Origin: Phenylobacterium deserti | GTDB taxonomy: Bacteria > Pseudomonadota > Alphaproteobacteria > Caulobacterales > Caulobacteraceae | Assembly: GCA_945874825.1 (NCBI GenBank) | Contig: CAMCIK010000004.1 | Location: forward strand, 4,606-68,605 | Length of the DNA: 64,000 nt | Direction: 5' to 3' | In this document: one piece after another, positions 1 through 64,000 of the stretch | Layout of the letters: every line of letters starts with the position of its first letter | Position numbering within the stretch: the first letter of the stretch is position 1 | Notes under the pieces: generated by a model | The model's input: the letters and a program-made list of their open reading frames with translations, nothing else | Told to the model about the DNA's origin: nothing | Databases searched by the model: none | Made by a program: the position numbers and the translations under genes

Positions 1-380
1 ACCCCGTCGAGGAGGTCAAGGTCGGCTTCGACCTTCTGAAGTCCCTGGGCCTGCGCCACCGGGGCGTGAACATCATCGCCTGCCCCTCCTGCGCCCGGCA
101 GGGGTTCGACGTCATCCGCACCGTAGAGACCCTCGAGGCCCGGCTGGCCCACATCGCCACGCCCATGAGCCTGTCCATCATCGGCTGCGTTGTGAACGGC
201 CCTGGTGAGGCCCTGATGACCGACGTCGGCTTCACGGGCGGAGGCAAGGGAGCAGGCATGGTCTACCTGGCCGGCAAGGCCGACCACAAGATGGACAACG
301 ACCGAATGGTCGAACACATCGTCGACCTTGTGGAACGCCGGGCGGCCGAACTTGAAAGCGCCGGAGGAGCCCCCACCTAG
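1..380 (+). CDS. ispG: 4-hydroxy-3-methylbut-2-en-1-yl diphosphate synthase IspG, C-terminal part (5' end outside window)
   Basis: Frame is open from the window edge. The tail [10 protein letters not shown]...[11 protein letters not shown] matches the IspG/GcpE Fe-S cysteine region as I know it. ORF-track entry 66..380 is the in-frame end. Confidence 0.85.
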
Positions 381-477
381 GGGCGTCCACGGCGAACCCG
401 CCGGCGGCGAATAGAAGCGCCTCTTGCAAGGCCTCGCATGGCTTGATTAGGTGCCGCTTCACAAAGAGGAGAGAGCC

Positions 478-771
478 ATGTCTGCAGACGGCAACTGGAA
501 GATCACGATCAACACCCCGATGGGCGCTCAGGAAGTGAACGCCTCCATCACCACCAGCGGCGACACCTTCACCGGCAAGACCACCGGCCGCATGGGCGAC
601 CAGGACATCACCGGCAAGGTGGACGGCGACAAGCTGATCTGGTCCTCGGCCATCACCAGCCCCATGCCGATGACCCTGGAGTTCGAAGCCACCGTCAGCG
701 GCGACAGCCTTACGGGCAACGTCAAGCTCGGCGCCTTCGGCAACGCCAGCCTGAACGGCGTGCGCGTCTGA
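478..771 (+). CDS. small hypothetical protein (Gly/Thr-rich, no family recognised)
   Basis: ORF 451..771. The internal ATG at 478 is preceded by an AGGAGAG Shine-Dalgarno. No signal peptide is seen. Confidence 0.5.
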   Translation: MSADGNWKITINTPMGAQEVNASITTSGDTFTGKTTGRMGDQDITGKVDGDKLIWSSAITSPMPMTLEFEATVSGDSLTGNVKLGAFGNASLNGVRV

Positions 772-785
772 TCCCATCCGGATCC

Positions 786-811
786 GGGGTGGCCCTTCAA
801 AGGGCCGCCCC
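786..811 (+). terminator. stem-loop after the small ORF
   Basis: GGGGTGGCCC-ttcaaa-GGGCCGCCCC (10-bp stem with one G-U pair) about 15 nt after the stop at 771. No clear U tract. Confidence 0.45.
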
Positions 812-900
812 GACTTCCGCCGGAGCGACCCAGGGATTTGGCAAGCCGGACGCAGCGGGCTAGAAGCCTGCCTCCCGCCCCTCCCTGAAGATTCCGCACC

Positions 901-1977
901 GTGCGACTGCCCCAATCCCGTCTCGACCAGGTCCTCGGCCGCTTCCACGAGATCGAGGCCCGGATGTCCGCCGCCTCGGACGGTGCTGAGATCGTGCGCC
1001 TTTCCCGGGAACATGCAGAGCTGAAGCCGGTGGTCGAGGCTGTCCATGCGCTGGACAAGGTTCGGTCCGAGGCCCCCGAACTCGAAGAGATGGCCGCCTC
1101 CGGCGATCCCGACATGTCGGCCCTGGCCCGGGATGAGCTGGAGGGCCTGAAGGCGCGCCTGCCTGAACTGGAAAGGCAGGTCGCCTTGCTGCTGGCGCCC
1201 AGGGACCGTGACGAAAACGCTTCAGCCATCATCGAGGTCCGGGCCGGCACCGGCGGCGATGAGGCCGCACTCTTTGCCGGCGACCTCTTCCGCATGTACC
1301 AGCGCTACGCCGCCCTGCACGGCTGGCGGATCGAGATCGACTCCGTCTCGGAGGGCGAAGTCGGCGGCTACAAGGAAATCATCGCCGCGATCACTGGCGA
1401 CGGCGTCTTTGGCAGGCTCAAGTTCGAGAGCGGCGTGCATCGGGTGCAAAGGGTTCCCGAGACCGAGGCGGGCGGGCGGATCCACACCTCCGCCGCCACC
1501 GTCGCCGTCCTGCCAGAGGTCGAGGACGTCGATATCGAGATCCGCGAGGCGGACCTGCGCATCGATACCTACCGGTCCTCGGGGGCCGGCGGACAGCACG
1601 TCAACAAGACCGACTCCGCCGTGCGTATCACCCACCTCCCCACCGGCATCGTCGTGACCTCGTCCGAGAAGTCGCAGCACCAGAACCGGGCGCGGGCGAT
1701 GAAGGTCCTGCAGGCCCGCCTCTACGACATGAAGCGCGAGGCCCTGGACACCGCCCGGGCCGACTCCCGTCGTAGCCAGGTGGGCTCAGGCGACCGGTCA
1801 GAGCGCATCCGCACCTACAATTTTCCCCAGGGGCGGGTGACCGACCACCGGATCAACCTGACCCTCTACAACTTGACCAAGGTGCTCGAGGGGGAGGCCC
1901 TGGACGACATCATCAACCCCCTGATTGCCGAGGACCAGGCCGAGCGGCTGGCCAGCCTCGAAGCGGAGTTTGCCTGA
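901..1977 (+). CDS. prfA: peptide chain release factor 1
   Basis: 358 aa. GGQ motif ([11 protein letters not shown]) and RF1-type P-x-T tripeptide (PET). GTG start. Confidence 0.93.
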
Positions 1978-2741
1978 TGGAAGCTCTCATCACCGGAATG
2001 TTCCGCTATCCGGTCAAGGGCTTCTCGGCCGAGTCCCTCTCCCAGGCCGAACTGATCCCGGGCCGGGCCATCGCCCAGGACCGACGCTGGGTGGTGGAGA
2101 ACGGACCTTCCGGTTTCGATCCGGCCGCCCCCCGCTATGTCCCCAAGATGAAGTTCGCGGTCCTGGCCGCCCACCCGGTCGTCGCCTCGGCCCGCACCCG
2201 GGTCGAGGGAACGGACCTCTCCGCCTCGGCGCCCGGGCATCCGGACTTCCGGGGGGACCTCGCGGCCGAGGCCGGACGCGACGGCTTCGCCGGCTGGGTC
2301 GGGAGACTGCTGGGCGAGGACGCCCACGACGGTGTCCGTGTGCTCGAGGCGCCGGACTATCAGTTCCTTGACCACCCCGCCGGCCACATCTCCATCGTCA
2401 ACCTGGCCAGCGTCCGGGACCTGGAGGCCCGGATCGGGCAACCGGTGGACCCCATGCGGTTCCGCGCCAACCTCTATGTCGAGGGCTGGCCCCCCTGGGT
2501 CGAGAACGGTTGGAAGGGCCGCAGCCTGCTGGTCGGCTTCGCCCGCACTACGGTCTTTGCCCCCATCGTCCGCTGCGCCGCGACCGAGGTGGACCCGCAG
2601 ACCGCCGAGAAGGACATGCCCCTGGTGGAGCACCTGTTCGACCAGTACGGCCACCGGGACTGCGGGATCTATGTCCAGGTCTCCCACGGCGGGACAGTTC
2701 GGGTCGGCGACGCCTGCAGCACGCCGGGCGAACCTGAATGA
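1977..2741 (+). CDS. MOSC domain-containing protein
   Basis: 254 aa. The N-terminal FRYPVKG beta-barrel-type start and the C-terminal region resemble MOSC proteins (recognition, not a search). Its start overlaps the prfA stop (TGATG) and its stop overlaps the prmC start (ATGA). Confidence 0.65.
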   Translation: MEALITGMFRYPVKGFSAESLSQAELIPGRAIAQDRRWVVENGPSGFDPAAPRYVPKMKFAVLAAHPVVASARTRVEGTDLSASAPGHPDFRGDLAAEAGRDGFAGWVGRLLGEDAHDGVRVLEAPDYQFLDHPAGHISIVNLASVRDLEARIGQPVDPMRFRANLYVEGWPPWVENGWKGRSLLVGFARTTVFAPIVRCAATEVDPQTAEKDMPLVEHLFDQYGHRDCGIYVQVSHGGTVRVGDACSTPGEPE

Positions 2742-3607
2742 GTCGCAACCTCTTGCAGGCCTGGCAGGACGCGCGGTCCCGCCTTGAGGCTGCAGGCGTG
2801 CCGGGACCGGTCATCGACGCCCGGGTCCTGGTGGAGGCCGCCTGCGGTGTGACCCGGGCGGACATTGTCGGCGACCCCCACCGGGAGCTCTCCGCAGCGC
2901 AGGTCGAGCGGCTGGACGCCTACCTGGAGCGCCGCATTCGCCGGGAGCCTGTCAGCCACATCCTCGGGCGGAAGGGGTTCTGGAACATCATGCTCGGGGT
3001 GACCGCCGACGTCCTGACGCCGAGACCCGAGACCGAGGTCATCGTCGACCACGCCCTTCGCCTGTTCCCGGAAGGGCGGCCCTTCAGGATCCTGGACCTG
3101 GGGGTCGGGTCCGGTGCCATCCTCCTGGCGATCCTGGCCGAGCGCCCGGCAGCGCGGGGCCTGGGGATCGATGTCTCCGAAGAGGCCCTGGCCGTGGCCA
3201 GGGACAATGCGGCGCGCCTGGGTCTCGCAGACCGAATCGCCCTGCTCCGGGGGGACTGGAGCGGCGGCCTTGCCGGTTCGGAATTCGACCTGGTGGTCTC
3301 CAATCCGCCCTACATTGCCAGTCCGGTCATCGAGACCCTGGATCCAGAAGTTCGGGACTATGAACCCCGCATCGCCCTGGATGGCGGTCCCGACGGCCTG
3401 GAGGCCTACCGGCAGCTGGCTCCCGAGGTCCTTCGGATGCTACGGCCCGGCGGGCGGTTCCTGGTCGAGATCGGTTACGACCAGAGGGCCGCCGCAGAGT
3501 CCCTCTTCAGGGCGGCAGGGGCCATGGAAGTCGAGACCTTGAAGGACCTGTCCACCCACGACCGTGTGGTGACCGGCATGAAAAACCCCTTGGAAACGAA
3601 CGACTGA
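2738..3607 (+). CDS. prmC: release factor glutamine N5-methyltransferase PrmC/HemK
   Basis: 289 aa. SAM-binding LDLGVGSG and NPPY motif (VVSNPPYI). Classic position downstream of prfA. Confidence 0.9.
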   Translation: MSRNLLQAWQDARSRLEAAGVPGPVIDARVLVEAACGVTRADIVGDPHRELSAAQVERLDAYLERRIRREPVSHILGRKGFWNIMLGVTADVLTPRPETEVIVDHALRLFPEGRPFRILDLGVGSGAILLAILAERPAARGLGIDVSEEALAVARDNAARLGLADRIALLRGDWSGGLAGSEFDLVVSNPPYIASPVIETLDPEVRDYEPRIALDGGPDGLEAYRQLAPEVLRMLRPGGRFLVEIGYDQRAAAESLFRAAGAMEVETLKDLSTHDRVVTGMKNPLETND

Positions 3608-3848
3608 GCCGCTAGACGGGTGACCTGTCTCCACCCAAACCGCCGACGAACAGGACCGCCTGACCCTCGGGATCAGACCGGAGGCCTCGCCGGCAGGCCG
3701 TTCCGTGAACAACGAAACGCCAGGCTCCAGGTGGAACGACGGGGATATTTCAGCTTCGGATCACTTTCGCCGGGACGCCCCGGTGCACAGGCCAGAAGAA
3801 CAGGCCAAGCCCGGTCCACGAGGACACGGGACATCGGAATGGCGGGAC

Positions 3849-4775
3849 ATGAGAGATTTCAAGGGCATGAAGCGTCAGCGCGGTCGCAATCGCGGCGCGG
3901 TAGGCAAGCCTCAGCAACACAACGCCAACCGGGCCTTAGAGTCCAATGGGCCTGAAGGCATCAAGGTTCGCGGAAGCGCCCAGATCGTCTACGAAAAGTA
4001 CCAGCAGCTCGCGCGGGACGCGGGTTCCGCCGGTGACCGCGTCCTCGCCGAGAACTTCCTGCAGCACGCAGAGCACTATTTCCGCCTGATCCGGGCCATG
4101 CAGCCCAGCCGGCCCGCCTCCGAGATCATCGGCCGCGACCAGCTCAACTCCGGCTTTGACGTCGATTTCGAGGATGAGTCGGGCGAGGGCCTCGAGGCCG
4201 AGACGGTCGAAACCGAGGCCGAAGCCCGCGATCGGGGCGGATGGCGCGACCGGCCCCGAGACCGGGATGACCGGCCCCGGGATGAGAGACCGAGGGAAGA
4301 GCGATATCGCGATGACCGTCCCCGGGACGAGCGCCCGCGTGAGGAACGACCGAGGGACGAGCGGCCGAGGGACGACAGGCCTAGGGATGAAAGGCCGAGG
4401 GATGAGCGGCCGAGGGAAGAACGGCCAAGGGATGAACGGCCAAGGGATGAACGGCCAAGAAATGACCGCATAGACGGCGGACGACGGGATCGCTGGCGCG
4501 ACCGCGACGACCGGCCGGAACGCCCGAAGGAAGACCGCCCCGAGCGGGATCCCATGGCGGTGATCGAACCCAGTGGCGGTGCCATGACCGGCGGGGAGGA
4601 CCGCGAGCCTTCGCCGACCCTCCGCAGCGAGGACGGAGCCGAGAGCCACGCCCCGGACTTCCTGCGTCCCCGGCGTCCCCGCGTCGAGGCTGAGGTTGGA
4701 GAACAGCGCCCCGCGCGCCGGCGGCGCGCGCCCCGCAGCTTCGAAGGTGGCGAAGGCCAGGACAGCGAGGGCTGA
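3849..4775 (+). CDS. DUF4167 domain-containing protein with RDERP low-complexity tail
   Basis: KRQRGRNRG...VYEKYQQLARDA...AENFLQHAEHYFRLI matches the DUF4167 core as I recall it. The track ORF starts at 3705, but family-like sequence begins at ATG 3849 or 3867, so the start is uncertain. Confidence 0.7.
   Translation: MRDFKGMKRQRGRNRGAVGKPQQHNANRALESNGPEGIKVRGSAQIVYEKYQQLARDAGSAGDRVLAENFLQHAEHYFRLIRAMQPSRPASEIIGRDQLNSGFDVDFEDESGEGLEAETVETEAEARDRGGWRDRPRDRDDRPRDERPREERYRDDRPRDERPREERPRDERPRDDRPRDERPRDERPREERPRDERPRDERPRNDRIDGGRRDRWRDRDDRPERPKEDRPERDPMAVIEPSGGAMTGGEDREPSPTLRSEDGAESHAPDFLRPRRPRVEAEVGEQRPARRRRAPRSFEGGEGQDSEG
4248..4469 (+). repeat. in-frame 15-bp (pentapeptide R-D-E-R-P) tandem repeat inside the DUF4167 gene
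   Basis: About 14 consecutive degenerate 15-bp units. The last three (gatgaacggccaagg type) are nearly identical. Confidence 0.85.
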
Positions 4776-4819
4776 GCCCCGCGGTTGCGTCCCGTCGACT
4801 TCGGGTCTAGCCCTTTCGC

Positions 4820-5302
4820 ATGGCGCATGACTGCAGACATGATGATGGCCCAAGGCAGGGCCTCAGCGGCCCCGGACTTGCGGAGGCCCTGCTGGAGGCC
4901 GAGCGCCTGTGCAGCGTCGCCCGCGAGCGTCTGACGCCGCCACGGCGAAGGGTGCTGGAACTGCTTCTGGAGGCCGAGGCGCCCCTCAAGGCCTATGACA
5001 TGATCGCCGCCTATGCCTCGGGCGGCCCTCCAGCCAAACCCCCGACGGTCTACCGGGCCCTGGATTTCCTGGAGAAGCAGGGCTTCGCCCACCGGATCGA
5101 GAGCCTGAACGCCTATGTTCCCTGCCGGATCCGGGGTGCCGAACACAGGGCGGCCTTCCTGATCTGCGAATGCTGCGGATCGGCCCAGGAGGTCGAGCCA
5201 GACTTCTCCCCGGTGCTGGCGGCGGCCGGGCTGGCCGGGTATTCCATCCGCGGCCTGACCCTCGAGGCCCGCGGCCTCTGCCCCGCCTGCCGCGACGCCT
5301 GA
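4820..5302 (+). CDS. zur: Fur-family zinc uptake regulator Zur
   Basis: 160 aa. PTVYRALDFLEKQGFAHRIES...FLICECCG...GLCPAC closely parallels E. coli Zur as I remember it. Confidence 0.75.
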   Translation: MAHDCRHDDGPRQGLSGPGLAEALLEAERLCSVARERLTPPRRRVLELLLEAEAPLKAYDMIAAYASGGPPAKPPTVYRALDFLEKQGFAHRIESLNAYVPCRIRGAEHRAAFLICECCGSAQEVEPDFSPVLAAAGLAGYSIRGLTLEARGLCPACRDA

Positions 5303-5317
5303 TCCCGGCGGCCGGCC

Positions 5318-5743
5318 ATGATCGAGGTCACCCCACAGATCCTCATCCCGGAAGATGAGATCACCGAGAAGTTCATCCGCGCGGCGGGGCCGGGCGGCCA
5401 GAACGTCAACAAGGTCTCGACCGCCGTCGAGCTGCGGTTTGACGTCCGAAGGTCCCCTTCCCTTCCCAACGATATCGCCCTACGCCTGATGAAGCTGGCC
5501 GGTCGGCGCCTGACCCAGGACGGCGTGCTGGTGCTCAGTGTCATGACCCACCGCAGCCAGGAGCGGAACCGGGCTGAAGCCCTTCAGCGCCTGGTAGACC
5601 TCATCCGCAAGGCGGCCGAGCCGCCCCCGCCGCCCCGCAAGCGCACCCGCCCGACACTGGCGTCCAAGGTCCGGCGGGTGGAAGGCAAGGTCCGCCGGGG
5701 CGGCGTGAAGTCCCTTCGGGGGAAGGTGCGGGGCGAGGACTGA
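5318..5743 (+). CDS. arfB: alternative ribosome rescue factor ArfB (YaeJ), peptidyl-tRNA hydrolase
   Basis: 141 aa. GGQ motif (GPGGQNVNKVSTAVELRFD) plus a basic C-terminal tail. Confidence 0.85.
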   Translation: MIEVTPQILIPEDEITEKFIRAAGPGGQNVNKVSTAVELRFDVRRSPSLPNDIALRLMKLAGRRLTQDGVLVLSVMTHRSQERNRAEALQRLVDLIRKAAEPPPPPRKRTRPTLASKVRRVEGKVRRGGVKSLRGKVRGED

Positions 5744-5762
5744 GCCCCGCCCCGCTTCCGGG

Positions 5763-8345
<2,583 letters not shown>

Positions 8346-8413
8346 ATTTCCCCTCGTAAGGCGGATGCCCGACGGTCGCCTTGATCAAGCGCAACCGCCT
8401 TAGCGGGGATGTA

Positions 8414-8433
8414 GTGTGGCGCTTCCGCCACAC
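8414..8433 (-). terminator. hairpin between the peptidase stop and the clpB start
   Basis: Perfect GTGTGGCG-cttc-CGCCACAC inverted repeat about 20 nt after the stop at 8454. No U tract. Confidence 0.4.
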
Positions 8434-8453
8434 AAGAGGTCCAGGGGCCGCGA

Positions 8454-9872
8454 TCAGTTCCGGGCGTAGAGCTTGACCACCTCGTAGAGGAAGTCCCGAC
8501 CCTCATAGAGGGCCTGGACGCTGATCCGCTCGTTGAGACCGTGGGCCCCGCTGTCGCCGGGCGGGCTGAACATGCCCGAGAGGCCATAGGTCGGAACACC
8601 GGTCGCCAGCAGGAACCGGCCGTCCGTGGCCCCGGTCGCCATGGCCGGGACGATGGGGACACCAGGCCACATGGCCGACGCCACCGTGGTCGCGGGCCCC
8701 ATGATGCGGGCGTTCAGGGGCGGCGGGGGCGAGACTGGGCTGGGCTTGCCGACAGTCTCCACGGCGATCCCCGGATCGTTGATCGCCAGGGTCAGGGCCT
8801 TGCGAACATCCTCGACCTTCTCGCCGGGCAGGATGCGGCAGTTGACGTTGGCCTCCGCCCTCTGGGGAAGGGCGTTAGGCGCATGACCGGCCTGTACCTG
8901 GGTAGGAACACAGGTGGTGCGCATCATGGAGTTACGGCCCGGCGATCGCGCCAGCAGGGCGGCGGCGTCCGCATCAGAGGAGTTGGCGGCCATGGCCTTC
9001 ATCGCCGCCCCGGTCTCGCCGCCCTCGATGTCGGCCATCCGGGCGTAGTGGTTGCGGGTGGCTTCGTTCAGGGCGATCGGGAAGTCGTAGGCGCCGATCC
9101 GGGTAAGGCCCGCCGACAGGCGCACGATGGCGTTGTCCTTGACCGGACGGGAGGAGTGTCCACCGGGATTGGTGATCCGCAGGGTGAAGTCCTGGTAGAC
9201 CTTCTCACCCGCCTGGATGCCCAGGAAGACCTTCCGGCCATTGGCATCGACCTGTCCGCCGGCACCCTCGTTCAGGGCGAACTCGGCGTCCAGCAGTTCG
9301 GGACGGTTGGCGATCAGCCATTCCACGCCGTTGAAATTGTCGGGGGTCTCCTCGCCGCAGGTCAGGGCGAGGCGGAGGCTGCGCTTCGGCTTAAACCCCT
9401 CACGCTTGTAGCGGATCATGTTGTCGGCGAAGGCGGCGGCCATCGCCTTGTCGTCGGTTGCGCCCCGCGCATAGAAGAAGCCGTTCTCCTCCACCAGGGT
9501 GAAGGGATCGCGCTCCCAGTCCGCCCGGTTGGCCTCGACCACGTCAATGTGGGCCAGCAAGAGGATGGGCTTCAGCTTCGGGTCCGTCCCCGCGAGGGTG
9601 GCGACCAGGGCGCCCTGCTTCGGCTGCTCAGGCGGGACCACGATCTCCATCTCCCGGTCCGTGTAGCCGGCAGCCTTCAGGCGCACGGCCAGTTTCTCTG
9701 AGGCCACGGTGCAGCTGCCGGAGGACAGGGTGGTGTTGGTCTCGATCAGCTCCTTGTAGAGCTCGCGGAAGGCGGCCTGGTCCGGTCTCAGCCCCGCCGG
9801 GGCGGGCGGCGCGGCGAGGGCAGGCGCGGCGGCCATCAGGGCGACGCCGGCGATCAGCAGGGAACGGAACAT
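8454..9872 (-). CDS. M20/M25/M40 family metallopeptidase, secreted
   Basis: Track ORF runs 8454..9896. ATG 9872 is preceded by AAGGAGG and gives a signal peptide (MFRSLLIAGVALMAAAPALA). M20-like ...LLLAHIDVV...GATDDK... motifs are present. Confidence 0.8.
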   Translation of the reverse strand: MFRSLLIAGVALMAAAPALAAPPAPAGLRPDQAAFRELYKELIETNTTLSSGSCTVASEKLAVRLKAAGYTDREMEIVVPPEQPKQGALVATLAGTDPKLKPILLLAHIDVVEANRADWERDPFTLVEENGFFYARGATDDKAMAAAFADNMIRYKREGFKPKRSLRLALTCGEETPDNFNGVEWLIANRPELLDAEFALNEGAGGQVDANGRKVFLGIQAGEKVYQDFTLRITNPGGHSSRPVKDNAIVRLSAGLTRIGAYDFPIALNEATRNHYARMADIEGGETGAAMKAMAANSSDADAAALLARSPGRNSMMRTTCVPTQVQAGHAPNALPQRAEANVNCRILPGEKVEDVRKALTLAINDPGIAVETVGKPSPVSPPPPLNARIMGPATTVASAMWPGVPIVPAMATGATDGRFLLATGVPTYGLSGMFSPPGDSGAHGLNERISVQALYEGRDFLYEVVKLYARN

Positions 9873-9999
9873 GTGGCCTCCTTGGAAGGCGACCATCCTA
9901 GACCCCCGCGCACCCCGGCGCCTATGGCTTGAAGGGGCTTTTCAACCCCGGGAGGGAGAGGCATAAAGTGTTTACTTTCTTTCAGTTGGGAGGCTGAAA

Positions 10000-11064
10000 A
10001 TGAAAACCGCCGCACTCGCCCTGGCGTCCGCCATGTCCCTCGCCCTGACCCCGGTGGCGGAGGCCTGTTCCCGGGCAACCTGGCTGGGGGACGACGGCTC
10101 GGTGATCACCGGCCGGTCCATGGATTGGCCCTATGACTTCAACACCCATTTCTACGTCATTCCGCGGGGGTTCCAGAACGAGGGGATCAAGGGCGGACTG
10201 ACCTGGGCCAGCAAGTTCGGGACCGTGGTGGCGGCGGGCTCCATGACCCCCGGCGGTCCGATCGACGGGGCCTTCGACGGCGTCAACGAGAAAGGACTTG
10301 GGGCCAACCTGCTCTATCTCGCCGAGGCCGACTTCGGCCCTGCGCCCGGCTCGGCCAAGCCGCGGATCTCCATGGGCGCCTGGGTGCAGTACGTCCTGTC
10401 GAACTACGCGACGGTCTCGGAGGTGATCGAGGCCCTGAAGTCGGACCCGATCTACATCGTCCCGTCGAACTTCGGCCCGGGCGGCGCGGGACACCCCACC
10501 GTCCACCTGTCGATCAGCGACGCGACCGGGGACTCCGCGGTGATCGAGTACATCAAGGGCAAGCCGGTCATCCACCACAACCGGGCCTACCAGGTCATGA
10601 CCAACAGCCCGACCTTCGATCGCCAGCTGACCCTGAACGACTACTGGAGCCGGATGGACGGCTCAAAGGTCCTGCCCGGCTCGCACCAGTCCGAGGACCG
10701 CTTCGTGCGGGCCAGCTACTACCTCAAGCGCCTGGGCACGAGCGAGACTGACACCCGAAAGCAGGTGGCCGGGGTCTTCTCGGTGATGCGCAATGTTTCG
10801 GTGCCCTGGGGCGCCCCGGATCCCGACCATCCGAACATCGCCCCCACCTACTGGCGGACAGTCATCGACCACACCCGCGGGGTCTACTACTTCGAATCCG
10901 CTCTCAGCCCCTACGTAGTGGCCCTGGACCTCAAATCCCTCGACTTCTCGCCCAGGGCAGGGGTGCGAAGCGTGGCCCTCGAGGGCAAGGACAGCTATTC
11001 CCTCGTCGGCCTGATCAACAAGTCCCTGAAGCCAACGGCGCCCATCGCCTACCTGGCGCCCTGA
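10000..11064 (+). CDS. linear amide C-N hydrolase, choloylglycine hydrolase (Ntn) family
   Basis: 354 aa. A signal peptide ends in ...AEA-CSRATW, which exposes the N-terminal nucleophile Cys typical of this family. GGGAGG SD. Confidence 0.8.
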   Translation: MKTAALALASAMSLALTPVAEACSRATWLGDDGSVITGRSMDWPYDFNTHFYVIPRGFQNEGIKGGLTWASKFGTVVAAGSMTPGGPIDGAFDGVNEKGLGANLLYLAEADFGPAPGSAKPRISMGAWVQYVLSNYATVSEVIEALKSDPIYIVPSNFGPGGAGHPTVHLSISDATGDSAVIEYIKGKPVIHHNRAYQVMTNSPTFDRQLTLNDYWSRMDGSKVLPGSHQSEDRFVRASYYLKRLGTSETDTRKQVAGVFSVMRNVSVPWGAPDPDHPNIAPTYWRTVIDHTRGVYYFESALSPYVVALDLKSLDFSPRAGVRSVALEGKDSYSLVGLINKSLKPTAPIAYLAP

Positions 11065-11071
11065 GGCTGGA

Positions 11072-11500
11072 TCAGTTGAGGTCCTGTCGGTCGGGCGGGA
11101 CCTGCGGCAGCGGCGCAACGGGCACCCCGTCCTCGACGAGGGCGCGGGCCTCCTTGGGCGTGGCCTCGCCGTAGATCCCGCGTTCCTCGGACCGCCCCTC
11201 GTGGATGGCCCGGGCCTCGCGGGCGAAGGTGTCGCCGACATAGTCGAAGTTGTCCTCGACGTGCCGGCGCACCCGGCTGACCATCTCCATCATCATCTCG
11301 CGGGAGGGGCCGGGAACCGACCCCGTCTTGCCCTTCGAGGTGACGACGGCGGGCGCCATGATCTGCTTGCGCACCTCCGGCGACCCGCACATCGGGCAGG
11401 AGACGAGCCCCCGGGCCGACTGGTCGTCAAAGTCGCTGGAGCCGCCGAACCAGCCCTCGAAGGCGTGGCCGGCCCCGCAAGAAAGGGCGTAGCGGATCAC
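11072..11500 (-). CDS. DUF1178 family protein
   Basis: 142 aa. MIRYALSCGAGHAFEGWF...CPMCGS is the DUF1178 zinc-ribbon-like N-terminus. The GTG start overlaps the upstream stop (GTGA). Confidence 0.75.
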   Translation of the reverse strand: MIRYALSCGAGHAFEGWFGGSSDFDDQSARGLVSCPMCGSPEVRKQIMAPAVVTSKGKTGSVPGPSREMMMEMVSRVRRHVEDNFDYVGDTFAREARAIHEGRSEERGIYGEATPKEARALVEDGVPVAPLPQVPPDRQDLN

Positions 11501-12327
11501 GCCAGGGGCTCCGGGCCCGAGAAGGCGCGGGCGTTGGCCAGGGCCGGGATGGACCGGCGGGCGCGGGCGGCGGCCGGAAGGTCAAGGTCCACCACCAGGA
11601 CCCCGGGCTCGTCATGGTCGAGGACGCCCAGGACCTCACCCCAGGGCCCCACCGCCAGGCTGCGTCCCCAGGTGCCCCGGCCATCCTCGTGGAAGCCGCC
11701 CTGGGCCGGAGCCAGGACGAAGCTGCCGGTCTCGATGGCCCGGGAACGGAGAAGGATCTCCCAGTGCGCCTCCCCCGTCGGCCGGGTGAAGGCGGCGGGT
11801 ACGGTCATCACCTCGGCCCCGGCCAGGGCCAGGGCGCGATAGAGGGCGGGGAACCGCATGTCGTAGCAGATGGACAGGCCCAGCCGGGCCTCGCCGACGC
11901 GGGCGGTCACCGCCCGGTCGCCGGGCGCGTAGGCGGCACTCTCCCGGGCGGTCTCACCCGTGGGCAGGTCGACGTCGAACATATGCAGCTTGTCGTAGGC
12001 GGCGGCGATCTCGCCGTCTGGACCCACGAGCAGGCTACGGTTGGCCGCCTTCTCGCCGCCGGCGTCCACCAGGGCCGAGCCGACCAGGATGTGCACGCCG
12101 CGCTCGCGCGCCAGGTCCCGAAGGCCGCAGATCACCGGATCGGCCTCGACGGTGGTCAGGGACGCCCTCAGGCGGTCGCGGTCCTTCTGCAGGATGTTGG
12201 TCCCCTCCGGGGTCAGGATCAGCTCTGCACCTGAGTCCGCAGCCTGGCGCACCAGGCGCAGGACATGATCCAACGCCGCCGCCTGCGAAGCCGGCGTCCG
12301 GGTCTGGACCAGGGCGACGCGCACCAC
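11497..12327 (-). CDS. carbon-nitrogen hydrolase (nitrilase superfamily) protein
   Basis: Track ORF extends to 12510 but overlaps grxC. A GTG at 12327/12324 directly after the grxC stop gives VRVALVQT..., the usual start of this family. Cys-containing LSICYDMRFP motif is present. Confidence 0.8.
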   Translation of the reverse strand: MVRVALVQTRTPASQAAALDHVLRLVRQAADSGAELILTPEGTNILQKDRDRLRASLTTVEADPVICGLRDLARERGVHILVGSALVDAGGEKAANRSLLVGPDGEIAAAYDKLHMFDVDLPTGETARESAAYAPGDRAVTARVGEARLGLSICYDMRFPALYRALALAGAEVMTVPAAFTRPTGEAHWEILLRSRAIETGSFVLAPAQGGFHEDGRGTWGRSLAVGPWGEVLGVLDHDEPGVLVVDLDLPAAARARRSIPALANARAFSGPEPLA

Positions 12328-12328
12328 C

Positions 12329-12586
12329 TCAGCCCGCCAGGAGGGTGTCGAGGCGGCCCTTCGCATCCAGGTCATGAAGGTCGTCGCAACCCCCCACGTG
12401 CCGGTCACCGATGAAGATCTGCGGATAGGTGGCCGCGCCGCCGGACTTCTGCAGCATCTCGGCCCGAAGATTGGCGTCGAAGGCGGCCTCGATCTCGGTG
12501 ACCTCGGCACCCTTGCGTTCGAGCAGGCCCAGGGCCCGCACGCAGTAGGGGCAGAAGGGCTTGGTATAGATGGTCACGGCGGCCAT
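12329..12586 (-). CDS. grxC: glutaredoxin 3
   Basis: 85 aa. CPYC active site and TYPQIFIG...GGCDDL motifs. Confidence 0.92.
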   Translation of the reverse strand: MAAVTIYTKPFCPYCVRALGLLERKGAEVTEIEAAFDANLRAEMLQKSGGAATYPQIFIGDRHVGGCDDLHDLDAKGRLDTLLAG

Positions 12587-12616
12587 GCGGCTCTCCCTCG
12601 GCTCTCGGGGTGCAGA

Positions 12617-13402
12617 CTATATGGTGAGGCTTGCCGGGTCTTTAACCCTGGCGATGACGGCGGCGTCCACCGCTGCCGCGCCCGCAGCCCGCAGGGCCCG
12701 GGCGCAGGCCTCGAGCGTCGCCCCTGTGGTCATGACGTCGTCGATGAGGAGGATGCGGCGGCCTTCCACCGTCCGGCGTCGCCCGTCGGGGACGGTGAAG
12801 GCCGCAGCGACATTGCGGCGTCGCCCGGTTCCCGAACGCCCGGCCTGCGCACCGGTGTCCCGCCTGCGGACCAGGGCGTCGGCCAGGTAGTCCGTCGACC
12901 AGAGCCGGGCCAGGGGCCGGGCGATCTCGGCGGCCTGGTTGTAGCGCCGGCGGAACAGACGCGAGGCATGCAGGGGCACGGGGGCGACGGCGTCGGCCTC
13001 GGCCAGAAGGTCCCGGGCCGAGCGCGAGATCCAGCGGACAAACAGGGGCGCCAGGTCCGTGCGGTCGGCGTACTTCAACTGCAGGACCGGTCCGCGTGAG
13101 GTCTCGTCGTAGAGGCAGGCCGCCCGGGCGCGGTCAAAGGCCCGGGGCTTGGCCAGGCAGGCGGCGCAGCGCGCGCCTGGCCCCAGGCTGAACTCGAAGG
13201 GCGTCCCGCACCCGTCACAGACCGGGTCTTCCAGGAAGGTGATGCGATTCCAGGCCTCAGCGGTCAGGCCCGGTGTCAGGACCGGACTGTCGTCGTCGAG
13301 GGCGCGATGCGGGTAGATGAGGTCAAGTGCCGCCCGGCGGGCCCGGGCCAGTGGCCCTGCGGGTTCCCATGCCCGGCCGAAGCGTTCATTGTCCCGGCCC
13401 AT
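12617..13402 (-). CDS. ComF family protein (phosphoribosyltransferase domain)
   Basis: 261 aa. N-terminal Cys pairs (CDGCG...CAAC) and PRPP loop ILLIDDVMTTGATL. Confidence 0.8.
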   Translation of the reverse strand: MGRDNERFGRAWEPAGPLARARRAALDLIYPHRALDDDSPVLTPGLTAEAWNRITFLEDPVCDGCGTPFEFSLGPGARCAACLAKPRAFDRARAACLYDETSRGPVLQLKYADRTDLAPLFVRWISRSARDLLAEADAVAPVPLHASRLFRRRYNQAAEIARPLARLWSTDYLADALVRRRDTGAQAGRSGTGRRRNVAAAFTVPDGRRRTVEGRRILLIDDVMTTGATLEACARALRAAGAAAVDAAVIARVKDPASLTI

Positions 13403-14330
13403 GCCGTCCTCCGCCTCGCCCCCCCGGATCTTCGACCGCGACCTCCTGCGCCGGCGGCTGGACAGGGCCGCCCCGGGCTATGCCGAAGCCGACTTCCTGA
13501 AACGCCGGGCCGCAGGCGACATCGTGATGCGCCTGGAAGCCATCATGCGCGACTTCCCCCGCGCCGTCGACCTCGGCGCCCGCAATGGCGCCTTCGCCCA
13601 GGCCCTGGCCGCCAGCGACGCCGCGCCCCGGGTGGGCCTCCTGGTCGAGGCCGACCTGTCCGGCCGGATGCTCGCCGGCCGCAGCGGGATGCGGGTCCTC
13701 GCCGACGAAGAGCGCCTGCCCTTTGCGCCGGCCAGCCTAGACCTCATCGTCTCCAGCCTGTCCCTGCACTGGGCCAATGACGTGATCGGCGCCCTTGTCC
13801 AGGCGCGGCTGGCGCTGAAGCCCGACGGCCTTTTTGTCGGCGCCCTCCTGGGCGGGGCGACGCTGACCGAGTTGCGCCAGTCCCTTACCGCCGCCGAGCT
13901 GGAGCTGACGGGCGGCGCCGGCCCCCGGGTCTCGCCCTTCGCCGATCCGTCAGACGCTGCAGGGCTCCTGCAAAGGGCCGGCTTCGCCCTTCCGGTGGCC
14001 GACGTCGACCGGGTGACCGTGCGCTACGACCATCCCCTGAAGCTCTTGGCCGATCTGCGCCGGATGGGCGAGACCTCCGTCCTGGCCGAGCGCCATCCCC
14101 GGCCCCTGACCCGGCGGGTCCTGGCCCGGGCCTTTGAGCTTTACCAGCGGAACTTCGCCGACCCCGACGGGCGCCTGCCAGCCACCTTCGAGATCCTCAC
14201 CCTGACCGGCTGGTCGCCCTCGGAGATCCAGCAGAAGCCCCTGCGACCTGGCTCCGCGAAGATGCGGCTGGCCGACGCCCTGGGCGGGGAGGAACACAGC
14301 GTTCCCGGGACCCGGCCTCAGCGGCGCTGA
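13401..14330 (+). CDS. class I SAM-dependent methyltransferase
   Basis: Track ORF starts at 13317. ATG 13401 gives MPSSASPPRIFDRDLL..., a typical start for the methyltransferase found beside comF/grxC in alphaproteobacteria. Motif I-like VDLGARNG is present. Confidence 0.7.
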   Translation: MPSSASPPRIFDRDLLRRRLDRAAPGYAEADFLKRRAAGDIVMRLEAIMRDFPRAVDLGARNGAFAQALAASDAAPRVGLLVEADLSGRMLAGRSGMRVLADEERLPFAPASLDLIVSSLSLHWANDVIGALVQARLALKPDGLFVGALLGGATLTELRQSLTAAELELTGGAGPRVSPFADPSDAAGLLQRAGFALPVADVDRVTVRYDHPLKLLADLRRMGETSVLAERHPRPLTRRVLARAFELYQRNFADPDGRLPATFEILTLTGWSPSEIQQKPLRPGSAKMRLADALGGEEHSVPGTRPQRR

Positions 14331-15118
14331 AGCGGTCCGGGCGTCCGGTCCGCGGCGAGGTCGACCAACAGGTCCCCGGGCGGGTCGCCAATCAACCGCC
14401 GCGTGATGCGCTCATAGCGGGCCAGGAAGTCGTCCAGCTCGGCATCGTCCATGGCCCGGCCTGGTCGGCCGGCGGCGATGGCGCGGGCCAGGTCCGCCTC
14501 CTGCTCGCCCCGCCACCGGTGGACGGTGGCAAAGTCCGGGGCCCGGAGGAAGACCGTCAGGTCGGGGGCCTCGAAGAGGGTCCGGTAGGGTCCGGCCAGC
14601 GCCGCCTCCACCGCCCCGCGCCAGGTCCCGTCGGGGTCCTGCTCACGCTCCAGGGCGTTGACTGGCTCCGAGGCAGAGGCCCCGGGGTCCGACCGCGCCC
14701 CCAGGCACCACCCCTCGAGGATGACGACGTCGGCGGGACCCTCGAAGACGGGCCGTTCCGCCTCGGGAAGGGGGGCGTCCCGGCCCTTGTCGAAGCGTGG
14801 CAGGCGGACAGATCCCGGGCGGCCGAGGGCCCCTAGAACGGACAGGGCCAGGGCTGGATCATGAGTGCCCGGCGGGCCGCGTACGGCGAACAGGGGGTGG
14901 ACCCGGCGGGCCAGGTCCGCCCTCGCCTCCGGGCTAAGGTAGACGTCGTCAAGGGAAAGGACCGCACAGGACCGACCTGCAGCCGCCAGGGCCCCGGCGA
15001 GGTTCGCCGCCAGGGTGGACTTGCCCGAGCCCTGCGCCCCGGACAGCCCCAGCACCCAGCCCGGCCGGTCGGCCCGCGCCAGGACGAGATCGGCCAGGGC
15101 CTCGGCCAGCCCCGCCAT
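14318..15118 (-). CDS. P-loop kinase (glycerate-3-kinase/uridine-kinase-like)
   Basis: 266 aa. Walker A GLSGAQGSGKSTLA followed by LSLDDVYL. Confidence 0.65.
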   Translation of the reverse strand: MAGLAEALADLVLARADRPGWVLGLSGAQGSGKSTLAANLAGALAAAGRSCAVLSLDDVYLSPEARADLARRVHPLFAVRGPPGTHDPALALSVLGALGRPGSVRLPRFDKGRDAPLPEAERPVFEGPADVVILEGWCLGARSDPGASASEPVNALEREQDPDGTWRGAVEAALAGPYRTLFEAPDLTVFLRAPDFATVHRWRGEQEADLARAIAAGRPGRAMDDAELDDFLARYERITRRLIGDPPGDLLVDLAADRTPGPLQRR

Positions 15119-15122
15119 GGCC

Positions 15123-15533
15123 TCAGACCAGGTCCCGGAGCCAGGCTACCAGGGGAGCGTCCGCCGGCGGCATGGGATAGTCGCCCAGCTGGTTCGGTTT
15201 CACCCAGGCCAGGCCCGAGTGCTCCCTGGCCGTCACCACCCCTGTCCAGCGCCGGACAAGGTAGAGGGGCATGAGCAGGTGGAAGTCGTCGTAGGCGTGA
15301 CTGGCAAAGACAAACGGGGCGAGGCAGGCCTCGGTGACGCCGATCCCCAGCTCCTCGGATAGCTCACGGATCAGGCAGGCCTCCGGCGACTCGCCAGCCT
15401 CGACCTTGCCGCCGGGAAATTCCCAGAGCCCGGCCAGGGCCTTGCCTTCAGGCCGCTGGCAGATGAGCACCCGGCCGTCGACATCGACCAGGGCGGCGGC
15501 GGTTACGAGCAGCAGGCGGCGGGTTTCGGACAT
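15123..15533 (-). CDS. mutT: (deoxy)nucleoside triphosphate pyrophosphohydrolase, MutT-type Nudix
   Basis: 136 aa. Nudix box GGKVEAGESPEACLIRELSEELGI. Its stop lies 4 nt before the kinase start. Confidence 0.8.
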   Translation of the reverse strand: MSETRRLLLVTAAALVDVDGRVLICQRPEGKALAGLWEFPGGKVEAGESPEACLIRELSEELGIGVTEACLAPFVFASHAYDDFHLLMPLYLVRRWTGVVTAREHSGLAWVKPNQLGDYPMPPADAPLVAWLRDLV

Positions 15534-15800
15534 GCCGCCTTGATCGCCCCGGAGGCCGGCCTTGGCAAGCCGGGCTTGACTTCCGGGGCCCGGAAGGCCA
15601 CTTCCCCCCTGCGCCTCGGTTCGTCCGGTGCGATATCGGCGTTCCAGTCGCGTGAGGATTGCTTCGGCAGTCCGCCTGTCGAGCGCCCTGAAGCGACATC
15701 GCAGATCGCCCCGCCGCGCGGGGGCATCCCCACGAAGATCCGCCGAACGGCGCCCCGGACAGGGGCCGCACGATTCCGCGTACCGAAAGACACCTTACCC

Positions 15801-17270
15801 TTGACCCAGTTCACCGACCTCGGCCTCGATCGCGGCCTCCTCAAGGCCCTGTCCGACGAGGGATACGTCAAGCCGACGCCCATCCAGGCCCAGGCCATCC
15901 CCCCCGTCATGGCGGGGCGCGACCTCCTGGGCATCGCCCAGACGGGCACCGGCAAGACCGCCGCCTTCGCCCTGCCCATTCTCCACCGCTTGGCGGCCGA
16001 CCGCCGCCCGGCCCCCCGGCGCGGCTGCCGGGTGCTCGTCCTGTCGCCTACCCGTGAGCTCGCCACCCAGATCGGCGAGAGCTTCAAGGCCTACGGTCGC
16101 CACCTCGGCGTTTCCGTCACCGTGATCTTCGGCGGCGTGAAGTACGGCGGCCAGATGCGGGCCATGGCGCCCGGCGTCGACGTGCTCGTCGCCACGCCCG
16201 GCCGCCTGATCGACCATCTGGGCGAGAAGACCGTCACCCTCCAGGGCGTCGAGACCTTCGTCCTCGACGAGGCCGACCAGATGCTGGACATGGGCTTCAT
16301 CCTGCCGATCCGGCGGATCGTGAAGTACCTGCCCAAGGCTCGCCAGAACCTCTTCTTCTCGGCCACCATGCCGACGGAGATCGGCAAGCTGGCCGGCGAA
16401 CTCCTGAACCCCGACCCCGTCCGGGTCGCGGTGACGCCCCAGGCCACCACGGTGGAAAAGGTCCAGCAGAAGGTCATCTTCGTCGAGCAGGACCGCAAGC
16501 GCGCCCTGCTGGCCGAGCTGTTCGAGAACAAGGATTTCCGCCGGGTGATCGTCTTCACCCGCACCAAGCGCGGCGCCGACCGCGTGGCCCGAGCCCTCGA
16601 GCAGTCAGGGGTCGAGGCCGCATCCATCCATGGTGACAAGAGCCAGGGCCAGCGCGAGCGCGCCCTGGCGGCCTTCAAGGCGGGCGAGGTCAGGGCCATG
16701 GTCGCCACAGACATCGCCGCCCGGGGCATCGACATCGACGCGGTCAGCCACGTGGTCCAGTACGAACTGCCCAACGTACCGGAGTCCTACGTTCACAGGA
16801 TCGGGCGGACGGCCCGGGCCGGAGCCGGCGGCACGGCCGTGGCCTTCTGCGCTGATGACGAGCGCAACCTGCTCAAGGACATCCTGAAGGTCACCCGCCA
16901 GAACATTCCCAACGAGGACCGTCGGCGGGACGCCGGCCTCTCGGTCATGACGGCCCACCTGCCGGACGGCGCCAAGGAGCCTTCCGAGCCCAAGGGCCGT
17001 CAGGGCCAGGGCGGCCATCGCAAGGGTGGTGCCCCCCGGGGCGGCTCCCCCAGGGGCAGCTCACCCAGGAGCGACTCCGGTGGTGCCCGTGCAGCGGACG
17101 GCTCGTCCCGGCCCGAGGGCCGCTCGGACCTGCCTGGCGGCCTGCGCAAGCAGAGGAACCGCCCGGAGGCCAAGGGCGACGGCTTCGCGTCTACCCGGCC
17201 CATAGACCAGTCCCAGTTCCGTGGCCCCAAGCGCGAGGGTGCCGGGGCCAAGTGGAGTCCGGTCGACTAG
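15801..17270 (+). CDS. DEAD-box ATP-dependent RNA helicase (RhlE-like) with Arg/Gly-rich tail
   Basis: Motifs AQTGTGKT, DEAD (VLDEADQMLD), SAT and HRIGRTARAG. The track ORF begins at 15540 but helicase-like sequence begins at Q-motif FTDLGL. In-frame TTG 15801 is my best start guess. Confidence 0.85.
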   Translation: MTQFTDLGLDRGLLKALSDEGYVKPTPIQAQAIPPVMAGRDLLGIAQTGTGKTAAFALPILHRLAADRRPAPRRGCRVLVLSPTRELATQIGESFKAYGRHLGVSVTVIFGGVKYGGQMRAMAPGVDVLVATPGRLIDHLGEKTVTLQGVETFVLDEADQMLDMGFILPIRRIVKYLPKARQNLFFSATMPTEIGKLAGELLNPDPVRVAVTPQATTVEKVQQKVIFVEQDRKRALLAELFENKDFRRVIVFTRTKRGADRVARALEQSGVEAASIHGDKSQGQRERALAAFKAGEVRAMVATDIAARGIDIDAVSHVVQYELPNVPESYVHRIGRTARAGAGGTAVAFCADDERNLLKDILKVTRQNIPNEDRRRDAGLSVMTAHLPDGAKEPSEPKGRQGQGGHRKGGAPRGGSPRGSSPRSDSGGARAADGSSRPEGRSDLPGGLRKQRNRPEAKGDGFASTRPIDQSQFRGPKREGAGAKWSPVD

Positions 17271-17275
17271 GAAGA

Positions 17276-17397
17276 GCCGACTTCAGCTGACCCCCTCCGG
17301 CCCGCTTCGCGGTCCACCTCCCCCTGATGGGGAGGAATTGCAGCGCCAATGGCTCCCCCAAGGAGGAGCTGTCGGCGAAGCCGACTGAGGGGGTCAA
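17276..17397. repeat. REP-like nested palindromic element between convergent genes
   Basis: Outer inverted repeat TGACCCCCTC (17288-17297) / GAGGGGGTCA (17388-17397). Inner hairpin CCTCCCC-ctgat-GGGGAGG (17317-17335). Resembles the CCTCCCC...GGGGAGG intergenic repeats common in alphaproteobacteria. Confidence 0.55.
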
Positions 17398-17457
17398 GGG
17401 CGGCTCGGCTGGCCACCTCTGCCCTAGGGCAAGGCGGTCGACCCACGGCCTGCAGCC

Positions 17458-18897
17458 CTAGCTGCGGTAGTCCCCGTTGATGGCCACGTACTGCTTGGTC
17501 AGGTCGCAGGTCCAGATCGTAGCGGAGCCGCGACCAACGCCGACGTCGACGCTGACCTCCAGCTCGGCCTGCTTCATGTAGGCGCTCATCTTCGCCTCAT
17601 CGTAGGTGGGAGAGATGAGGCCGTCCTGGGCGGCAACCAGGGGCCCGAACTGGACCCTCAGCCGGGTCCGGTCGATGGGCTCGTCGGCACGGCCCACCGC
17701 CATGACGATCCGGCCCCAGTTGGCGTCCTCGCCGGCAAAGGCCGTCTTGACCAGGGGGCTCTCGGCGATGGTCCGGGCGATCTTGCGCGCCGAGGCGGGG
17801 CTTTCCGCGCCCGAGACATTGATGCGCACAAACTTGGTCGCCCCCTCCCCGTCACGCACCAGTTGAAGGGCGAGGTCCAGGAGGACCGCCTCGAGCTTCT
17901 CGCGGAAGTCCGCCAGCCGGCGGTCGCCAGCGCGGCTGATCCGCGGTGCCCCGGACTTGCCGGTGGCGAACAGGAGGAGGGTGTCGTTGGTGGAACGGTC
18001 CCCGTCCACTGTCACGCAGTTGAAGGTCGAGCGCGTATAGAGGCTGGCCAGGGTCTGCAGGGCATTGGGGGCGATGTCAGCGTCCGTGGCGACGAAGGCC
18101 AACATGGTGGCCATGTCTGGCGCGATCATGCCGGAACCCTTGCAGATACCGGCGATCCGGACCGTCTTCCCGTCGATCTCGGCCTCAGCGAAGGCCCCCT
18201 TGGGGAAGGTGTCGGTGGTCATGATCGCCCGGGCGGCGGCAGACCAGGCGTCGGAGGCCAGTGCGGCCTCGGCCTCGGGCAGGCGCTGAGTGATCTTCAC
18301 ATCGTCCAGGAGCACGCCGATGACGCCCGTGGAGGCCAGCATCACGTCGCGCTGGCGGCAGTCGAACCGCTTGGCCACGGCCGAGGCGACCCGGCGGGCG
18401 GCGTCCGCACCGGGCTTGCCCGTGAAGGCATTGGCGCAGCCAGCGTTCACCACCAGGGCCCGGGCGTCCTCGCCCTGGGACTGGGCTAGGGCCCGGCGGC
18501 ACCAGTCCACCGGCGCCGAGCCCACGCCATGCCGGGTGAAGACCCCTGCGACGCTTGTGCCCTCGGCGAAGCGCATGACCAGAAGGTCCTCGCGCTCGTG
18601 CTTGTAGAAGCCAGCCCGGCCAGTGGCGATCTCCACGCCCTCGATGGGGGGAATGCGCGGAAAGGGAACGGCGAGGGGCGAAACGGGCAAGGCACCCTTG
18701 GCCGGCGTCGCCGCCTCTGGCGTGGGACGGTCGAAGGCCCTGGCCTGCCGGTCAGCGCGCCTCAGCGAGGCCCGCTTGAGCGCCGAGGTCAGGGGATCCA
18801 GGGCCTTCTCGAAGGTCTGCCCCACCACCTCGACCGGCGTTGCGGCGGCGCGCCGGCGCCGGGCGGAGGACTCGGGCGTCTCGGGCTTGCGGCTCAT
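17458..18897 (-). CDS. argJ: bifunctional glutamate N-acetyltransferase / amino-acid acetyltransferase ArgJ
   Basis: The autoprocessing site [13 protein letters not shown] and the rest of the sequence are ArgJ-like. Track ORF extends to 19143 but overlaps the PPIase gene. ATG 18897 overlaps the PPIase stop (ATGA). About 65 aa of N-terminal extension precede the usual ArgJ start. Confidence 0.88.
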
Positions 18898-19847
18898 GGT
18901 GCCTTCCCCTCCTTGCGGTTCGGCGGCGGATCCGTCGCAGGCGGCGCTGCGGCGGGCTCCCGGGGCTGGCCGGGAACATCGGGCGTGGTCTTCAGGAAGG
19001 TCTGCACCTTGGCCTGGCCCCGGAGTTTCTCGAGAAGGTCGCGAACCTGGTCGTAGGTCAGGAAACGTACGATCTGCGGACGCGCGGCCTCCAGGGAGAT
19101 AGGCACCTCGGGCCGGCGGTCCTCGATCCTGACCAGGGCCCATCCGCCCTCCACCGGAAACGGTCCGATGGTCTGGCCAGCCGCGGCGGTCTTGAGGGCA
19201 GCCGCATAGGAATCCGGCATGATGTCGACCGTGAAATAGCCGAGGTCGCCGCCATTGAACCGGGTCGTCGCATCCACGCTCCGCTCCATGGCTAGGGCCT
19301 CGAAGGATCCACCGGATCCCAGGAGCCTGCGGACCGCATCGGCTTCGGCCTGGGTGGCGACCACGATCTGGCGGGCGCGGATCTCCTCGGTCTGTCGAGA
19401 GAGCCGTACCTGCTCCTGGTAGAGGCCGCGGATGGCGGACTCGCTGATCGCACCAGAGACGGTGGAGTCGACCACCAGGTCCGCCAGGATCCGCTCGCGG
19501 GCGGCCGCCAGACGCCGTTGGACGGCCGGATCCCGGTCGAGCTTGCGCCGGGTCGCCTCCGCGGCCAGCAGGCGCCGGTCGATCACCTCGTCGGTGGTGC
19601 GCCGAAAGGGATCGGACGCCGGATCCAGGGGCTCGCCCTCGCCGATCAGGCCCTGGGCGACCGCCTCACGCTTGACGTCGGAGGTCCAGATGGGGGCGCC
19701 CTCAACCCGAGCGACGACCGTGTCGCCAGGCTCAGGCGGGGCATCCGCCTTCTGGTGGCCTTCGCATGCGGACAGGAGCAAGCCGCCGACCAGCAGCACC
19801 GCGGCGAGCGGGCGGGCCTGCCTGAGGACAGTGAGGTGCTGGAACAT
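18894..19847 (-). CDS. parvulin-type peptidyl-prolyl isomerase (SurA/PpiC family) lipoprotein
   Basis: 317 aa. Lipobox LLLSAC and PpiC-type domain (...ARQIVV...GGDLGYFT...). Confidence 0.8.
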   Translation of the reverse strand: MFQHLTVLRQARPLAAVLLVGGLLLSACEGHQKADAPPEPGDTVVARVEGAPIWTSDVKREAVAQGLIGEGEPLDPASDPFRRTTDEVIDRRLLAAEATRRKLDRDPAVQRRLAAARERILADLVVDSTVSGAISESAIRGLYQEQVRLSRQTEEIRARQIVVATQAEADAVRRLLGSGGSFEALAMERSVDATTRFNGGDLGYFTVDIMPDSYAAALKTAAAGQTIGPFPVEGGWALVRIEDRRPEVPISLEAARPQIVRFLTYDQVRDLLEKLRGQAKVQTFLKTTPDVPGQPREPAAAPPATDPPPNRKEGKAP

Positions 19848-19949
19848 GTCCGCGAAACCCCTGAGACGACGGTTCAGAGCCTGTCCCTAGACCTTCCGGG
19901 GGGGCCTTGCAAAGCACGGCGATGCACGGGGGGTCGCGGGCGCTTCGCG

Positions 19950-19978
19950 TTGACAGTGAAGGGGGGGGTGCTTAAGTC
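19950..19978 (+). promoter_or_regulatory. candidate sigma70-type promoter upstream of secA
   Basis: TTGACA (19950-19955), 16-17 nt spacer, then TTAAGTC (19972-19978), about 95 nt upstream of the secA start. Sequence match only. Confidence 0.3.
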
Positions 19979-20071
19979 ACGGCCACCCCGGAGGAAGCGG
20001 GTTTTCCGGGCTCCTGGCGGGTCTTCAGGACGCACCGCCCTCCTCACCCCGCACAGGTCCGGACCCATCTC

Positions 20072-22828
20072 GTGAGCATCTTCCAGCGTCTCTTCGGCTC
20101 CTCAAATGACCGCAAGGTCAAGGCCCTTGCGAGCAGGGTGGCGAAGATCAACCGCCTCGAGCCCAGCACCCAGGCGCTGAGTGACGAGGCACTGAGGGCC
20201 AAGACCGTCGAGTTCCGCGAGCGCCTCGGGCGCGGCGAGACCCTGGACCAACTGCTGGAGGAAGCCTTCGCCGTGGTGCGAGAGGCGTCCAGGCGGGTGC
20301 TCGGCCAACGCCACTTCGATGTCCAGCTGGTCGGCGGGATCGTCCTGCATGAGGGCGGTATCGCCGAGATGCGTACCGGCGAGGGCAAGACCCTCGTCGC
20401 CACCTCGCCGGTCTACCTGAACGCCCTGGCGGGCAAGGGCGTCCATGTCATCACCGTCAACGACTACCTCGCCCAGCTACACGGCAACTGGATGGGCCAA
20501 GTCTACCGCTTCCTCGGCCTGTCTGTCGGCGTCATCGTGCACGGTCTCAGCCAGGGCCAGCGCAAGGCGGCCTATGCGTCCGACATCACCTACGGCACCA
20601 ACAACGAATTCGGCTTCGACTATCTCCGGGACAACCTCGTCTACGAGCTCGACGAGATGGTGCAGCGGGGCCACAACTTCGTCATCGTCGACGAGGTGGA
20701 CTCGATCCTGATCGACGAGGCGCGCACCCCCCTCATCATCTCGGGACCCACTGAAGACCGCTCGGACTTCTACCGGACCGTCGACGCCCTGGTGAAGGAA
20801 CTGATCAAGGATCCCTCGACCTTCGACCACGACGAGAAGCAGAGGCAGGTCATCCTCACCGAGGAGGGTGCCGAGACCGTCGAGGAGATGCTGAAGGCGG
20901 GCGATCACCTGGAGGAGGACACCACCGGCCTCTACGACGCCGCCAACGTTACGGTCGTGCACCACGTGAACCAGGCCCTGAAGGCCAACATCCTCTACAC
21001 CCGCGAGAAGGACTACATCGTCCGCTCGGGCGAGGTGGTGCTGATCGATGAGTTCACCGGCCGGATGATGCAGGGCCGGCGTCTGTCCGAGGGCCTGCAC
21101 CAGGCCATCGAGGCCAAGGAAGGCGCGCACGTCCAGCCCGAGAACCAGACCCTCGCCTCGGTCACCATCCAGAACTATTTCCGCCTTTACACCAAGCTGT
21201 CGGGCATGACGGGCACGGCCGCGACCGAGGCCCAGGAATTCGCCGATATCTACAGGATGGACGTCAGCGAAATCCCGACCAACCGGCCGGTCGCGCGGAT
21301 CGACGACGATGACGAGGTCTATCGCACGGAAGCCGAGAAGAACCGCGCCATCCTCAAGCAAATCGAGGACTGCTATGTCCGCGGCCAGCCCATCCTGGTG
21401 GGCACGGTCTCGATCGAGAAGTCCGAGTCCCTTTCGACCCTGCTGAACGCCCACGCCTACGAAGTCGACGGCAAGGCTCGGAAGGGCATTCCGCACAATG
21501 TCCTGAACGCCCGGTATCACGAGCAGGAGGCGGTGATCGTCGCCGACGCGGGCATCCCCGGAGCCGTGACCATTGCCACCAACATGGCCGGACGGGGCAC
21601 CGACATCCAGCTGGGCGGCAATATCGACATGCGGGTCCTGCGCTGGCAGGACGAGCAGCGCGGCCTGGGCATTGAGGTGACCCCGGACCAGGTGATCGCC
21701 CGCAAGGCCGAACTCGAGTCCGAGATCGCGGGTCTCAAGGCCCAGGCCCTCGCGGCCGGCGGCCTGTTCGTGCTGGGAACCGAGCGCCACGAGAGCCGGC
21801 GGATCGACAACCAGCTGCGCGGCCGGACCGGCCGCCAGGGCGACCCGGGGCGGTCCAAGTTCTTCCTGTCCTGTGAAGACGACCTCCTGCGCATCTTCGC
21901 CGGCGAGCGTCTGGACTCCATCATGCGCACCTTCGGGGTCCAGGACGGCGAAGCCATCACCCACAAGTGGCTGAACAACGCCATCGCCACCGCCCAGAAG
22001 CGCGTCGAGCAGCGCAACTACGAGATCCGCAAGAACCTCCTGAAGTACGACGACGTGGTCAACGACCAGCGCAAGGCCGTGTTCGAGCAGCGCGCCGAGT
22101 TCATGGCCGATGCGGACCTCTCGGACGTCGTGGCCGAGATGCGCCGCGACACCATCGCCGACCTGGTCCGCCGGCACCTGCCGCCCAAGGCCTATGCCGA
22201 GCAGTGGGATGTGGAGGGCCTGGCCGAGCAGACCCAGTCGATCCTCGGCCTCGACGTACCCGTCGCCCAGTGGGCGGCCGAGGAAGGCATTGCCAACGAG
22301 GAGATCGAGGAACGCCTACTGGCCGCCTCCGACCTCCGCGTTCAGGAACGCGAGGCCCTGATCAGCCCCGCCCAGATGCGGATGATCGAAAAGAGCTTCC
22401 TGCTCCAGACCATCGACCTGCAGTGGCGTGAGCACCTGACCCACCTGGACCACCTGCGCAACGTGATCGGCCTGCGCGGATACGGCCAGCGGGACCCGCT
22501 GAACGAGTACAAGACCGAGGCCTTCTCCCTGTTCGAGCGGCTGCTGGTGGACCTGCGCCACAACGTCACCCGCTGGCACATGACGGTCGAGTTCCAGTTT
22601 GCGGACCCCGAGCCGCCGCCCACCGCCTTCCAGGAGATCCACCTCGATCCCCTGACCGGCGAGAATGCCGCGCAGATGGGAATCCTGCCGGACGGCCTGT
22701 CGGTGGATCAGAGGCAGGCCCTGCCCTTCTCAGCCCTGCCCGACGGCTGGCAGCAGACGGGGCGCAACGCCGCCTGTCCCTGCGGCTCAGGCAAGAAGTT
22801 CAAGCACTGTCACGGGGCGCTGGTCTGA
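20072..22828 (+). CDS. secA: preprotein translocase ATPase SecA
   Basis: 918 aa. N-terminus [14 protein letters not shown]-like motor motifs, and C-terminal zinc finger [14 protein letters not shown]. Confidence 0.96.
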
Positions 22829-22834
22829 GGTCAC

Positions 22835-22855
22835 TGGCCCCGGTGATGCCGGGGC
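22835..22855 (+). terminator. hairpin after secA
   Basis: GGCCCCGG-tgatg-CCGGGGCC immediately after the stop, followed by TTCCT. Confidence 0.5.
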
Positions 22856-22930
22856 CTTCCTCACCTCTCAGATCGAACAGGCTGACGCCTTCCACCGACG
22901 CTCCGGCTTCACCGACCTGTAGCGACGGCT

Positions 22931-23317
22931 TCAGGCCCTTGAGCCGTCCCCGCCAAACACCGCCTCGTAGGTCTCGGGCCTGAAGCCGAGCACCCGCCGA
23001 TCCCCCAGATCGAGCAGGGGGCGTTTGATCATCGAGGGCTGGGCCACCATCAGGGCTATGGCCTTGGCCGCGTCGAGATCAGTCCGGTCGGCTTCGGGCA
23101 GTTTGCGGAAGGTCGTGCCTGCGCGGTTCAGGACCTTTTCCCAGCCCAGTTCCTCAACCCACTGACCCAGACGATCAGCGTCAATGCCTTGGGTCTTGTA
23201 GTCATGAAAGTCATAGGCGATGCCTCGGTCCGCCAGCCAGGCGCGGGCCTTGGCCACCGTGTCGCAGGCCTTGATGCCATAGAGGGTGGCGGCGGGGATG
23301 AGGGTGGGCAGTCGCAT
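22931..23317 (-). CDS. ArsC/Spx/YffB family reductase-like protein
   Basis: Only the last 128 codons of track ORF 22931..23917 look real. MRLPT...LYGIKACDT...FHDY...MIKRPLL is the YffB/ArsC-family pattern. Confidence 0.8.
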   Translation of the reverse strand: MRLPTLIPAATLYGIKACDTVAKARAWLADRGIAYDFHDYKTQGIDADRLGQWVEELGWEKVLNRAGTTFRKLPEADRTDLDAAKAIALMVAQPSMIKRPLLDLGDRRVLGFRPETYEAVFGGDGSRA

Positions 23318-23340
23318 CAGGGAGCTCCGGGGGGATGGTC

Positions 23341-23718
23341 TCAGGCCGTGGTCACGAAGGTCTCGGATTCGATCATCCACTGACCCGTGACCCGGCGCCA
23401 GACCGCGAGGTAGGGACCCGACTGGGACGGAGCATCCTTCCAGCTCGCCGTCCAGCGGCCCTGCTCGGCGGCGCGATCTCCCGCTGCATCCACCTCGATG
23501 TGCTCGGGCGTGCGGACATAGCCGCCGAAGCCGGGGTCTGCGAACTGGGCGGCGAAGGCAGAGAGGATGGCGTCTCGGCCGGTGATGACCGATCCGTCGC
23601 CGGCGATGACCACCGCCGCGGGCAGGAAGACCGGCCCGAGGCGCGCGGCCTCCCGCCCGGCGATGAACCGGTTGCTCAGCCGCCGCCGGGCGCGAATGGC
23701 GTCTTCGGGGGGGATCAC
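23341..23718 (-). CDS. SnoaL-like / DUF4440 (NTF2-fold) protein
   Basis: 125 aa. The pattern ...G.W.ASW....G.YLAVWRR..G.W.I is typical of DUF4440. The start overlaps the upstream stop. Confidence 0.6.
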   Translation of the reverse strand: MIPPEDAIRARRRLSNRFIAGREAARLGPVFLPAAVVIAGDGSVITGRDAILSAFAAQFADPGFGGYVRTPEHIEVDAAGDRAAEQGRWTASWKDAPSQSGPYLAVWRRVTGQWMIESETFVTTA

Positions 23719-24704
23719 GACCCGAAGGGCTCGACCACGACCGTGCCGGCCTTGGTCCCGGACTCCACCTGCTCATGGGCAGCCGCGCAGTCCGCCAGGG
23801 CATGGCGGCCGGCCACGGGCAGGAGCCGGGCACCCGTGGAGATCCATTGCAGGATGTCGGCCTGGGCCCGGCGGCGGGCCTCGTGCGGGCTGACCGGCAG
23901 GTAGACGCCGTGGACATTGAGGTTGAGGCGCATCAGCTCCCCGGCCGGGACCGTCGGCGAGGGCTCGCCCTTCGTCGCGTAGAAGGCCACTGACCCATTG
24001 CCCTTCATGCAGGCCAGGGTGGCGGCCAGGTTGCCGCCGAAGTCCACGTCGACCACATGGTCCACCCCGGCGCCGCCAGTGAAGTCCCGGACCCGGGCGG
24101 CGACATCCTCCGAGCGGTAGTTGACGACCAGGTCGGCGCCCGCCGCCTGCGCCCTGGCTGCCTTGGCCTCGCTGCTGACGGTGGCGATGACCGTGGCTCC
24201 CGCCCACCTGGCCAGCTGGACGGCGTAGAGGCCCACCGCACCGGCACCCCCGGTGACCAGGACGGTCCGTCCCTGCACGGGTCCGGCGACGAAGACGCTG
24301 CGGTGGGCGGTCATGCAGGGAATGCCCAGGGTCGCGCCCTCTGAGAAGGATACGGCGTCGGGAAGGGGCGTCACGAGGTCGGCGTCGAGCTCGATGTATT
24401 CCGCCGCCGAGCCAAAGGCCCGGCCGTTCCTCTGACCGTTGTAGAACCAGACCCGGCGGCCGAGCCAGCGGGCCGGCGTCTCCGGGCCTACGGCCTCGAC
24501 CACTCCGGCACCGTCGCTGTTCGGGATGATGCGCGGATAGGCCATGGGGGCGGGACCGGCCCGCATGCCGGCGTCCGAGGGGTTGACCCCGGAGGCGTGG
24601 ATGCGGATCAGCACCTGCCCCCGGCCAGGGCTCGGGGTGGGAACCTCGCCGTGCTGCAGGACCTCCCGGGCAGGGCCGGTGCGCTCGTACCAGACCGCCT
24701 TCAT
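23715..24704 (-). CDS. NADPH:quinone oxidoreductase (MDR, zeta-crystallin type)
   Basis: 329 aa. GVNPSD and the VLVTGGAGAVG Rossmann motif. Confidence 0.85.
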   Translation of the reverse strand: MKAVWYERTGPAREVLQHGEVPTPSPGRGQVLIRIHASGVNPSDAGMRAGPAPMAYPRIIPNSDGAGVVEAVGPETPARWLGRRVWFYNGQRNGRAFGSAAEYIELDADLVTPLPDAVSFSEGATLGIPCMTAHRSVFVAGPVQGRTVLVTGGAGAVGLYAVQLARWAGATVIATVSSEAKAARAQAAGADLVVNYRSEDVAARVRDFTGGAGVDHVVDVDFGGNLAATLACMKGNGSVAFYATKGEPSPTVPAGELMRLNLNVHGVYLPVSPHEARRRAQADILQWISTGARLLPVAGRHALADCAAAHEQVESGTKAGTVVVEPFGS

Positions 24705-24911
24705 GACCCGCTCCAGAGTTCCGTCATCAGGCCTTCCTCCCGTGTTCCCGGGTCAGACTAGCGAAGGTCACCGGCGAGGGCGAGGCCCGGGCAGGACCGC
24801 CACGTTCACACAGGAGACAGGGCCAGCCAGACCGCCCCGGATCCCGCCTGGCCGCCCGGCTGAAGCGGAAGGATGACAGGGCACCCCGCGAGGGCTTAGG
24901 ACAGGCCCTGA

Positions 24912-25541
24912 ATGTCCCACACCTTCACCCCCGACTTCCGCGCCCGGATCGCGAAGGCCTGTTCGGCCTTCCCGCGTATCGTCCATGCCGGAGGGGACCT
25001 GAAGCGCGCGGCGGTGGCCCTGACCCTGACGGCGGCGGACGACGGCTCGGGCCAGACCGCCTTCCTCCTCACCCGACGGGCCGCGAGCCTGCGGGCGCAC
25101 TCCGGCCAGTGGGCCCTGCCCGGCGGTCGCCTGGACCCGGGCGAGACCCTGGAGGAGGCCGCCCTGCGGGAGCTCTCGGAGGAGGTCGGCCTCGACCTGC
25201 CGACGAGCGAGATCCTGGGCGTTCTGGACGACTATCCCACCCGCTCCGGCTATGTGATCACCCCCGTAGTGGCCTGGCTCCAGGACGCTTCGGCCCTGAG
25301 GCCCAACCCGGATGAGGTGGCCTCGACCCACCTGATCCGGCTGGACTACATCGCCGCCCCGGATGCGGTGGACTTCGAGACCATCCCCGAGAGCGACCGC
25401 CCCCTGATCCGCCTCCGGATCTCGGAGGAACACCACATCCACGCACCGACGGCGGCGGTGGTCTACCAGCTGCGCGAGCTGGTCGCCGGCCGCGTCACCC
25501 GGGTAACGGAGCTGGAACAGCCCGTCTTCGCCTGGCGCTAG
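24912..25541 (+). CDS. Nudix hydrolase (CoA pyrophosphatase-like)
   Basis: 209 aa. Nudix box GGRLDPGETLEEAALRELSEEVGL. Confidence 0.8.
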   Translation: MSHTFTPDFRARIAKACSAFPRIVHAGGDLKRAAVALTLTAADDGSGQTAFLLTRRAASLRAHSGQWALPGGRLDPGETLEEAALRELSEEVGLDLPTSEILGVLDDYPTRSGYVITPVVAWLQDASALRPNPDEVASTHLIRLDYIAAPDAVDFETIPESDRPLIRLRISEEHHIHAPTAAVVYQLRELVAGRVTRVTELEQPVFAWR

Positions 25542-25562
25542 GGGGCGGCGGCCAGCTGCCGA

Positions 25563-25577
25563 GTTACGGTGACACTG
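25563..25577 (+). repeat. direct repeat copy A (GTTACGGTGACACTG)
   Basis: Exact 15-mer, repeated at 26026-26040. It sits right after the Nudix stop, where GC drops by eye. Confidence 0.8.
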
Positions 25578-25829
25578 TAGGAGGTAGATCATCACTCAAG
25601 GTATCGAAACTTGTTGTGCGGCAGGCTTGGGACAACCACGCGCGCAAGTCTGGCCATCGGCGGCGCTCCCCAGGGTTAAGGAACTCAGTCGCTCAGGACC
25701 GGGGTTTCGTACAGCGTCACCGTACCCCCCCATGGCCGAGACGGTTTGAAACCCTGTCACGCAGCAGATGTTCTGAGGGCCAAAATCTGCGAGTCTGTGA
25801 CCACCCGATTCCCATTCGAGGACGCTGTC

Positions 25830-26000
25830 ATGAAGCCTCCCGTCAAGCGGCTCTCCGATCTCACGGGGGGCAGTCCAAAGCCCGGGACATTTGCGAAGCC
25901 GACGCCCAAGGTGTCGCGCATGAAGCCGGGAAAGAAGCTGACCGACGCTGAAAAAGCCGCGTTTCTGGCCTCGCGCCCCGACCTCACCGGAAAGTCCTGA
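25830..26000 (+). CDS. small Lys/Pro-rich hypothetical protein (56 aa)
   Basis: Internal ATG of track ORF 25746..26000, preceded by GAGGA. No family recognised and coding status uncertain. Confidence 0.3.
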   Translation: MKPPVKRLSDLTGGSPKPGTFAKPTPKVSRMKPGKKLTDAEKAAFLASRPDLTGKS

Positions 26001-26025
26001 GCTTCAGACCAGGGCCGCTATCAGG

Positions 26026-26040
26026 GTTACGGTGACACTG
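26026..26040 (+). repeat. direct repeat copy B (GTTACGGTGACACTG)
   Basis: Exact copy of 25563-25577, 463 bp downstream. Confidence 0.8.
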
Positions 26041-26049
26041 CATGAAATA

Positions 26050-26060
26050 GAGTTACGGTG
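26050..26060 (+). repeat. partial third repeat copy (GAGTTACGGTG)
   Basis: 11-nt match to 25561-25571, 10 nt after copy B. Confidence 0.6.
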
Positions 26061-26217
26061 TTGAGCTAAACCTGCCTTGCCAGAGATGGCCGGTCAGTTT
26101 GAGCCTGGCGTGGATGCGGGTGCTGTAGCTGAGACGGCGGGGTCATCCCGGCGGGCACCGGTCAGGCGGAAGAGGGGTTCCATGGGCCCAGACTCGCCCG
26201 GTTCGCGCCCTCGGAAA

Positions 26218-27030
26218 CTAGACCTCGCTGAGGAAACTCCGGACAGCGAGAAGGTAGGCCGGGAAGTTCTCCCGGCGGACATTGTGCCCTGCCCCCTCTA
26301 TGCGAAGCGCCCGAAGGTCGGTGTTGATCTCGCGGGCCTCCCTCGCCTCGGCCGCTCCGACCAGGCTTCCCCTTTCAGCATCTCCGTAGATGAGGAGGCT
26401 CGGCGCCCGGATCCGGCGGATGTCCGCCTGCCAGGGGGTGGGAAGGATCGGAAGGGCGTTCCTGGAGACCTGCTGCTTCGAGGCGATCCAGGCGGGGAAC
26501 TCCTGCGTTTCCCAGGTCGGCGACTGCCGTCGCCCGAGGGCCATCAGCTCGGCTTCGGTCATGTCGTGTAACTGCCTCACCTGGTCCTTGAACCGCGCCA
26601 GCCGCTTGGCGGCCGTCTCGGCATCCATGGGCGGGACCAGGGGTGGGTCCTCGAGGATGACGGCGCGGATGAGGTCGGGGAATTCCGCCGCACAGGCGGC
26701 GGTCGCCCGGGCGCCCATCGAGTGGCCCATGGCGATCACACCCGACAGCTCAAGGGCCCTGATAGCCTCGGCGATGTCCCGGCCGGGCATGTCCGGGGAG
26801 ATTCCCGCCTCGCCAGGCCGCGAGCTTGCCCCATGTCCCCGGGCGTCCAGCAGGATGAGGTCGTACTCGGGGGACAGGGCCTCGGCCAGGCGAGCCCAGC
26901 AGAGGCCGTTGTCGGTCAGGCCGTGTGAGAGGACGATGGGCGGCCCCCCGCCTCCGGTCCGGTGATAGGCCAGCCGCCCTCCGGTGACCTCGACCTCGCC
27001 GGAGGGCCAGTCCAATCGATTGGTCACCAT
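26218..27030 (-). CDS. alpha/beta hydrolase
   Basis: 270 aa. HGLTDN oxyanion region and nucleophile elbow GHSMGA. Last gene of the selB-side gene string. Confidence 0.85.
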   Translation of the reverse strand: MVTNRLDWPSGEVEVTGGRLAYHRTGGGGPPIVLSHGLTDNGLCWARLAEALSPEYDLILLDARGHGASSRPGEAGISPDMPGRDIAEAIRALELSGVIAMGHSMGARATAACAAEFPDLIRAVILEDPPLVPPMDAETAAKRLARFKDQVRQLHDMTEAELMALGRRQSPTWETQEFPAWIASKQQVSRNALPILPTPWQADIRRIRAPSLLIYGDAERGSLVGAAEAREAREINTDLRALRIEGAGHNVRRENFPAYLLAVRSFLSEV

Positions 27031-27151
27031 GCATACGCCTCGGGAGCTGCGCCACAGGCTGGGAAGATCGCATCGAGCCGGACCAGGGCGGACTCGTCAA
27101 GGTCCAACCCCGGTGCCTGCAGGAGGGCGGCGAACTGGTCCCGGCGCCCGG

Positions 27152-27670
27152 TCAGAGGGTCAGGGCCGCCACGACCTGGTCGACAACGGCCTGCGCCTTG
27201 GCGCGCATTTCGTCATCGGTGGCATCCTGGATCGGGTGATCCACCAGAAGGTAGCGCGCACCCTCCATGCCCAGCGCCCGGCGCTGGACCTCGGCGGCCT
27301 CAGCGAACTCGCTGGAGGCGATGGAGACGGCGGGAAGCCCCTGGATTTCGAACCATACAGTGTCGTGCAGACTGCACGTCGTGCAGGATCCTCAATCGGC
27401 GAGGGCTTCCACCAGGACGCTGCACTCCGCCTTGATCTTCAGCCGCAGGTCCGTGGGACAGGGCTTTGTGAAGGTCGGCTTGGCGTAGCGTCGGATCTCA
27501 TTGTCCGGGAAGCGGGCGGCCAGCAGGCGCTCCAGCTCGTCCAGGAGCACATTACCCCGGGGCTTGCTGATGTCCAGAAGGCCGATCACGCCCGGGATGC
27601 TTCCTGTTCGTGGAGTGATCTGGCGCTCGACGGGCACACGCTCGTCGGTCGGATCCAGGATTGTGGTCAT
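27152..27670 (-). CDS. UGSC-motif selenoprotein (172 codons, Sec at codon 93 encoded by UGA 27394..27392)
   Basis: Track ORF 27392..27670 stops at TGA. The same frame stays open for 79 more codons (GSCTTCSLHDTVWFEIQGLPAVSIASSEFAEAAEVQRRALGMEGARYLLVDHPIQDATDDEMRAKAQAVVDQVVAALTL) to TGA 27154..27152. GGAGGA SD lies 6 nt before the ATG. Hairpins follow the UGA, and selB, tRNA-Sec and selA are adjacent. Confidence 0.75.
27362..27394 (-). promoter_or_regulatory. UGA plus candidate bacterial SECIS hairpin(s)
   Basis: mRNA reads UGA GGAUC CUGCAC GAC GUGCAG UCUGCACGAC. Two alternative stems are possible: CUGCAC/GUGCAG (3-nt loop), or CGUGC/GCACG with loop AGUCU carrying a G-U about 22 nt after the UGA. 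Confidence 0.55.
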
Positions 27671-27701
27671 CGATGTCCTCCGAATTCCGGAATTGAGGCT
27701 A

Positions 27702-29288
27702 TCAGCAGTCGATCTTCCTGGAAACGACCGTTGAACCCATGGCGCCCGTGACCCAGCCGTGGAAGGCGGCCGAGAACTTCCCCGCCTCAGAACCCGCCAC
27801 GACGATGTGGATGTACTTGCCGTCGGCGAACTTCGGCACCGGAGTCGCGAGCATCTCCGCAGTCATCTTGGCGGCGGAGGCGACCGGGATCCCGGCGCCG
27901 GAGACGTCGTTGGACACCATCTCCCTCAGCGGCCTTGAGGTGACCTCCTGGATGCGGGCGCGGAGCCGGTCCTTGGGATAGGCCCCGTCGACGGTCAGCG
28001 TGTTGATATGCTCCGGACAGACCACCAGCAGGGCGTCCACGGGCATCCGGTGGATCTTGGGCAGGAACATGCCCTCCAGGCCCAGGCCCAGGGTCCCGGC
28101 GATCTGGTCGGGCCGGCGGGACTCCTGGTCGACGATCTGCACCGGGCCACTGGTCATGGCGAAGGCGGTGACTACCGAGTCCTCGCGCTGGAAGCCACGC
28201 TCCACGTGGAGGGGATCCCAGGGCGAGCCCTCCTCCCACTCGGCGAAGCACATGGTGAACTTCATGGGGCTGGAAAGGGTCGAGCGGTCGACGCCCCCGG
28301 GACGGGCCCCGCCAAGGTTGCGGACGACCAGGCGAAGCGCGCGGCCGATGGTGGCGTTGGCGCGGTTGCCGGCGCCCAGGGCGGCCAGCTTCATGTTCAT
28401 GCCGATCCGATGCCGGATCGGGCCGTTGACCACCAGGACGGGCGAGGCCCCCATGGTGGTGGCATTGACCCCATGCATGTTGAATTCGTCCGTACACACC
28501 GCCTCCAGGGCGGCGATCACCACGGGCAGGTATTCCGGCCGGCATCCGGCCATCACGGCGTTGATGGCCACCTTTTCCACCGTGGCCGGGGCCATGTTGG
28601 GCGGCACGATGGCGACAATGTCCTGCGGGTCCCGTGTCGTGCCCGCCAGCATGCGGATCACCCGCTCCGGCGTCGGCGGGACCAGGGGCAGGCCATCGCT
28701 GAAGCCCTGGTCGAACAGGAACTCGTCGATGTCGTCGGAACCGGCGATCTCGATGCGGCGAGCCCGGATCGGACTGCCCTCGGCCTCGGCCACCAGACGG
28801 TCATGGATGCCGGGATCGAGATGCTTGGAGCCGCACCCCGGCCGCCAGTCCGGCAGTCCGGTCCAGTCCACCTGGGGCACCGGCGTCCCGAGCGCCTCGG
28901 AAACCTGCGCGGACAGGGCCTGCCACTCGGCCTTGACGAAGCCCTCCATCACAGGGGCCGTCGCCCCCTCGGTGCCCGTCCAGAAGACTGCCGGAACGCT
29001 CTCGAAGTCCCAGGCCAGGGAGGTCCGCAGGGCACCGTCGTCGAGGATGGGCAGGGTCAGGCCGTGGCGATCGCGCAGGATCTCGGCTCCGTCCCGGGCC
29101 TGGGCGACCATCCAGACGTCGGCATGTTCGCCCCAGGCCTGATGAAAGGCCTCCAGCAGGGGCGCAACGAGGTTGCAGGTGGCGCAGTCCTCCTTGGCAA
29201 AGCAGATGAGGCTCGGCCGACCCGTGGGAAAGCTCCGCGATGTGCCGCCGAGGTCCTGGAGCGTGAAGGCGGGCGGGGTGTCGGTCAT
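27702..29288 (-). CDS. thioredoxin-fold (TlpA/redoxin-like, CxxC) domain fused to a ~390-aa domain of unknown function
   Basis: 528 aa. The N-terminus FTLQDLGG...SLICFAKEDCATCNLVAPLLEAF fits the redoxin pattern with C-A-T-C. I cannot assign the remainder (..DGLPLVPPTPERVIRML..AINAVMAGC..NMHGVNATTMG..) to a family. Confidence 0.8.
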   Translation of the reverse strand: MTDTPPAFTLQDLGGTSRSFPTGRPSLICFAKEDCATCNLVAPLLEAFHQAWGEHADVWMVAQARDGAEILRDRHGLTLPILDDGALRTSLAWDFESVPAVFWTGTEGATAPVMEGFVKAEWQALSAQVSEALGTPVPQVDWTGLPDWRPGCGSKHLDPGIHDRLVAEAEGSPIRARRIEIAGSDDIDEFLFDQGFSDGLPLVPPTPERVIRMLAGTTRDPQDIVAIVPPNMAPATVEKVAINAVMAGCRPEYLPVVIAALEAVCTDEFNMHGVNATTMGASPVLVVNGPIRHRIGMNMKLAALGAGNRANATIGRALRLVVRNLGGARPGGVDRSTLSSPMKFTMCFAEWEEGSPWDPLHVERGFQREDSVVTAFAMTSGPVQIVDQESRRPDQIAGTLGLGLEGMFLPKIHRMPVDALLVVCPEHINTLTVDGAYPKDRLRARIQEVTSRPLREMVSNDVSGAGIPVASAAKMTAEMLATPVPKFADGKYIHIVVAGSEAGKFSAAFHGWVTGAMGSTVVSRKIDC

Positions 29289-29333
29289 GGATCCGTCCTC
29301 AGGGTCGCAAGGCTACCGGCCCGGAGGCCGGGC

Positions 29334-29428
29334 TGGCGGAGGTGGATGGGAATCGAACCCACCACACGCCGGTGAGGCGTGTCACCGGTTTTGAAGACCG
29401 GGGAAGCCACCAGACTCCAGTCACCTCC
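29334..29428 (-). tRNA. selC: tRNA-Sec (anticodon UCA)
   Basis: 95 nt: GGAGGTGACTGGAGTCTGGTGGCTTCCCCGGTCTTCAAAACCGGTGACACGCCTCACCGGCGTGTGGTGGGTTCGATTCCCATCCACCTCCGCCA. Anticodon loop CTTCAAA (TCA = 29394..29392), long variable arm ACACGCC/GGCGTGT, GTTCGATTCC T-loop, encoded CCA. Confidence 0.9.
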
Positions 29429-29441
29429 ATCGCCCGCAACA

Positions 29442-31382
29442 CTAGTGCGGGATCGGCGGCGTACCGAAGCGCTTTCTTTGGGTGACGACCTGGCGGGAGT
29501 CCCCACGACGGACTGTATCCCCCCGGGAGTCGAGGAACTCCAGGGCCGGGACGATGAACTTGCGGGAGGTGGAAAGGGCCGCCCGGGCCTCGCCGGTAGT
29601 GAATTCCGCCGGCGGCGGGAAGGCCGCCTCCAGGTCCGAAAGGGCGGCGTCCAGGGCCTCTATGTGGAAGACCAGGGTCTGGCGCAGGGCGTGGTTGCGC
29701 AGGGAGACCAACCGTCCGGACTCCACCAGCAAGCCGAGGAGAACTGCGGACTCCCCCTCGGCGACGAGGCCGGCGGCGTCCGGCGGGTTCATGCCGCCCT
29801 CCCGCAGGGCGGTCTCGATCTCCCCGAGGCGGGACAGCTGGGCCGGCGACAGGGCGGCGAAGGGGTCATGGTCCTTCAGGGCCGCCTGGCCGCGCACGAT
29901 CCGGATCCCGCCCTCGGCGACGAGCCGACCCTCCACATGGGCGATGAGGTCCCGGGACAGGATTCGTTGCAGGCCGCCACGAAGGGCACCGAGGGCGACG
30001 AAGGCCCGGGTCGGCTGGGCCCGGTGGGCGTCGGCCAGCCGGTCGAGATAGGCCTGAGCGGCCGCCTCCACGGCGGACTCCTGTGCAAAGAGGCCGTCGT
30101 CGAGGCGAACAAGCCTCTCAGCCAGTCGCGAGCGGACCTCTTCGATGGGCGCGCGCGAAAGACAGGCCGCCTCGGCCACGGACACCGCACCGCCGTCCCG
30201 CCCGGCGAGGGCTGCGGCGATGTCCTCCAACCCGCCCTGTACGACAGCGAGCAGGAGGTCGCGGCGGGCCTCCAGGGTCCGGGCCCGGAGCTGGGGGGCG
30301 ACGGGGTCCAGCACCCGGCCGCCGCCCAGGGTCCCGGCGGGCGAGGGCCGGCGGAGCAGGAGGCGCTGGCCGGCATGGGCGGGGACGGGGCCACTGAAGC
30401 GGAGCTGGACCAGACCCGAAGATCCGGGCTCCAGTGGGGCCCCGCCAATGAGGCGCGCCCGGGCAAGGTCCTGGCGTGCGCCCCAGAGCACGCGCACCTC
30501 GTCCCCGGATCGAAGTGGCCGGGCAGCCTCCGGCGAGAGATCGACCTCCAAATCCACCCTCACTGTCGGCGGAAAGCTGCCGGGGCTGCAAAGGACCTCG
30601 CCGACCCTCACCTCGTCCGGCGAGACCCCGCGCAGGGCCGCCGCGGCCCGGCCGCCGGCGGGTGCCGTCGGGACCGCCTGGCCATGGACCTGCAGCTGGC
30701 GCAGGTGGACCGTGCGGCCGGAGGGCTCCAGGACCGCCTCGTCCCCCACTTCGAGGTCCCCACCCTGCAGGGAGCCGGTAACCACGGTTCCCGTTCCGGC
30801 CAGGCTGAAGACCCGGTCGAGGGGCAGGAAGGCGCCGGGCAGGCGCTCAGGCGGGGGGGTCCGGAGGGCCAGGGCGTGGATCTCGCGGTTGAGGGTCCCA
30901 AGCCCCTCCCCGGTCACGGCCGAGCAGAAGACGACGGGTGCCGTCGCCAGGAAGCTTTCTTCCAGTTCGGCCATCAGCCGGGCCCGGAGGTCAGTGCGCG
31001 CCTCCGGCGGGACGAGGTCAGCCTTGGTCACGGCCACCAGACCGTCCCTGAGGCCCAGGAGGCTAGCGATCCTGAGATGCTCGCGGGTCTGCCGGCCGAA
31101 GCCCTCAACCGCGGAAACCACCAGCAGGACTGCCCGGGCACCGGCGGCGCCCATGACCATGGCGCGGATGAAGTCCTCGTGGCCGGGAGCGTCCAGGAAG
31201 TCGACGTCACCGTCAGGGTCCTCGCGGAAGGCGAAGCCCAGGGCGATGGAGAGGCCCCTCGCCTTCTCCTCCGGCAGCCGGTCCGTCTCCATGCCGGTCA
31301 GGGCGCGGACCAGGGCCGTCTTGCCGTGGTTGACGTGCCCGATCACCGCCAGGCCAAGGGGTGGAGGCGGGGCGGCGGTCAC
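29442..31382 (-). CDS. selB: selenocysteine-specific translation elongation factor SelB
   Basis: 646 aa. GTPase motifs GHVNHGKT, DAPGHEDF and TKAD, followed by long winged-helix-type C-terminal extensions. Adjacent to tRNA-Sec and selA. Confidence 0.9.
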   Translation of the reverse strand: MTAAPPPPLGLAVIGHVNHGKTALVRALTGMETDRLPEEKARGLSIALGFAFREDPDGDVDFLDAPGHEDFIRAMVMGAAGARAVLLVVSAVEGFGRQTREHLRIASLLGLRDGLVAVTKADLVPPEARTDLRARLMAELEESFLATAPVVFCSAVTGEGLGTLNREIHALALRTPPPERLPGAFLPLDRVFSLAGTGTVVTGSLQGGDLEVGDEAVLEPSGRTVHLRQLQVHGQAVPTAPAGGRAAAALRGVSPDEVRVGEVLCSPGSFPPTVRVDLEVDLSPEAARPLRSGDEVRVLWGARQDLARARLIGGAPLEPGSSGLVQLRFSGPVPAHAGQRLLLRRPSPAGTLGGGRVLDPVAPQLRARTLEARRDLLLAVVQGGLEDIAAALAGRDGGAVSVAEAACLSRAPIEEVRSRLAERLVRLDDGLFAQESAVEAAAQAYLDRLADAHRAQPTRAFVALGALRGGLQRILSRDLIAHVEGRLVAEGGIRIVRGQAALKDHDPFAALSPAQLSRLGEIETALREGGMNPPDAAGLVAEGESAVLLGLLVESGRLVSLRNHALRQTLVFHIEALDAALSDLEAAFPPPAEFTTGEARAALSTSRKFIVPALEFLDSRGDTVRRGDSRQVVTQRKRFGTPPIPH

Positions 31383-31509
31383 CGGATGTGTCCCGGATGG
31401 AGGCGGCGCATGAAGACTCCCTACGTCGAACCGGGGCCGAGGTCATCCGCCTCGCTTGCCCGGCGTCGCCCCGCCTCCCTATAGTCCGGACCGGAGAGGG
31501 AGACGCGTC

Positions 31510-32970
31510 GTGACGCTGAGGACCCCGAAGGCCGCCCGACCGGACCCCCGCCGCCGCCTCCCGGCCGTGGGCACCCTCTGTGATGACCCCGTCGCCCGGC
31601 CGCTGAAGGCCCGGTACGGCGCCGCAGCCCTGACCCGCGTCGTCCGCGCCGTCCTGGCCGAGGCCCGGACCCGCCTCGCCGCCTACCCCGACGTCCTGCC
31701 GACGACCGGTGCCCTCCTGGAAGCCGTAGAGGCGCGGTTGGCCGAGGGTGTCCGCGAGACCCTCTTCCCGGTGATCAACGCCACCGGCGTGGTGATCCAC
31801 ACCAATCTCGGCCGGGCACCCCTTGCGCCGGAGGCGATGGCGGCGGTGGCGGCGGCGGCGGGCTACGCCAACCTGGAGCTCGACCTCGACACCGGCCGGA
31901 GGTCCTCACGACAGGCGCACCTCGATCCCCTGATCGCCGAGATGACCGGTGCCGAGGCGGGAATGGCGGTGAACAACTGCGCAGGCGCCGTGCTGCTGGC
32001 CCTGGCCGCAGTGGCGAAAGGGGCACCGGTCATCGTCTCCCGGGGCGAGCTTGTGGAGATTGGCGGCGGCTTCCGCATACCGGACGTGGTGGCCCAGAGC
32101 GGCTCGCGCCTGGTCGAGGTCGGGACCACGAACCGGACCCATCTGCGCGACTACGAGATGGCCCTGGCCGACCATCCGGACGCCCGGGTCCTCCTGCGCA
32201 CCCACCCCAGCAACTTCCGGATCCTGGGCTTCACCAGTGCCCCGTCCCTGGAGAGCCTGGCCCACTTCGCCCATGCCCACGGTCTTCTGCTGGTGGAAGA
32301 TCTGGGGGGCGGCGCCCTCGTGGACCTCTCGCCGTTTGGCATCCCGGACGAGCCGACCGTCCAGGCCAGTCTCACGGCGGGCGTGGACCTGGTGCTCATC
32401 AGTGGGGACAAGCTGCTGGGCGGGCCCCAGGCCGGCATCGCCGCCGGGCGCCGGGCCCTTGTCGACCAGCTGGAGGCCCACCCCCTGGCCCGGGCCCTGC
32501 GGCTGGACAAGCTGTCGGCGGCCGCCCTCGCCGCCACCCTGCGGCTCTATCGCCCACCGTCCGACCCCTTCCAGCGGATTCCCGTCCTGCGCCTGCTGGC
32601 CCAGGACGCCGGAACGCTGAGTGCCCGGGCGAAGGACCTCAGGGCGCGGGTCGAAGGTCTTGCGGACCTCGAGACGGAGATCATCGACACCGAGGGCTTT
32701 GCCGGCGGCGGGGCCCTGCCCATGCGGGCCCTGCCTGGCCGGGCCCTCGCCCTCAGCCACCTGCGTTTCAGCGCAGAAGACCTCGCGCTTCGCCTGCGCA
32801 CCGGACCAACCCGGGTGCTGGGACGGATCGAGCAGGACCGGGTCCTCATCGACCTGCGGACCGTCGACGACGCAGAGGTTCCGGCCCTGGCCGAGGCGAT
32901 CGGCGCGGCGGCGGGGGAAATCAGCGACCTTGTGCGACGTTGTCCCGAGGTGCCCCCTTCCCTCGCCTGA
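31510..32970 (+). CDS. selA: L-seryl-tRNA(Sec) selenium transferase SelA
   Basis: VINATGVVIHTNLGRAPL and the PLP-lysine region ISGDKLLGGPQAG. Track ORF starts at TTG 31456. GTG 31510 has GGAGAGGGAG 8-10 nt upstream, so the start is uncertain. Confidence 0.9.
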   Translation: MTLRTPKAARPDPRRRLPAVGTLCDDPVARPLKARYGAAALTRVVRAVLAEARTRLAAYPDVLPTTGALLEAVEARLAEGVRETLFPVINATGVVIHTNLGRAPLAPEAMAAVAAAAGYANLELDLDTGRRSSRQAHLDPLIAEMTGAEAGMAVNNCAGAVLLALAAVAKGAPVIVSRGELVEIGGGFRIPDVVAQSGSRLVEVGTTNRTHLRDYEMALADHPDARVLLRTHPSNFRILGFTSAPSLESLAHFAHAHGLLLVEDLGGGALVDLSPFGIPDEPTVQASLTAGVDLVLISGDKLLGGPQAGIAAGRRALVDQLEAHPLARALRLDKLSAAALAATLRLYRPPSDPFQRIPVLRLLAQDAGTLSARAKDLRARVEGLADLETEIIDTEGFAGGGALPMRALPGRALALSHLRFSAEDLALRLRTGPTRVLGRIEQDRVLIDLRTVDDAEVPALAEAIGAAAGEISDLVRRCPEVPPSLA

Positions 32971-33059
32971 GGTGTGGGGACATATGCTCGGCAGGGACCT
33001 GGTCCCAGGCCGCTTCGTGCCGATCACGGGATCAGAGGGGCGTTGTGCCAGAATCCGGG

Positions 33060-34244
33060 ATGTTCCCGCCGACCCGCCAAGCCGCCCTGGAGCGTCTCGC
33101 CGGCTTTGTCCCGGCGGCGGGACGCGCCTATGCGGAGGGGCGAAACCTGGACCCGGGCCCCGGTGAACCGGGCGCGGTCTCGCGGCTTTCCCCCTACCTT
33201 CGCCACAGGGTGATCTCAGAGGCCGAGGTGGTCGATGCGGTCCTGCAGGCCCAGGGTTCCGCCGGTGCGGACAAGTTTATCCAGGAGGTGTTCTGGCGCA
33301 CCTACTGGAAGGGCTGGCTGGAAATGCGGCCTTCCACCTGGTCGCGGTTCCTCGAGGCCCGCGACCGCCAATGGGATGGCCTGGCGGACTCGCGCGCCCT
33401 CGCCGACGCCGAGGCGGGCAGCACCGGCATCGAGGGCTTCGACGACTGGGCCCGCGAACTCGCCCAGACCGGATACCTGCACAATCATGCGCGCATGTGG
33501 TTCGCCTCGATCTGGATCTTCACCCTGCGCCTGCCCTGGGCCCTGGGGGCGGATCTCTTCCTCCGCCGGCTCGTCGACGCCGACCCGGCCAGCAACACCC
33601 TGTCCTGGCGGTGGGTCGCGGGCCTCCAGACCCCGGGAAAGACCTACCTGGCGACCCGGGAGAATATCGCCCGCTTCACCGGGGGCCGCTTTGCGCCCTC
33701 GGGCCTGGCGACGCAGGCCCCTCCCCTGGTGGAGCCCGCGCCCGAACCCCCGGCGGGCCTTCCTTCCGCCGCCAGCACCCCGCCTCCGGGACCCTACCTG
33801 TTGCTGACGACGCCGGAGGACCTGACCCCCGACCTCGGAGGGATCGACCCGGCGAGGGCGGCCGCCGCGGTCGTCACGCCGGATCCCCGCCTGTCGTTTG
33901 GCGAGACCGCCCGCGAGTTCATGGCCGGCGCCGCGATGGACGCGGCCGATCGCCTGGCCGGGCGAGTGGAGGGGCCTGTAACCCTCCTGGACCGCCTCGA
34001 CGCTGGGTCCCTGGTCGCGGCAGCCCAGGCGGCGCAGGTGCGGACCCTTGTCACTCCCTATGCGCCTGTAGGCCCCACGGCGGACGCCCTGGCGCAGGCC
34101 GCGCGGGGCCTTGAGGCCGAGGGCCTGCACCTCATCCAGGTCCGCCGGGAATGGGACACCCGCTTCTGGCCCTACGCGACGGCGGGCTTCTTCGCCTTCC
34201 GCAAGCAGATTCCAGCCTTGCTGGAACAAGAGAGGTCCCGGTGA
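33060..34244 (+). CDS. photolyase FAD-binding-domain protein (photolyase-related, atypical domain order)
   Basis: ATG 33060 within track ORF 32940..34244. SRLSPYLRHR...FWRTYWKGW...YLHNHARMWFASIW...NTLSWRWVAG is the photolyase FAD-binding domain, placed at the N-terminus. Confidence 0.65.
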   Translation: MFPPTRQAALERLAGFVPAAGRAYAEGRNLDPGPGEPGAVSRLSPYLRHRVISEAEVVDAVLQAQGSAGADKFIQEVFWRTYWKGWLEMRPSTWSRFLEARDRQWDGLADSRALADAEAGSTGIEGFDDWARELAQTGYLHNHARMWFASIWIFTLRLPWALGADLFLRRLVDADPASNTLSWRWVAGLQTPGKTYLATRENIARFTGGRFAPSGLATQAPPLVEPAPEPPAGLPSAASTPPPGPYLLLTTPEDLTPDLGGIDPARAAAAVVTPDPRLSFGETAREFMAGAAMDAADRLAGRVEGPVTLLDRLDAGSLVAAAQAAQVRTLVTPYAPVGPTADALAQAARGLEAEGLHLIQVRREWDTRFWPYATAGFFAFRKQIPALLEQERSR

Positions 34245-35779
34245 GCCGTCCCCTGCAGGTCGTCTGGTTCAAGCGCGACCTGCGCATCGCCGACCACCGC
34301 CCTCTGGCCCTCGCCGCCGAAGCCGGGCCGGTGCTGCCCCTCTACATTGTTGAGCCAGGGCTCTGGGCCCAGGCGGACGCCTCAGGAAGGCAGTGGGCCT
34401 TTGCAGCGGAATGCCTCGGCGAGTTGGCGGCTTCGCTGGCCCAGCTGGGCCAGCCCCTGCGGGTCGAGGTCGGCGAGGCGCTGAAGGTGCTGGGCCGGAT
34501 TCACGAGCGTCACGGTATCGCCGGCCTCTGGAGCCACGAGGAGACTGGAAACGGCTGGACCTACGCTCGGGACCTGGCCGTTGGCGCCTGGTCGAAGGCG
34601 GCTGGTATCCCCTGGCGCGAGGAACGCCAGTTCGGTGTGATCCGCCGCCTGAAGTCGAGGAATGGCTGGGCCCAGGCCTGGGACCGGGACATGTCCAGGC
34701 CGCTGACGCCCTCGCCCGAGGCGCTTGTTCCCCTCGGCGGCGACTGGCCGGGTCGCATTCCATCAGCGGCCAACCTCGGCCTTGCGTCCGATCCCTGTCC
34801 TCATCGCCAGAAGGGCGGGCGCAGTGCTGCGCTGGAGGTTCTGGACAGCTTCCTCTCCTGGCGCGGCCGCGACTACCGCCGGGAGATGTCGAGCCCGCTC
34901 ACGGCCTACGGGTCCAGTTCGCGGCTCTCGCCCCACCTCACCTGGGGAACGATCTCCATGCGGGAAGTCGCCCAGGCCACCTGGGCGCACCAGCGGGGGC
35001 TCCGGACGTCGAGCGCACCCGACGCCGGACTGTGGCGGGGGTCCCTGGCCTCTTTCTCGGGACGCCAGCACTGGCGTTGTCACTTCGTCCAGAAGCTGGA
35101 GGACGAGCCCCGAATCGAGTTCGAGAACCTGCACCGCGCCTACGACGGCGTGCGCCCCAGCCAGGCTGATCCTGACCGCCTAGAGGCCTGGAGCCAGGGC
35201 CTGACCGGCTATCCCTTCCTCGACGCCTGCATGCGGGCGCTGGACGCCCATGGCTGGATCAACTTCCGCATGCGCGCCATGCTGATGTCCTTCGCCAGCT
35301 ATCACCTCTGGCTTCCCTGGCGGGAGAGCGGCCTGCACCTGGCGCGGAAGTTCGTGGACTATGAGGCGGGAATCCACTGGCCCCAGGTACAAATGCAGTC
35401 CGGCACGACGGGCATCAATACCCTCCGGATCTACAACCCCGTAAAGCAGGGCCACGATCAGGATCCCAAAGGTACCTTCGTCCGGGCCTGGGTTCCCGAG
35501 CTTGCGGCCGTCCCGGACGCCTTCGTCCATGAGCCCTGGCGATGGGAGGGGGCGGCGGACCTTGCCTATCCCGCCCCGATCGTCGAGAATGCTTCCGCGA
35601 TGCGGGCGGCCCGGGAAGCCCTTCACGCTCTGCGGCGCGACAGCCGCCACAAGGGCGCGGCACGGGTCATCGCCGCCCGCCACGGAAGCCGAAAGTCCGG
35701 TTTGCCAGGGGCGGGGGACCGCCGGCGGGGCCGGGCCAAGCCCGCTGAAGGCGTCCAGCTGTTGCTGAACCTCGAATAG
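34241..35779 (+). CDS. cryptochrome/photolyase family protein
   Basis: GTG 34241 overlaps the upstream stop (GTGA). VVWFKRDLRIADHRPL N-terminal alpha/beta domain, later SRLSPHLTWGTIS and FVDYEAGIHW..QMQSG motifs. Confidence 0.8.
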   Translation: MSRPLQVVWFKRDLRIADHRPLALAAEAGPVLPLYIVEPGLWAQADASGRQWAFAAECLGELAASLAQLGQPLRVEVGEALKVLGRIHERHGIAGLWSHEETGNGWTYARDLAVGAWSKAAGIPWREERQFGVIRRLKSRNGWAQAWDRDMSRPLTPSPEALVPLGGDWPGRIPSAANLGLASDPCPHRQKGGRSAALEVLDSFLSWRGRDYRREMSSPLTAYGSSSRLSPHLTWGTISMREVAQATWAHQRGLRTSSAPDAGLWRGSLASFSGRQHWRCHFVQKLEDEPRIEFENLHRAYDGVRPSQADPDRLEAWSQGLTGYPFLDACMRALDAHGWINFRMRAMLMSFASYHLWLPWRESGLHLARKFVDYEAGIHWPQVQMQSGTTGINTLRIYNPVKQGHDQDPKGTFVRAWVPELAAVPDAFVHEPWRWEGAADLAYPAPIVENASAMRAAREALHALRRDSRHKGAARVIAARHGSRKSGLPGAGDRRRGRAKPAEGVQLLLNLE

Positions 35780-35837
35780 GGCCGACGCCTTCGGGTAGGG
35801 GAGGCACGGATCGCGCGCCTAGAGAACCGACCCTGCA

Positions 35838-35869
35838 CTTGACGCCATGAGATGCGCCGTGCATCTCAT
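35838..35869 (+). promoter_or_regulatory. candidate promoter (TTGACG) overlapped by a perfect 9-5-9 palindrome upstream of the iron transporter
   Basis: TTGACG at 35838-35843. ATGAGATGC-gccgt-GCATCTCAT at 35847-35869, ending 18 nt before ATG 35888. Confidence 0.4.
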
Positions 35870-35887
35870 TTGCGAACGCTTCTCAAT

Positions 35888-36958
35888 ATGAGTTCCTGGC
35901 GGAAATTCGCTGGCGACCGAAAGGCCCGATCCTTGAAACCCTTCCTGAAACTCCTCTCCGTCGCCGCGCTCGGGGTGGCGGCCTGCTCCGCCCCGCCGCC
36001 TGCGGAGAAGGTGGTGAATGTCTACACAGCCCGGCACTACGACAGCGACCTGGCCCTGTATGAGCAGTTCACCCGGGAGACCGGGATCAAGGTCAACAGG
36101 ATCGAAGGTAAGGCGGACGAGCTTGTCGCCCGCCTGAAGGCCGAGGGCACCAACAGCCCAGCCGATGTCTTCATCGCCGCGGACGCCGGGGCGCTCTGGA
36201 GAGCCCAGGAGGCGGGGCTGTTCCAGGCGCTCAAGTCGGAAACGATCGAGGCGCGAATTCCCGCCGGGCTCAGGGAACCCGACGGCAGCTGGTTCGGTTT
36301 CTCCCGGCGGGCGAGGGTGGTCGCCTACGACGTAGCCAAGGTGAAGCCCGAGGAAGTCGACGACTACGCCGAGCTGGCGGGCCCACGTTTCCGCGGCAAG
36401 ATCTGCGTGCGTTCGTCGGACAGCATCTACAACCTCTCTCTGGTCGGGGCCCTGATCGAGGCCTGGGGCCCGCAGAAAACAGAGGCCTGGGCCAGGGGCG
36501 TCGTCGCCAACATGGCCCGCCCTCCTGAGGGCGGAGACCGTGACCAGATCCGGGCCGTCGGCGCCGGGGTCTGCGAAGTCGCGATCACCAATAGCTACTA
36601 TTACCTGCGCATGGCCTCCGGGGAGGACGCGGCGGACCGGGCTGTAACCGAAAAGGTCAAGCTGGCCTTCCCCAGCCTCGACGGCCAGGGAACCCACGTG
36701 AACATCGCCGGCCTGGGCCTGGCGAAAGCCTCGCCCAACCGGGAGAACGCGATCCGGCTCATGGAGTTCCTGACCTCGCCGGCGGCCCAGTCCCACATTG
36801 CAGCGAACAATTCCGAGTTTCCGGTCTCGCCGGAGGTGGAGGCACCTGAGACCGTTCAGTCCTATGCGGGCTTCAAGGCGCACCCCATGAGCGCCTCGGC
36901 CTTCGCCCGCCGCCAGCCGGAGGCCCAGTCCGTCATGAGCGCGGTGGGCTGGCGCTGA
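35888..36958 (+). CDS. Fe(3+) ABC transporter substrate-binding lipoprotein (FbpA/AfuA-like)
   Basis: Track ORF starts at 35852. ATG 35888 gives a signal/lipobox (LGVAACS). VNVYTARHYDSD...GIKVN...ELVARLKAEG is typical of ferric SBPs. Confidence 0.8.
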   Translation: MSSWRKFAGDRKARSLKPFLKLLSVAALGVAACSAPPPAEKVVNVYTARHYDSDLALYEQFTRETGIKVNRIEGKADELVARLKAEGTNSPADVFIAADAGALWRAQEAGLFQALKSETIEARIPAGLREPDGSWFGFSRRARVVAYDVAKVKPEEVDDYAELAGPRFRGKICVRSSDSIYNLSLVGALIEAWGPQKTEAWARGVVANMARPPEGGDRDQIRAVGAGVCEVAITNSYYYLRMASGEDAADRAVTEKVKLAFPSLDGQGTHVNIAGLGLAKASPNRENAIRLMEFLTSPAAQSHIAANNSEFPVSPEVEAPETVQSYAGFKAHPMSASAFARRQPEAQSVMSAVGWR

Positions 36959-36969
36959 GCTCCCAGAGG

Positions 36970-38553
36970 TTGTTCGGGACCCCCGACTCCCGGGTGATCG
37001 GGGTCCTGGCCGCCTGCGCAGCGGCGTTAGTCCTTCTGCCCCTGTCCGGCGTCCTGGTGGCGGCCTTCGGCGAGGGCACCGCCAGGATTCCGGCCTCTGA
37101 TGTCCTCAGATATGCCGGGAACACGGCAGTGCTGGCCCTGGGTGTCGGGGTGATGACCGCCGTCTCCGGTGCCGCGGCGGCCTGGCTTGTGGTGATGCAC
37201 AGGTTTCCGGGGCGATCCGTGTTCACCTGGGGCCTCGCCCTGCCCCTAGCCATGCCCGCCTTCGCCCTGGCCTATGGCTACGCCGACCTGCTGGATGTGG
37301 CCGGACCTCTGAGGAGCGCACTCCGGGACGCCACAGGCCAGGACCTGCCCTTCGAGATCCGCAGCTCGGGTGGGGCCGTCTTCGTCCTTTCGGCGGCCTT
37401 CTATCCCTATGTCTTCCTCGCCATGCGCGCCGCCTTCCTGAACCTTCCGGGCTCGGCCATGGACGCCGCGCGGATGCTGGGGCTCGGGAGCACCGCCGCC
37501 TTCTTCAGGGTCGCCCTGCCCCTGACCCGCCCGGCCCTGGGGGCCGGTGTCGCCCTAGCCGTCATGGAGACTCTGGCGGACTACGGCGCCGTGCTCTTCC
37601 TGAGCGTCCAAACCCTGACCACCGGCGTGGTCCGAGCCTGGTCGGTCTATGGCTCCACCGTCAGTGCCGCCCGGTTCGCCCTGCCCCTCCTGGCGGCGGC
37701 GGCCGTGCTGCTTTGGATCGAACGGGCGGGTCGGAGGGGCCGCGTACATGAGACGGGCAAGACCCGCTGGCGATCCCCGGAACCGGTCCCCCTCGGCCGG
37801 GGGCCAGGCCTGGCCGCTGCAGCCTTCTGCCTCTTCCTGCTCTGCGCCGGCCTCCTAGTCCCGGCTGGATGGCTGCTCGCCCACCTCGGGGCGCAGTCGC
37901 CGGATTGGAGCCGCCTTGCGGTCGCCGCGCAGAACAGCCTGGGCCTTGGCCTCGCCGGGGCGCTGGTGACCGTCGGCCTCGCGGTCCTGCTGGCCCTGGG
38001 ATCCGAGCGCCGCCCGCATCTCGTCCGGCTCGCCAGCCTGGGCTATGCGACGCCCGGAGCCGTCATGGCCATCGGCCTCCTCGCCCCCGCAGGGGTGATC
38101 TGGAGCCTGTCTCCGGGGTCGGGAACCGCCCTTGCCCTGGTCCTGCTGGTGCTGGCCTACGCGGCGAGGCTCATGGCCGCCGCCCTGGAGCCCATCGACG
38201 CCGGGCTGACCCGCATCCGCCCGTCCCTGCCGCAGGCGGCGCAGACACTTGGACGGAGCGAGATCGGCAGTGTCCTGTCGATCCGGCTTCCCCTCGCCGG
38301 CGGTTCGCTCCTGACCGCCGGGCTGATCGTGTTGGTGGACATCCTGAAGGAGCTTCCGGCCACCCTCATCCTGAGGCCCTTCAACTTCGACACCCTGGCG
38401 GTGATCGCCAACAACTACGCCCTGGACGAGCGACTGGGGCAGGCCGGGGCGCCATCCCTGTTGATCCTGTTCCTCTCCCTGCCCGCCGTGGTCTGGCTGA
38501 CGGGACGGATCACCGCTACGGCCCCGCCTGACGGAAGGGAATTGCGCCCATGA
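36970..38553 (+). CDS. iron ABC transporter permease (duplicated MalFG-type domains)
   Basis: 527 aa, two permease repeats, highly hydrophobic. Confidence 0.85.
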   Translation: MFGTPDSRVIGVLAACAAALVLLPLSGVLVAAFGEGTARIPASDVLRYAGNTAVLALGVGVMTAVSGAAAAWLVVMHRFPGRSVFTWGLALPLAMPAFALAYGYADLLDVAGPLRSALRDATGQDLPFEIRSSGGAVFVLSAAFYPYVFLAMRAAFLNLPGSAMDAARMLGLGSTAAFFRVALPLTRPALGAGVALAVMETLADYGAVLFLSVQTLTTGVVRAWSVYGSTVSAARFALPLLAAAAVLLWIERAGRRGRVHETGKTRWRSPEPVPLGRGPGLAAAAFCLFLLCAGLLVPAGWLLAHLGAQSPDWSRLAVAAQNSLGLGLAGALVTVGLAVLLALGSERRPHLVRLASLGYATPGAVMAIGLLAPAGVIWSLSPGSGTALALVLLVLAYAARLMAAALEPIDAGLTRIRPSLPQAAQTLGRSEIGSVLSIRLPLAGGSLLTAGLIVLVDILKELPATLILRPFNFDTLAVIANNYALDERLGQAGAPSLLILFLSLPAVVWLTGRITATAPPDGRELRP

Positions 38554-39608
38554 CCCCCTTGCTTGAACTTCTCCGGGTCTCCCGGCGTTTCGGATCCCGC
38601 GTGGTGGTCGACTCCGTCAGCCTGGAACTTCGCCCGGGACGGATCGCGTGCCTGCTGGGCCCGTCAGGCTGCGGCAAGAGCACCCTCCTGCGCCTGGTCG
38701 CCGGGCTGGATCGCCCGGACCAGGGAGAAATCCGGATCGGAGGCCAGTGCGTCGCCTCCGCGGCGTCAGCGGCGCCGCCGGAGGCGCGCGGGGTGGGCCT
38801 GGTCTTCCAGGACAACGCGCTCTTCCCGCATCTCGACGTCGAGGCCAACGTGGGATTCGGCCTTTCCGGCCTGTCCCGGGCGGACCGGCGGCGGGAGGTG
38901 CATCGCCTGCTGGACCAGTTCCAGATCGCACGGCTGGCGTCGGCGTGGCCGCACAGCCTGTCCGGTGGGGAACAGCAGAGGGTGGCGATCGCCCGGGCCC
39001 TGGCGCGGGCGCCCTCGGTCCTCCTGCTTGATGAACCCTTCTCCGGACTGGACGGGGTGCTGAAGGAAGCCGTCCGCAGCGCCCTGCTGGACGACCTGCG
39101 ACGGCTTGGCGCGACCGTCCTTGTGGTCACCCATGACCCCGAGGAGGCCATGGCGATCGCCGATGACCTCTTCCTGATGTCAGATGGCCGAATTCTCCAG
39201 GCGGGGAGTCCGGAAGTCCTCTACCGGCAACCGGTCAGCCTGGTGGCGGCGCGGCTTCTGGGGGAGATGGTCGACATCCCGGGGATGGCGAACGCCGGGC
39301 GCGTCGAAACGGTTCTGGGCGCCCTTGCCGCGCCGGGCGTGAACGACGGTCCCGTCCGGGTTGGCCTGCGCCCGGAGGCCTTGCAGCCTGCAGGAGATGG
39401 TGCAGCGGTTCGCGTTCTGGCCCGCCGCTTCGCCGGGGACGGCCATCGGCTGACGCTGGACCTCGCGGGGGTCCCCGCCCAGCTCCGCTGGAGGGAGGCA
39501 CCTCCGGCACCCGGTGAGATCGTGAATGTCCGTCTGGACCCCGCCGGCGCCGTGGTGTTCGGCGACGCCGGCGAGCCGGAAGTCAGCGGGCGGTATCGCG
39601 CAGATTGA
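38550..39608 (+). CDS. ABC transporter ATP-binding protein (FbpC-like)
   Basis: Walker A GPSGCGKST, signature LSGGEQQRV, Walker B LLLDEP. The start overlaps the permease stop. Confidence 0.9.
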   Translation: MTPLLELLRVSRRFGSRVVVDSVSLELRPGRIACLLGPSGCGKSTLLRLVAGLDRPDQGEIRIGGQCVASAASAAPPEARGVGLVFQDNALFPHLDVEANVGFGLSGLSRADRRREVHRLLDQFQIARLASAWPHSLSGGEQQRVAIARALARAPSVLLLDEPFSGLDGVLKEAVRSALLDDLRRLGATVLVVTHDPEEAMAIADDLFLMSDGRILQAGSPEVLYRQPVSLVAARLLGEMVDIPGMANAGRVETVLGALAAPGVNDGPVRVGLRPEALQPAGDGAAVRVLARRFAGDGHRLTLDLAGVPAQLRWREAPPAPGEIVNVRLDPAGAVVFGDAGEPEVSGRYRAD

Positions 39609-40386
39609 TGAAGGGCGCGCCGCCGGAACCCGTTACCTGGGGCAGCTTGCCGTCCCACTTCTCCACGGCCTTCAGGTCAACGTACCGTGGGTTCGCCGCG
39701 AGTGCCTCGTTGATGATCCGGATGGACTCCGCCTCGCCACGGGCGGCGGCGATCTGTGCCTCTGCCTGGGCCTGGGCCTTGGCGACCTGGGAGCGCGCGG
39801 TCAGGGTCTCCTGGTCGGTCCGGGTCTTGGCCTGGATAGCCTGGAGGATGACGTCCGGGTAGCGGATGGTGCCGATCCAGTCGAGCTGGCTGACCACCAC
39901 GCCGAATTTCGCCCACTTGCCGGAAACCCGGGCGAGGGCGCGCTGGATCACCACCTGGCGGCCGCCGGAATAGAGGGCGTCGACATTCACCTTCTCGGCC
40001 TCGGCGGCGATGGCCGAGCGCACGTCATTGCGGATCGGCCCGTCCAGCAGCTGGTCGAAGGTCAGGCGGTAGGTCTCGTAGAGCTTGGGTGCCGAACCAG
40101 GGGAGACCTGCAGGGTGATGGCCACGTCGGCGGTCATCGGCAGGCCGGTGTTGTCGGCGAAGGCGATCTCCTCATTCTGGGGACCGCGCTCATCAGCCTC
40201 GCGAGTGTAGCTATAGGTCCGCTGGATCACCGGGTACTCGACGATCCGCTCTCCCACGCTGCGGAAATGCCAGCCCGAGGAGAGGGGCTGGGGGTCCACG
40301 CCGGCGGAAGGTCCGAGAGTCCGGATCTTCACCCCGGCATTGCCGGGTTCCACGGTCTTGCCCGCGGCGATGACGACGACCAGCAT
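39583..40386 (-). CDS. SPFH/prohibitin family protein (start codon problematic)
   Basis: 267 aa, band-7-like core. The likely TM helix (RRLSAALAALALMLVVVIAA) extends upstream of the first ATG, in an in-frame stretch that has no ATG/GTG/TTG. Confidence 0.7.
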   Translation of the reverse strand: MLVVVIAAGKTVEPGNAGVKIRTLGPSAGVDPQPLSSGWHFRSVGERIVEYPVIQRTYSYTREADERGPQNEEIAFADNTGLPMTADVAITLQVSPGSAPKLYETYRLTFDQLLDGPIRNDVRSAIAAEAEKVNVDALYSGGRQVVIQRALARVSGKWAKFGVVVSQLDWIGTIRYPDVILQAIQAKTRTDQETLTARSQVAKAQAQAEAQIAAARGEAESIRIINEALAANPRYVDLKAVEKWDGKLPQVTGSGGAPFINLRDTAR

Positions 40387-40590
40387 GAGGGCCAGGGCTG
40401 CAAGGGCGGCGGAGAGCCGGCGGATCGTCTGAACGTTAGGAATCGTAGCACCCCATGAAATTGCCCTATTCCTAAATGTGGATCAGAGTCGGCCACGTCA
40501 AGGCATGCCGCCAGGAGGATCGCCAGCGAAGTCCGCGGCGGGCGGATCCCGGGGTACCGGGCCATCCTCTGCGACATAGACCGTGGCCGG

Positions 40591-41460
40591 TCAGGTGCCC
40601 GTCTCCATCGGCAGGTCTGGATCGCGGGTCCACTCGGACATGGACCCGTCGTAGACGGAGACGGAGGGATGTCCCAGCCGGGTCAGGGCCAGGGCGTCCA
40701 TGGTCGCCGAGATACCGCCGCCGCAATAGACGATGACCCGGGAACGCTGGAGGGCGCCGACGCCTTCGAACAGGGCGCGCAACTCCTCGTCGCTACGGTA
40801 CATGCCGTCCGCGTCCAGCAGGGCGGCATAGGGGACGTTGCGACTGCCCTTGATGTGGCCCTTGCGGCCATAGTTGACGTCGGCCTCGCCGCTGTGGACC
40901 CCGGCAGGCAGGGCGTTGACCGTGCAGACCGCGCCGTCGTCAATAGCCGCAAGGACATCCTGGCGATCCGCCCAGGCGCCCGGGCGCTCGTCAATCCGAA
41001 CCTCGGCAGGGGGATAGGTCCTCGACCCTGTTTCCACCGGGTGGCCCTCGGCGACCCAGCGGGCAAAGCCGCCGTCCAGCACGGCGACGTCCATAAAGCC
41101 CGCCGCCCTCAGGACCCACCACAGGCGGGTCGCCCACATCGGGGTGGAGGTGCTGTAGCAGACGATCTTCAGGTCGGGGTCGATCCCCGCCGCGCCCAGG
41201 GCCAGCACAAGGTCCTCGCCCTTGAGGCGCGTGAAGCCAAGGGCAGAGGACGGGTCCGACAGGTCCCGGGCCAGATCAACAAAGGCGGCGCCGGGGATGT
41301 GGCCCGCCTCATAGTCGGCACGCCCGCTCTCCACCCGGTAGGGGCCGGGCTGGGCGGGGCGCAGGTGGACCGTGGCGTCAAGAATTCGCACGCCAGGATC
41401 GTCCAGGTGGTCTGCCAGCCACCCCGTGCTCACAAGCCCGCGTCCATCCCAGCTCGCCAT
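40591..41460 (-). CDS. tandem-rhodanese sulfurtransferase (SseA/thiosulfate-3-mercaptopyruvate type)
   Basis: Two rhodanese domains with active-site loop VYCGGGISAT. ATG 41460 (MASWDGRGLVSTGWL) is preferred over track start 41517. Confidence 0.8.
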   Translation of the reverse strand: MASWDGRGLVSTGWLADHLDDPGVRILDATVHLRPAQPGPYRVESGRADYEAGHIPGAAFVDLARDLSDPSSALGFTRLKGEDLVLALGAAGIDPDLKIVCYSTSTPMWATRLWWVLRAAGFMDVAVLDGGFARWVAEGHPVETGSRTYPPAEVRIDERPGAWADRQDVLAAIDDGAVCTVNALPAGVHSGEADVNYGRKGHIKGSRNVPYAALLDADGMYRSDEELRALFEGVGALQRSRVIVYCGGGISATMDALALTRLGHPSVSVYDGSMSEWTRDPDLPMETGT

Positions 41461-41607
41461 GGTCAGTGCTCCCTGTGCGTTCACGGCGACACTCCCGTCC
41501 CGGCGAGCGAAGATCAAGCCTGTTGCAGCAGACCCTCCTGGCGGATTCTGGTTCCCGATGGGCGGCGGTCTCGCGTATGCAGGCGTGCAGGGACGCGGGA
41601 GGACGGC

Positions 41608-42888
41608 ATGGCGGTGGTCACGGAGATCCTCCAGCAGATGCAGGGGCTGGTCGGCGTCGCAATCCTTACGCTCGGCGCCTGGGCCCTGTCGGAGGACCGG
41701 AGCGGAAGGCCCGGATTCAGGTGGATTCTCGGTGCCCTCCTCCTGCAGGTCGTCGTCGCCCTAGTGGTGGTGCGGGTCCCCTTTGTCTGGTCCGTAATCG
41801 GCCTCGCCAACCATGCCGTGGCAGCGATTGAGAAGGCCACCCTGGTCGGTTCCAGCTACATGTTCGGCTATACCGGCGGCGCGCGGGCGCCCTTCGTGCT
41901 CAAGGAAGGCGCGGCATCGCCCTTGATCATCGCCTTCCAGATCCTGCCCCTGATCATCGTCTACTCGGCCCTGGCGGCCCTGCTCTGGCAATGGGGCGTC
42001 CTGTCGAGGATCGTTGCAGGCCTGTCGTGGGCCCTGCGGCGCACCCTGGGCGTCAGCGGGGTGGTGGGACTGAGCAGCGGTGCCAGCATCTTCCTCGGCG
42101 TGGTCGAGGCGCCCCTGGTGGTTCGCGCCTATTTCGAGCGAATGAGTCGGTCCGAGCTCTTCGCCGTCATGACCCTGGCGATGGCAACGATCTCGGGTGC
42201 CATCCTGGTCCTCTACGCCCAGACCCTGGCCAGGACGGTGCCTGACGCCGTGGGGCACATGATCTCGGCGTCCCTGATCTCCCTGCCGGCGGCGATCCTG
42301 ATCGCCCGGCTGATGGTGCCGGGCGTCGCCGCCACGGAGGCGTCCGTCGAGGAGACGGGCCTGCGCTATGACAGCAGCATCGACGCCATCGTCCGCGGGA
42401 CCATGGACGGGGTGCAGCTCTTCCTGGCGGTGATCGGCATGATCATCGTCATCTTCGCCCTGGTGGCCCTGGCAGACCAGGTCCTGGCCCTGGCGCCTGC
42501 AGTGCAGGGCGAACCCCTGAGCCTGAGACGGATCTTCGGCTGGCTGTTCGCGCCCCTGATGTGGACATTGGGCGTGCCCTGGGACCAGGCGCCCCAGGCG
42601 GGCGCCCTGATGGGGACCAAGACCATCCTGAACGAGTACGTCGCCTACATGGACCTGGCGGCCCTGCCCGCCGGGAGCCTGGACCCGCGCAGCCAGCTCA
42701 TCGTGACCTACGCCCTATGCGGCGTGGCCAACCTGGCCAGCGTTGGCCTCCTGGTCTCGACCATCGGGACCCTGGCCCCATCCCGTCGGGCGGAGGCCGC
42801 AGGTCTCGGCATGAAGTCCTGGGTTGCAGGGAACATGGCGTCGGCCATGACAGGGGCGGTGATCGGCCTCGTCACCCGCATCACCTGA
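41608..42888 (+). CDS. NupC/CNT family nucleoside transporter
   Basis: Only the last 427 codons of track ORF 40669..42888 are plausible. Starts MAVVTEILQQMQGLVGVAIL..., polytopic, with CNT-like ...GFVSIAG-type C-terminal region (..ALCGVANLASVG..). Confidence 0.75.
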   Translation: MAVVTEILQQMQGLVGVAILTLGAWALSEDRSGRPGFRWILGALLLQVVVALVVVRVPFVWSVIGLANHAVAAIEKATLVGSSYMFGYTGGARAPFVLKEGAASPLIIAFQILPLIIVYSALAALLWQWGVLSRIVAGLSWALRRTLGVSGVVGLSSGASIFLGVVEAPLVVRAYFERMSRSELFAVMTLAMATISGAILVLYAQTLARTVPDAVGHMISASLISLPAAILIARLMVPGVAATEASVEETGLRYDSSIDAIVRGTMDGVQLFLAVIGMIIVIFALVALADQVLALAPAVQGEPLSLRRIFGWLFAPLMWTLGVPWDQAPQAGALMGTKTILNEYVAYMDLAALPAGSLDPRSQLIVTYALCGVANLASVGLLVSTIGTLAPSRRAEAAGLGMKSWVAGNMASAMTGAVIGLVTRIT

Positions 42889-42893
42889 CCGAC

Positions 42894-43496
42894 ATGTTCG
42901 ACGCCCGCCTTCGCCCCCTGATCAATCCCGCCCTGGACCGGATGGGCACAGCCCTCGCCCGCCAGGGCGTGAGCGCCAACCAGGTGTCGGTAGCGGGCGC
43001 GGCCTTTGGCACCCTGGCGGGCCTTGCGATCGGCCTCGGCGAACCCCTGGCAGGCCTTGCCCTGGTCCTCGCGAGCCGCCTGCTGGACGGCCTGGACGGT
43101 GCCATCGCCCGGGCCAGCCAGCCCACGGACTTCGGCGGATACCTCGACATTATCTGCGACTATGTCTTCTACCTGGCCGTCCCCCTGGGCTTCGGTTTCG
43201 CGGCGCCGGCCAACCTGCCCTTCGCTATGCTGCTTGTGGCGGCGTTTACACTGACGGCGGTCAGCTTCCTGGCCTACGCGACTCTGGCCGCTAAGCAGGG
43301 CCTGGAAACCGGGGCCCATGGGCCGAAGAGCTTCTTCTACAGCACGGGGCTGGCCGAGGGCGCAGAGACCATCCTGGCCTTCGTCCTGATGTGCCTTTGG
43401 CCCACCGCGTTCGCGCAGATCGCCGCCATCTTCGCAGGCCTGTGCCTCCTCACGGTGATCCAGCGTAGCGTGATCGCCCGGCGTGTGTTTCGATGA
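42894..43496 (+). CDS. CDP-alcohol phosphatidyltransferase family protein
   Basis: ATG 42894. Motif DGLDGAIAR-x8-GGYLDIICD (D-G-x2-A-R...G-x3-D-x3-D). Confidence 0.75.
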   Translation: MFDARLRPLINPALDRMGTALARQGVSANQVSVAGAAFGTLAGLAIGLGEPLAGLALVLASRLLDGLDGAIARASQPTDFGGYLDIICDYVFYLAVPLGFGFAAPANLPFAMLLVAAFTLTAVSFLAYATLAAKQGLETGAHGPKSFFYSTGLAEGAETILAFVLMCLWPTAFAQIAAIFAGLCLLTVIQRSVIARRVFR

Positions 43497-43544
43497 CCCT
43501 GAGAACGCCGCCCGCCGGGCGCGCGCAGACCTGAAGGTTCCCGC

Positions 43545-44354
43545 ATGAGACTCAAGCTGGCCCGCGCTTCGCTGATCGTTTCCCTCCTCCTGCCCCTCTA
43601 CTTCATGGTGGCGGCGCTGGGTGTGAAGTTCGGCCTCTGGTCCTGGCAGACCGGGCTTATGAAGATGATCATCCAGCTCGGGGCGCCGCTGATCGGGCTC
43701 ACCCTCCTCCTGGGCCTCGTCGCGGTAGCCGTCACCGTCTTCCGGAGGCCGCGCACCGGCTGGCGGATGGCCCTGGCCGGCCTTCTGGTCCCGGTCCTCG
43801 CCCTGGCCTATGTGGGTCAGGTCCAGTCCAGGTCGGCGCGCATTCCCCCGATCCATGACATCTCCACCGACATCGTCGATCCACCGGTCTTTTCCCCGGC
43901 CGTAATGGCCGCCCGGCAGGCTGCAGGGGCCAATCCGGTGAACGCCATGGACGCGCCGATGGGCAGCCTCCCCGCCTACACGGCCCCCAGCTTCGCCGCG
44001 CTGGCCGCCAAGACCCTCGGGCAGGTCGGGCATGAGGCCTATCCCGCCGTGCGCTCCCTGGCCCTTCCCATGAGTCCTGACCGGGTCGCCGCAGCGGCCG
44101 AGGCCGAGGCCAAGGCCCAGGGCTGGACGCTGACGACCTCTAACCCGGGCGGAGGCGTCCTCGAAGCGACCGCGGAAACCTTTTGGTTCGGCTTCAAGGA
44201 CGACATCGCCATCCGTGTCCGGCCTGGGGCGAGCGGAGGCTCTGTCGTGGACGTCCGCTCCACCTCGCGTGTCGGCCTGAGCGATATCGGCGCCAACGCC
44301 GCCCGGATCGAGGCCTTCCTGGCGCGCCTGAAGGTCCGGGCGGCAGGCGGATAG
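43545..44354 (+). CDS. DUF1499 domain-containing membrane protein
   Basis: 269 aa with N-terminal TM helices. C-terminal FGFKDDIAIRV...VDVRS.SRVG.SD.G.NA.RI is DUF1499-like. Confidence 0.55.
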   Translation: MRLKLARASLIVSLLLPLYFMVAALGVKFGLWSWQTGLMKMIIQLGAPLIGLTLLLGLVAVAVTVFRRPRTGWRMALAGLLVPVLALAYVGQVQSRSARIPPIHDISTDIVDPPVFSPAVMAARQAAGANPVNAMDAPMGSLPAYTAPSFAALAAKTLGQVGHEAYPAVRSLALPMSPDRVAAAAEAEAKAQGWTLTTSNPGGGVLEATAETFWFGFKDDIAIRVRPGASGGSVVDVRSTSRVGLSDIGANAARIEAFLARLKVRAAGG

Positions 44355-44363
44355 CCGCAGAGG

Positions 44364-45494
44364 GTGAGCCGCTCACGCATCCGCGTCGTCCTTGCGGGAG
44401 CGGGACACGCTCATCTCCGGGTGCTGGGACGCGCCGGCACCCTGCGGGCGGCTGGGGTCGAGCCGATCCTTGTCGCGCCTCCAGCCTTCCATTATTCGGG
44501 CCTGGCGACCGCCGTGCTGTCGGGGGCTCTCCCGCCCGAAAGGGCCGTCCTGGACGTCGCCGCCCTCGCCGCCCGCTTCGGCGTCCCACACATCGCAGGC
44601 AAGGTGGCGGCTGTTGACCGGCAGGCCCGGCGCCTATGCCTCTCCGACGGGCAGGAGCTCGCCTACGACGCCGTCTCGTTCAACATCGGGAGTGTCACGG
44701 ACCCCGGGGGCGACCTTCCGGGCGAGGGCGAGACCTGGCGGGTCAAGCCGCTCTCAGGCCTTGCAGGCCTTCGCGCGCGACTGGACGACCACATTGCAGA
44801 TGGCGTTTCGCCGTCCATCGTGGTGGCCGGCGGTGGGCCCACGGGGTTCGAGGTGGCCGCCGCACTCGCCGGACGGATGGAACGGGCGGGCCTGTCGCCC
44901 GGGATGGTGATCCTCCGGCGGTCGACTCCGGACTGGGCACCCGGTCGGGCCCTGGAAAGGCTCTCGGCGGCGCTCCAGAGTCGCGGGATCCTCCAGACGT
45001 CGGGCGAGGCCACCAGCCGAAGACCGGGGGAGGTCCTGCTCTCCGATGGAAGAGCCCTGCCCTGCGACCTCCTCGTCCTGGCCACGGGCCTGCAGGCGCC
45101 CGCCATCTTCGGCGGCCTGGGCCTGCCCCTTTTCGCGGACGGTCGCCTGGAGGTCGGGCCCACGCTCCAGTCGCCGGGGGACCCCACCGTCTTCGCTGTC
45201 GGGGACTGCGCGGTGATCACCGGTTCGCCGCGTCCCCCGGCCGGGGTGTTCGGGGTGCGGGCCGCGCCGACACTTGCGCACAACCTGGCGGCGCTGGGGA
45301 CAGGCGCGCGCCTTGCAACCTACACGCCCCAGGCACGCTGGCTCTCCATCCTGGACCTGGGCGACGGGACGGGACTGGCCCTGAGAGGCCGGCTCTGGAG
45401 TCTCGGGCGCGGCGCGCTCATCCTCAAGCGCCGGCTCGATCTTGGCTTCATCGACGGTCTGCGGGCGACCTCAGGCGAAATGCTTGAGGACTGA
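44364..45494 (+). CDS. FAD-dependent pyridine nucleotide-disulfide oxidoreductase (NADH dehydrogenase-like)
   Basis: 376 aa. Rossmann motifs VVLAGAGHAH and IVVAGGGPTGFE. GTG start. Confidence 0.7.
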   Translation: MSRSRIRVVLAGAGHAHLRVLGRAGTLRAAGVEPILVAPPAFHYSGLATAVLSGALPPERAVLDVAALAARFGVPHIAGKVAAVDRQARRLCLSDGQELAYDAVSFNIGSVTDPGGDLPGEGETWRVKPLSGLAGLRARLDDHIADGVSPSIVVAGGGPTGFEVAAALAGRMERAGLSPGMVILRRSTPDWAPGRALERLSAALQSRGILQTSGEATSRRPGEVLLSDGRALPCDLLVLATGLQAPAIFGGLGLPLFADGRLEVGPTLQSPGDPTVFAVGDCAVITGSPRPPAGVFGVRAAPTLAHNLAALGTGARLATYTPQARWLSILDLGDGTGLALRGRLWSLGRGALILKRRLDLGFIDGLRATSGEMLED

Positions 45495-46889
45495 CACCAG
45501 CTTCCGGGTCCGGTCGGAGAACAGGGCCGGGGTGTAGAACTGGCTGGCGAGGCGCTTGTTGATCTCGCCGCGGGTCGGATAGGGCGCGATCATCCCGGTC
45601 ATCTGGCTGAGCTTCAGCCCCGAGGCCAGGGCCAGGGACCAGAGGTGGATGTGGTCCCCCGCATGGCGGCCTACCAGGGTGACGCCCAGGACCTTGCCGC
45701 GAGCGGAGGTGATGAGCTTGCCGAAGCCGCGGACGTCGCCTTCCGCCTGGGCGCGGTCGTTCTCGGCAAACTCGAAGACCTGGATACGGACGTCCTCCCC
45801 GTGGAGACGGCGCGCTTCGGCCTCGCCAAGACCGATCGCCGCCACCTCGGGGTCGCAGTAGGTCACCCTCGGCACGTGCAGAGTGTCTGCGTTGACCGGC
45901 AGGGCGAAGAGGGCCCGCCGCACCACCAGGGAGGCGTGAGTGCCGGCCAGATGGGTGAACTGGCCCCGCCCGGCAGCGTCGCCGATGGCGAAGACCCGGC
46001 GGTTGGTGGTGAGAAGGGAGCGGTCAGTGCGTACGCCCTGCCGGTCGTAGGCGATCCCGGCGGCCTCCAGGTCCAGCCCCTCCAGAGAAGGCGTGCGTCC
46101 CACGGCGACCAGCAGGTGGGAACCGGTGACCCGGACCTCCTGGTCCCCTGACTGCACGATCACAACCGGCCCCGGCTCGACCCGAAGCGCCCGGCCGCCG
46201 GCCAGGATCTCGACACCGTCAGCGAGCAGCTGGCGGCGCACCACCTCGGCGGCCTCGGGATCCTCCCGGCCCAGGATGTCGTCGGCTTCAATGATCACGA
46301 CCGCCGAGCCCAGCCGGCGGAAGGCCTGTCCGAGCTCGACCCCGATGGGACCCCCACCCAGGACGATCAGGCGCTCTGGAAGGGCGGTGAGTTCGAAGAC
46401 GGTCTCATTGGTCAGGTAGGGCGTGGCGTCCAGTCCCGGGATGGGGGGAACGGAGGCCCGGGAGCCCGTGGCGATGACGAACTTGCGGGCGGCGACGCGG
46501 AGGCTGTCGCTGGCGACGGTGCGGGCGTCCACGAAGTGGGCCGCCTCGCGGACGACCTGGACGCCGAGGCCCTCGAAGCGCTCCTGGCTGTCGACCGGGG
46601 CGATGGTGCGGATGGTGTCGCGGACGTGGGCCATGACCCGGGCGAAGTCGACCTCGACCTGGCCGGCGGTGACGCCAAGGCCCCCTCCGCTGCGGGCCGC
46701 ATGGGCGGCGGAGGCGGCGGCGATCAGGGCCTTGGAGGGCACGCAGCCGTAGTTGAGACAGTCGCCCCCCATCTCGCCCTTCTCGAAGAGGACGACCTTC
46801 AGGCCCAGTTGGGCGGCACCTGCGGCGACGGAGAGGCCGCCGGATCCGGCGCCGATGATGGCGATGTCTGCCTGGATCGTCTGGGTCAC
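45471..46889 (-). CDS. flavoprotein disulfide reductase (dihydrolipoyl dehydrogenase / mercuric reductase-like)
   Basis: 472 aa. IIGAGSGG and redox disulfide GGDCLNYGCVPSK. Confidence 0.8.
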   Translation of the reverse strand: MTQTIQADIAIIGAGSGGLSVAAGAAQLGLKVVLFEKGEMGGDCLNYGCVPSKALIAAASAAHAARSGGGLGVTAGQVEVDFARVMAHVRDTIRTIAPVDSQERFEGLGVQVVREAAHFVDARTVASDSLRVAARKFVIATGSRASVPPIPGLDATPYLTNETVFELTALPERLIVLGGGPIGVELGQAFRRLGSAVVIIEADDILGREDPEAAEVVRRQLLADGVEILAGGRALRVEPGPVVIVQSGDQEVRVTGSHLLVAVGRTPSLEGLDLEAAGIAYDRQGVRTDRSLLTTNRRVFAIGDAAGRGQFTHLAGTHASLVVRRALFALPVNADTLHVPRVTYCDPEVAAIGLGEAEARRLHGEDVRIQVFEFAENDRAQAEGDVRGFGKLITSARGKVLGVTLVGRHAGDHIHLWSLALASGLKLSQMTGMIAPYPTRGEINKRLASQFYTPALFSDRTRKLVSVLKHFA

Positions 46890-47602
46890 AGGGTCTTCCC
46901 CGAGCGGGCGCGAAGGCGCTGGAAGATGGTGGCACCCAGGGTGAGTAGGCCCAGCGCCACCAGGGGCAGGAAGACCTTGGGCGAGAAGATGACCCCGAGG
47001 TCGGGGGTCCCGCCGCGGGAGAGAATCTCGCCGATCCCGGCACCGATCCCGCTGTAGATGAAGGTGGCCGGCATGATGCCCAGGAAGGTGGCCAGGGCGT
47101 AGGCCCGCAGGGGCGCGTGGGCGAGGGCGGCGGCCACGTTGACCAGCCAGAAGGGCGCCAGGGGGATGAGGCGCAGGGTCAGGATGTAGCCGAAGGCGCC
47201 TTCCTGGACCCCGTCAATCACCGCCTTGAGCCGCCCGCCCGAGGCCTCGGCACGCTCGCGCAGGGCCTGTCCGAAGGAGGTCTTCACCGCATAGAAGACC
47301 AGGATGGCGCCGAGGGTGGCACCGACCACAGTGGCCGCGCCGCCGACCCAGGTCCCGAACAGGAAGCCGCCGGCCAGGGTCAGGATCGTCCCACCGGGCA
47401 GGCTGACGGCGGTGGCGAGAGCGTAGACCGCGATGAAGGCCAGGAGCGCGAGGGGCAACTGCTGGGCGACGAAGGCCCGGAGCCCAGCCTCATGCGACTG
47501 TAGGGCGTCCAGGTTCAGATACTGGCTGGCACCGCTGGCGAAGATGGCGACGGCACCTGCCAGCAGCAGGAGCAGGGGGGCGAAACGTTTGAGGCGGGCC
47601 AT
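46886..47602 (-). CDS. TVP38/TMEM64 (DedA-superfamily) membrane protein
   Basis: 238 aa, polytopic. The stop overlaps the start of the downstream reductase, a pairing I have seen often. Confidence 0.7.
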
Positions 47603-47775
47603 CCGGTCTCCGATGCGGCTTGGAAGCGCCGTCTTACCGGCGACGACGAGAACGATCCATGCCCTTACAGCATCAGAAGGGGATCGGGCGCGCCCAGGGT
47701 CGTCAATTCCGCTGGGTCTGGGATGGCCTCTGGTCCATCATGCCGGTTGGGGGAATGCTTCGGAGAGTCCTGTCC

Positions 47776-48861
47776 ATGCCGTCTGAGACCGCCACCCTTT
47801 CCGGCCGTACGGGAGCCACCGTCGAATGCCTCACCCTGCGCCGGCCAGACGACTGGCATGTGCACCTGCGCGACGGTGCCATGCTGGCCTCGGTGGTCGA
47901 CTACACGGCCCGGCAGTTCGGCCGCGCCATCGTCATGCCCAACCTCAAGCCGCCGGTGACCACCGTCGCCGCCGCCCGGGCCTACCGCGAGCGTATCCTG
48001 GCGGCAGTGGAGCCCGGCCTCGAGTTCACGCCCCTGATGACCTGCTACCTCACCGACGGGATGGACCCGGGCGAGGTGGAGCGTGGCTTCGCAGAAGGCG
48101 TCTTCACGGCCTGCAAGCTTTATCCGGCGCACGCCACCACCAACTCCGCGGCGGGCGTCACGGACGTGCGTCACATCCACAGCGTGCTGGAGGCCATGGA
48201 GAGGATCGGCATGCCCTTGCTGATCCATGGCGAGGTCACCGACCACGAGGTCGACATCTTCGACCGGGAGGCCGTCTTCATCGACCGGGTTCTCCGCAAG
48301 CTCGTTGCAGACTTCCCGGCCCTGAAGGTGGTGTTCGAGCACATCACCACGGCGAATGCCGTCGCCTTCGTCGAGGCCTCGGGGCCGAACGTGGCGGCGA
48401 CCATCACCCCGCACCACCTGGCCATCAATCGCAACGCCATGTTCGAGGGCGGGATCCGACCGCACTTCTACTGCCTGCCCATCGCCAAGCGCGAGCCGCA
48501 CAGGCTGGCCCTGTGCAGGGCCGCCATCTCCGGCTCGCCCAAGTTCTTCCTCGGCACCGACTCGGCGCCGCACCCGGTGGGCGACAAGGAGACGTCCTGC
48601 GGATGCGCTGGCATCTTCAACGCCCCCTTCGCCCTGGAAAGTTATGCGGCGATTTTTGAGGCGGAAGGGGCCCTGGACCGGCTGGAGGCCTTCGCCTCGG
48701 AGAACGGCCCGCGCTTCTACGGCCTGCCCCTGAACACCGGGACCGTGACCCTTGAGCGGCGCACTGTGCCAGTTCCCGAGGTTCTAAAGCTGACGGCGGC
48801 CGACCTCGTTCCCTTCCACGCAGGTGAAGCGCTGGGCTGGAGCCTCGTCAGCGCCGGCTGA
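47776..48861 (+). CDS. pyrC: dihydroorotase (homodimeric type)
   Basis: ATG 47776 preceded by [24 protein letters not shown] and later FLGTDSAPH motifs. Confidence 0.9.
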
Positions 48862-48980
48862 GCGGGTGGACTGCGTGGCTTCCAGGATCGGAGGCGACAC
48901 GCCGACATACTGGCCAGGAAGGCGGCAGCGCGCCCAAGCCCCCACCGTTGAACCGGCCCGGCCGGGCTGATCACAGTGGG

Positions 48981-48998
48981 GGCTCGTCGCGACGAGCC
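48981..48998. terminator. perfect 18-bp palindrome between convergent pyrC and the TonB receptor
   Basis: GGCTCGTCG/CGACGAGCC ending 3 nt from the receptor stop codon. A second GCCCGG/CCGGGC palindrome lies about 20 nt away. Confidence 0.45.
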
Positions 48999-49001
48999 TG
49001 C

Positions 49002-51389
49002 CTAGTACTTGATGGAGAAGGCGGCACCGAAATAGCGGGGCTCGCCAGCGATGAAGGTCGGGATCCCGAACGCACCGCCCGTGTTACCAGCATCCTTGAT
49101 GTATTCTTGATCCAACAGGTTGGAGACGAAACCTTCCACCCTCCAGTTCGCATTGGTCGGCTGGTAGGAAACACGAAGGTTCAAGAGGCCGTAGGGATCC
49201 TGATATTCATCCTGGACCCTGTCACCTGTGCTCTGAAGCGCCGGAATGTCGTTGTCGTTGTCAAAGAAAACCTTTGATTGCCACGTATAGGTGGGAAGGA
49301 AGACAAGATCTCCTTCCAGAATTTGGAAACTGTATTTCAGTCCGAACGAGACAGTATGATCCGGAGAGAGACGGAAGCTGTTGCCCTCGAAGCGCCCATT
49401 ATCAAATCGGCCATTATTGAAACCGTAGGTGCCAAAGACCATCAGCTCGCGAACCGGCTTCCAGTTTACCTGACCCTCAAAGCCTGTTGCGGAGGCATCC
49501 CCAGCGCTAATCGTCTGGAATACGCCTGGAGAGACCTGAATGCTCGTCTGGAAGTTCGTATACGAGAACTGATAGATTGACCCCTCAAGGGAGAGGCGAC
49601 GGTCGAGCCATTGGGTCTTCGCCCCGGCTTCGTAGGAGTCGACGATCTCGGCGGCGACGGGAGTGAAGCGGGCATTGCCTTGCGGCGCCGCCGGCGCGCC
49701 CGGCGACAGCACCTCGGGACGCCGACCGCGGGAGTGGGTGACGAAAAGGCTGATATCATCGGACACGGAGTAACGGCCCACGATCCGATAGGTCACGCCC
49801 GAGTCGGAGAAGGACTGGTACTGGGGAAGGCCCCCCGGCGTGGACTGCAGGAAGATGCCACGGGCGGTGGCCGGATTGGCCGCGGCGGCCGCAGAGCCGC
49901 TGGTCAGGACAGAGCCGCCATTGTCGAGTGTACCGCGGTACCCGGACCTCTTTTCGTCGCTGCTGTAGCGCACGCCAGCCGAGACCTCGAACTGGTCGGT
50001 AAACTTGTACGTGGCATCGGCGAACACATCGTACGAGGTCGTGCGACCATAGTTCTCGAAGGTCTCGCGATGGACCAGCTTCAGCGTGCTGAGGGCCGCC
50101 GCTGAGTTGATGGTGTCGATCGCCGGGACGTTTGGCGGCGTGAAGCCGAGCTGGCCGGCAAGGGCCGGCGTGGTGCGCGCCGCGAACACGCGCTCATTGT
50201 ACTGAAGCGGCACAGCCTGGGACCCGTCCTCGTGGAAGTATCCGACGCCGGCAAAGGCGCTCAAACGGGTGCCGCTATCGTAGTTGATGCGGAATTCCTG
50301 GCTGTACTGGTCGCCCCGAGCGTCCTCCGCGAAGACGAAGAGCGGAAGCGAGAAGCCGTCCGCGTCGAACACTTCCAAAGACTCGAAGCGGCGAAACGCG
50401 GTGATGGAAGACAGCCGGAGCGTATCGCTGAACTTGTATCCGACGAGCCCGGTGACGCCCCAGGTCGTCCGCTCCAGGCCGAGATCACGACCGCCTGAGA
50501 AGCCATCGCTGGAGGCCAGAGCCGCGCCGGAGTTCCGGCCCAGATCGCCAAGAACGCGGCCCGTAAGCGTATCGGTCGGAAGATAGGTCAACGACTTGAA
50601 CGATGTCCCGGTGGGGTTGTTCTCCTCGTAGTTGAGGATCAGGTCTGCATCGAGGTTTTCGCTCGGGCTCCACTTGAGGACCGCACGGTAGGCTGCGGTG
50701 TCTGTGGAATTGAAGTCCCGTCCACCCAGCAGGTTATCGACATACCCGTCGCGTGTCTTGACACGGCCCGCAAACCGGACCGCGAGGGTCGGGCTCAGCG
50801 GGAGATTGACCATCGCTTCGATGCCGCGGAAATCGTAGTTTCCGGCCTCAAACTTGGCGGCAGCGGCGAAGCCGCTGGGATCCGCCTTGTTCTGGACGAC
50901 GTTGACCGCGCCGAGCAGGGCGCTCCGTCCGAAGAGGGTCGACTGCGGTCCCTTGGCAATTTCAATCCGCGCGTTGTCGAAGAGTTCGATGTACGAGCCG
51001 CGGGACTTGGATATGGACACGCCGTCCTGGAAGACCGAGACGCGAGGCTCCACGGTGGCACCACCGTCATCGGAGGTGATGCCGCGAATGACAAATCCAG
51101 GATTATTTGGCGACTGGTTCTGGACCTCAAAGCCCGGGACAAAGAGGGACAGTTCCTCGAACTCCTGGACGCCGATCTCGTCCAGGAAGGTTCCGGTATA
51201 GGCGGTCAAGGCGATCGGGACGTCGAGGGTCCTCTGTTCGCGCTTCTGAGCGGTGACAATCAGTTCCTCAATATAGCCTTCTCCGGGCGCCCGAGCTCCG
51301 GAGACCTGCGCATGAGCGCCGGAAAAAGCGAGCAAGGCAGATGTGCACACCGTGCAAAAAACAAGTCCACGAACCGATCGACGCAACAT
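49002..51389 (-). CDS. TonB-dependent receptor
   Basis: ATG 51389 (GAGGGTG SD) gives a signal peptide ending AHA-Q. Plug region (ELIVTAQKREQ..DVPIAL), long beta-barrel and aromatic C-terminus (..FSIKY). GC is lower by eye than in the core. Confidence 0.88.
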   Translation of the reverse strand: MLRRSVRGLVFCTVCTSALLAFSGAHAQVSGARAPGEGYIEELIVTAQKREQRTLDVPIALTAYTGTFLDEIGVQEFEELSLFVPGFEVQNQSPNNPGFVIRGITSDDGGATVEPRVSVFQDGVSISKSRGSYIELFDNARIEIAKGPQSTLFGRSALLGAVNVVQNKADPSGFAAAAKFEAGNYDFRGIEAMVNLPLSPTLAVRFAGRVKTRDGYVDNLLGGRDFNSTDTAAYRAVLKWSPSENLDADLILNYEENNPTGTSFKSLTYLPTDTLTGRVLGDLGRNSGAALASSDGFSGGRDLGLERTTWGVTGLVGYKFSDTLRLSSITAFRRFESLEVFDADGFSLPLFVFAEDARGDQYSQEFRINYDSGTRLSAFAGVGYFHEDGSQAVPLQYNERVFAARTTPALAGQLGFTPPNVPAIDTINSAAALSTLKLVHRETFENYGRTTSYDVFADATYKFTDQFEVSAGVRYSSDEKRSGYRGTLDNGGSVLTSGSAAAAANPATARGIFLQSTPGGLPQYQSFSDSGVTYRIVGRYSVSDDISLFVTHSRGRRPEVLSPGAPAAPQGNARFTPVAAEIVDSYEAGAKTQWLDRRLSLEGSIYQFSYTNFQTSIQVSPGVFQTISAGDASATGFEGQVNWKPVRELMVFGTYGFNNGRFDNGRFEGNSFRLSPDHTVSFGLKYSFQILEGDLVFLPTYTWQSKVFFDNDNDIPALQSTGDRVQDEYQDPYGLLNLRVSYQPTNANWRVEGFVSNLLDQEYIKDAGNTGGAFGIPTFIAGEPRYFGAAFSIKY

Positions 51390-51691
51390 TTTCACCCTCG
51401 TGTTTTGTGCTGTACGGGGCGCTAGCGCTTGCACATGTCAGTTCGGCCACGCTTGTATGAACATCATGCGCGTAGGGCCTGCGATCCCGGATTTCGCAAA
51501 CTCTGGGCTCAGGGTGTTGTCGCGTGGGCACACTCGCGTACCAGGCGGTTGCGGCCCCCAGCCCTGAGAGGTCCTGGCCATTGAACCGACCTATCGGCCG
51601 AGAGCCGGGAAAAACGCCGGAGCCCCGGGGACGTCGCAGTTCCTGACGACCGCACCCCCGTAGTCGTACGTTATCGGGCGCCTGCCGCCGC

Positions 51692-52221
51692 TCAGAGCGA
51701 AGGGACCAAAGGGCCTTGCCCCCTTGGTACCTGGTCGCCTGCTCGCCGCGGCGGCAGCGGCCCCAGGAAGTCACGCTTTCCGATGTCCACCCCGGCCATT
51801 CTCGGCAGCGCGCAGGCCATGGCGGTGTGGAAGAGGACGTTGGGCAGGGCGAAGTTCAGTGCGTAATCCGGGGCCGGAAAGTGACGGTCCCCCTTGGGGC
51901 TGGGCAGGATGATCTCGCGTTCGCCAGCGCCGTCGAAGTCCGCTGGAGCCAGGGTGCCCGGCTCCTGCAGCGCCCGGCGAAGTCATCGGGCGGCAGGCCG
52001 CGAAGCCGTCGTGTGGCACCTAGGGCGTTATTGATGGCTGCCTGGATCTGGAACGGAAGGGGATTCATGTCTGGGGCGAGGCGCAGCTCTGTGAGGCCAG
52101 ATAGCCCCTCGCCAGGACCGGCCGCCTCGCAGTGAGCCTCGGCCTTTTCAAGCAAGCCGAGCAACACGTGCAGCGCGCGCTGAAACCTTGGCACGGTCAG
52201 GTCGAACAGATTGAAGGTCAT
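51692..52221 (-). pseudogene. DUF1993 family gene with a frameshift
   Basis: MTFNLFDLTVPRFQRAL...RLAPDMNPLPFQIQ in one frame. The family C-terminus (..YALNFALPNVLFHTAMA...GKRDFLG) continues in another frame. The switch lies near 51970-51980 (GCCGGG run). Confidence 0.55.
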
Positions 52222-52391
52222 GATGGCTCGAGCCTCCCCCGGCGAGGCGGCATGAGGCCGATTGGTGTCGTGACGGTGACAAGGCTGGAGAGTTTCAACC
52301 CGAAGCGGAGCCTGACGCCCTCGGGGAGGCTTCGCCTTTACGGCCGCCTTCGATGCCGGGACATTGGGAAATTGACCCCGGAGGGCGCAAC

Positions 52392-52967
52392 ATGACGGCT
52401 GGCGTTTCATCCTTCCTCGCAGCCCTGGCCCTGATGGCAACGGCGGGGTTCGGGGGTGCAGGCCTGCGGGCCGACGACATCCCCGTAGCGCACACGCCGA
52501 AAGTCCCCGGGGGAAGCGGCAAGACCTTCCCCGAGCCCGTCCTGCGCCGATGCACCGAGCCCCTGGCGGCAGGCGCACCGGACCTGCGCGGCATCTGGCG
52601 GATCGTGGAGGTCAACGGCAAGGCGCCGGCCCCGGGTGAGCGCATGCACGGCTATGTGGAGCGGATCGAGCAGTGCGGGAACCGGATCGTCGACATGGGG
52701 GGCGGGACCATCGCCGACGCCCGGGCCGACGGGACCGAGGCCAACGCCGTGCACGATGTCTCGGTCCGCGACTTCCGCACTCCCATTGTCGCCATTGCGA
52801 CCTACGAGGCGGGTGCCTTCATCCTGCGCCCCGTGGGGATGCCGGGGATCGAGGTGCGCCGCTGGCTGGAGCCCGACGGCCGGATGGGCTGGACCCGGCC
52901 CGACCTCGGCCGGATGCGCCTGGAGCGCATCGGCGGGCCGAACGATCCCTACACCCGGGGGGAGTAG
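52392..52967 (+). CDS. hypothetical secreted protein
   Basis: ATG 52392 (GGAGGG SD) gives signal peptide MTAGVSSFLAALALMATAG. No family recognised. Confidence 0.5.
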   Translation: MTAGVSSFLAALALMATAGFGGAGLRADDIPVAHTPKVPGGSGKTFPEPVLRRCTEPLAAGAPDLRGIWRIVEVNGKAPAPGERMHGYVERIEQCGNRIVDMGGGTIADARADGTEANAVHDVSVRDFRTPIVAIATYEAGAFILRPVGMPGIEVRRWLEPDGRMGWTRPDLGRMRLERIGGPNDPYTRGE

Positions 52968-52980
52968 GCGACAGGCAGAG

Positions 52981-53583
52981 TCAGGCGGCTTCGGCGGCCT
53001 TGAAGGCGGGGCGCGCCTCCAGCCGGTCGGCATAGGCGCCGAGGTTCGGGAAGTTGCCGAAGTCCGCGCCGAGGCGACGGGACATGATGACGGCGTGTCC
53101 CGTGATGGTGTCGGCGATGGTGAAGTCGCCGGCGATGTACTCGCGCCCGGCCATGTGGGCCTCGGCGGCTTCCAGCACCCGGCCCAGGAGCTTCACGGCC
53201 CGCGCCGCCATCTCCGGGTTGCGCCGGTCGGGGGGCAACAGGACCGTCTCGACGACATAGTTGTTGATCGGCGGCATGATCATGCCCTCGGCATAGTGCA
53301 GCCACTGCAGGAAGAGCGCGAAGTTAGGGGCCTCCGGACCGGGGGCCAGGTGCTGGGCGTACTTGGCCCCGAGGTACTGGGCGATCGCGGTACTCTCGGA
53401 GATCGTCGTGTCGCCGTCGATCAGGGTCGGGACCCGCCCGTTCGGATTGATGCGGGTGTATTCCGGCCCCCGCATTTCCCTCTGGCCGAGGGTGAAGCGC
53501 TCCAGCTCATAGGGCAGGCCGATCTCCTCGAGGAGCCAGACCGTGCGCACCGCGCGGGAGTTCGGAGCGAAATAGACCTTCAT
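52981..53583 (-). CDS. glutathione S-transferase
   Basis: 200 aa. N-terminal thioredoxin-like domain (..NPNGRVPTL....ISESTAIAQYL). Confidence 0.85.
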   Translation of the reverse strand: MKVYFAPNSRAVRTVWLLEEIGLPYELERFTLGQREMRGPEYTRINPNGRVPTLIDGDTTISESTAIAQYLGAKYAQHLAPGPEAPNFALFLQWLHYAEGMIMPPINNYVVETVLLPPDRRNPEMAARAVKLLGRVLEAAEAHMAGREYIAGDFTIADTITGHAVIMSRRLGADFGNFPNLGAYADRLEARPAFKAAEAA

Positions 53584-53677
53584 GGGGACATCCTTGTCTC
53601 GGGGGCACCGGTAGAGGGGAGGAAGCTAGCAGCCCGGGCGATGCCGGGGCAACATCCAGAGGGCGGAGAGGATTGGC

Positions 53678-54280
53678 TCACCTCCTCCGCAGGAGGATCC
53701 ATCCGGCGAGACCGAGGGTGCCGAACACACCTGCCGCGGCCAGTTGGATCGCCAGGAGCGAGAACACCGGCGTGGTCGCCCGGGCCTCGGTATAGGTCAG
53801 GGACGCAAACTTGTTGCCGACGCCTGCGCTCATGGCCGGATCGGTGAAGATAACCAGGAAGTCGCGCAGGGATCGGTAGCGGACCAGGGCAGCCCGGTTG
53901 AACGCCCTGGGGTCGTCTCCGATCAGCTGCCCCTGGACTCGACCAATGTAGACCGGCAGGGAACCGCGCTTGAGCAAGGCCGGAAGCACGACGCGCGCAT
54001 AGGCCATGTCCGCCTGACGGGCCTCCGGGCCTGTGGCAAGCTGCTCAAGGTTCAGCATGTAGAATTCCCGTCCGTCGTCGAGGGCGATCAGGGTCTCCAG
54101 GGTCTTCAGGACCTCGGGATGCCCGGAGGCGGACGGGGACGTCCTGACTCGCTCAAGGAAGGCCCTGCCCTCTCCGGGCGTCAGGGCCGGGCCGGAACCG
54201 CCATACCAGAGAAGACATCCCACGTAGGCGAGGCCGACAAGCACCACCCAGCCCAGACGCAGTCTCTGACGGTTGATCAT
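53678..54280 (-). CDS. hypothetical membrane-anchored protein
   Basis: 200 aa with hydrophobic helices at both ends. The start lies 3 nt after the stop of the truncated receptor. Confidence 0.45.
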   Translation of the reverse strand: MINRQRLRLGWVVLVGLAYVGCLLWYGGSGPALTPGEGRAFLERVRTSPSASGHPEVLKTLETLIALDDGREFYMLNLEQLATGPEARQADMAYARVVLPALLKRGSLPVYIGRVQGQLIGDDPRAFNRAALVRYRSLRDFLVIFTDPAMSAGVGNKFASLTYTEARATTPVFSLLAIQLAAAGVFGTLGLAGWILLRRR

Positions 54281-54283
54281 GCG

Positions 54284-55018
54284 TCATGCTCCACTGGCGG
54301 AGTAGCTGCGTTCGCTCGCATTCAGTCGCGTGCGGCCGGTGTAACTGCCGAACAAGGTCAGGCGCAGGCCGTTGTCGAGCTTGGTCCCGGCCTTCACCGT
54401 GAACAGCCCTTCCTGATAGTCGGTGCCCTCTGACCCGCCGCCCTGAAGTTCGACGCGGAGGCCCTGGAAGCGCGTATCCAGGACGGTGTTGACCACGCCC
54501 GCCACGGCGTCGGTGCCGTAGATGGCGGCTGCGCCGTCCCGAAGCACTTCCACGCGCTTCACGCCGGAGACCGGGATCGCGTTGGTGTTTGGCGTCGTGA
54601 CCGGCACGAAGTTCTCGGTCTGGGTGCCCGGGTGCAGGACGGACCGGCGACCGTTCAGCAGCATCAGCGTGTTGCCGGTACCCAGGCTGCGCAGGTTGAG
54701 CGAGGCCACGTCGCCGCGCGCGTCGTTCAGGTTTCCGGTGGTCCGGGCTTCCTGGAACTGGACGTCGCCAGCCTGGGGGATGGCCCGGAACAGCTCATCA
54801 CCCGAGACCGCGCCCGTGGCGATGATATCGTTCTCGGTGACCACGGTCACAGGAAGGGAGGTGTCGACCTTCGCGCCCTTGATCTGGCTGCCGATGACCG
54901 TGACGGCCTCGACTTCCGTACCTTCGGAACCCGTGTTCTGGGCGAAGGCCGGAGCCGCCGCCAGGGACACCCCCGCGAGCAGGGCGAACTTAAAGGTCGT
55001 CATAATTCTGTGGGACAT
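54284..55018 (-). pseudogene. TonB-dependent receptor fragment (signal peptide, plug and first barrel strands only)
   Basis: 244 aa. ..AFAQ.. signal, VTVIGS, plug motifs (LNLRSLG.., VEVLRDGAAAIYGTDAVAGVVN). It ends about 500+ aa short of a normal receptor. Confidence 0.7.
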
Positions 55019-55117
55019 GCCCGGTAACCTCCGATGTACGCGGAATCAGGCGTTCCGCCCTGACCTTCGCCGCGTCGTTCAGGATCGCTGTTCGGCCGAC
55101 CCCCGCCAATACCAATA

Positions 55118-55139
55118 CCTTTCCAACACTTCGGAAAGG
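55118..55139 (-). terminator. hairpin after the enolase-superfamily remnant
   Basis: CCTTTCC-8 nt-GGAAAGG about 13 nt after the stop at 55152, followed on the minus strand by a T-rich TATTGGTATT. Confidence 0.4.
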
Positions 55140-55151
55140 CATAACCCAAAC

Positions 55152-55460
55152 CTATACCCTATCTCCGGGCTCTCCCCAGAATCCTGTGGCCGTCGGTGCC
55201 ATCCAGCCCCCCTCGATCCTTACCCCGCCAGGCCAGTCGCTGGCGAGCCTCCAAGGACCGTCAAGGTCAACGAAGTCAGAGGCACCGGCGATGTGCAAGG
55301 CCGGCGCGATGGCGAGGGAAGAGCCCACCATGCAGCCTGTCATCACCACGAGGCCCAGCCTGCGGGCCTCGGCCAGCAAGGCGATCGCCTCGGTCAGGCC
55401 GCCGGCCTTGTCGAGCTTGATGTTGACGGCCTGGTAGCGCCCCCGGACACCGCCGGCGAG
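55152..55460 (-). pseudogene. C-terminal remnant of an enolase-superfamily enzyme (dipeptide epimerase / muconate cycloisomerase-like)
   Basis: In-frame ..YQAVNIKLDKAGGLTEAIALLAEARRLGLVVMTGCMVGSSLAIAPALH.. is the last ~100 aa of the fold. No upstream barrel or capping domain is present. Confidence 0.6.
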
Positions 55461-55882
55461 CCGACAAATCCGAGAAAGTCTGGCCCGAACGCCACTTCGA
55501 CAAAGCCGAAATCGCCGCTGAGGAGCCGAGGCGGCGTGGACATGGGCTGGCCGCTGACCTGGACCGGTGGCGCCTGGTGCTCCCGAACGGAGAGCACCTG
55601 CCCCGATGCCGCCTGTCCACCCCGAAGCTGGACACCTTCATCAAGATCCAGGGCATCACGATTTAGTATGATGGACACCGGCGTACCGGTGTCGAACATC
55701 AACCGCCCCCTGGCTTCGCCGATGGTTGCAGCGATCAGGGGTTTGCCATCGACGACCTCGAACGGGATTTCACGCCAGCCGGCAGCCTGACCGAGCAGGG
55801 CCGGATTCGGGTTCGGAGTCGGGTGCGGAAGGGTGACGGCCGCCATCAGGGCCAGAGACGTCGAGAACGCGATAAAGCTCAT
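55394..55882 (-). pseudogene. retropepsin-like aspartic protease gene, 3'-truncated and running out of frame into the enolase remnant
   Basis: Signal peptide MSFIAFSTSLALMAA and catalytic LMFDTGTPVSII. Sequence stops resembling the family after GPDFLGFVG, then reads through the remnant in a wrong frame. Confidence 0.5.
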
Positions 55883-56123
55883 GGGCGACGACCTTTGAAA
55901 ACCGTGATGCAGTCGCTGCCGGACGGAACCGCTGCGTGTCTTACGGGGCCCCAACCAAGCCCTCTGTCCATGCGAATTGTCCATGGCGGGTGCCGCAATC
56001 GGTATCTCTCATTTTGTTCTTGTTTTGTTCTTTTCATTTCCGGCCTCTCATGTTCTTGTTCGCTGAAGGCCTGGACGGTGCCCTGCCGTACCACCGGCCC
56101 CCAAGCGAAAGGAAACCTGAAGA

Positions 56124-56828
56124 ATGGCGAGAATGCCGCAGGGACAGCCCCGTCCCGTCCCGGATCTCGACGGTGACCGCTACGACGAGATGCTGCGCCA
56201 GGAACGGCTGAGGCGCGCCCAGGCCGAGGCCGCCGAGGCCGGGCCGCCTGGCGCTTCAGTGGGACATCCGGAACTGCTGGAATCCCTCATCCCCGTCTGG
56301 GGGTCCGGGCGGGAGGCCGTGGCCGACTTCCAGGAAGGGGACTATGCGGGGGCGGCCCTGAACGGTGCCCTTGCGGCCTCCGACCTGTTTCTGGCAGGCG
56401 CGATCGTCAAGGGCGTAGCCAAGGGTGGCTTCTACACCGTAGGCAAGATGGCGGCCAAGAAGGCAACCAAGAAGCCAACCAAGACGACCCCCTATAACTG
56501 GGATGCGAAGGTGCGCCCCTGGATGGGCGAGAAGCGCTATCTGGCCAAGGGGCAGGCGGGCCACCATTGGGCCATCCCACAGAACGGCTGGGGCAAGGGC
56601 GTGCCGGAGAGGATCAAGAATCAGCCCTGGAACATCAAGCCCATGCCGGAGGGGCCGGCAGGTGCCGAGATGCACGGCCGTATGACGGGGCGCTACAAGG
56701 GCAAGCCGAAGTTCAACGCCCTGGAGCGGTACATCTACGGCACGCCCGCCTGGTCTAAGACTGCCACGGGTGCCGCCGTGGGGCACCCGGCGGCGGCGGC
56801 CAAGGCAGAATCGGAGAAGAGACGATGA
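56124..56828 (+). CDS. small polymorphic-toxin-like protein: PT-TG-like segment plus GHH/AHH-type HNH (EndoVII-fold) nuclease-like C-terminus
   Basis: LIPVWGSGREAVADFQEGDYAG resembles the pre-toxin TG domain. GQAGHHWAIPQ...NQPWNIKPMP...EMHGRMTGRY fits an HH...N...H-G...Y HNH pattern. Inference from motifs only. Confidence 0.45.
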   Translation: MARMPQGQPRPVPDLDGDRYDEMLRQERLRRAQAEAAEAGPPGASVGHPELLESLIPVWGSGREAVADFQEGDYAGAALNGALAASDLFLAGAIVKGVAKGGFYTVGKMAAKKATKKPTKTTPYNWDAKVRPWMGEKRYLAKGQAGHHWAIPQNGWGKGVPERIKNQPWNIKPMPEGPAGAEMHGRMTGRYKGKPKFNALERYIYGTPAWSKTATGAAVGHPAAAAKAESEKRR

Positions 56829-57316
56829 GCCCGACCTTTCCGGCTATCGGATTCCGCCAGGACGTGGGGCGCTACGCCACGCCCGGCCTGGAGAAGTTCG
56901 TCGAATTCAGCAGTTCGGAGGACTTCGCGATCTGCAACGGATGGGAGCTGAAGTACGGCGCCCGCAACGGCATGGTGCTCGTGGACTCCGAACTGCGGAG
57001 CTGGAGGGTGGTCAGCGTAACGCGGCTGGGGATCGTCCCGCCCCTTTGGTCCTTCCTGATCAGGTTTCTGCTCCAGCAGGCACCCTATTGGGTCGACCAG
57101 GAACTGGAGCCCCTCGAGCCGATCACTCTGGACCAGCTGAAGGACCGCATGGCAGCCTCCATCCTGTCCAACCCGGACGACTGGCGCGATGACGAGGCCA
57201 TCGCCGGAGAGGACGGCCCGCCCCAGGACGAACAGGAAATGCTGGACGCGAGGGTCGCCGGAATCCGCGCCGCCGACTCCGTCGAGGCGATCTGGGAGTT
57301 CCTCTACTGCCGCTGA
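56825..57316 (+). CDS. hypothetical protein, candidate cognate immunity protein
   Basis: 163 aa. The start overlaps the toxin-like gene stop (ATGA). Acidic, with no signal peptide. Confidence 0.4.
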   Translation: MSPTFPAIGFRQDVGRYATPGLEKFVEFSSSEDFAICNGWELKYGARNGMVLVDSELRSWRVVSVTRLGIVPPLWSFLIRFLLQQAPYWVDQELEPLEPITLDQLKDRMAASILSNPDDWRDDEAIAGEDGPPQDEQEMLDARVAGIRAADSVEAIWEFLYCR

Positions 57317-57398
57317 TCTGAGGGGTGCGGGGTTACCTCCGAGTCCTCCAGACTTCGCCCCGCCCGGGCGCCCCGCAACCCAAGAGAAAGTGACCGAA

Positions 57399-57794
57399 AT
57401 GACCCCCAGAGACGACCGGCCTTCCCCGGACGATGAAGACGCCTTCAACGCCTGGCTCGAGCGCAAGCACCGGGAGCGCAAGTCGAGTTCCGAGGCCGAG
57501 GTTCGCCAGCGTCGCGAGGCCGAATTTCCTGAGCCCCTCCAGGGGCGATGGGTCTGCCCGGACGGCTCGGACACCGATGTCGTCATCCAGGGCAGCCAGA
57601 TCATCTGATGCGGCTTACCCAGGCCCTATGTCGACAAGATTCTCGTGGGCATCGAGGGCGACGAAATATTCTATGAAGTCGTCTTCCCCGACAACGTGGA
57701 CGAAGACAGTCAGACAATGCTGTTCCTCCTGGGAGACGACCTTTTCTTCCAAAGTTGGCACGACGTCGTCGGGCTCGTGAGGGCGGAGACCTGA
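57399..57794 (+). pseudogene. small ORF interrupted by an in-frame TGA (57606-57608)
   Basis: ATG 57399 ...VVIQGSQII-TGA-CGLPRPYVDKILVGIEGDEIFYEVVFPDNVDEDSQTMLFLLGDDLFFQSWHDVVGLVRAET-TGA. Both halves are in the same frame. Confidence 0.35.
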
Positions 57795-58179
57795 GGCCGG
57801 GTGCCCAGGTTCGGGCGCCTGCAGGCGGGTGACCGGCCGGTGCCAGCGGGGCGAACGGGATATCGCCTCCGGCACGCCTAACTGTCGTTTGCCCTCAACT
57901 GAGTGGCGCTGGGGGCAGCCTGGCCCCTGGCGATCTCCGCCGAACTCCACCTTGATGTCCGCCGCCCCGGTGGCGGGCAAGGCCGTCGCTCAAGAAGCTG
58001 GCTCGCCCACCTTGCACGGCGCGCAGGACCTGACGGCTTGGATTCGGCCCGACATCACTCCGGTGTTCGCCCGATGCCCATTGATGGGCGCATCCCGGCT
58101 GATAACTCCCCTTGCGAGCGTCCGCTTCCAGGAGCCGGCTGGCCTGCCGCCCAAATCTGCTCCTGTTCCAGGGTCGGCT

Positions 58180-59217
58180 TCAAAGTGGCGCGAACAAGGG
58201 CTCACAGCCCGTGCCAAGGAGAAAACGGTCCACACGTCCGCGTGCCGCGTCATCCAGCGCGAAGTAGGCCTTCCGGAGCCAGCCAAGGCATTTTGCCTGG
58301 TATACAAAGGACTCCTGCACCCAGCGCTGGCCGTCCACCTCGCACTCCACCTGCTTTGCGCCCTGCGCGACCGCGTTCGCATTGCCGATCATGAAGGGTG
58401 CATAGACCCGGCCGACTTCGCAAAGCAGGCTGCGCAATGTCGGCGGCGGATCGGACAGGTCGACCCAATCGGCTTCGCTCACTTCGAGCCCGCTCACATC
58501 CTCCAGCCTTTCGGTCCAGGCGTAGGCCCGGGGCGAGACCTCCATGGCGACCTGGCCCGGCGTGGGATCAGTGATCACGAGCATCGTCATCTGACCGAAG
58601 GCTGCGAAATCACCGGCGCCGGGCCGTTGCCCCAGAAGGTAGGGCTGGTTCTGGATGTGCGCCTCGAACACCTCCAGGAAGCGACGCCAGCTGCTCTCGA
58701 TGATTGGCGCAGTCACAGGGTTGGATCCCACGACGCCGATACGGGATATCTGCCGACTGGCGAAGGCCCGTTCCGCCCGCTCGCCCTGCTCGCGCGTTAT
58801 CTGCATGGCCCCGGTGTAGGGCAGATAGGCGCTCGCCTTCCGGGTGTCCGCCGCATACGACCAGCGATAGTGAAACATGCACTTGCTCAGCCACTCGTCG
58901 CCATAATCCTCGAGCAGCAGGTCAATGAGGTTGAGCGCGGGGTCCGAAGGCCGGAGCCGTCGTTCAGCATAAGCCTCTTCAAGATGATTCAGGATCGGTG
59001 TGGTGTCTGACATCGCCGTGAGCGGATCGCCATCGGCTGCGGGAAGCACAATGTAAGGCAATAGCGGGAGCGGGCGCGCCGGCAGCGCATTCGCTTCCTT
59101 GTCTCCCATGACCACAAAGCGGAAAGGCAGGCGTCGGAAGCGGAGCGCCGCGCGGAGTTTCCGCGTGTAAGGCGACGCTCCCACCCCAACAAGTCTCAGG
59201 TCTCTCTCCGAACTCAT
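58180..59217 (-). CDS. glutathione S-transferase-like protein
   Basis: ATG 59217 (MSSERDLRLVGVGASPYTRKLRAAL) within track ORF 58180..59352. Thioredoxin-like N-domain with an SPY motif and a long helical C-domain. Confidence 0.55.
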   Translation of the reverse strand: MSSERDLRLVGVGASPYTRKLRAALRFRRLPFRFVVMGDKEANALPARPLPLLPYIVLPAADGDPLTAMSDTTPILNHLEEAYAERRLRPSDPALNLIDLLLEDYGDEWLSKCMFHYRWSYAADTRKASAYLPYTGAMQITREQGERAERAFASRQISRIGVVGSNPVTAPIIESSWRRFLEVFEAHIQNQPYLLGQRPGAGDFAAFGQMTMLVITDPTPGQVAMEVSPRAYAWTERLEDVSGLEVSEADWVDLSDPPPTLRSLLCEVGRVYAPFMIGNANAVAQGAKQVECEVDGQRWVQESFVYQAKCLGWLRKAYFALDDAARGRVDRFLLGTGCEPLFAPL

Positions 59218-59659
59218 CCCACGCCACTCCCACTTCACTCTTGTAGCCGGCCACCAAGGCGGCTTCCACGAGGCACGTTGAAATGCGGCAAAGGCGCGGG
59301 ACACGATGCACCGCGGCTCTGCCTCTTCGGCTCGCCCTTGCTGGATGGACACTAGCGCCCGAAGATAAACTCGATTTCCTGTTTCGACCCGGAATTACGG
59401 TTCCTGGCAACGGGTGATCATGTCCGATCCCGGGGTTCGTTGTGGCAGGGTGATCACCGCCTTCCCCCGGAGGGCAGGCGTACGGTCAGACGTCCAGGAT
59501 GCGCCGGTGCCGAAACCGGGGCCGGCGACCGTCCTGGCTCAATGCGTTCCGGTGAGATCGCGCGAGAGAAGGATCGCCCGCTCAACTCCCATTTGAGATC
59601 GGCTGACCCGTTGGCAGGGTCTCCGCCCGGAAGCGGTGACCGACAGGTCCTCAACACGC

Positions 59660-60139
59660 CTAGGACCTTCGTTCCTCAGACGTGCACAGCGCGAGATAGA
59701 GCGTTAGGGCCACCACCGGAACAGCGTACCCGTTGAGCGCCGCTCCCGGCGCGGTAGCGAGCGTCACGATGGGTTTCAGATGGCCTGAGATCGCACGCAG
59801 GACGGGTTCCAGCAGCAGAACGCACAGGATGAACGGTATGAGCCCGCGGTAGCGAAGACGCAAAACCCACAGGGCCCCAACGAGCAGCAGTTGGCTCGCT
59901 CCCCACTGGCCGAAGATCGCGACGATATTGTCGCCCCCGGCAACACTCGTGTCGATCGTTGCGATGCTATGGGCCCCGCCGTCGGGCAGGAACAGATGGG
60001 CCAGACTCCGCGCAGTGATCACGACCAGAAGGATCGTCGTAATCCAGGTGGCGATGGCCGGGCCGCCGAAACGCGTGGGGTCGGACGGAAGCAGACCGGC
60101 GGGGCGCGGAATCCAGGACGTCGGCAGCAGAGTGCTCAT
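59660..60139 (-). CDS. hypothetical polytopic membrane protein
   Basis: 159 aa with 4 hydrophobic segments. No family recognised. Confidence 0.45.
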   Translation of the reverse strand: MSTLLPTSWIPRPAGLLPSDPTRFGGPAIATWITTILLVVITARSLAHLFLPDGGAHSIATIDTSVAGGDNIVAIFGQWGASQLLLVGALWVLRLRYRGLIPFILCVLLLEPVLRAISGHLKPIVTLATAPGAALNGYAVPVVALTLYLALCTSEERRS

Positions 60140-60489
60140 GCAAGATCCCTGTCAGGACAATGTGACACCTCCGGGCGGGCACGTATCGGGCCACCCACCC
60201 CATGCTGACGAACCTGGCGGCTCGATTTCGCGGGGCCTGAGGATCCCTTGGTTATGGCGCAGGCGACGGCTGCCTTCCACACAGATTGCTGCAGGAGGTC
60301 GCTTCTCTCCGGTGGGTCAGGGCCTGGAAGCGGACGCTGGACCGACAGGGCGTCAGCCCACAGCCAGACTCCAGCGTCTGAGTTTGTCCCGGAGCGGGTT
60401 GAGGGCTCGCCTGTGGTTCGCGCTGGGGCTCCATCTCGGGAGACGACAGGGGCTGGCGTCCCGCCGGCCTGGCCTCTAGCCTGCGGGAA

Positions 60490-62790
60490 ATGACAGGGGG
60501 GAAGATCATGGGGCGAGTGATGGCGGCGGGGCTTCTGGTGGCCCTCCTGGCGCTTCCGGCAACGGCGGCGGAGCCGGAGTACCGGGCAGAGGTGATCCGC
60601 ACCGCCTACGGCGCGCCTCACATCATCGCCCGCGACTATGGTGGGCTCGGCTACGGCGGGGGCTATTCCTCCGCCGAAGACAACTTCTGCGACTTCGCCG
60701 ATCGGCAGATGACGGTGAACGCCCAGCGGGCCCGTTACCTCGGGCCAGGCGAGAAGAACGCCAACGTCATCAGTGACCTCTACCATCAGCACCTGATCCA
60801 GACCGGCGGCCTGGACGCCCTGTTGGCGGGTCGCGGCAAGCCTTCGGCGCAGGCGCGCGCCCTCGCCCGGGGCTTTGTCGCCGGGGTCAACCGCTACGTC
60901 CGCGACGTCGGCGTCGCCAACCTCCCGGACGTCCGCTGCAGGGGTGCGGCCTGGGTGCGCACCTACGACGAGATGGACTACTGGCGCTCGGTGATCGCGA
61001 CCCAGCAGCCGACCCTGATGGCCGGCGTCGTCGCTGCCGCGCCTCCCGGCGCGCCGGACCTGCCGGGCCTGCAGGCGCCCGTGGAGCGCTCGCCGGTTCC
61101 GGAGGGACAGGGCAGCAACGCCTATGCCCTGGGCCGCGAGGTGACAAAAAGCGGCCGCGGCGTCCTTCTGGGCAATCCGCACTATCCCTGGGACGGCATC
61201 AACCGCTTCACGCGGATGCACATGATCCTTCCGGGCAAGCTCAACATCGTCGGCGCCGGGCTGCAGAACAGCCCCACCATCGGCATTGGCCACAACCGCT
61301 GGGTCGCCTGGACCCATACGGTCTCCACGGCCCGCCGGTTTGGCCTGTTCGAGCTGACGCTCGATCCCAAGGACCCCACGGCCTACGTCTTCGAGGGCAG
61401 GTCCGTGCCCATGACCCGCACGGTGGTCACCGTCCAGGTGAAGACCGGGGCGGGGCTGACGCCGGTCAGCCGCACCTTCTACGGCACCCGGTTCGGCCAG
61501 GTCGTCGAGAACGCCGGGCCGCCGTCCACGCCATGGACCGCAGAGCGTGCCTACGCCATCCGCGACGCCGGCCCCGGACTGCGGGCGACCGACCAGTACC
61601 TAGAGATGTACCAGGCCCGTAGCGTCCGGCAGCTGGCCGCCAGCCTGGCGAAGTTCCAGGCCGCGGGGTTCAACACCACGGCTGTCGACGCCTCAGGTGA
61701 AGCCTATTACGGCGACGTGGGCGCCCTGCCCCATGTGACCGACGCCAAGGCGGAGGCCTGCACGGTCTCGGAGATGGCCAAAACCCTGTGGCGCACACAG
61801 CGCCTGCCCGTCCTCGACGGTTCGCGCGCCGCCTGCGAGTGGGGCTCCGACCCGCGCGCCGTGACGCCGGGGGTGTTTCCGCCGCAGTCCCTGCCGCAGC
61901 TCTTCCGCTCGGACTACACCAGCAATTCCAACGACAGCTACTGGCTCACCAATCCCAAGGCACCGCTGACCGGCTATCCGCGCATTCTCGGAGAGGAGGC
62001 CACGGCCCGGTCGCTCCGCACGCGCCTGAGCCTTAAGCAGATCGACGACCGGGTGGCCGGACGCGACGGCCTGGACGGCGCGAAGTTCGATCTGGCCAGC
62101 GTCGAGGAGGTGCTGTTCGGCAATCGCAACCTTGGCGCGGAGATCACCCGCGACCCCCTGGTCGGCCTTTGCCGGACGGCGGCGGCGGGACCGCATCCTG
62201 ACCTCGCCGACGCCTGCCGGGCCCTCGAAGCCTGGGACCTGAAGGTCAACCTCGACAGCCGCGGCGCCCACATCTTCCGGCTGTTCGCGGAGAAGGGCGG
62301 CCTGGTGTTCAAGGTCCCCTTCGATCCGGCCGACCCGGTGAACACCCCGCACACCCTGGATGTCGACAATCCCCGGGTGCTCGCCGCCCTGGTGGACGCG
62401 GTGAAGCAGCTGAGGGGGCTGGGCATCCCCCTGGACGCGGCCCTGGGCCAGGTGCAGACCGAACCCCGCGCCGGGGGCGAGCGGATCCCGATCCACGGGG
62501 GCCCCGGTCCCGAGGGGATCTTCAACGTGATCACCCCCGTCGACCTGAAGCCCGGCCTCGGCTGGACGAAGATCCGCCACGGTTCAAGCTGGATCATGGC
62601 GGTGGAGTTCACCGACAGGGGGCCCGTCAGCCAGGGCGTCCTCAGCTATTCGCAGTCCACGAACCCGGACTCTCCGCACGCCGCCGACCAGACCCGCCTC
62701 TATTCGCAAAAGGGCTGGGACGACCTGCGGTTCTCCGAGGCGGCGGTGCGCCGGGATGCCGTTTCACGGGTGGTGCTGAGGGGGCGCTGA
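60490..62790 (+). CDS. penicillin acylase family Ntn hydrolase (acyl-homoserine-lactone acylase-like)
   Basis: 766 aa. Signal peptide, an alpha-subunit region, then GQGSNAYALG with the nucleophile Ser at the beta-subunit start. The start may be 60508/60520. Confidence 0.85.
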   Translation: MTGGKIMGRVMAAGLLVALLALPATAAEPEYRAEVIRTAYGAPHIIARDYGGLGYGGGYSSAEDNFCDFADRQMTVNAQRARYLGPGEKNANVISDLYHQHLIQTGGLDALLAGRGKPSAQARALARGFVAGVNRYVRDVGVANLPDVRCRGAAWVRTYDEMDYWRSVIATQQPTLMAGVVAAAPPGAPDLPGLQAPVERSPVPEGQGSNAYALGREVTKSGRGVLLGNPHYPWDGINRFTRMHMILPGKLNIVGAGLQNSPTIGIGHNRWVAWTHTVSTARRFGLFELTLDPKDPTAYVFEGRSVPMTRTVVTVQVKTGAGLTPVSRTFYGTRFGQVVENAGPPSTPWTAERAYAIRDAGPGLRATDQYLEMYQARSVRQLAASLAKFQAAGFNTTAVDASGEAYYGDVGALPHVTDAKAEACTVSEMAKTLWRTQRLPVLDGSRAACEWGSDPRAVTPGVFPPQSLPQLFRSDYTSNSNDSYWLTNPKAPLTGYPRILGEEATARSLRTRLSLKQIDDRVAGRDGLDGAKFDLASVEEVLFGNRNLGAEITRDPLVGLCRTAAAGPHPDLADACRALEAWDLKVNLDSRGAHIFRLFAEKGGLVFKVPFDPADPVNTPHTLDVDNPRVLAALVDAVKQLRGLGIPLDAALGQVQTEPRAGGERIPIHGGPGPEGIFNVITPVDLKPGLGWTKIRHGSSWIMAVEFTDRGPVSQGVLSYSQSTNPDSPHAADQTRLYSQKGWDDLRFSEAAVRRDAVSRVVLRGR

Positions 62791-62907
62791 GGCCTGGCGC
62801 CTAGGGAACCCGGGTGGGGCGGTGTCAGAGGGCTACAGGCTTGGCGCGTACCGTGTCAGCACCCGTCGTGGCCCGGCCTCACCTACGCGTTTGCGCCGCG
62901 CGAGGCC

Positions 62908-63435
62908 TCATCGCTTTTTGGACTTGGCGGCTATCCAGTCCATTAACGCCAGCAGAACACCGGAACAGACAAATGTGAGATGGATGATCACAAGCCACAT
63001 CAAGTAGGACGCATCGAGAGTGGAATTGTTGCCAATTTCCATGAACTGCTTGAGCAGAAAGATGCCAGAAATGGCGACGATCGAGGCGATCAATTTCATC
63101 TTCAGGTCGGCGAAATCGACTGTGCCCATCCATGTGGGTCGATCAACGGTGTTGGATATATCGAGTTTCGAAACGAAGTTCTCATAACCCGAGAAAAGAA
63201 CGATCAGCAGGAGATTTCCCGCCAATGTCAGATCGATCAGGGTCAGTATAACGAGAATCGCCTGGTCTGCTCCCATACTCATCGCTTTGGGCACATAGTA
63301 GAACAGCTGGCGCAGGAACACTAATGTCAGCATTCCCAAGGCGACGACAAGTCCAAGATACATAGGCGCCATGAGCCAGCGCGAAGCAAATAGTCCGCGC
63401 TCAAAGCGAATTTCCAGATCGGGCTTGGTGGACAT
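62908..63435 (-). CDS. yqhA: YqhA/UPF0114 family membrane protein
   Basis: ATG 63435 (MSTKPDLEIRFERGLFASRWLMAPMYLGL). Clearly AT-richer than its surroundings by eye. Confidence 0.7.
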   Translation of the reverse strand: MSTKPDLEIRFERGLFASRWLMAPMYLGLVVALGMLTLVFLRQLFYYVPKAMSMGADQAILVILTLIDLTLAGNLLLIVLFSGYENFVSKLDISNTVDRPTWMGTVDFADLKMKLIASIVAISGIFLLKQFMEIGNNSTLDASYLMWLVIIHLTFVCSGVLLALMDWIAAKSKKR

Positions 63436-63586
63436 CTTGATCTTTCGGAGAGGCGAAGCGTCGCTGTGGGCACCAAAACAAAAACGCACCGCCTCAAGAG
63501 CGGGGAAGCGCCGCTCGTGGACGATCAGATGGGAATATGTGGATTGGTCGGACGAGGCAATCAACTCCAGCCGTCAAGGCGGATCG

Positions 63587-63979
63587 GTGAGGGCCCCACT
63601 TCCAGCGATCATTGCGCTAGCCATCCGCAAGCGTAACGGCCGGCCAAAGATCCTGCCGCGGACAGATCATACCGCATCGAACGGTGCCGCGGTGGAGGCC
63701 CATGTGCTGCGCGCCGTCGCCAGGGCTTGGAGCTGGCGGCGCAAGCTGGAGTCCGGGCAGGCGAGCACCAATCTCGACCTGGCCCATGAAGAAGATGTCT
63801 CCGACCGCTACATCGGCCGGATGATCAAGTTGGCCTATCTGGCTCCGGCTGTTCTCGAGAAACTACTGCTGCAGCGGTGCCCACTGACGGTGTCGGTCAA
63901 GGACCTGACGGCCATTGCCGACCTGGCTTGGGCAGAGCAGGTTGCCGCCACCTTCGGGCTTCCGGTGGATAGAGCCTGA
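63587..63979 (+). pseudogene. C-terminal remnant of a resolvase-type recombinase
   Basis: ..HVLRAVARAWSWRRKLESGQASTNLDLAHEEDVSDRYIGRMIKLAYLAPAVLEKLL.. resembles the conserved tail of recombinase-family proteins. No catalytic N-terminal domain. The upstream part of the track ORF is antisense to yqhA. Confidence 0.5.
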
Positions 63980-64000
63980 TACCTGCCCCGGATGAACGCC

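Follow-up and report, generated by a model that had tools for sequence, protein, structure and literature searches.

The locus raises the question of which protein is served by its selenocysteine (Sec) genes and what that protein does together with its neighbors. The window, i.e., the whole 64-kb stretch of DNA analyzed here, carries intact selA, selB and tRNA-Sec (selC) genes, three of the four members (with selD) expected of a bacterial Sec-decoding system, close to a small gene with an in-frame UGA codon. The locus is most likely a Sec-decoding cassette (selA, selB, selC) lying beside the selenoenzyme that the cassette serves, in a Phenylobacterium-like bacterium.

Sec-Decoding Genes and the UGSC Selenoprotein Gene

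The selA gene, encoding L-seryl-tRNA(Sec) selenium transferase, was located on the plus strand at 31510..32970 (TIGR00474, 512.4 bits with a cutoff of 267.9; PF03841, E = 8.9e-130). Its start was inferred to be the GTG at 31510, which is preceded by a Shine-Dalgarno sequence (GGAGAGGGAG) and by a promoter-like TTGCCC-18-TATAGT at 31456-31485; the mechanically called ORF begins at TTG 31456. On the minus strand, selB (29442..31382) encodes a selenocysteine-specific elongation factor of 646 aa (TIGR00475, 267.9 bits with a cutoff of 242.25) in which Pfam/NCBIfam profile scanning revealed the GTP_EFTU, Beta-barrel_SelB and SelB-wing_3 domains. The tRNA-Sec gene with the anticodon TCA (29334..29428, minus strand) was recognized by ARAGORN and by Rfam RF01852 (77 bits, gathering threshold 47, E = 4.4e-14). 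The minus-strand order given in the preliminary description (selB, tRNA-Sec, a 528-aa gene, the UGA gene and an alpha/beta hydrolase gene) was confirmed to the base, and the 127-bp spacer between selB and the divergent selA holds if translation begins at GTG 31510. Co-transcription of selB, selC, the 528-aa gene and the UGA gene is plausible, since the successive gaps measure only 13, 45, and 31 nt and the genes are not separated by any terminator-like site; a GC-rich hairpin after the tRNA gene is a point against it. Searching with tblastn within the 64-kb window revealed no SelD-like sequence. About 44 further ORFs spread across the 64 kb, when scanned with Pfam, included no selD gene and, as had been claimed earlier for the surroundings of the module, no formate dehydrogenase or glycine/proline reductase gene. 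An ArsC-family gene is also present in the window, 3 kb from the module.

The UGA gene (27152..27670, minus strand, 172 codons) has a GGAGGA Shine-Dalgarno sequence and carries its UGA at codon 93 (27392..27394). The predicted product belongs to the UGSC family of selenoproteins: it scored 168.5 bits with the NCBIfam model NF041046 (cutoff 125) and 165.5 bits with PF24696 (cutoff 25), and both the UGSC motif with its in-frame UGA and a SECIS hairpin were found. The motif reads L-A-D-U-G-S-C-T-T-C-S-L-H-D, i.e., UxxCxxC followed by H-D, with A-D-U-G-S-C-T-T-C at codons 91-99; Sec93, Cys96, Cys99, and His102 thus stand three residues apart and are nearly invariant. TGA occupied the same codon in all 151 UGSC genes compared (71/71 genome loci and 80/80 metagenome loci), and the reading frame 3' of it was conserved over 79 residues (for example HPIQDATD). 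Cys forms were rare; one such relative (L167) reads C-G-S-C-S-T-N and has no third Cys.

A SECIS-like hairpin just 3' of the UGA (27354..27394 with the UGA, minus strand) was identified from pairing and covariation in 69 distinct sequences. Numbering from the U of the UGA, nt 10-15 pair with nt 36-41 in the lower stem, and nt 17-22 (CGUGCA) pair with nt 26-31 (UGCACG) in the upper stem, leaving G23-U24-C25 as the apical loop. The upper stem was paired in 100% of the 69 sequences, its G18:C30 pair being replaced by G:U in 25 of them and by A:U in one, and the lower stem covaried at 12:39 and 15:36. Codon usage served as a control: Cys99 was encoded by TGC in 69/69 sequences whereas Cys96 was encoded by TGT in 36 and by TGC in 33, and Ser100 was AGT in 69/69 whereas Ser95 used all four TCN codons. 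These observations bear on a reading with a pseudogene, or a chance pair of ORFs, at the UGA and with another selenoprotein elsewhere in the genome as the client of the sel genes. Folding of the single window sequence 3' of the UGA gave no significant structure (z = -0.83) and the analysis covers a 64-kb window of the genome, both of which would be compatible with such a reading. Nevertheless, the TGA conserved across phyla, the preserved downstream frame, the covarying hairpin with its frozen synonymous sites and the score above the cutoff of a curated model refute its pseudogene part, and we regard the reading as having practically no chance of being correct. The comparative sequence data thus uphold the earlier proposal that this is a real selenoprotein gene. 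If a formate dehydrogenase or other selenoprotein is encoded elsewhere in the genome, UGSC would simply not be the sole client of the Sec machinery.

The Partner Protein and the Conserved Gene Unit

The 528-aa ORF upstream of the UGSC gene (27702..29288, minus strand, GAGGA Shine-Dalgarno sequence) encodes a protein of two unequal parts. Residues 1 to about 140 (28869..29288, minus strand; pLDDT > 90) form a TlpA/ResA-like thioredoxin-fold domain, for which Foldseek retrieved ResA, DsbE, and StoA from the PDB (E about 1e-7, target TM-score 0.74-0.83) and in which both Cys residues of C35-A-T-C38 were invariant in the homolog alignment. Inspection of the N-terminus (MTDTPPAFTLQDLGGTSRSF) by eye revealed no hydrophobic segment, signal peptide or membrane anchor, and the protein is therefore presumably cytoplasmic. 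A linker with an invariant C152 in RPGCGS leads to the second part, residues ~175-528 (27702..28766, minus strand), a domain family of about 350 aa that is uncatalogued and is termed here the UGSC-partner domain. This domain showed no characterized relative: it matched no Pfam or NCBIfam model and no PDB entry by sequence or profile, and both fold searches were swamped by the thioredoxin domain. AF2 modeling gave a mean pLDDT of 93.9. It is the most conserved piece of the protein (47-64% identity between phyla), with the invariant residues D198, L200, and P201 (in a DGLPxxPPT motif), A247-G248-C249, T278, R309, N311, R316, G365, G499, and G503. A library of 50%-identity representatives contained 5319 matching clusters, and among distant partner homologs eight match PF00578 and seven match PF08534.

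The pairing of partner and UGSC is near-obligate. A UGSC gene was found downstream of the homolog of the 528-aa gene, on the same strand, in 71/80 genome loci from Alpha- and Gammaproteobacteria, Dehalococcoidia, Anaerolineae, Binatia, Myxococcota, and Vicinamibacterales. Of the nine exceptions, three came with little or no sequence after the gene, and the other six, with adequate flanks, had no UGSC within 10 kb. The reverse comparison drew on the 44 UGSC loci from metagenomes in which 1700 nt or more precede the gene, and it placed the partner directly upstream of UGSC in 40; a few UGSC genes have no partner nearby (e.g., L123, L140, L126, and L127). Distant partner homologs of 34-41% identity also adjoined UGSC, in either gene order, in all six sampled loci with enough flank; in some of these pairs the two genes share 1 or 4 nt, and tandem pairs occur at one locus. 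Moreover, in 7 of 58 diverse partner homologs PF24696 was found in the same polypeptide as the partner domain, in the order partner then UGSC in P0278 and P0367, both cut at ...ALAD by the UGA, and in the reverse order in P0339. The reductant domain is interchangeable. In one lineage, that of P0274, whose gene begins 4 nt after a UGSC gene, the position of the thioredoxin domain is taken by a domain resembling the catalytic chain of ferredoxin:thioredoxin reductase (CPC..CPC..CHC), and partners that lack the thioredoxin domain still adjoin UGSC, with a TrxB-like gene beside such a pair in L161.

The alpha/beta hydrolase of 270 aa (26218..27030, minus strand; PF00561, E = 1.9e-22; PF12697; no equivalog-level NCBIfam match) had been proposed as a third member acting with the other two proteins on one substrate. 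A spacer of 121 nt with no terminator-like site separates it from the UGSC gene that precedes it on the same strand, it occupies a like position in L001, L081, and L082, and a related hydrolase gene precedes the partner-less UGSC of L126 and L127. However, the three loci with a hydrolase after UGSC are 97-99% identical to the window and so represent a single evolutionary event, the hydrolase is absent beside the module in the other genome loci and in the other partner-bearing metagenome loci, and the UGSC-hydrolase spacer resembles leftover coding sequence, possibly a gene remnant. A functional module of three genes is consequently very improbable; as judged from gene neighborhoods, the hydrolase is a lineage-specific, incidental neighbor and the conserved unit consists of two genes, partner and UGSC.

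Linkage to the sel genes is likewise confined to the most window-like loci, so that the linkage predicted by the preliminary description stands for partner and UGSC and fails, as a general rule, for the hydrolase and the sel genes. The tie between the Sec machinery and the module does recur: the arrangement of selA/selB, tRNA-Sec, 528-aa gene and UGSC was found in 24 genome loci (L001-L011, L013-L021, L023, L024, L028, and L071) and 16 metagenome loci, and selD adjoins the module in six related loci. But it is lineage-specific, the 24 genome loci being those most similar to the window and nearly all labeled Alphaproteobacteria. No sel gene was found within 10 kb of the module in 52 further, less window-like loci, and none of the gammaproteobacterial, Chloroflexota, Binatia, and Vicinamibacterales loci shows the linkage. 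Other genes recur around the module, namely acyl-CoA dehydrogenase genes (25/80 loci), CoA-transferase III, AMP-ligase, Dpp/Opp-type ABC transporter parts, M20 peptidase and TauD, as well as IclR, LysR, and Crp regulators. Since acyl-CoA dehydrogenases and others of these are highly paralogous in the genomes concerned, the adjacency may in part reflect chance or shared synteny. The gene contexts of the paralogs suggest that the substrate may be a small organic catabolite rather than a peroxide.

Possible Function of the Module

On balance we consider it probable that the module works as a thiol/selenol reductase, brings its own recycling domain and is served by the adjoining sel cassette. The 19-kDa UGSC protein would carry the reactive center Sec93-x-x-Cys96-x-x-Cys99, and the partner domain of about 350 residues, in which Cys249 is invariant and Asp, Thr, Arg, and Asn residues are conserved, would bind the substrate, the two proteins presumably forming a physical complex. 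The selenolate would attack the substrate and finally form a Se-S bond to Cys96, Cys99 or Cys249; the TlpA-like domain with its CxxC, at the N-terminus of the 528-aa protein, would then reduce this bond, electrons flowing to it from the cellular thioredoxin/NADPH pool. A redox relay from CxxC to UxxC, as envisaged in the preliminary description, is consistent with the fused polypeptides, with the Trx-less partners beside UGSC and with the exchange of the thioredoxin domain for the FTR-like one.

Alternatively, UGSC and the fusion protein may serve general antioxidant defense or thiol-disulfide maintenance, as a peroxidase, disulfide reductase or isomerase in which Sec resists over-oxidation and the 350-aa domain acts as scaffold or sensor. 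The N-terminal domain does resemble the TlpA, ResA, and AhpC/TSA group, in line with the PF00578 and PF08534 matches of the distant homologs, and redox selenoproteins usually have a UxxC motif; UGSC has been grouped with the thioredoxin-fold oxidoreductases and is found in great numbers in surface waters (PMC2398784), and its hosts are aerobic. The greatest conservation falls, however, on the partner domain, which has invariant polar residues and a Cys of its own, no peroxiredoxin-type catalytic motif is present, and Cys-form relatives are rare. Tandem paralog pairs in catabolic clusters with regulators and transporters are moreover the pattern of substrate-specific enzymes and not of housekeeping antioxidants, and we judge the antioxidant role unlikely.

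The residues U-x-x-C-x-x-C-x-x-H could equally be the ligands of a metal or metalloid site, in a module that handles selenium, sulfur, metals or metalloids, whether by delivery or detoxification of selenide/selenite for SelD or by binding of Hg, As or Cu. Such a role would explain the place of the module inside the sel operon, where it is flanked or adjoined by selA, selB, and selC in the 24 genome and 16 metagenome loci, in six cases with selD, and it would suit the near-invariant spacing of the four residues as well as the ArsC-family gene in the window. Against it stand the 52 loci without nearby sel genes; the paralog arrays and the Cys form that lacks the third Cys speak against a fixed metal site, and co-inheritance of the Sec trait with its main client would account for the operon linkage equally well. 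Handling of selenium or metals is thus, in our estimation, likewise unlikely, and the thiol/selenol reductase is retained as the preferred reading.

Comparison With Known Systems

The UGSC-containing protein of Zhang and Gladyshev has been a predicted selenoprotein family since 2007-2008 (PMC1976440, PMC2398784), first seen in Hyphomonas neptunium (PMC1976440) and represented in the GOS data by 255 Sec forms and 21 Cys forms (PMC2398784). The preliminary description had taken the gene set to have no described function; the set is nevertheless not undescribed, the family being catalogued with NCBIfam and Pfam models. The window protein shares its motif, length and aquatic aerobic hosts and shows no family-level difference. 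A fusion of UGSC to an "Unknown_1" domain was recorded in 2008, and this domain is probably the present partner. Four features were not found in the searchable literature: the near-obligate association with a partner domain, the exchange of reductant domains, the embedding in a sel operon in alphaproteobacterial-type loci and the extension of the motif to UxxCxxC-x-x-HD.

Like the E. coli sel cluster, the window has selA, selB, and selC, but its client is UGSC instead of fdhF and selC is placed between selB and the client gene. The hairpin begins about 10 nt past the UGA and exposes G23-U24 in its apical loop as in fdhF, and nt 23-30 (GUCUGCAC) are identical to those of E. coli fdhF at an equal distance from the UGA. 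The apical loop is, however, of 3 nt and not 4, and there is no evident bulged U17, an unpaired A16 lying between the two stems. The N-terminal 140 residues of the 528-aa protein share the fold and a CxxC with TlpA, ResA, and DsbE, whereas they lack a signal peptide or membrane anchor and have C-A-T-C in place of the usual W-C-x-x-C; the database name "TlpA family protein disulfide reductase" overlooks the unrelated three quarters of the protein.

The analogy to glycine reductase drawn in the preliminary description gains a concrete basis in U-x-x-C-x-x-C, the motif of GrdB/F/H (UxxCxxC; PMC6778437, PMC13188914), which UGSC has as U-G-S-C-T-T-C; the PrdB sequences read G-U-G-T-C-H-R. In hhalign comparisons of UGSC with PrdB, alignments of 72-136 columns brought the Sec columns into register (P about 0.005, probability only 7.5-8.4%), a result better than a reversed control, 20 column shuffles and two unrelated profiles but weakening to P = 0.073 with the Sec motif masked. 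This profile similarity is below significance, and UGSC had no match at E <= 0.01 to PF07355, the Pfam family of the substrate-specific selenoprotein B (GrdB/F/H and PrdB) of glycine, sarcosine, betaine and D-proline reductases. PF09338 (PrdA/GrdE) was not matched by any partner-family member examined, and hhalign found the partner similar neither to three PrdA sequences (probability 0.2%, P = 0.29) nor to PrdB (P = 0.08), so that nothing points to a Grd/Prd-type pyruvoyl mechanism. UGSC may therefore be called loosely GrdB/PrdB-like in view of the shared UxxCxxC, homology being unproven. The two systems differ further in that GrdA, GrdC, and GrdD genes are absent here and the UGSC hosts are aerobes and not Stickland fermenters. 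In both, the gene for a small or medium Sec subunit adjoins that for a larger subunit without Sec (GrdE/G/I and PrdA in the reductases), the Sec of U-x-x-C(-x-x-C) is found where a beta-strand ends, and paralogous pairs would serve different substrates; both would also draw on a dithiol reductant, which is a free thioredoxin for selenoprotein B whereas the UGSC system has its reductant domain on the same polypeptide as the partner domain.

Gene order at the locus and the UGSC selenoprotein gene

On the minus strand of the window, selB (29442..31382) is followed by tRNA-Sec (29334..29428), a 528-codon ORF encoding a thioredoxin fold and the partner domain (27702..29288), the 172-codon UGSC gene with a single UGA at codon 93 (27152..27670) and an alpha/beta hydrolase gene (26218..27030), with intergenic gaps of 13, 45, 31 and 121 nt, respectively. 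selA is divergent from selB across a spacer of 127 bp, given a selA start at the GTG at 31510, where a good Shine-Dalgarno sequence is present. SelB matched TIGR00475 (267.9 bits, over the cutoff) and contains the SelB winged-helix domain, SelA matched TIGR00474 (512 bits), and the tRNA-Sec was found with both ARAGORN and Rfam RF01852 (77 bits). The order, strands, spacings and divergent selA of the preliminary description were accurate in every detail according to these ORF, profile and tRNA searches. Its statement that no formate dehydrogenase (FDH), Grd or Prd gene lies near the sel genes was likewise borne out by Pfam scans of ~44 further ORFs across the 64 kb, which revealed housekeeping and transport genes only (prfA, prmC, clpB, secA, a DEAD helicase, photolyase-like genes, ABC transporters, a TonB-dependent receptor and penicillin amidase). 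selD was absent from the scanned ORFs of the window, no convincing additional in-frame TGA gene was seen across it, and a promoter/terminator scan gave a number of sites not above that of shuffled sequence. The nearest relatives are Phenylobacterium MAG contigs with 92-97% protein identity.

Several further features of the window were recorded. Right after the tRNA-Sec 3' end and before the Shine-Dalgarno sequence of the 528-aa gene, at 29289-29333 (-), lies a GC-rich inverted repeat (CCGGCC-UCC-GGGCCGG) without a T-run, which might serve as an attenuator, or as a site of processing, between selC and the client genes. Just past selA, two consecutive, slightly overlapping photolyase/cryptochrome-family ORFs are found on the plus strand, the one at 32940-34244 matching FAD_binding_7 only and the one at 34151-35779 matching DNA_photolyase and FAD_binding_7. 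A mechanical 328-aa ORF at 22931-23917 (-) carries an ArsC-family domain confined to its last ~110 residues and overlaps a Zn-dependent dehydrogenase gene (23715-24704); the true ArsC/Spx-family gene is probably ~115 codons long, near 22931-23280. Some organisms have ArsC-like selenoproteins, and no UGA was seen in the ArsC-family gene of the window. The G+C content is 63-65% at 48000-52000 and 54000-60000, compared with 68-72% elsewhere in the window. These two segments contain the TonB-dependent receptor gene (49005-51434, minus), a 244-aa ORF with a TonB Plug domain only (54287-55018, minus), which may be a truncated receptor, and several ORFs without a Pfam match.

With Sec read as Cys, the 172-aa UGSC product matched NF041046 ('UGSC family (seleno)protein', 168.5 bits against a cutoff of 125) and Pfam PF24696 (165.5 bits), and on sequence grounds the UGA gene of the window is a genuine selenoprotein gene of a catalogued family. 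TGA occupies the Sec codon in all 71 genome-locus and all 80 metagenome-locus homologs, which share the motif A-D-U-G-S-C-T-[T/S]-C-S-x-H. The majority of UGSC database entries stop at ~94 aa, as expected of gene callers that end the ORF at the UGA. In the full-length database homologs P0121-P0125, G, W or R replaces Sec (ADGGS, ADWGS, ADRGS). The W entries have the look of TGA translated as Trp by an alternative genetic code, and those with G or R may be either comparable gene-calling errors or true substitutions. Two further database homologs (P0130 and P0168) have Cys at this position.

The gene set had been regarded as undescribed, but the UGSC family is already catalogued, both in the two profile collections and, as 'UGSC-containing protein', in selenoproteome surveys from 2007-2008 onward, the earliest record being that of Hyphomonas neptunium (PMC1976440). 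It is among the major families of the GOS metagenomes, with 255 Sec sequences versus 21 Cys homologs, and in several non-marine GOS samples no other selenoprotein is as frequent (PMC2398784). A review of 2026 counts it with the families whose functions are still largely uncharacterised (PMC13188914). No UGSC function, 'UGSC family' description or operon report was found in the searchable literature beyond catalogue entries, and sequence/profile search of the PDB with the UGSC profile revealed no relative.

Folding of the window sequence alone downstream of the UGA was uninformative (z = -0.83, no significance) in this 68% GC DNA. The SECIS comparison was based on an alignment of 69 distinct sequences, each beginning at the UGA. 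An upper stem of nt 17-22 (CGUGCA) with nt 26-31 (UGCA[C/U]G) is paired in 100% of the 69 sequences, G18:C30 becoming G:U in 25 of them and A:U in one. A lower stem of nt 10-15 with nt 36-41 is paired in 82% of cells, with double changes at 12:39 (U:A 26, C:G 7) and 15:36 (C:G 24, G:U 14, G:C 11). In the codon control, Cys96 is encoded by TGT (36) or TGC (33) whereas Cys99 is TGC in 69/69, Ser95 uses all four TCN codons whereas Ser100 is AGT in 69/69, and Thr97 uses all four ACN codons whereas Thr98 is ACG in 64/69. The apical loop of the UGSC hairpin contains G23-U24 (numbered from the U of UGA), which we take to be the SelB contact bases in the E. coli SECIS. Nucleotides 23-30 (GUCUGCAC) are identical to those of E. 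coli fdhF at an equal distance from the UGA. The 42 nt of the fdhF SECIS sequence used here are matched at 100% identity within annotated fdhF genes of at least 5413 database records.

Linkage of UGSC to its partner, the sel genes and the hydrolase

In a forward test, a GTDB set of one genome per species was scanned with the 528-aa family, and the best 80 loci were analyzed with flanks of up to 10 kb. UGSC was found downstream on the same strand in 71 of these 80 loci, mostly at a distance of at most ~150 nt from the partner gene (median ~46 nt), and in 3 of the 9 loci lacking it there, the sequence ends at or soon after the partner gene. The 80 loci span Alphaproteobacteria, Gammaproteobacteria (Pseudomonadales, OM182), Dehalococcoidia, Anaerolineae, Tepidiformaceae, Binatia, Myxococcota and Vicinamibacterales. 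In a reverse test, metagenomes were scanned with the UGSC profile, and among the 44 loci having at least 1700 nt upstream, the partner domain was directly upstream of UGSC in 40, farther upstream in 2 and missing in 2. Distant partner proteins (34-41% identity) were sampled by genomic look-up, and UGSC adjoins all six having enough flanking sequence. The partner precedes UGSC in L170 and L171 (4-nt overlap) and in L161, where a CoA-transferase III gene follows (1-nt overlap) and a TrxB-like gene lies beside; UGSC precedes the partner in L168, L169 and the P0296 contig. Moreover, 7 of 58 diverse partner homologs have PF24696 within one polypeptide. In the fusions P0278 and P0367 the partner comes before UGSC and the called ORF ends with ...ALAD or ...AAAD at the UGA, whereas P0339 has the opposite order, with the C-terminal half of UGSC followed by the partner. 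The pairing of partner and UGSC is strongly conserved, well beyond chance. Instead of the three-gene module proposed in the preliminary description, the conserved unit consists of two genes and a reductant domain, and no third gene is generally conserved beyond the pair and, in alpha-type loci, the sel genes.

Arrays of the pair were seen on some metagenome contigs. L162 (1-4638) carries a tandem of UGSC, partner, UGSC and a UGSC::partner fusion, followed by a family-5 solute-binding protein gene. L167 (2235-5985) encodes a double-domain partner, a third partner paralog and a full-length Cys-form UGSC that reads D-C-G-S-C-S-T-N, the third Cys being lost.

In 24 genome loci (L001-L011, L013-L021, L023, L024, L028, L071) and 16 metagenome loci, the partner gene directly follows tRNA-Sec, with selB and selA next to the tRNA gene. 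The usual order is co-directional, selA-selB-selC-partner-UGSC, and selA is inverted in the Phenylobacterium group including the window. Six alpha-type loci (L009, L011, L015, L018, L019, L023) have a selD homolog within 10 kb of the module and thereby combine full selABCD with the client pair. The other 52 loci with the pair, which include gammaproteobacterial, Chloroflexota, Binatia, Myxococcota and Vicinamibacterales loci as well as L012 (labelled Marinibacterium), contain no sel genes within 10 kb. The claimed wiring of the Sec machinery to the module thus holds for the 24 genome loci but not as a general rule (0/52): it is real but lineage-specific, being confined to a single group of loci that are close relatives of one another and mostly alphaproteobacterial. 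This linkage is consistent with joint inheritance of Sec decoding and the client that it mainly or solely serves, and the alpha-type selA-selB-selC-partner-UGSC arrangement may represent a compact unit by which Sec coding is gained along with a putatively single client. The same arrangement was observed in L017 (CAMDAC010000011.1), which bears the label 'Candidatus Sulfopaludibacter sp. SbA3' (Acidobacteriota). Locally, its gene arrangement and coordinates are very close to those of the Hyphomonas locus L028, which suggests mis-binning or recent transfer.

The hydrolase, taken in the preliminary description as a module member, follows UGSC only in L001, L081 and L082, which share 97-99% identity with the window. 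In L126 (and, by inspection, in L127) a UGSC gene that lacks a partner has a related hydrolase gene upstream, and no other genome locus has one save for a weak, distant match in L060. The alpha/beta hydrolase is an incidental, lineage-specific neighbour. Of the co-occurrences proposed for comparative analysis, that of partner and UGSC was confirmed, that of the hydrolase was not, and that of the sel genes appeared in one set of loci only.

In L126 (165-956) and L127 (2-700), the hydrolase gene is located ~600 nt upstream of UGSC, with a PAS-domain-like ORF on the opposite strand between the two; the L126 hydrolase resembles that of the window (tblastn, E <= 1e-5). This might point to a loose tie between hydrolase and UGSC or, the fold being so common, be due to chance. 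In the 121-nt UGSC-hydrolase spacer (27031-27151, minus), which is common to the window and L001 only, one frame reads ...DQFAALLQAPGLDLDESALVRLDAIFPACGAAPEAYAW and then a stop. This reading, which we take to resemble an aldo/keto reductase C-terminus, may be the remnant of a gene lost as the hydrolase arrived there.

The partner domain and its reductant module

Residues 1 to ~140 of the 528-aa protein form a thioredoxin fold. Residues ~175-528 gave no Pfam/NCBIfam match in the window protein or in 58 and 25 diverse homologs, and sequence and profile searches of the PDB with the 528-aa protein and the partner profile revealed no relative. An exhaustive search of 50%-identity representatives yielded 5319 clusters of the partner family, which occurs in stand-alone (~350 aa), Trx-fused (470-550 aa) and tandem double-domain (~710-740 aa) forms. 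AF2 prediction from a shallow alignment (70-98% identity) gave a pLDDT below 50 for the C-terminal domain, and a diverse alignment gave a mean pLDDT of 93.9 and a pTM of 0.83 for the 528-aa protein. Foldseek with the full model retrieved ResA, DsbE and StoA (E ~1e-7, TM(target) 0.74-0.83). Because only thioredoxin-fold matches were among those listed from the PDB and BFVD, no PDB chain fits the C-terminal domain better than E ~1e-7 in this full-model search.

The (nearly) invariant partner residues are D198-G-L-P-x-x-P-P-T, A247-G248-C249, T277-T278, R309-A-N311, G315-R316, E350, E352, P425-x-H427, G499 and G503, and the Trx-fused subfamily additionally keeps C35-x-x-C38 and C152 (in R-P-G-C-G-S). 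The invariant Gly248-Cys249 lies between two predicted helices, from which we infer that Cys249 may be an active-site Cys and not a self-cleavage site. In the partner homolog P0274, whose gene lies 4 nt downstream of UGSC, a ferredoxin:thioredoxin-reductase (FTR) catalytic-chain domain (PF02943, E = 2e-21) carrying CPC..CPC..CHC replaces the N-terminal thioredoxin domain. Since two unrelated disulfide-reducing modules occupy this position, it appears to deliver reducing equivalents; of the indirect evidence on the role of this position, the replacement is the strongest.

Comparison with glycine and proline reductases

In its motif, UGSC (U-G-S-C-T-T-C) resembles selenoprotein B, as GrdB/F/H have UxxCxxC at Sec (PMC6778437, citing Wagner 1999; PMC13188914). 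The retrieved PrdB sequences read T-[A/G]-G-U-G-T-C-H-R. In hhalign profile-profile comparison of UGSC with PrdB, the Sec columns were in register, and the alignment also took in the preceding strand, the E-x-x-G-[I/L]-P-x-[V/I] strand that follows and, farther upstream, an [L/I]-D-R-L-x-E-L segment (72-136 columns, P ~0.005, HH probability only 7.5-8.4%). The score of 25.6 compares with 12.4 for the reversed control, a maximum of 19.7 in 20 column shuffles, and 14.8 and 18.6 for unrelated profiles; with the nine motif residues masked it was 18.3 (P = 0.073) in an unchanged register. Relatedness of UGSC and PrdB is suggestive, but not established, at this level of profile similarity. No PDB entry was found for PrdB. 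The partner as a PrdA/GrdE-like pyruvoyl proenzyme is unsupported, as hhalign showed no similarity to PrdA (three sequences from prd operons, P = 0.29) or to PrdB.

UGSC and its partner probably act as a Sec-dependent reductase, the Se-S or S-S form of which would be recycled by the fused CxxC domain and, in other lineages, by the FTR-like domain or a separate thioredoxin system. Less probably, the pair could be a general antioxidant system or serve selenium or metal handling. An acyl-CoA dehydrogenase gene lies near the pair in 25/80 loci, and other recurring neighbours are CoA-transferase III, AMP-ligase, Dpp/Opp-type ABC components, family-5 binding proteins, M20 peptidases, TauD-family dioxygenases, a luciferase-like oxygenase and IclR/LysR/Crp regulators. 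Together with the tandem paralog pairs, these neighbours are a weak clue to specific small organic substrates instead of bulk antioxidant duty, weak because the families are very paralogous there and synteny is partly shared within one gammaproteobacterial group. We consider it possible, though on the doubtful side, that the reductase formed by UGSC and its partner represents an unrecognised two-subunit selenoenzyme class, an aerobic counterpart (possibly a very distant relative) of glycine/betaine/proline reductase protein B that reductively cleaves abundant dissolved organics, each paralog pair acting on another substrate.

If true, such a class would explain why few selenoproteins in fresh or marine water are as abundant as UGSC and why a whole Sec-decoding cassette lies beside this client in Caulobacterales, Hyphomonadaceae and roseobacters. 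Reductive C-N or C-X cleavage of the Grd/Prd kind is, to our knowledge, so far known from anaerobic Stickland fermenters, and it would extend to aerobic plankton if the analogy to selenoprotein B holds. Being almost always accompanied by a 350-residue partner and a dedicated reductant domain, UGSC would be an enzyme system rather than an orphan protein, and as such it offers a defined object for protein expression, structural work and screens of substrates. Three points appear to be new with respect to the searchable literature: that UGSC is near-obligately paired with a large domain family absent from the catalogues, that the reductant module is interchangeable, and that the UxxCxxC motif of UGSC parallels selenoprotein B. 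Taken together, they open the function of this very abundant aquatic selenoprotein to direct tests. By family membership the UGSC system falls outside Grd/Prd, but in its working outline it resembles selenoprotein B.

Follow-up and report, generated by a model that had tools for sequence, protein, structure and literature searches.

A UGSC-family selenoprotein gene beside selenocysteine machinery genes in a Phenylobacterium-like genome

Introduction

The "UGSC-containing protein" has been listed as a family in metagenomic selenoproteome surveys since 2007-2008 (PMC1976440, PMC2398784), and its literature prototype is the Hyphomonas neptunium protein ABI76733.1 (PMC1976440, PMC13188914). A thioredoxin (Trx)-like fold and a redox role were proposed for it in the GOS paper (PMC2398784); no function, partner, or structure of the family is found in the literature. 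The selenoprotein GrdB carries a UxxCxxC motif (PMC13188914).

Here we describe a gene of the UGSC family found in the 64-kb window, i.e., the whole stretch of Phenylobacterium-like DNA analyzed. A preliminary description of this DNA had named the family as one listed in metagenomic surveys, which is correct. The protein does not differ in any essential respect from the known family (NF041046/PF24696): it has the same U-G-S-C column, a length of ~170 aa, an alphaproteobacterial lineage, and an HMM match along its full length, and it is the Phenylobacterium-like ortholog. As the selenoprotein family is already known and catalogued, with curated NCBIfam and Pfam models, the gene as such is no new discovery, and the value of our work as a discovery is small. 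What is added concerns the partner gene, the predicted fold, and the relation to GrdB.

Results

An open reading frame that continues past an in-frame UGA

For this locus the list of open reading frames contained a 92-aa frame alone (27392..27670, minus strand). As stated in the preliminary description, it ends in ...VLVEALAD-TGA, and beyond this TGA the same frame runs on for 79 sense codons (GSCTTCSLHDTVWFEIQ...AALTL) up to the TGA at 27152-27154, giving a tally of 92 + 1 + 79 = 172 codons. The other details of that description were likewise recovered, namely, the U-G-S-C-T-T-C motif (U93-G-S-C96-T-T-C99), the spacing of 121 nt (27031-27151) between the stop and the next gene, and a normal codon usage past the UGA. 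GC3 was 0.88 over the 50 codons preceding the UGA and 0.82 over the 50 that follow, and the downstream stretch is therefore coding-like. The features of the gene and its immediate surroundings are as follows.

27152..27670, minus strand: UGSC-family selenoprotein gene, 172 codons plus TGA stop, translated from an ATG start at 27670
27392..27394, minus strand: in-frame UGA, selenocysteine codon 93, in the motif U-G-S-C-T-T-C
27676..27681, minus strand: Shine-Dalgarno-like GGAGGA, read from the sequence, 5 nt before the UGSC ATG
26218..27030: alpha/beta hydrolase gene, starting at 27030, 121 nt from the UGSC stop

A scan of the 64-kb window for other in-frame TGA codons with a redox-like motif found none.

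Both halves belong to one conserved protein family

Profile searches were performed with Cys substituted for selenocysteine (Sec) at residue 93. With the joined protein, two models exceeded their curated cutoffs: NF041046, named "UGSC family (seleno)protein," with 168.5 bits (cutoff 125, residues 28-171), and PF24696 with 165.5 bits (cutoff 25, E = 1.6e-48, residues 3-171 on model positions 1-171 of 172). The latter is a single curated HMM that covers both sides of the UGA. The 80 best genomic relatives, from Alpha- and Gammaproteobacteria and Chloroflexota, were 62-97% identical over residues 1-170/172, both halves included, with a public metagenome-assembled genome (MAG) at 97%.

A check named in the preliminary description was for Cys or Sec in homologs at the UGA column. 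All 80 of the best loci had TGA there, and among 53 full-length representatives chosen for diversity about 44 had D-C-G-S-C, that is, Cys in place of Sec. The third Cys of U-x-x-C-x-x-C was restricted to a subfamily, most distant relatives reading D-C-G-S-C-T-S-W.

The UGA could be a genuine stop that separates a 92-aa gene from a remnant, as in a split gene or pseudogene. Gene callers report it in this way, the list of open reading frames shows 92 aa only, and ~100 of the best 120 protein database matches were fragments, 94-105 aa long, with ALAD at their end. Against such a stop stands the protein-level conservation of the 79 codons past the UGA in the 80 loci from three phyla, which excludes the unconserved second half that the preliminary description had named as counterevidence. 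The same Pfam and NCBIfam models extend over the post-UGA half, relatives of the Cys type consist of one chain, neither a start codon nor a ribosome-binding site belonging to that half could be read from the sequence, and genes for tRNA-Sec and SelB adjoin the locus. We consider a genuine stop highly improbable.

A SECIS-like hairpin follows the UGA

The bacterial SECIS element of the E. coli fdhF type is a hairpin that lies within the coding region immediately 3′ of the UGA and carries a G-U in its apical loop. The corresponding elements of the UGSC gene are listed below.

27353..27386, minus strand: candidate SECIS-like stem-loop in the coding sequence, proposed from comparative evidence
27364-27378, minus strand: upper stem-loop CGUGCA-GUC-UGCACG, beginning 13 nt after the UGA
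27380-27386 paired with 27353-27359, minus strand: lower stem

Pairing of the 6-bp upper stem was complete in all 81 sequences, 66 of them distinct. One of its pairs varied between GC (41), GU (23), and AU (2), including one compensatory change from G-C to A-U. In the lower stem, pair 15-36 covaried (CG 25, GU 17, GC 5, AU 4) with a score that was reached by 0 of 500 shuffles. Frozen synonymous sites occurred in the gene only where this hairpin lies: Cys was encoded by UGC in 81/81 sequences, Ser by AGU in 81/81, and Thr by ACG in 79/81. The synonymous codon entropy at Thr+5, Cys+6, and Ser+7 was 0 to 0.17 bits, compared to a median of 1.46 bits for 70 conserved codons elsewhere in the gene, none of which was at 0. 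The Sec form of a deltaproteobacterial MAG has a very stable hairpin of different sequence at the same place (z = -5.3).

Two hairpins had been proposed in the preliminary description, CUGCAC/GUGCAG and CGUGC/GCACG. Both exist, and the second, extended to CGUGCA/UGCACG, is the better supported. The first (columns 9-14 with 18-23) was also 94% paired but showed no compensatory change and was broken in two sequences in which CGUGCA/UGCACG compensates; we rejected it. Also rejected was the minimum-free-energy register of the lower stem (columns 4-13 with 36-45), which showed no covariation, whereas the register 9-15 with 36-42 covaries.

The preliminary description had looked to SECIS models as well, and in this respect the outcome was negative: a permissive Rfam scan of 27300-27430 returned no SECIS family, only chance matches (E > 2), and the scan at gathering thresholds found tRNA-Sec alone. 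The single-sequence folding energy was no better than that of shuffled sequences (z = -0.6 to -0.8 for the hairpin, and -0.2 to -0.8 in all single-sequence foldings), a measure that is uninformative in this GC-rich coding sequence. As neither folding energy nor Rfam identifies the element, its designation as SECIS-like rests on the comparative evidence, by which the stem-loop immediately 3′ of the UGA appears to be SECIS-like. It resembles the fdhF element in its location in the coding sequence and in the G-U of its apical loop. It differs from fdhF in that the upper stem-loop starts 13 nt rather than 11 nt after the UGA, in the 6-bp upper stem, in the 3-nt loop (GUN), and in that a bulged U is not evident. 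By analogy to the known bacterial mechanism, this hairpin, 13 nt after the UGA and with G-U in the apical loop, would recruit SelB together with its Sec-tRNA(Sec).

Genes for selenocysteine incorporation adjoin the locus

The genes for tRNA-Sec, SelB, and SelA lie at 29334-32970, within 4.1 kb upstream of the UGSC gene, from which they are separated by a gene for a 528-aa protein, here called X528.

27702..29288, minus strand: X528, 528 aa, stop TGA at 27702-27704, 31 nt before the UGSC start
29334..29428, minus strand: tRNA-Sec (selC), anticodon UCA, detected by ARAGORN, 45 nt upstream of X528
29442..31382, minus strand: selB, selenocysteine-specific elongation factor (Pfam GTP_EFTU, SelB-wing_3, Beta-barrel_SelB)
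31456..32970, plus strand: selA, selenocysteine synthase (Pfam SelA, E = 8.9e-130, and Se-cys_synth_N), divergent from selB

The tRNA-Sec matched Rfam RF01852 with 77 bits (gathering score 47). A selD gene was not found within the 64-kb window, either by motif search or by tblastn with an Ndh-SelD fusion, for which the sole match was an Ndh-like gene at 44385-45461.

Decoding of the UGA as a standard amino acid, Trp or Gly, by an alternative code or near-cognate suppression, might be suggested by W, G, or R at the Sec column in some database homologs. The two sense variants read at the DNA level are true single-base changes of TGA, to GGA in locus L001 and to TGG in locus L082. Moreover, TGA serves as an ordinary stop here, terminating both X528 and the UGSC gene itself, the genome is alphaproteobacterial with ~69% GC, and reading as an ordinary amino acid leaves the conserved hairpin and the adjacent Sec machinery unexplained. 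It is the least probable reading that we considered, close to negligible. The selenoprotein reading of the preliminary description is upheld by NF041046 and PF24696, by the Sec/Cys column, by the SECIS-like hairpin, and by the adjoining tRNA-Sec, SelB, and SelA genes. The interval 27152-27670 on the minus strand is thus almost certainly one gene, encoding a 172-residue UGSC-family protein with selenocysteine specified by the UGA of codon 93.

X528 accompanies the UGSC gene

X528 had no Pfam or NCBIfam match above threshold in profile scans; its sequence-level Pfam scores were sub-threshold (AhpC-TSA, E = 0.043), and in a PDB sequence search its best match was a thioredoxin at E = 0.38. The AF2 model (pLDDT 84.9) comprises an N-terminal domain with a ResA/TlpA-like thioredoxin fold and the motif C35-A-T-C38, a linker with a conserved Cys152, and a C-terminal domain of ~345 aa with invariant Cys249 and Cys347 that is outside known families. 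In Foldseek, the N-domain matched ResA, TlpA, and StoA with target TM scores of 0.77-0.83, and all 50 matches listed for the whole model fell on this domain, none on the C-domain. A C-domain profile gave nothing significant in the PDB sequence search and retrieved mostly the same close relatives from the protein database.

NCBI names X528 homologs "TlpA family protein disulfide reductase." The N-domain shares the thioredoxin fold and CxxC with TlpA, ResA, and StoA. Unlike these proteins, X528 is fused to the ~345-aa domain outside known families and has no evident hydrophobic N-terminal segment (signal peptide or membrane anchor), because of which it is probably cytoplasmic.

In 71 of 73 loci, X528 immediately preceded the UGSC gene in the same orientation, with a median gap of 30 nt. 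P0293, P0298, P0338, P0360, P0314, and P0389 are fusions of the X528 C-domain with a UGSC domain of the Cys type, which argues for an obligate partnership. The deltaproteobacterial MAG has adjacent, overlapping genes for a Sec-type UGSC protein and a standalone C-domain. It is likely that the X528 and UGSC proteins act together, and this near-obligate partner, fused to UGSC in Cys forms, is an addition to the description of the family.

The predicted fold is flavodoxin-like

The structure was modeled by AF2 on P0010, a Cys homolog 51% identical to the UGSC protein. The model (pLDDT 90.4) has five beta-alpha units and is flavodoxin-like. Its best Foldseek PDB matches were flavodoxin, the MttC B12-binding domain, and lumazine synthase, with TM scores of at most 0.5, and the best 50 PDB matches were all flavodoxin-like or Rossmann-like, with no Trx-fold protein among them. 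A PDB sequence search with UGSC gave nothing significant (best E = 1.2). From this model of a Cys homolog, the UGSC protein is predicted to be flavodoxin-like rather than thioredoxin-like, a further addition to what has been described, and the Trx-like fold put forward earlier (PMC2398784) is unsupported.

In the P0010 model, the residue corresponding to Sec immediately follows beta-strand 3 and sits at the N-terminus of helix 3, and the second Cys of U-G-S-C lies one helix turn beyond. We infer from this modeled geometry a redox-active selenol/thiol pair that would cycle through a selenenylsulfide. Sec-x-x-Cys at a helix N-terminus after a beta-strand is also found in thioredoxin-fold UxxC/CxxU selenoproteins (Trx-like, Prx-like, DsbA-like, and SelW-like), from which UGSC differs by its predicted five-unit beta-alpha, flavodoxin-like sandwich.

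UGSC might instead act on its own as a general thiol/selenol oxidoreductase, the thioredoxin-like antioxidant assumed in the selenoproteome surveys, beside which X528 lies incidentally. U-x-x-C is typical of redox selenoproteins, the redox role proposed in the GOS paper would fit, and two Dehalococcoidia loci had no X528 within 8 kb. The predicted fold, the adjacency of X528 in nearly all loci, and the repeated fusions with its C-domain speak against a free-standing enzyme, and we judge this explanation unlikely. Most likely, UGSC and X528 would make up a two-gene module in which UGSC is the redox subunit that carries Sec. The C-terminal domain of X528, with Cys249 and Cys347, would then be the substrate or reaction site, and its thioredoxin-like CxxC domain would re-reduce the system. 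A specific redox relay between the UGSC and X528 domains is a tentative proposal, for which we see somewhat less than an even chance. Taken jointly, UGSC identity, Sec decoding, active site, and partner constitute the best overall explanation of the locus, and one that we hold to be very probable.

No homology to GrdB is detectable

The U-x-x-C-x-x-C spacing, which the preliminary description had likened to that of GrdB, is indeed common to both proteins (PMC13188914). The likeness did not extend to homology. UGSC had no match to PF07355 even at E <= 10, PF24696 being the one Pfam family returned, and hhalign of the UGSC alignment against a single GOS GrdB-like sequence, which itself matches PF07355, gave a probability of 0.13, a weak test with its one-sequence template. 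A PDB sequence search with the GrdB-like read gave nothing significant. A distant homolog of GrdB/PrdB might perform a Sec-dependent reductive cleavage of C-N or C-X bonds, with X528 as the substrate-activating component. Besides the spacing, such a relationship could be seen in the local pattern of beta-strand, U-x-x-C, and helix, which is similar in GOS GrdB-like reads, and in the composition of both systems from a Sec-bearing subunit, a second protein, and a thioredoxin-type reductant. Several differences oppose it. Most of the UGSC family lacks the third Cys, and UGSC has 172 aa compared to 347 positions in the Pfam GRDB model alone. X528 is unlike GrdE/PrdA, matching no Pfam family including these proproteins, and no GrdE/PrdA-type proprotein gene was recognized among the proteins scanned at 20072-35779. 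The host is an aerobic alphaproteobacterium, in contrast to the amino-acid-fermenting anaerobes that have GrdB/PrdB. We regard distant homology to GrdB/PrdB as very unlikely; the motif spacing was the sole shared feature found in sequence, which is added here to the comparison of the two families.

Genomic neighborhoods differ between lineages

In 36 alphaproteobacterial-type loci the X528-UGSC pair follows selA-selB-tRNA-Sec on the same strand, and in 8 loci the UGSC gene is followed immediately by a gene for an Ndh-SelD fusion. This tight packaging of the pair with the Sec machinery in Alphaproteobacteria is a further lead that the locus provides. The Hyphomonas loci show the same order as the present one, selA-selB-tRNA-Sec-X528-UGSC, with about 70% identity. 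In Gammaproteobacteria and Chloroflexota the pair is retained among acyl-CoA metabolism genes with no sel gene within 8 kb, and in the deltaproteobacterial MAG it is found among molybdenum hydroxylase genes. Beyond X528 and the sel genes, no neighbor family common to all lineages was found. As the neighbors differ by lineage, no single substrate is indicated.

The place of the pair inside the sel gene cluster, with the Ndh-SelD fusion next to it in some loci, would be explained if X528-UGSC served selenium metabolism, e.g., by reducing selenium or trafficking it to SelD. This role is at odds with the pairs that lack nearby sel genes and with those among acyl-CoA or molybdenum hydroxylase genes, and clustering of a client with its machinery is explained equally well by co-inheritance. 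We rate it as improbable.

A further possibility, somewhat short of an even chance, is that X528 and UGSC together represent a selenoenzyme of two components that has not been described before, its Sec subunit being flavodoxin-like. In Alphaproteobacteria it would travel as the self-contained cassette selA-selB-tRNA-Sec-X528-UGSC, sometimes extended by Ndh-selD, and UGSC may be the main reason for keeping the selenocysteine trait.

The locus also bears on annotation. Standard gene callers cut the UGSC gene at 92-94 aa, and such fragments abound in public protein collections. Among the few "full-length" entries nearest to the UGSC protein, variants with a sense codon in place of TGA are overrepresented.

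The UGSC gene and its reading frame

The preliminary description had joined two halves of a 172-codon selenoprotein gene across an in-frame UGA, and when we re-read the frame, counts and coordinates, all its sequence statements on this locus were correct. The features are as follows.

26218-27030, alpha/beta hydrolase gene, the next gene after UGSC, 121 nt on
27152-27670, minus strand, UGSC gene (ATG at 27670, UGA at 27392-27394, terminal TGA at 27152-27154)
27702-29288, minus strand, X528 gene, 528 aa, between tRNA-Sec and the UGSC gene
27705-28739, minus strand, X528 C-domain, ~345 residues, confidently modelled, with invariant Cys249 and Cys347
29334-29428, minus strand, tRNA-Sec (ARAGORN; Rfam 77 bits vs 47)
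29442-31382, same strand as tRNA-Sec and UGSC, selB
31456-32970, divergent from selB, selA

The start codon of UGSC is preceded, 5 bases upstream, by GGAGGA. The frame runs for 92 codons to ...VLVEALAD and the UGA, and then for 79 sense codons (GSCTTCSLHDTVWFEIQG...AALTL) to the terminal TGA. As had been claimed, the hydrolase gene begins 121 nt past this stop, and codon usage past the UGA is normal, with a GC3 of 0.82 after it versus 0.88 before it. The mechanical ORF list holds the 92-aa piece alone, and the first-stage call of a gene overlooked by standard ORF finding was correct and well argued.

With Cys placed at the UGA, the joined 172 residues scored 168.5 bits (cutoff 125, E = 9e-50) against NCBIfam NF041046, "UGSC family (seleno)protein", and 165.5 bits against Pfam PF24696, "UGSC family", over model positions 1-171 of 172, so that the family match covers both sides of the UGA. 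The "UGSC-containing protein" family mentioned in the preliminary description is indeed in the literature: one study gave this name to a functionally unassigned selenoprotein from Hyphomonas neptunium and metagenomes (PMC1976440), and the family was among the major families of the GOS selenoproteome, with 255 Sec forms vs 21 Cys forms (PMC2398784). A survey of >5,200 sequenced organisms counted it in 26 (PMC5029168), and a 2026 review lists it as still uncharacterised, under NF041046 with the example ABI76733.1 (PMC13188914). The window gene is a member of a selenoprotein family already catalogued and offers little novelty in itself; what is of further interest is the role of the UGSC-X528 module, and its packaging beside the Sec machinery.

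Conservation of the UGA in relatives

A scan of one genome per species gave at least 581 stretches encoding UGSC relatives, of which the best 80 were analyzed. These 80 came from Phenylobacterium and other Caulobacterales, from Hyphomonadaceae and Rhodobacteraceae, from Pseudomonadales and other Gammaproteobacteria, and from Dehalococcoidia. They aligned over residues 1-170/172 with 62-97% identity, the closest (97%) belonging to the Phenylobacterium/Caulobacterales group and marking the window as Phenylobacterium-like, and TGA was present at the aligned column in 80/80. D-C-G-S-C was the reading in about 44 of 53 diverse full-length representatives, taken from clusters at 50% identity. None of the outcomes that the preliminary description gave as refuting the call was seen: homologs run past the UGA, Cys or Sec is aligned at this column, and both the UGA and the two halves of the protein are conserved.

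Of the 120 hits ranked best in the protein collection, about 100 were 94-105-aa fragments with the ALAD end: gene callers had stopped this gene at the UGA. G, W, R or C stood in the Sec column of the small number of close hits that were full-length. Reading of the DNA showed real single-base variants of TGA at two loci, GGA (Gly) at 6277-6279 of L001 and TGG (Trp) at about 603-605 of L082; both keep the hairpin sequence described below and are either recent Sec-loss variants or sequencing errors. Because genuine Sec forms are entered only up to residue 94, Sec-loss variants dominate the "full-length" UGSC entries of protein databases, in which these rare variants are over-represented.

A conserved hairpin downstream of the UGA

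The 57 nt starting at the UGA could be aligned without gaps in 81 sequences, 66 of them distinct. RNAalifold gave a single consensus structure, a 6-bp stem of columns 17-22/26-31 (CGUGCA/UGCAYG) with a 3-nt loop G-U-N, paired in 81/81 sequences. One of its pairs was GC in 41, GU in 23 and AU in 2 of the distinct sequences, and both AU cases were double changes, Thr ACG to ACA plus His CAC to CAU. A lower helix joins columns 9-15 with 36-42; its pair 15-36, formed by two third-codon positions, was CG 25, GU 17, GC 5 and AU 4 times. The observed covariation score, a measure that sequence relatedness can inflate, was reached by 0/500 shuffles. Of the two hairpins named in the preliminary description, the CGUGCA/UGCAYG stem stood, being always paired and showing compensatory change. 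The other (columns 9-14 with 18-23) is less well supported: it too was paired, in 94%, but showed no compensatory change and breaks in two sequences in which the CGUGCA/UGCACG hairpin compensates.

Synonymous sites within the hairpin were almost frozen, with ACG at Thr+5 in 79/81, UGC at Cys+6 in 81/81 and AGU at Ser+7 in 81/81 sequences. The Cys three codons before Cys+6 was UGC in 33 and UGU in 48, and the 70 conserved degenerate codons outside the hairpin region had a median entropy of 1.46 bits, none being zero. This freezing is the strongest evidence for a SECIS function of the conserved hairpin. Taken alone, the window hairpin did not exceed shuffled sequence in stability (z = -0.6 to -0.8), and the Rfam SECIS models did not match its region. 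Independent support came from a distant subfamily, in which a deltaproteobacterial Sec form (D-U-G-S-C-S-S-W-C-I-H-D) has, at the same distance, a very stable hairpin (z = -5.3) of different sequence with the loop U-G-U-A-U.

Linkage to the Sec machinery

UGSC lies next to X528, tRNA-Sec, selB and selA. Past selB, the minus strand showed no terminator-like site from tRNA-Sec to UGSC; the sole minus-strand site lies inside selB. A recoded genome is excluded, since TGA is the ordinary stop of X528 and of UGSC itself. As in the known bacterial route of Sec insertion, the hairpin would bind SelB loaded with Sec-tRNA(Sec), and UGA93 would be decoded as Sec.

X528-UGSC follows tRNA-Sec closely (median gap 65 nt) in 36 alphaproteobacterial-type loci, where selB and selA come before the tRNA gene. 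Eight alphaproteobacterial loci encode an Ndh-SelD fusion of ~720 aa (pyridine nucleotide-disulfide oxidoreductase plus selenophosphate synthetase, motif C-G-G-C-G-A-K). In seven of them (L019, L021, L022, L028, L029, L030, L037; about 8610-10820) it directly follows UGSC and the cluster selA-selB-selC-X528-UGSC-selD is complete; in L041 (3941-6103) it lies upstream on the opposite strand. The fusion is absent from the window, and selD was not found within these 64 kb. The window does encode an Ndh-like pyridine nucleotide-disulfide oxidoreductase (44385-45461, plus strand) that has no SelD domain attached and shares 32% identity with the Ndh portion of the fusions.

A selA-selB-tRNA-Sec-X528-UGSC locus was also seen on a contig attributed to the acidobacterium Candidatus Sulfopaludibacter sp. 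SbA3 (L033). In its SECIS region it does not differ from the Hyphomonas locus L031, and the two layouts are nearly equal; mis-binning or a recent transfer may account for this contig.

The partner protein X528

X528 had no Pfam or NCBIfam match, and its family is very large, with 7,996 of 8,000 scored candidate clusters (90% identity) at E <= 0.001; named relatives are called "TlpA family protein disulfide reductase". In the AF2 model (pLDDT 84.9), the N-domain of ~135 residues has a predicted ResA/TlpA/StoA-like thioredoxin fold with C35-A-T-C38. The C-domain, without a Pfam, NCBIfam or PDB sequence match, carries the invariant motifs G-x-x-D-G-L-P, A-x-N-A-x-M-A-G-C249, N-G-P, I-G-R-A-x-R and K-x-x-x-C347-x-x-E.

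X528 lies directly upstream of UGSC on the same strand in 71 of the 73 loci with enough upstream DNA (median gap 30 nt). In six proteins (P0293, P0298, P0338, P0360, P0314, P0389) a Cys-type UGSC domain is fused N-terminally to the X528 C-domain; these are probably the "UGSC/Unknown_1 fusion" named in the GOS paper (PMC2398784). A Sec-type UGSC gene in a deltaproteobacterial MAG runs over the start of a gene that encodes the C-domain by itself. The association of UGSC with X528 follows from this adjacency, the fusions and the overlapping genes. Geometry and partners suggest that U93 and C96 could form a redox pair cycling through a selenenylsulfide, which would act on or with the Cys-bearing C-domain and might be recycled by the CxxC thioredoxin-like domain. 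Less likely rivals are a role of UGSC-X528 in selenium supply to SelD and a free-standing antioxidant role of UGSC.

Predicted structure and comparison with GrdB

The structure was modelled on P0010, a Cys homolog 51% identical to the window protein, with a 20-row alignment (pLDDT 90.4). It has five predicted beta-alpha units, with the Sec-equivalent Cys99 following directly on strand 3, where helix 3 begins. Foldseek against the PDB gave weak flavodoxin-like matches alone (TM at most 0.5), to flavodoxin, the MttC B12-binding domain, lumazine synthase and TIR domains. As no thioredoxin-fold protein was among the top 50, this model does not support the GOS paper's "likely Trx-like fold" (PMC2398784).

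The likeness to GrdB given in the preliminary description held for spacing, GrdB being described with a UxxCxxC motif (PMC13188914), and did not extend to detectable homology: a Pfam scan at E <= 10 returned PF24696 alone, with no PF07355-type match, hhalign against one GrdB-like sequence gave a probability of 0.13, and no GrdE/PrdA-like partner is present beside UGSC. The third Cys is confined to the window protein's subfamily. The likeness is one of motif, not membership; perhaps it extends to the working principle.

Other neighbourhoods and minor observations

In Gammaproteobacteria, UGSC-X528 neighbours are genes for RraA-like proteins, acyl-CoA dehydrogenase, CaiB-type CoA-transferase, MFS and amidohydrolase. 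In seven gammaproteobacterial loci (L054, L056, L058, L060, L061, L065, L081; about 700 bp before X528) and in L001 (3806-4510), the gene next upstream of X528, on its strand, is the RraA-like one (aldolase/decarboxylase family). In the deltaproteobacterial MAG (L083/L084, 1-6068), molybdenum hydroxylase genes of the xanthine-dehydrogenase/CO-dehydrogenase type (Fer2, FAD_binding_5, MoCoBD) precede the Sec-type UGSC and standalone C-domain genes on the strand of UGSC, and MFS and EamA transporter genes follow.

ArsC itself is a selenoprotein family in metagenomes. The window has a 328-aa ORF (22931-23917, minus strand) with an ArsC-family domain confined to the last ~110 residues and no in-frame TGA seen; its overlap with the zinc-type alcohol dehydrogenase gene (23715-24704) makes a much shorter ArsC-like gene probable. 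Right after selA, two consecutive photolyase/cryptochrome-like ORFs (FAD_binding_7) occupy 32940-34244 and 34151-35779 on the plus strand; the first matches FAD_binding_7 only partially and, as listed, starts within the end of selA.

Follow-up and report, generated by a model that had tools for sequence, protein, structure and literature searches.

Since the mid-2000s, selenoproteins of the UGSC family have been catalogued as 'function unknown' (PMC1976440, PMC2398784, PMC13188914). Hyphomonas neptunium is among the bacteria in which UGSC has been reported (PMC1976440). We analyzed a 64-kb stretch of Phenylobacterium deserti DNA (the window; all coordinates are positions in it) in which a UGSC gene follows a gene for a 528-aa protein. 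The original prediction described this protein as a redoxin-like CxxC domain fused to a large domain of no recognised family, and named it the prime candidate for a partner or catalytic subunit of the selenoprotein. The locus raises two questions: what the large domain is, and whether it works together with UGSC.

The fusion gene and the selenoprotein gene

The fusion gene lies at 27702–29288 on the minus strand, stop codon included, and was identified from the ORF list, its homologues and an AlphaFold model. The ORF starts with ATG and encodes 528 aa. No longer reading is possible, as the ORF lister begins at the first start codon past a stop. At least 8,000 homologues of the protein were found, including full-length matches with 70–98% identity. 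Over many phyla, full-length homologues had 520–550 aa and showed 46–98% identity. With homologues this numerous and full-length across phyla, this is a genuine gene rather than an ORF arising by chance in GC-rich DNA. Two antisense ORFs on the plus strand (28008–29375 and 28000–29142) had no comparable homologue support. The full-length protein was modeled with AlphaFold at a pLDDT of 94.8 and a pTM of 0.85.

The gene is surrounded by selenocysteine (Sec) machinery. tRNA-Sec (29334–29428, minus strand; found by ARAGORN and by Rfam RF01852 with 77 bits) is located 45 nt upstream on the same strand. Upstream of the tRNA, again on the same strand, is selB, the gene for the Sec-specific elongation factor (29442–31382, minus strand; Pfam GTP_EFTU, SelB beta-barrel and SelB-wing_3). 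The Sec synthase gene selA (31456–32970, plus strand; Pfam SelA, E = 9e-130) is divergent from selB, and its listed TTG start is possibly upstream of the true start. A selD motif search within the window gave no match, which is a weak test. The ORF list, ARAGORN, Rfam and NCBIfam thus agreed on the predicted setting, a 528-aa ORF between tRNA-Sec and the UGSC gene.

The UGSC-family selenoprotein gene (27152–27670, minus strand; 172 aa) starts 31 nt downstream of the stop codon of the fusion gene. Its product scored 168.5 bits with NCBIfam NF041046 (cut-off 125) and 165.5 bits with Pfam PF24696 (cut-off 25), and PF24696 was its only Pfam match at E ≤ 10. An in-frame TGA (27392–27394, minus strand) encodes Sec at residue 93, within A-D-U-G-S-C-T-T-C. 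All 74 orthologous UGSC loci, drawn from the best 80 of at least 589 confirmed matches to the fusion protein, had TGA at this position. Their motif was A-D-U-G-S-C-T-[TS]-C, with UxxCxxC in 74 of 74, showing that Sec is strictly used at the UGSC of these loci. A stem-loop directly 3' of the TGA (27350–27391, minus strand) is a candidate bacterial SECIS element with a predicted hairpin energy of −14.5 kcal/mol. As its z-score against shuffled sequences was only −1.0, which is not significant, this candidate is backed by position and not by energy. The evidence for Sec is the conserved in-frame TGA rather than the hairpin energy.

A thioredoxin-like domain joined to an orphan domain

Residues 1–133 (28890–29288, minus strand) form a TlpA/ResA-like thioredoxin (Trx)-fold domain, as indicated by Foldseek and by the Pfam matches of homologues. 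The best 50 PDB matches of the full-length model in Foldseek were all of ResA, StoA, TlpA or DsbE type (E from 1e-7 to 1e-5). The TM(target) of the modeled domain against ResA/StoA/TlpA-type folds was 0.75–0.83. The redox-active motif C35-A-T-C38 (29175–29186, minus strand), read from the translation and conserved in homologues, immediately precedes helix 36–52 of the AlphaFold model. The pattern D-C-[PAE]-T-C was conserved in 108–110 of 110 homologues with a Trx domain, and the Pro loop V98-P99 in 120 of 120 sequences. The CATC site and the Trx fold found by Foldseek at E 1e-7 bear out the redoxin-like CxxC domain that had been proposed. The Pfam scan of the 528-aa protein gave no match at E ≤ 1, Trx domain included. 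NCBIfam gave only weak redoxin matches at residues 4–117, among them the ResA model with 12.9 bits against a cut-off of 170. Homologues at 50–60% identity passed PF08534 and PF00578.

No membrane or signal segment was found in the 528-aa protein; the maximal Kyte–Doolittle 19-residue mean was 1.21. The first strand of the Trx fold starts at residue 8, only 7 residues precede it, and the ORF cannot be extended upstream. These features agree with the earlier claim that a signal peptide is lacking, and the fusion protein is predicted to be cytoplasmic, without an export signal.

The domain resembles TlpA, ResA, CcmG (DsbE) and StoA in its Trx fold, in the CxxC at the start of helix 1 and in the invariant V-P loop. 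The members of that group are single-domain reductants, exported or anchored in the membrane, that serve cytochrome maturation or sporulation, whereas the window protein appears cytoplasmic, falls below every Pfam threshold and has a Trx part that accounts for just a quarter of the chain. Its likeness to the TlpA/ResA family thus covers the Trx fold, the CxxC and the Pro loop, and does not extend to the curated score threshold or to an extracytoplasmic location. Homologues are publicly annotated as 'TlpA family protein disulfide reductase' (Pfam Redoxin PF08534, AhpC-TSA PF00578), a name that fits only the accessory quarter of these proteins.

A linker (residues 134–186; 28731–28889, minus strand) follows the Trx domain and carries R-P-G-C152-G-S (C152 codon at 28833–28835). 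C152 was kept in 123 of 123 sequences having the linker segment. The pLDDT of the linker was 93–97 in the full-length model and 58–71 in a model of the C-terminal part alone; because of this contrast, the linker was counted as confidently ordered only with the Trx domain present.

The remainder, residues 187–528 (start approximate; 27705–28730, minus strand), belongs to an unnamed family. We call it domain X. Its family comprises 5,320 clusters at 50% identity (E ≤ 1e-3). Neither the window protein nor 36 diverse family members matched any Pfam or NCBIfam family outside the redox modules, and PDB sequence searches with the single sequence and with the 36-sequence profile gave no match for X. 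The Foldseek list of the full-length model was dominated by thioredoxin folds, so the C-terminal part was modeled (pLDDT 93.3) and searched alone. This search against PDB and BFVD returned nothing at E ≤ 1e-3 (best E 0.019, TM about 0.2), and no characterised enzyme family was matched. No internal repeats, three-fold ones included, were detected by hhalign between thirds of X. Domain X is without a detectable sequence or structural relative. Residues 140–528, which could not be placed from the sequence at first reading, had no match in Pfam, NCBIfam, PDB sequences or Foldseek either, and no Pfam or NCBIfam model covers the X family, although it holds over 5,000 clusters.

Toblerone-fold cyclic amide hydrolases and class I fumarate hydratase, the best Foldseek names for X, were considered as relatives and rejected (E 0.02–0.5, probability ≤ 0.25, TM 0.14–0.25, rmsd 13–18 Å). 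Several weak Foldseek names recurred for X, namely YjgF, IspF, the PurM N-domain, RusA, the FtsZ C-domain, MotB and Toblerone repeats. In SCOP, all of these have a small beta-alpha-beta-alpha-beta-beta sandwich in common. The modeled X may possibly share this sandwich as a sub-domain resemblance, not as homology.

Family motifs of X in the window protein are TDGLPvvPPT, TVEKvAiNaVMAGC, vNGPiR, RANAtIGRA, PEH and vvAGG. They were invariant or nearly so in both alignments (A1 and A2). About 45 residues of the 340-residue domain were invariant in the X subfamily, including the charged or polar residues D198, E238, K239, N270, H272, T278, R292, R309, N311, R316, N324, E350, E363 and H427.

Conservation of the cysteines was uneven. 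C249 (AVMAGC; codon at 28542–28544, minus strand) was present in 128 of 129 subfamily members and in 35 of 36 members of the broad family. It is the sole cysteine conserved across the whole X family and is also kept in the TrxB-X fusion P0428. C347 (T-M-C-F-A-E in MCFAEW; codon at 28248–28250, minus strand) was found in 129 of 129 and 31 of 36, respectively; it is not universal, being Tyr in P0428. C265 (EAVC) was moderately conserved (110/129), and C424 (VVCPEH) and the terminal C528 were not conserved among homologues. Six cysteines had been singled out as conserved-looking. C152, C249 and C347 proved strongly so and C265 moderately so; C424 and C528 dropped out. Together with the CxxC, C152, C249 and C347, the dense invariant polar residues make a pattern typical of an active site, and on this conservation pattern alone we infer a 'catalytic' role for X.

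Pairing of domain X with UGSC

Two locus sets were used, each biased in its own way. The genome set consisted of the best 80 of at least 589 confirmed matches, with 46–98% identity. The metagenome set consisted of 93 UGSC loci, found with a search pattern that demanded TGA. In the genome set (best 80 of at least 589), UGSC was located directly 3' of X on the same strand in 74 loci, and a 75th was cut by the contig end. The paired loci spanned Alpha-, Beta- and Gammaproteobacteria, Acidobacteriota, Chloroflexota, Actinomycetota, Myxococcota, Binatota and others. Starting from the selenoprotein, X was immediately upstream in 85 of the 93 independently found metagenomic Sec-UGSC genes, with a median gap of 23 nt, and within 2.2 kb in 2 more. 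The partner was absent from the available sequence in 5 X loci (of the best 80 of at least 589) and in 6 of the 93 UGSC loci; the exceptional loci L092, L142 and L105 had no alternative partner.

Single-chain proteins joining the two were also found. P0264, P0194, P0248 and P0445 are UGSC-X fusions, of which P0194 and P0248 contain Cys. P0158 and P0405 are fusions in the opposite order, X-UGSC, ending at the Sec codon. The refuting condition set beforehand for a partnership combined a match of X to a well-characterised, self-sufficient enzyme family with a lack of co-occurrence. No such family was matched, UGSC accompanied X in 75 of the best 80 of at least 589 loci, and X accompanied UGSC in 85 of 93. 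With pairing both ways and natural fusions in both orders, the proposal that X is a partner of UGSC is strongly supported.

Of 46 metagenomic loci with sufficient upstream sequence, 40 encoded a TlpA-like Trx domain N-terminal to X. Two other arrangements were each represented by one protein cluster. In P0428, a TrxB-like flavoprotein with a C-A-T-C-D site is fused to X, and UGSC follows after 10 nt. In P0154, a ferredoxin:thioredoxin reductase (FTR) catalytic domain (PF02943, 76 bits) is fused to X, and the gene is located 3' of UGSC with a gap of 5 nt. The modules fused to the X N-terminus (Trx, TrxB-like and FTR) were thus all disulfide-reducing and interchangeable. The stand-alone X proteins P0279 and P0311 have Sec-split UGSC genes downstream of them. 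For the tandem X-X protein P0392, a full-length UGSC-family gene belonging to the same cluster lies 360 nt upstream. Because stand-alone and tandem X also adjoin UGSC, the pairing is independent of the Trx domain. Two X-UGSC pairs were found in one genome region.

No third gene was found to be conserved around the pair. An acyl-CoA dehydrogenase gene was present in 25 of the best 80 of at least 589 loci, and CoA-transferase, SDR and enoyl-CoA hydratase genes occurred sporadically. Such neighbours were judged not clearly above chance, because these families are abundant in these genomes. Here, as in the six nearest relatives among the listed loci (L001–L006), the pair has selA, selB and tRNA-Sec around it; it was near sel genes in only 9 of the best 80 of at least 589 loci. 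The local sel cluster fits Sec machinery that is kept largely for X-UGSC as one client.

A proposed Sec-dependent reductase and its alternatives

We consider it probable, with moderate confidence, that the 528-aa protein and UGSC are two subunits of one cytoplasmic Sec-dependent reductase. Reducing equivalents would enter via the TlpA-like Trx domain at C35-x-x-C38, which presumably is held reduced by the cellular thioredoxin reductase. They would move on by thiol–disulfide exchange, probably via linker C152 packed against the Trx domain, and arrive at the UGSC centre U93-x-x-C96-x-x-C99. The selenol would then reduce a substrate, acting within or at the domain X active site, which may include the family-wide residues C249, D198, E238, T278, R309, N311, R316, N324 and E350. 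The selenenylsulfide formed in this step would be recycled by the built-in Trx domain. The conserved arginines suggest that the substrate is a small anion. The direction of the relay, catalysis by C249 and substrate binding by X rather than by UGSC alone are inferred from these patterns, and the order among CxxC, C152, C249 and Sec is conjecture.

A more specific version is offered tentatively, at slightly less than even confidence: X would be a catalytic subunit of new fold that, with the Sec/Cys centre of UGSC, carries out a reductive reaction of no known enzyme family, fed by a lineage-specific Trx, TrxB-like or FTR-like module, and this system would be widespread. If true, it would account for the retention of the whole Sec machinery, apparently for one client, by many aerobic bacteria of water and soil, sometimes in the form of a selA-selB-tRNA-Sec-X-UGSC island. 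A near-constant partner, an orphan fold with enzyme-like conservation and repeated wiring to reductases turn the UGSC question into that of a defined system open to reconstitution from two or three components.

The main competitor, which we regard as unlikely yet worth weighing, makes UGSC alone the effector, for example a Sec peroxidase-like or thiol-repair protein. The Trx-X protein would be its dedicated recycling reductase and docking subunit, binding UGSC and no small molecule, much as AhpF serves AhpC as recycling reductase. Pairing, fusions and interchangeable reductase modules fit this arrangement equally well, UGSC holds the only Sec and a UxxCxxC centre, and X is missing from the vicinity of a few UGSC genes. 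A 340-residue X with about 45 invariant residues, however, resembles a ligand-binding active site and not a docking surface. X without a reductase module still adjoins UGSC, which argues that it does more than tether a reductase, and its paralogous pairs and tandem forms show a diversification like that of substrate-specific enzymes. It is quite improbable, in our judgment, that X is a non-redox factor of selenium or sulfur handling or of maturation, which loads, protects or modifies the Sec/Cys centre of UGSC while the fused modules only keep cysteines reduced. The pair does lie inside a Sec-machinery cluster in the window, but in most genomes it is not close to sel genes, with only 9 of the best 80 of at least 589 loci near them. 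The weak, non-significant Foldseek matches of X to PurM-like proteins, namely SelD (5l16, 3u0o), HypE and ThiL, were at noise level (E 0.3–2, probability ≤ 0.13, TM 0.1–0.15). The Cys-containing fusions P0194 and P0248 need no selenium handling, and Sec insertion is not known to depend on a maturase dedicated to one protein in any bacterial system.

That X is an independent enzyme lying by chance between tRNA-Sec and the UGSC gene is hardly credible. Surrounding genes do vary between genomes, and the partner is missing from a minority of loci. Against this, co-occurrence was near 92–94% both ways in more than eight phyla, the two genes lay a few to tens of nt apart, and single polypeptides joining them in either order were found repeatedly. 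Co-occurrence and fusions effectively refute incidental adjacency.

The two-subunit reductase proposed here would share its recycling logic with known systems. In Neisseria PilB (Trx-MsrA-MsrB), which has a built-in TlpA-like domain, and in AhpF-AhpC, a Trx-like or TrxR-like module fused or dedicated to a thiol-based catalytic unit recycles it in cis, and the Trx, TrxB-like and FTR-like modules of X follow the same logic. The catalytic units of those systems (Msr, peroxiredoxin) have known folds and substrates, whereas X has an orphan fold and the redox centre of its system is on a separate selenoprotein. An AhpF/AhpC-type peroxidase was rejected as an identity for the pair: UGSC is not PF00578, the window protein has no flavoprotein domain, and a flavoprotein occurs only in the distant P0428.

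In the Global Ocean Sampling data, Zhang and Gladyshev (2008) described a 'UGSC/Unknown_1' fusion selenoprotein (PMC2398784). Their Unknown_1 is a conserved domain that contains conserved Cys and also stands alone in aquatic organisms (PMC2398784). That report does not include the near-obligate operon pairing, the Trx, TrxB and FTR fusions or the lack of structural relatives (PMC2398784). By the paper's description, 'UGSC/Unknown_1' matches the X-UGSC fusions P0158 and P0405, and Unknown_1 may be X.

GrdB of glycine reductase is a substrate-binding selenoprotein with a UxxCxxC motif that is recycled through thioredoxin (PMC13188914). Glycine and D-proline reductases (GrdB/PrdB with GrdE/PrdA) resemble the proposed X-UGSC enzyme in that a small or medium-sized UxxCxxC selenoprotein teams up with a separate substrate-binding protein and takes electrons from the thioredoxin system; the selenoproteins agree at the motif level only. 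No sequence homology was detected: UGSC matches PF24696 and not PF07355 of GrdB/PrdB, and X and 36 family members gave no Pfam match to GrdE/PrdA proproteins and no evidence of a pyruvoyl proprotein. Grd and Prd belong to anaerobic amino-acid fermenters, whereas carriers of X-UGSC among the best 80 of at least 589 loci were mostly from aerobic aquatic or soil lineages, such as Phenylobacterium, Henriciella, Pseudohongiella, Acidimicrobiia and Vicinamibacteria.

A thioredoxin fusion gene in a selenocysteine cluster

The 528-aa ORF at 27702-29288 (minus strand) encodes a thioredoxin-like domain fused to an unnamed domain, here called domain X (Trx-X for the fusion). No upstream extension of the ORF is possible. 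Homologues number at least 8,000, among them full-length proteins (520-550 aa) from many phyla, indicating from sequence that the ORF is a real gene. The contig of a Phenylobacterium MAG (L001) was 98% identical to the window across this gene. Two ORFs of 380 and 455 aa (28000-29375, plus strand) overlap it on the opposite strand; they were without any homology support and are by-products of GC-rich DNA, typical artefacts of this kind.

As originally noted, the gene lies between tRNA-Sec (29334-29428, minus strand), 45 nt ahead of it, and a UGSC-family selenoprotein gene (27152-27670, minus strand), 31 nt past its stop. The in-frame TGA of the latter (27392-27394, minus strand) is located within A-D-U-G-S-C-T-T-C. 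Together with selB (29442-31382, minus strand) and selA (31456-32970, plus strand), these genes form one compact block (27152-32970), an observation covering the window and loci L001-L006 and L033. For comparison, one genome per species was scanned for X, giving at least 589 confirmed loci, and the best 80 of them, a biased sample, were analyzed. In these 80, tRNA-Sec was also directly 5' of the Trx-X gene in the six closest relatives (L001-L006), and selA, selB and tRNA-Sec were beside the X–UGSC pair only in the window and its closest relatives. One of the six, 72% identical, is from a MAG with the label Candidatus Sulfopaludibacter (Acidobacteriota). The block looks like a transferable island of Sec machinery plus a single client, or, for the Candidatus Sulfopaludibacter MAG, a binning error.

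Directly 3' of selA are two consecutive photolyase/cryptochrome-like genes (32940-35779, plus strand). One has FAD_binding_7 only, the other DNA_photolyase and FAD_binding_7, and the two ORFs as listed share about 90 nt. A 328-aa ORF at 22931-23917 (minus strand) has an ArsC-family domain confined to its final ~110 residues and overlaps the adjoining quinone-oxidoreductase-like ORF (23715-24704); the real ArsC-family gene probably covers much less than this ORF.

Structure and conservation of the window protein

The full-length protein was modeled using AlphaFold2 (129-sequence alignment; pLDDT 94.8, pTM 0.85). Foldseek against PDB identified residues 1-133 as a thioredoxin fold (E about 1e-7, target TM 0.75-0.83), bearing out the prediction of a redoxin/CxxC domain fused to a large C-terminal domain. 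Every one of the first 50 PDB matches listed for the full-length model was of the ResA, StoA, TlpA or DsbE type. C35-A-T-C38 was modeled where helix 1 begins. Of 110 homologues, 108-110 retained D-C-x-T-C, and the V-P loop was conserved in 120 of 120. In a Pfam scan the window protein stayed under every threshold, and homologues at 50-60% identity matched Redoxin and AhpC-TSA. No signal peptide or membrane segment was found in the sequence or the model, and with an ORF not extendable upstream, the thioredoxin domain is judged to be cytoplasmic, as had been proposed. The N-terminal quarter is like TlpA/ResA redoxins in fold and working, but differs from true TlpA or ResA in its cytoplasmic location and scores below their curated thresholds.

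A linker (residues 134-186) containing R-P-G-C152-G-S follows, with C152 kept in 123 of 123 aligned sequences. Its pLDDT was 93-97 when the thioredoxin domain was modeled and 58-71 in a model of the C-terminal part alone. Because the linker was well ordered only with the thioredoxin domain, it probably packs on that domain.

Domain X (residues ~187-528) has an alpha/beta fold and a dense set of invariant residues, in the motifs TDGLPvvPPT, TVEKvAiNaVMAGC(249), FNxHG, vNGPiR, RANAtIGRA, TxC(347)xAE, HVERGF, PEH and vvAGGxAGKFS. Among the six cysteines originally noted as conserved-looking, C152, C249 and C347 were strongly and C265 moderately conserved; C424 and the terminal C528 were not. C249 was the sole cysteine retained across the broad X family (35/36). 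When 1.84 billion cluster representatives were scanned in full with HMMER, 5,320 clusters matched at E<=1e-3, 1,360 of them also at E<=1e-30, indicating that the X family is very large.

The C-terminal domain, which could not originally be placed in any family, remained without a known one. Pfam and NCBIfam models gave no match to X of the window or diverse members beyond accessory redox modules, and PDB searches by sequence and by profile gave zero matches. A separate AlphaFold model of residues 135-528 (pLDDT 93.3, pTM 0.89) had no Foldseek match in PDB or BFVD at E<=1e-3. The best names, class I fumarate hydratase and Toblerone-fold hydrolases, were rejected (E 0.02-0.03, TM about 0.2, rmsd above 13 A). 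No internal sequence repeat was found in X. By its model, X is an orphan fold within the libraries searched (structures: PDB and BFVD). The window protein belongs to a large, undescribed family, and the partner domain of UGSC has no name, family model or structure.

Pairing of domain X with UGSC

The UGSC selenoproteins are a catalogued family whose function is unknown (PMC1976440, PMC2398784, PMC9312934, PMC13188914). The best 80 of the at least 589 X loci came from Alpha-, Beta- and Gammaproteobacteria, Acidobacteriota, Chloroflexota, Actinomycetota, Myxococcota, Binatota and others. UGSC was directly downstream of X on the same strand in 74 of these 80, and in a 75th it was cut by the contig end. 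All 74 orthologues had a stop codon at the Sec position of A-D-U-G-S-C-T-[TS]-C. The residues past this motif were lineage-specific (S-V-H, S-L-H, S-M-H, C-M-H or C-T-H), so some variants have a fourth cysteine.

In the other direction, metagenome contigs were searched by DNA pattern for A-D-TGA-G-S-C-T-x-C, also a biased sample. Among 93 genuine loci with 300 nt or more of upstream sequence, X was immediately 5' of UGSC in 85 (median gap 23 nt), 2.1 kb away in two, and not found in six. Contigs L105 and L138 had identical X–UGSC spacing (2,152 nt); the L105 spacer holds an ORF of about 600 aa, function unknown. Co-occurrence was thus found in both directions and, together with the fusions, strongly supports the predicted partnership. 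UGSC-X fusions (P0264, P0194, P0248, P0445) and X-UGSC fusions ending exactly at the Sec codon (P0158, P0405) were found, the latter probably being the 'UGSC/Unknown_1' fusion recorded in 2008 (PMC2398784). No third conserved gene was found around the pair in the neighbourhoods examined.

The pairing is independent of the thioredoxin domain. X alone (~360 aa) is also followed by Sec-split UGSC genes, and a tandem X-X protein has a full-length UGSC gene, probably Cys-type, 360 nt upstream in the same gene cluster. One genome region (L206, 8001-14990) contains two pairs, one Trx-fused and one with a stand-alone 374-aa X, with an enoyl-CoA hydratase/3-hydroxyacyl-CoA dehydrogenase gene between them. 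X and UGSC of the first pair are separated by a metallo-beta-lactamase-fold gene that runs on the opposite strand; in L205, a sulfatase gene is similarly inserted.

The N-terminal module of X varies, yet in every case it is a device for reducing disulfides. Of 46 metagenomic loci with sufficient sequence, 40 had a TlpA-like thioredoxin domain fused to X. P0428 joins a TrxB-like flavoprotein (PF07992 on residues 5-284; C-A-T-C-D site) to an X 32% identical to that of the window. Its gene (L208, 6001-8367) precedes a Sec-truncated UGSC gene by 10 nt and lies 3' of a series of genes of the acyl-CoA dehydrogenase, ADH, SDR, enoyl-CoA hydratase and luciferase-like kinds. P0154 joins a ferredoxin:thioredoxin reductase catalytic-chain domain (PF02943, 76 bits) to X; its gene (L210, 970-2935) is in reversed order, with the Sec-split UGSC first and a 5-nt gap. 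FTR-X was also recorded in L211 and L212. TrxB-X and FTR-X were each represented by one protein cluster. In the UGSC-X fusions, UGSC itself occupies the N-terminal position.

A proposed Sec-dependent reductase

The disulfide-reducing modules, strict Sec use and UxxCxxC centre point to a reductase that depends on Sec and is supplied through dithiol-disulfide exchange. An external reductant would reduce C35/C38 of the thioredoxin domain, which would pass electrons, possibly via C152, to the U93/C96/C99 centre of UGSC. This centre would act at an X active site around C249 on a substrate that would be bound by X and be small and probably anionic. Most data also agree with the main rival, that X is merely a dedicated reductase or adaptor for UGSC (AhpF/AhpC logic). 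Two findings speak against it: X is conserved in the manner of an enzyme, and it is present next to UGSC even without a reductase module. Most likely, the window protein and UGSC form a new kind of Sec-dependent reductase.

PilB-type Msr fusions are reductases with a fused TlpA-like recycling domain; the X–UGSC system would work alike, but homology was not detected. The glycine and proline reductases, selenoenzymes recycled by thioredoxin, are similar in working and also have no detectable homology to X–UGSC. GrdB of glycine reductase has a UxxCxxC motif, as UGSC does, and is recycled via thioredoxin (PMC13188914).

In L209 (3980-8157), the tandem X-X protein (718 aa) is beside a 335-aa unannotated gene and a 191-aa full-length UGSC-family gene. 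TctC-type solute-binding proteins and Rieske oxygenases are also encoded there, hinting at a possible role of distant X paralogues in the catabolism of organic acids or aromatics.
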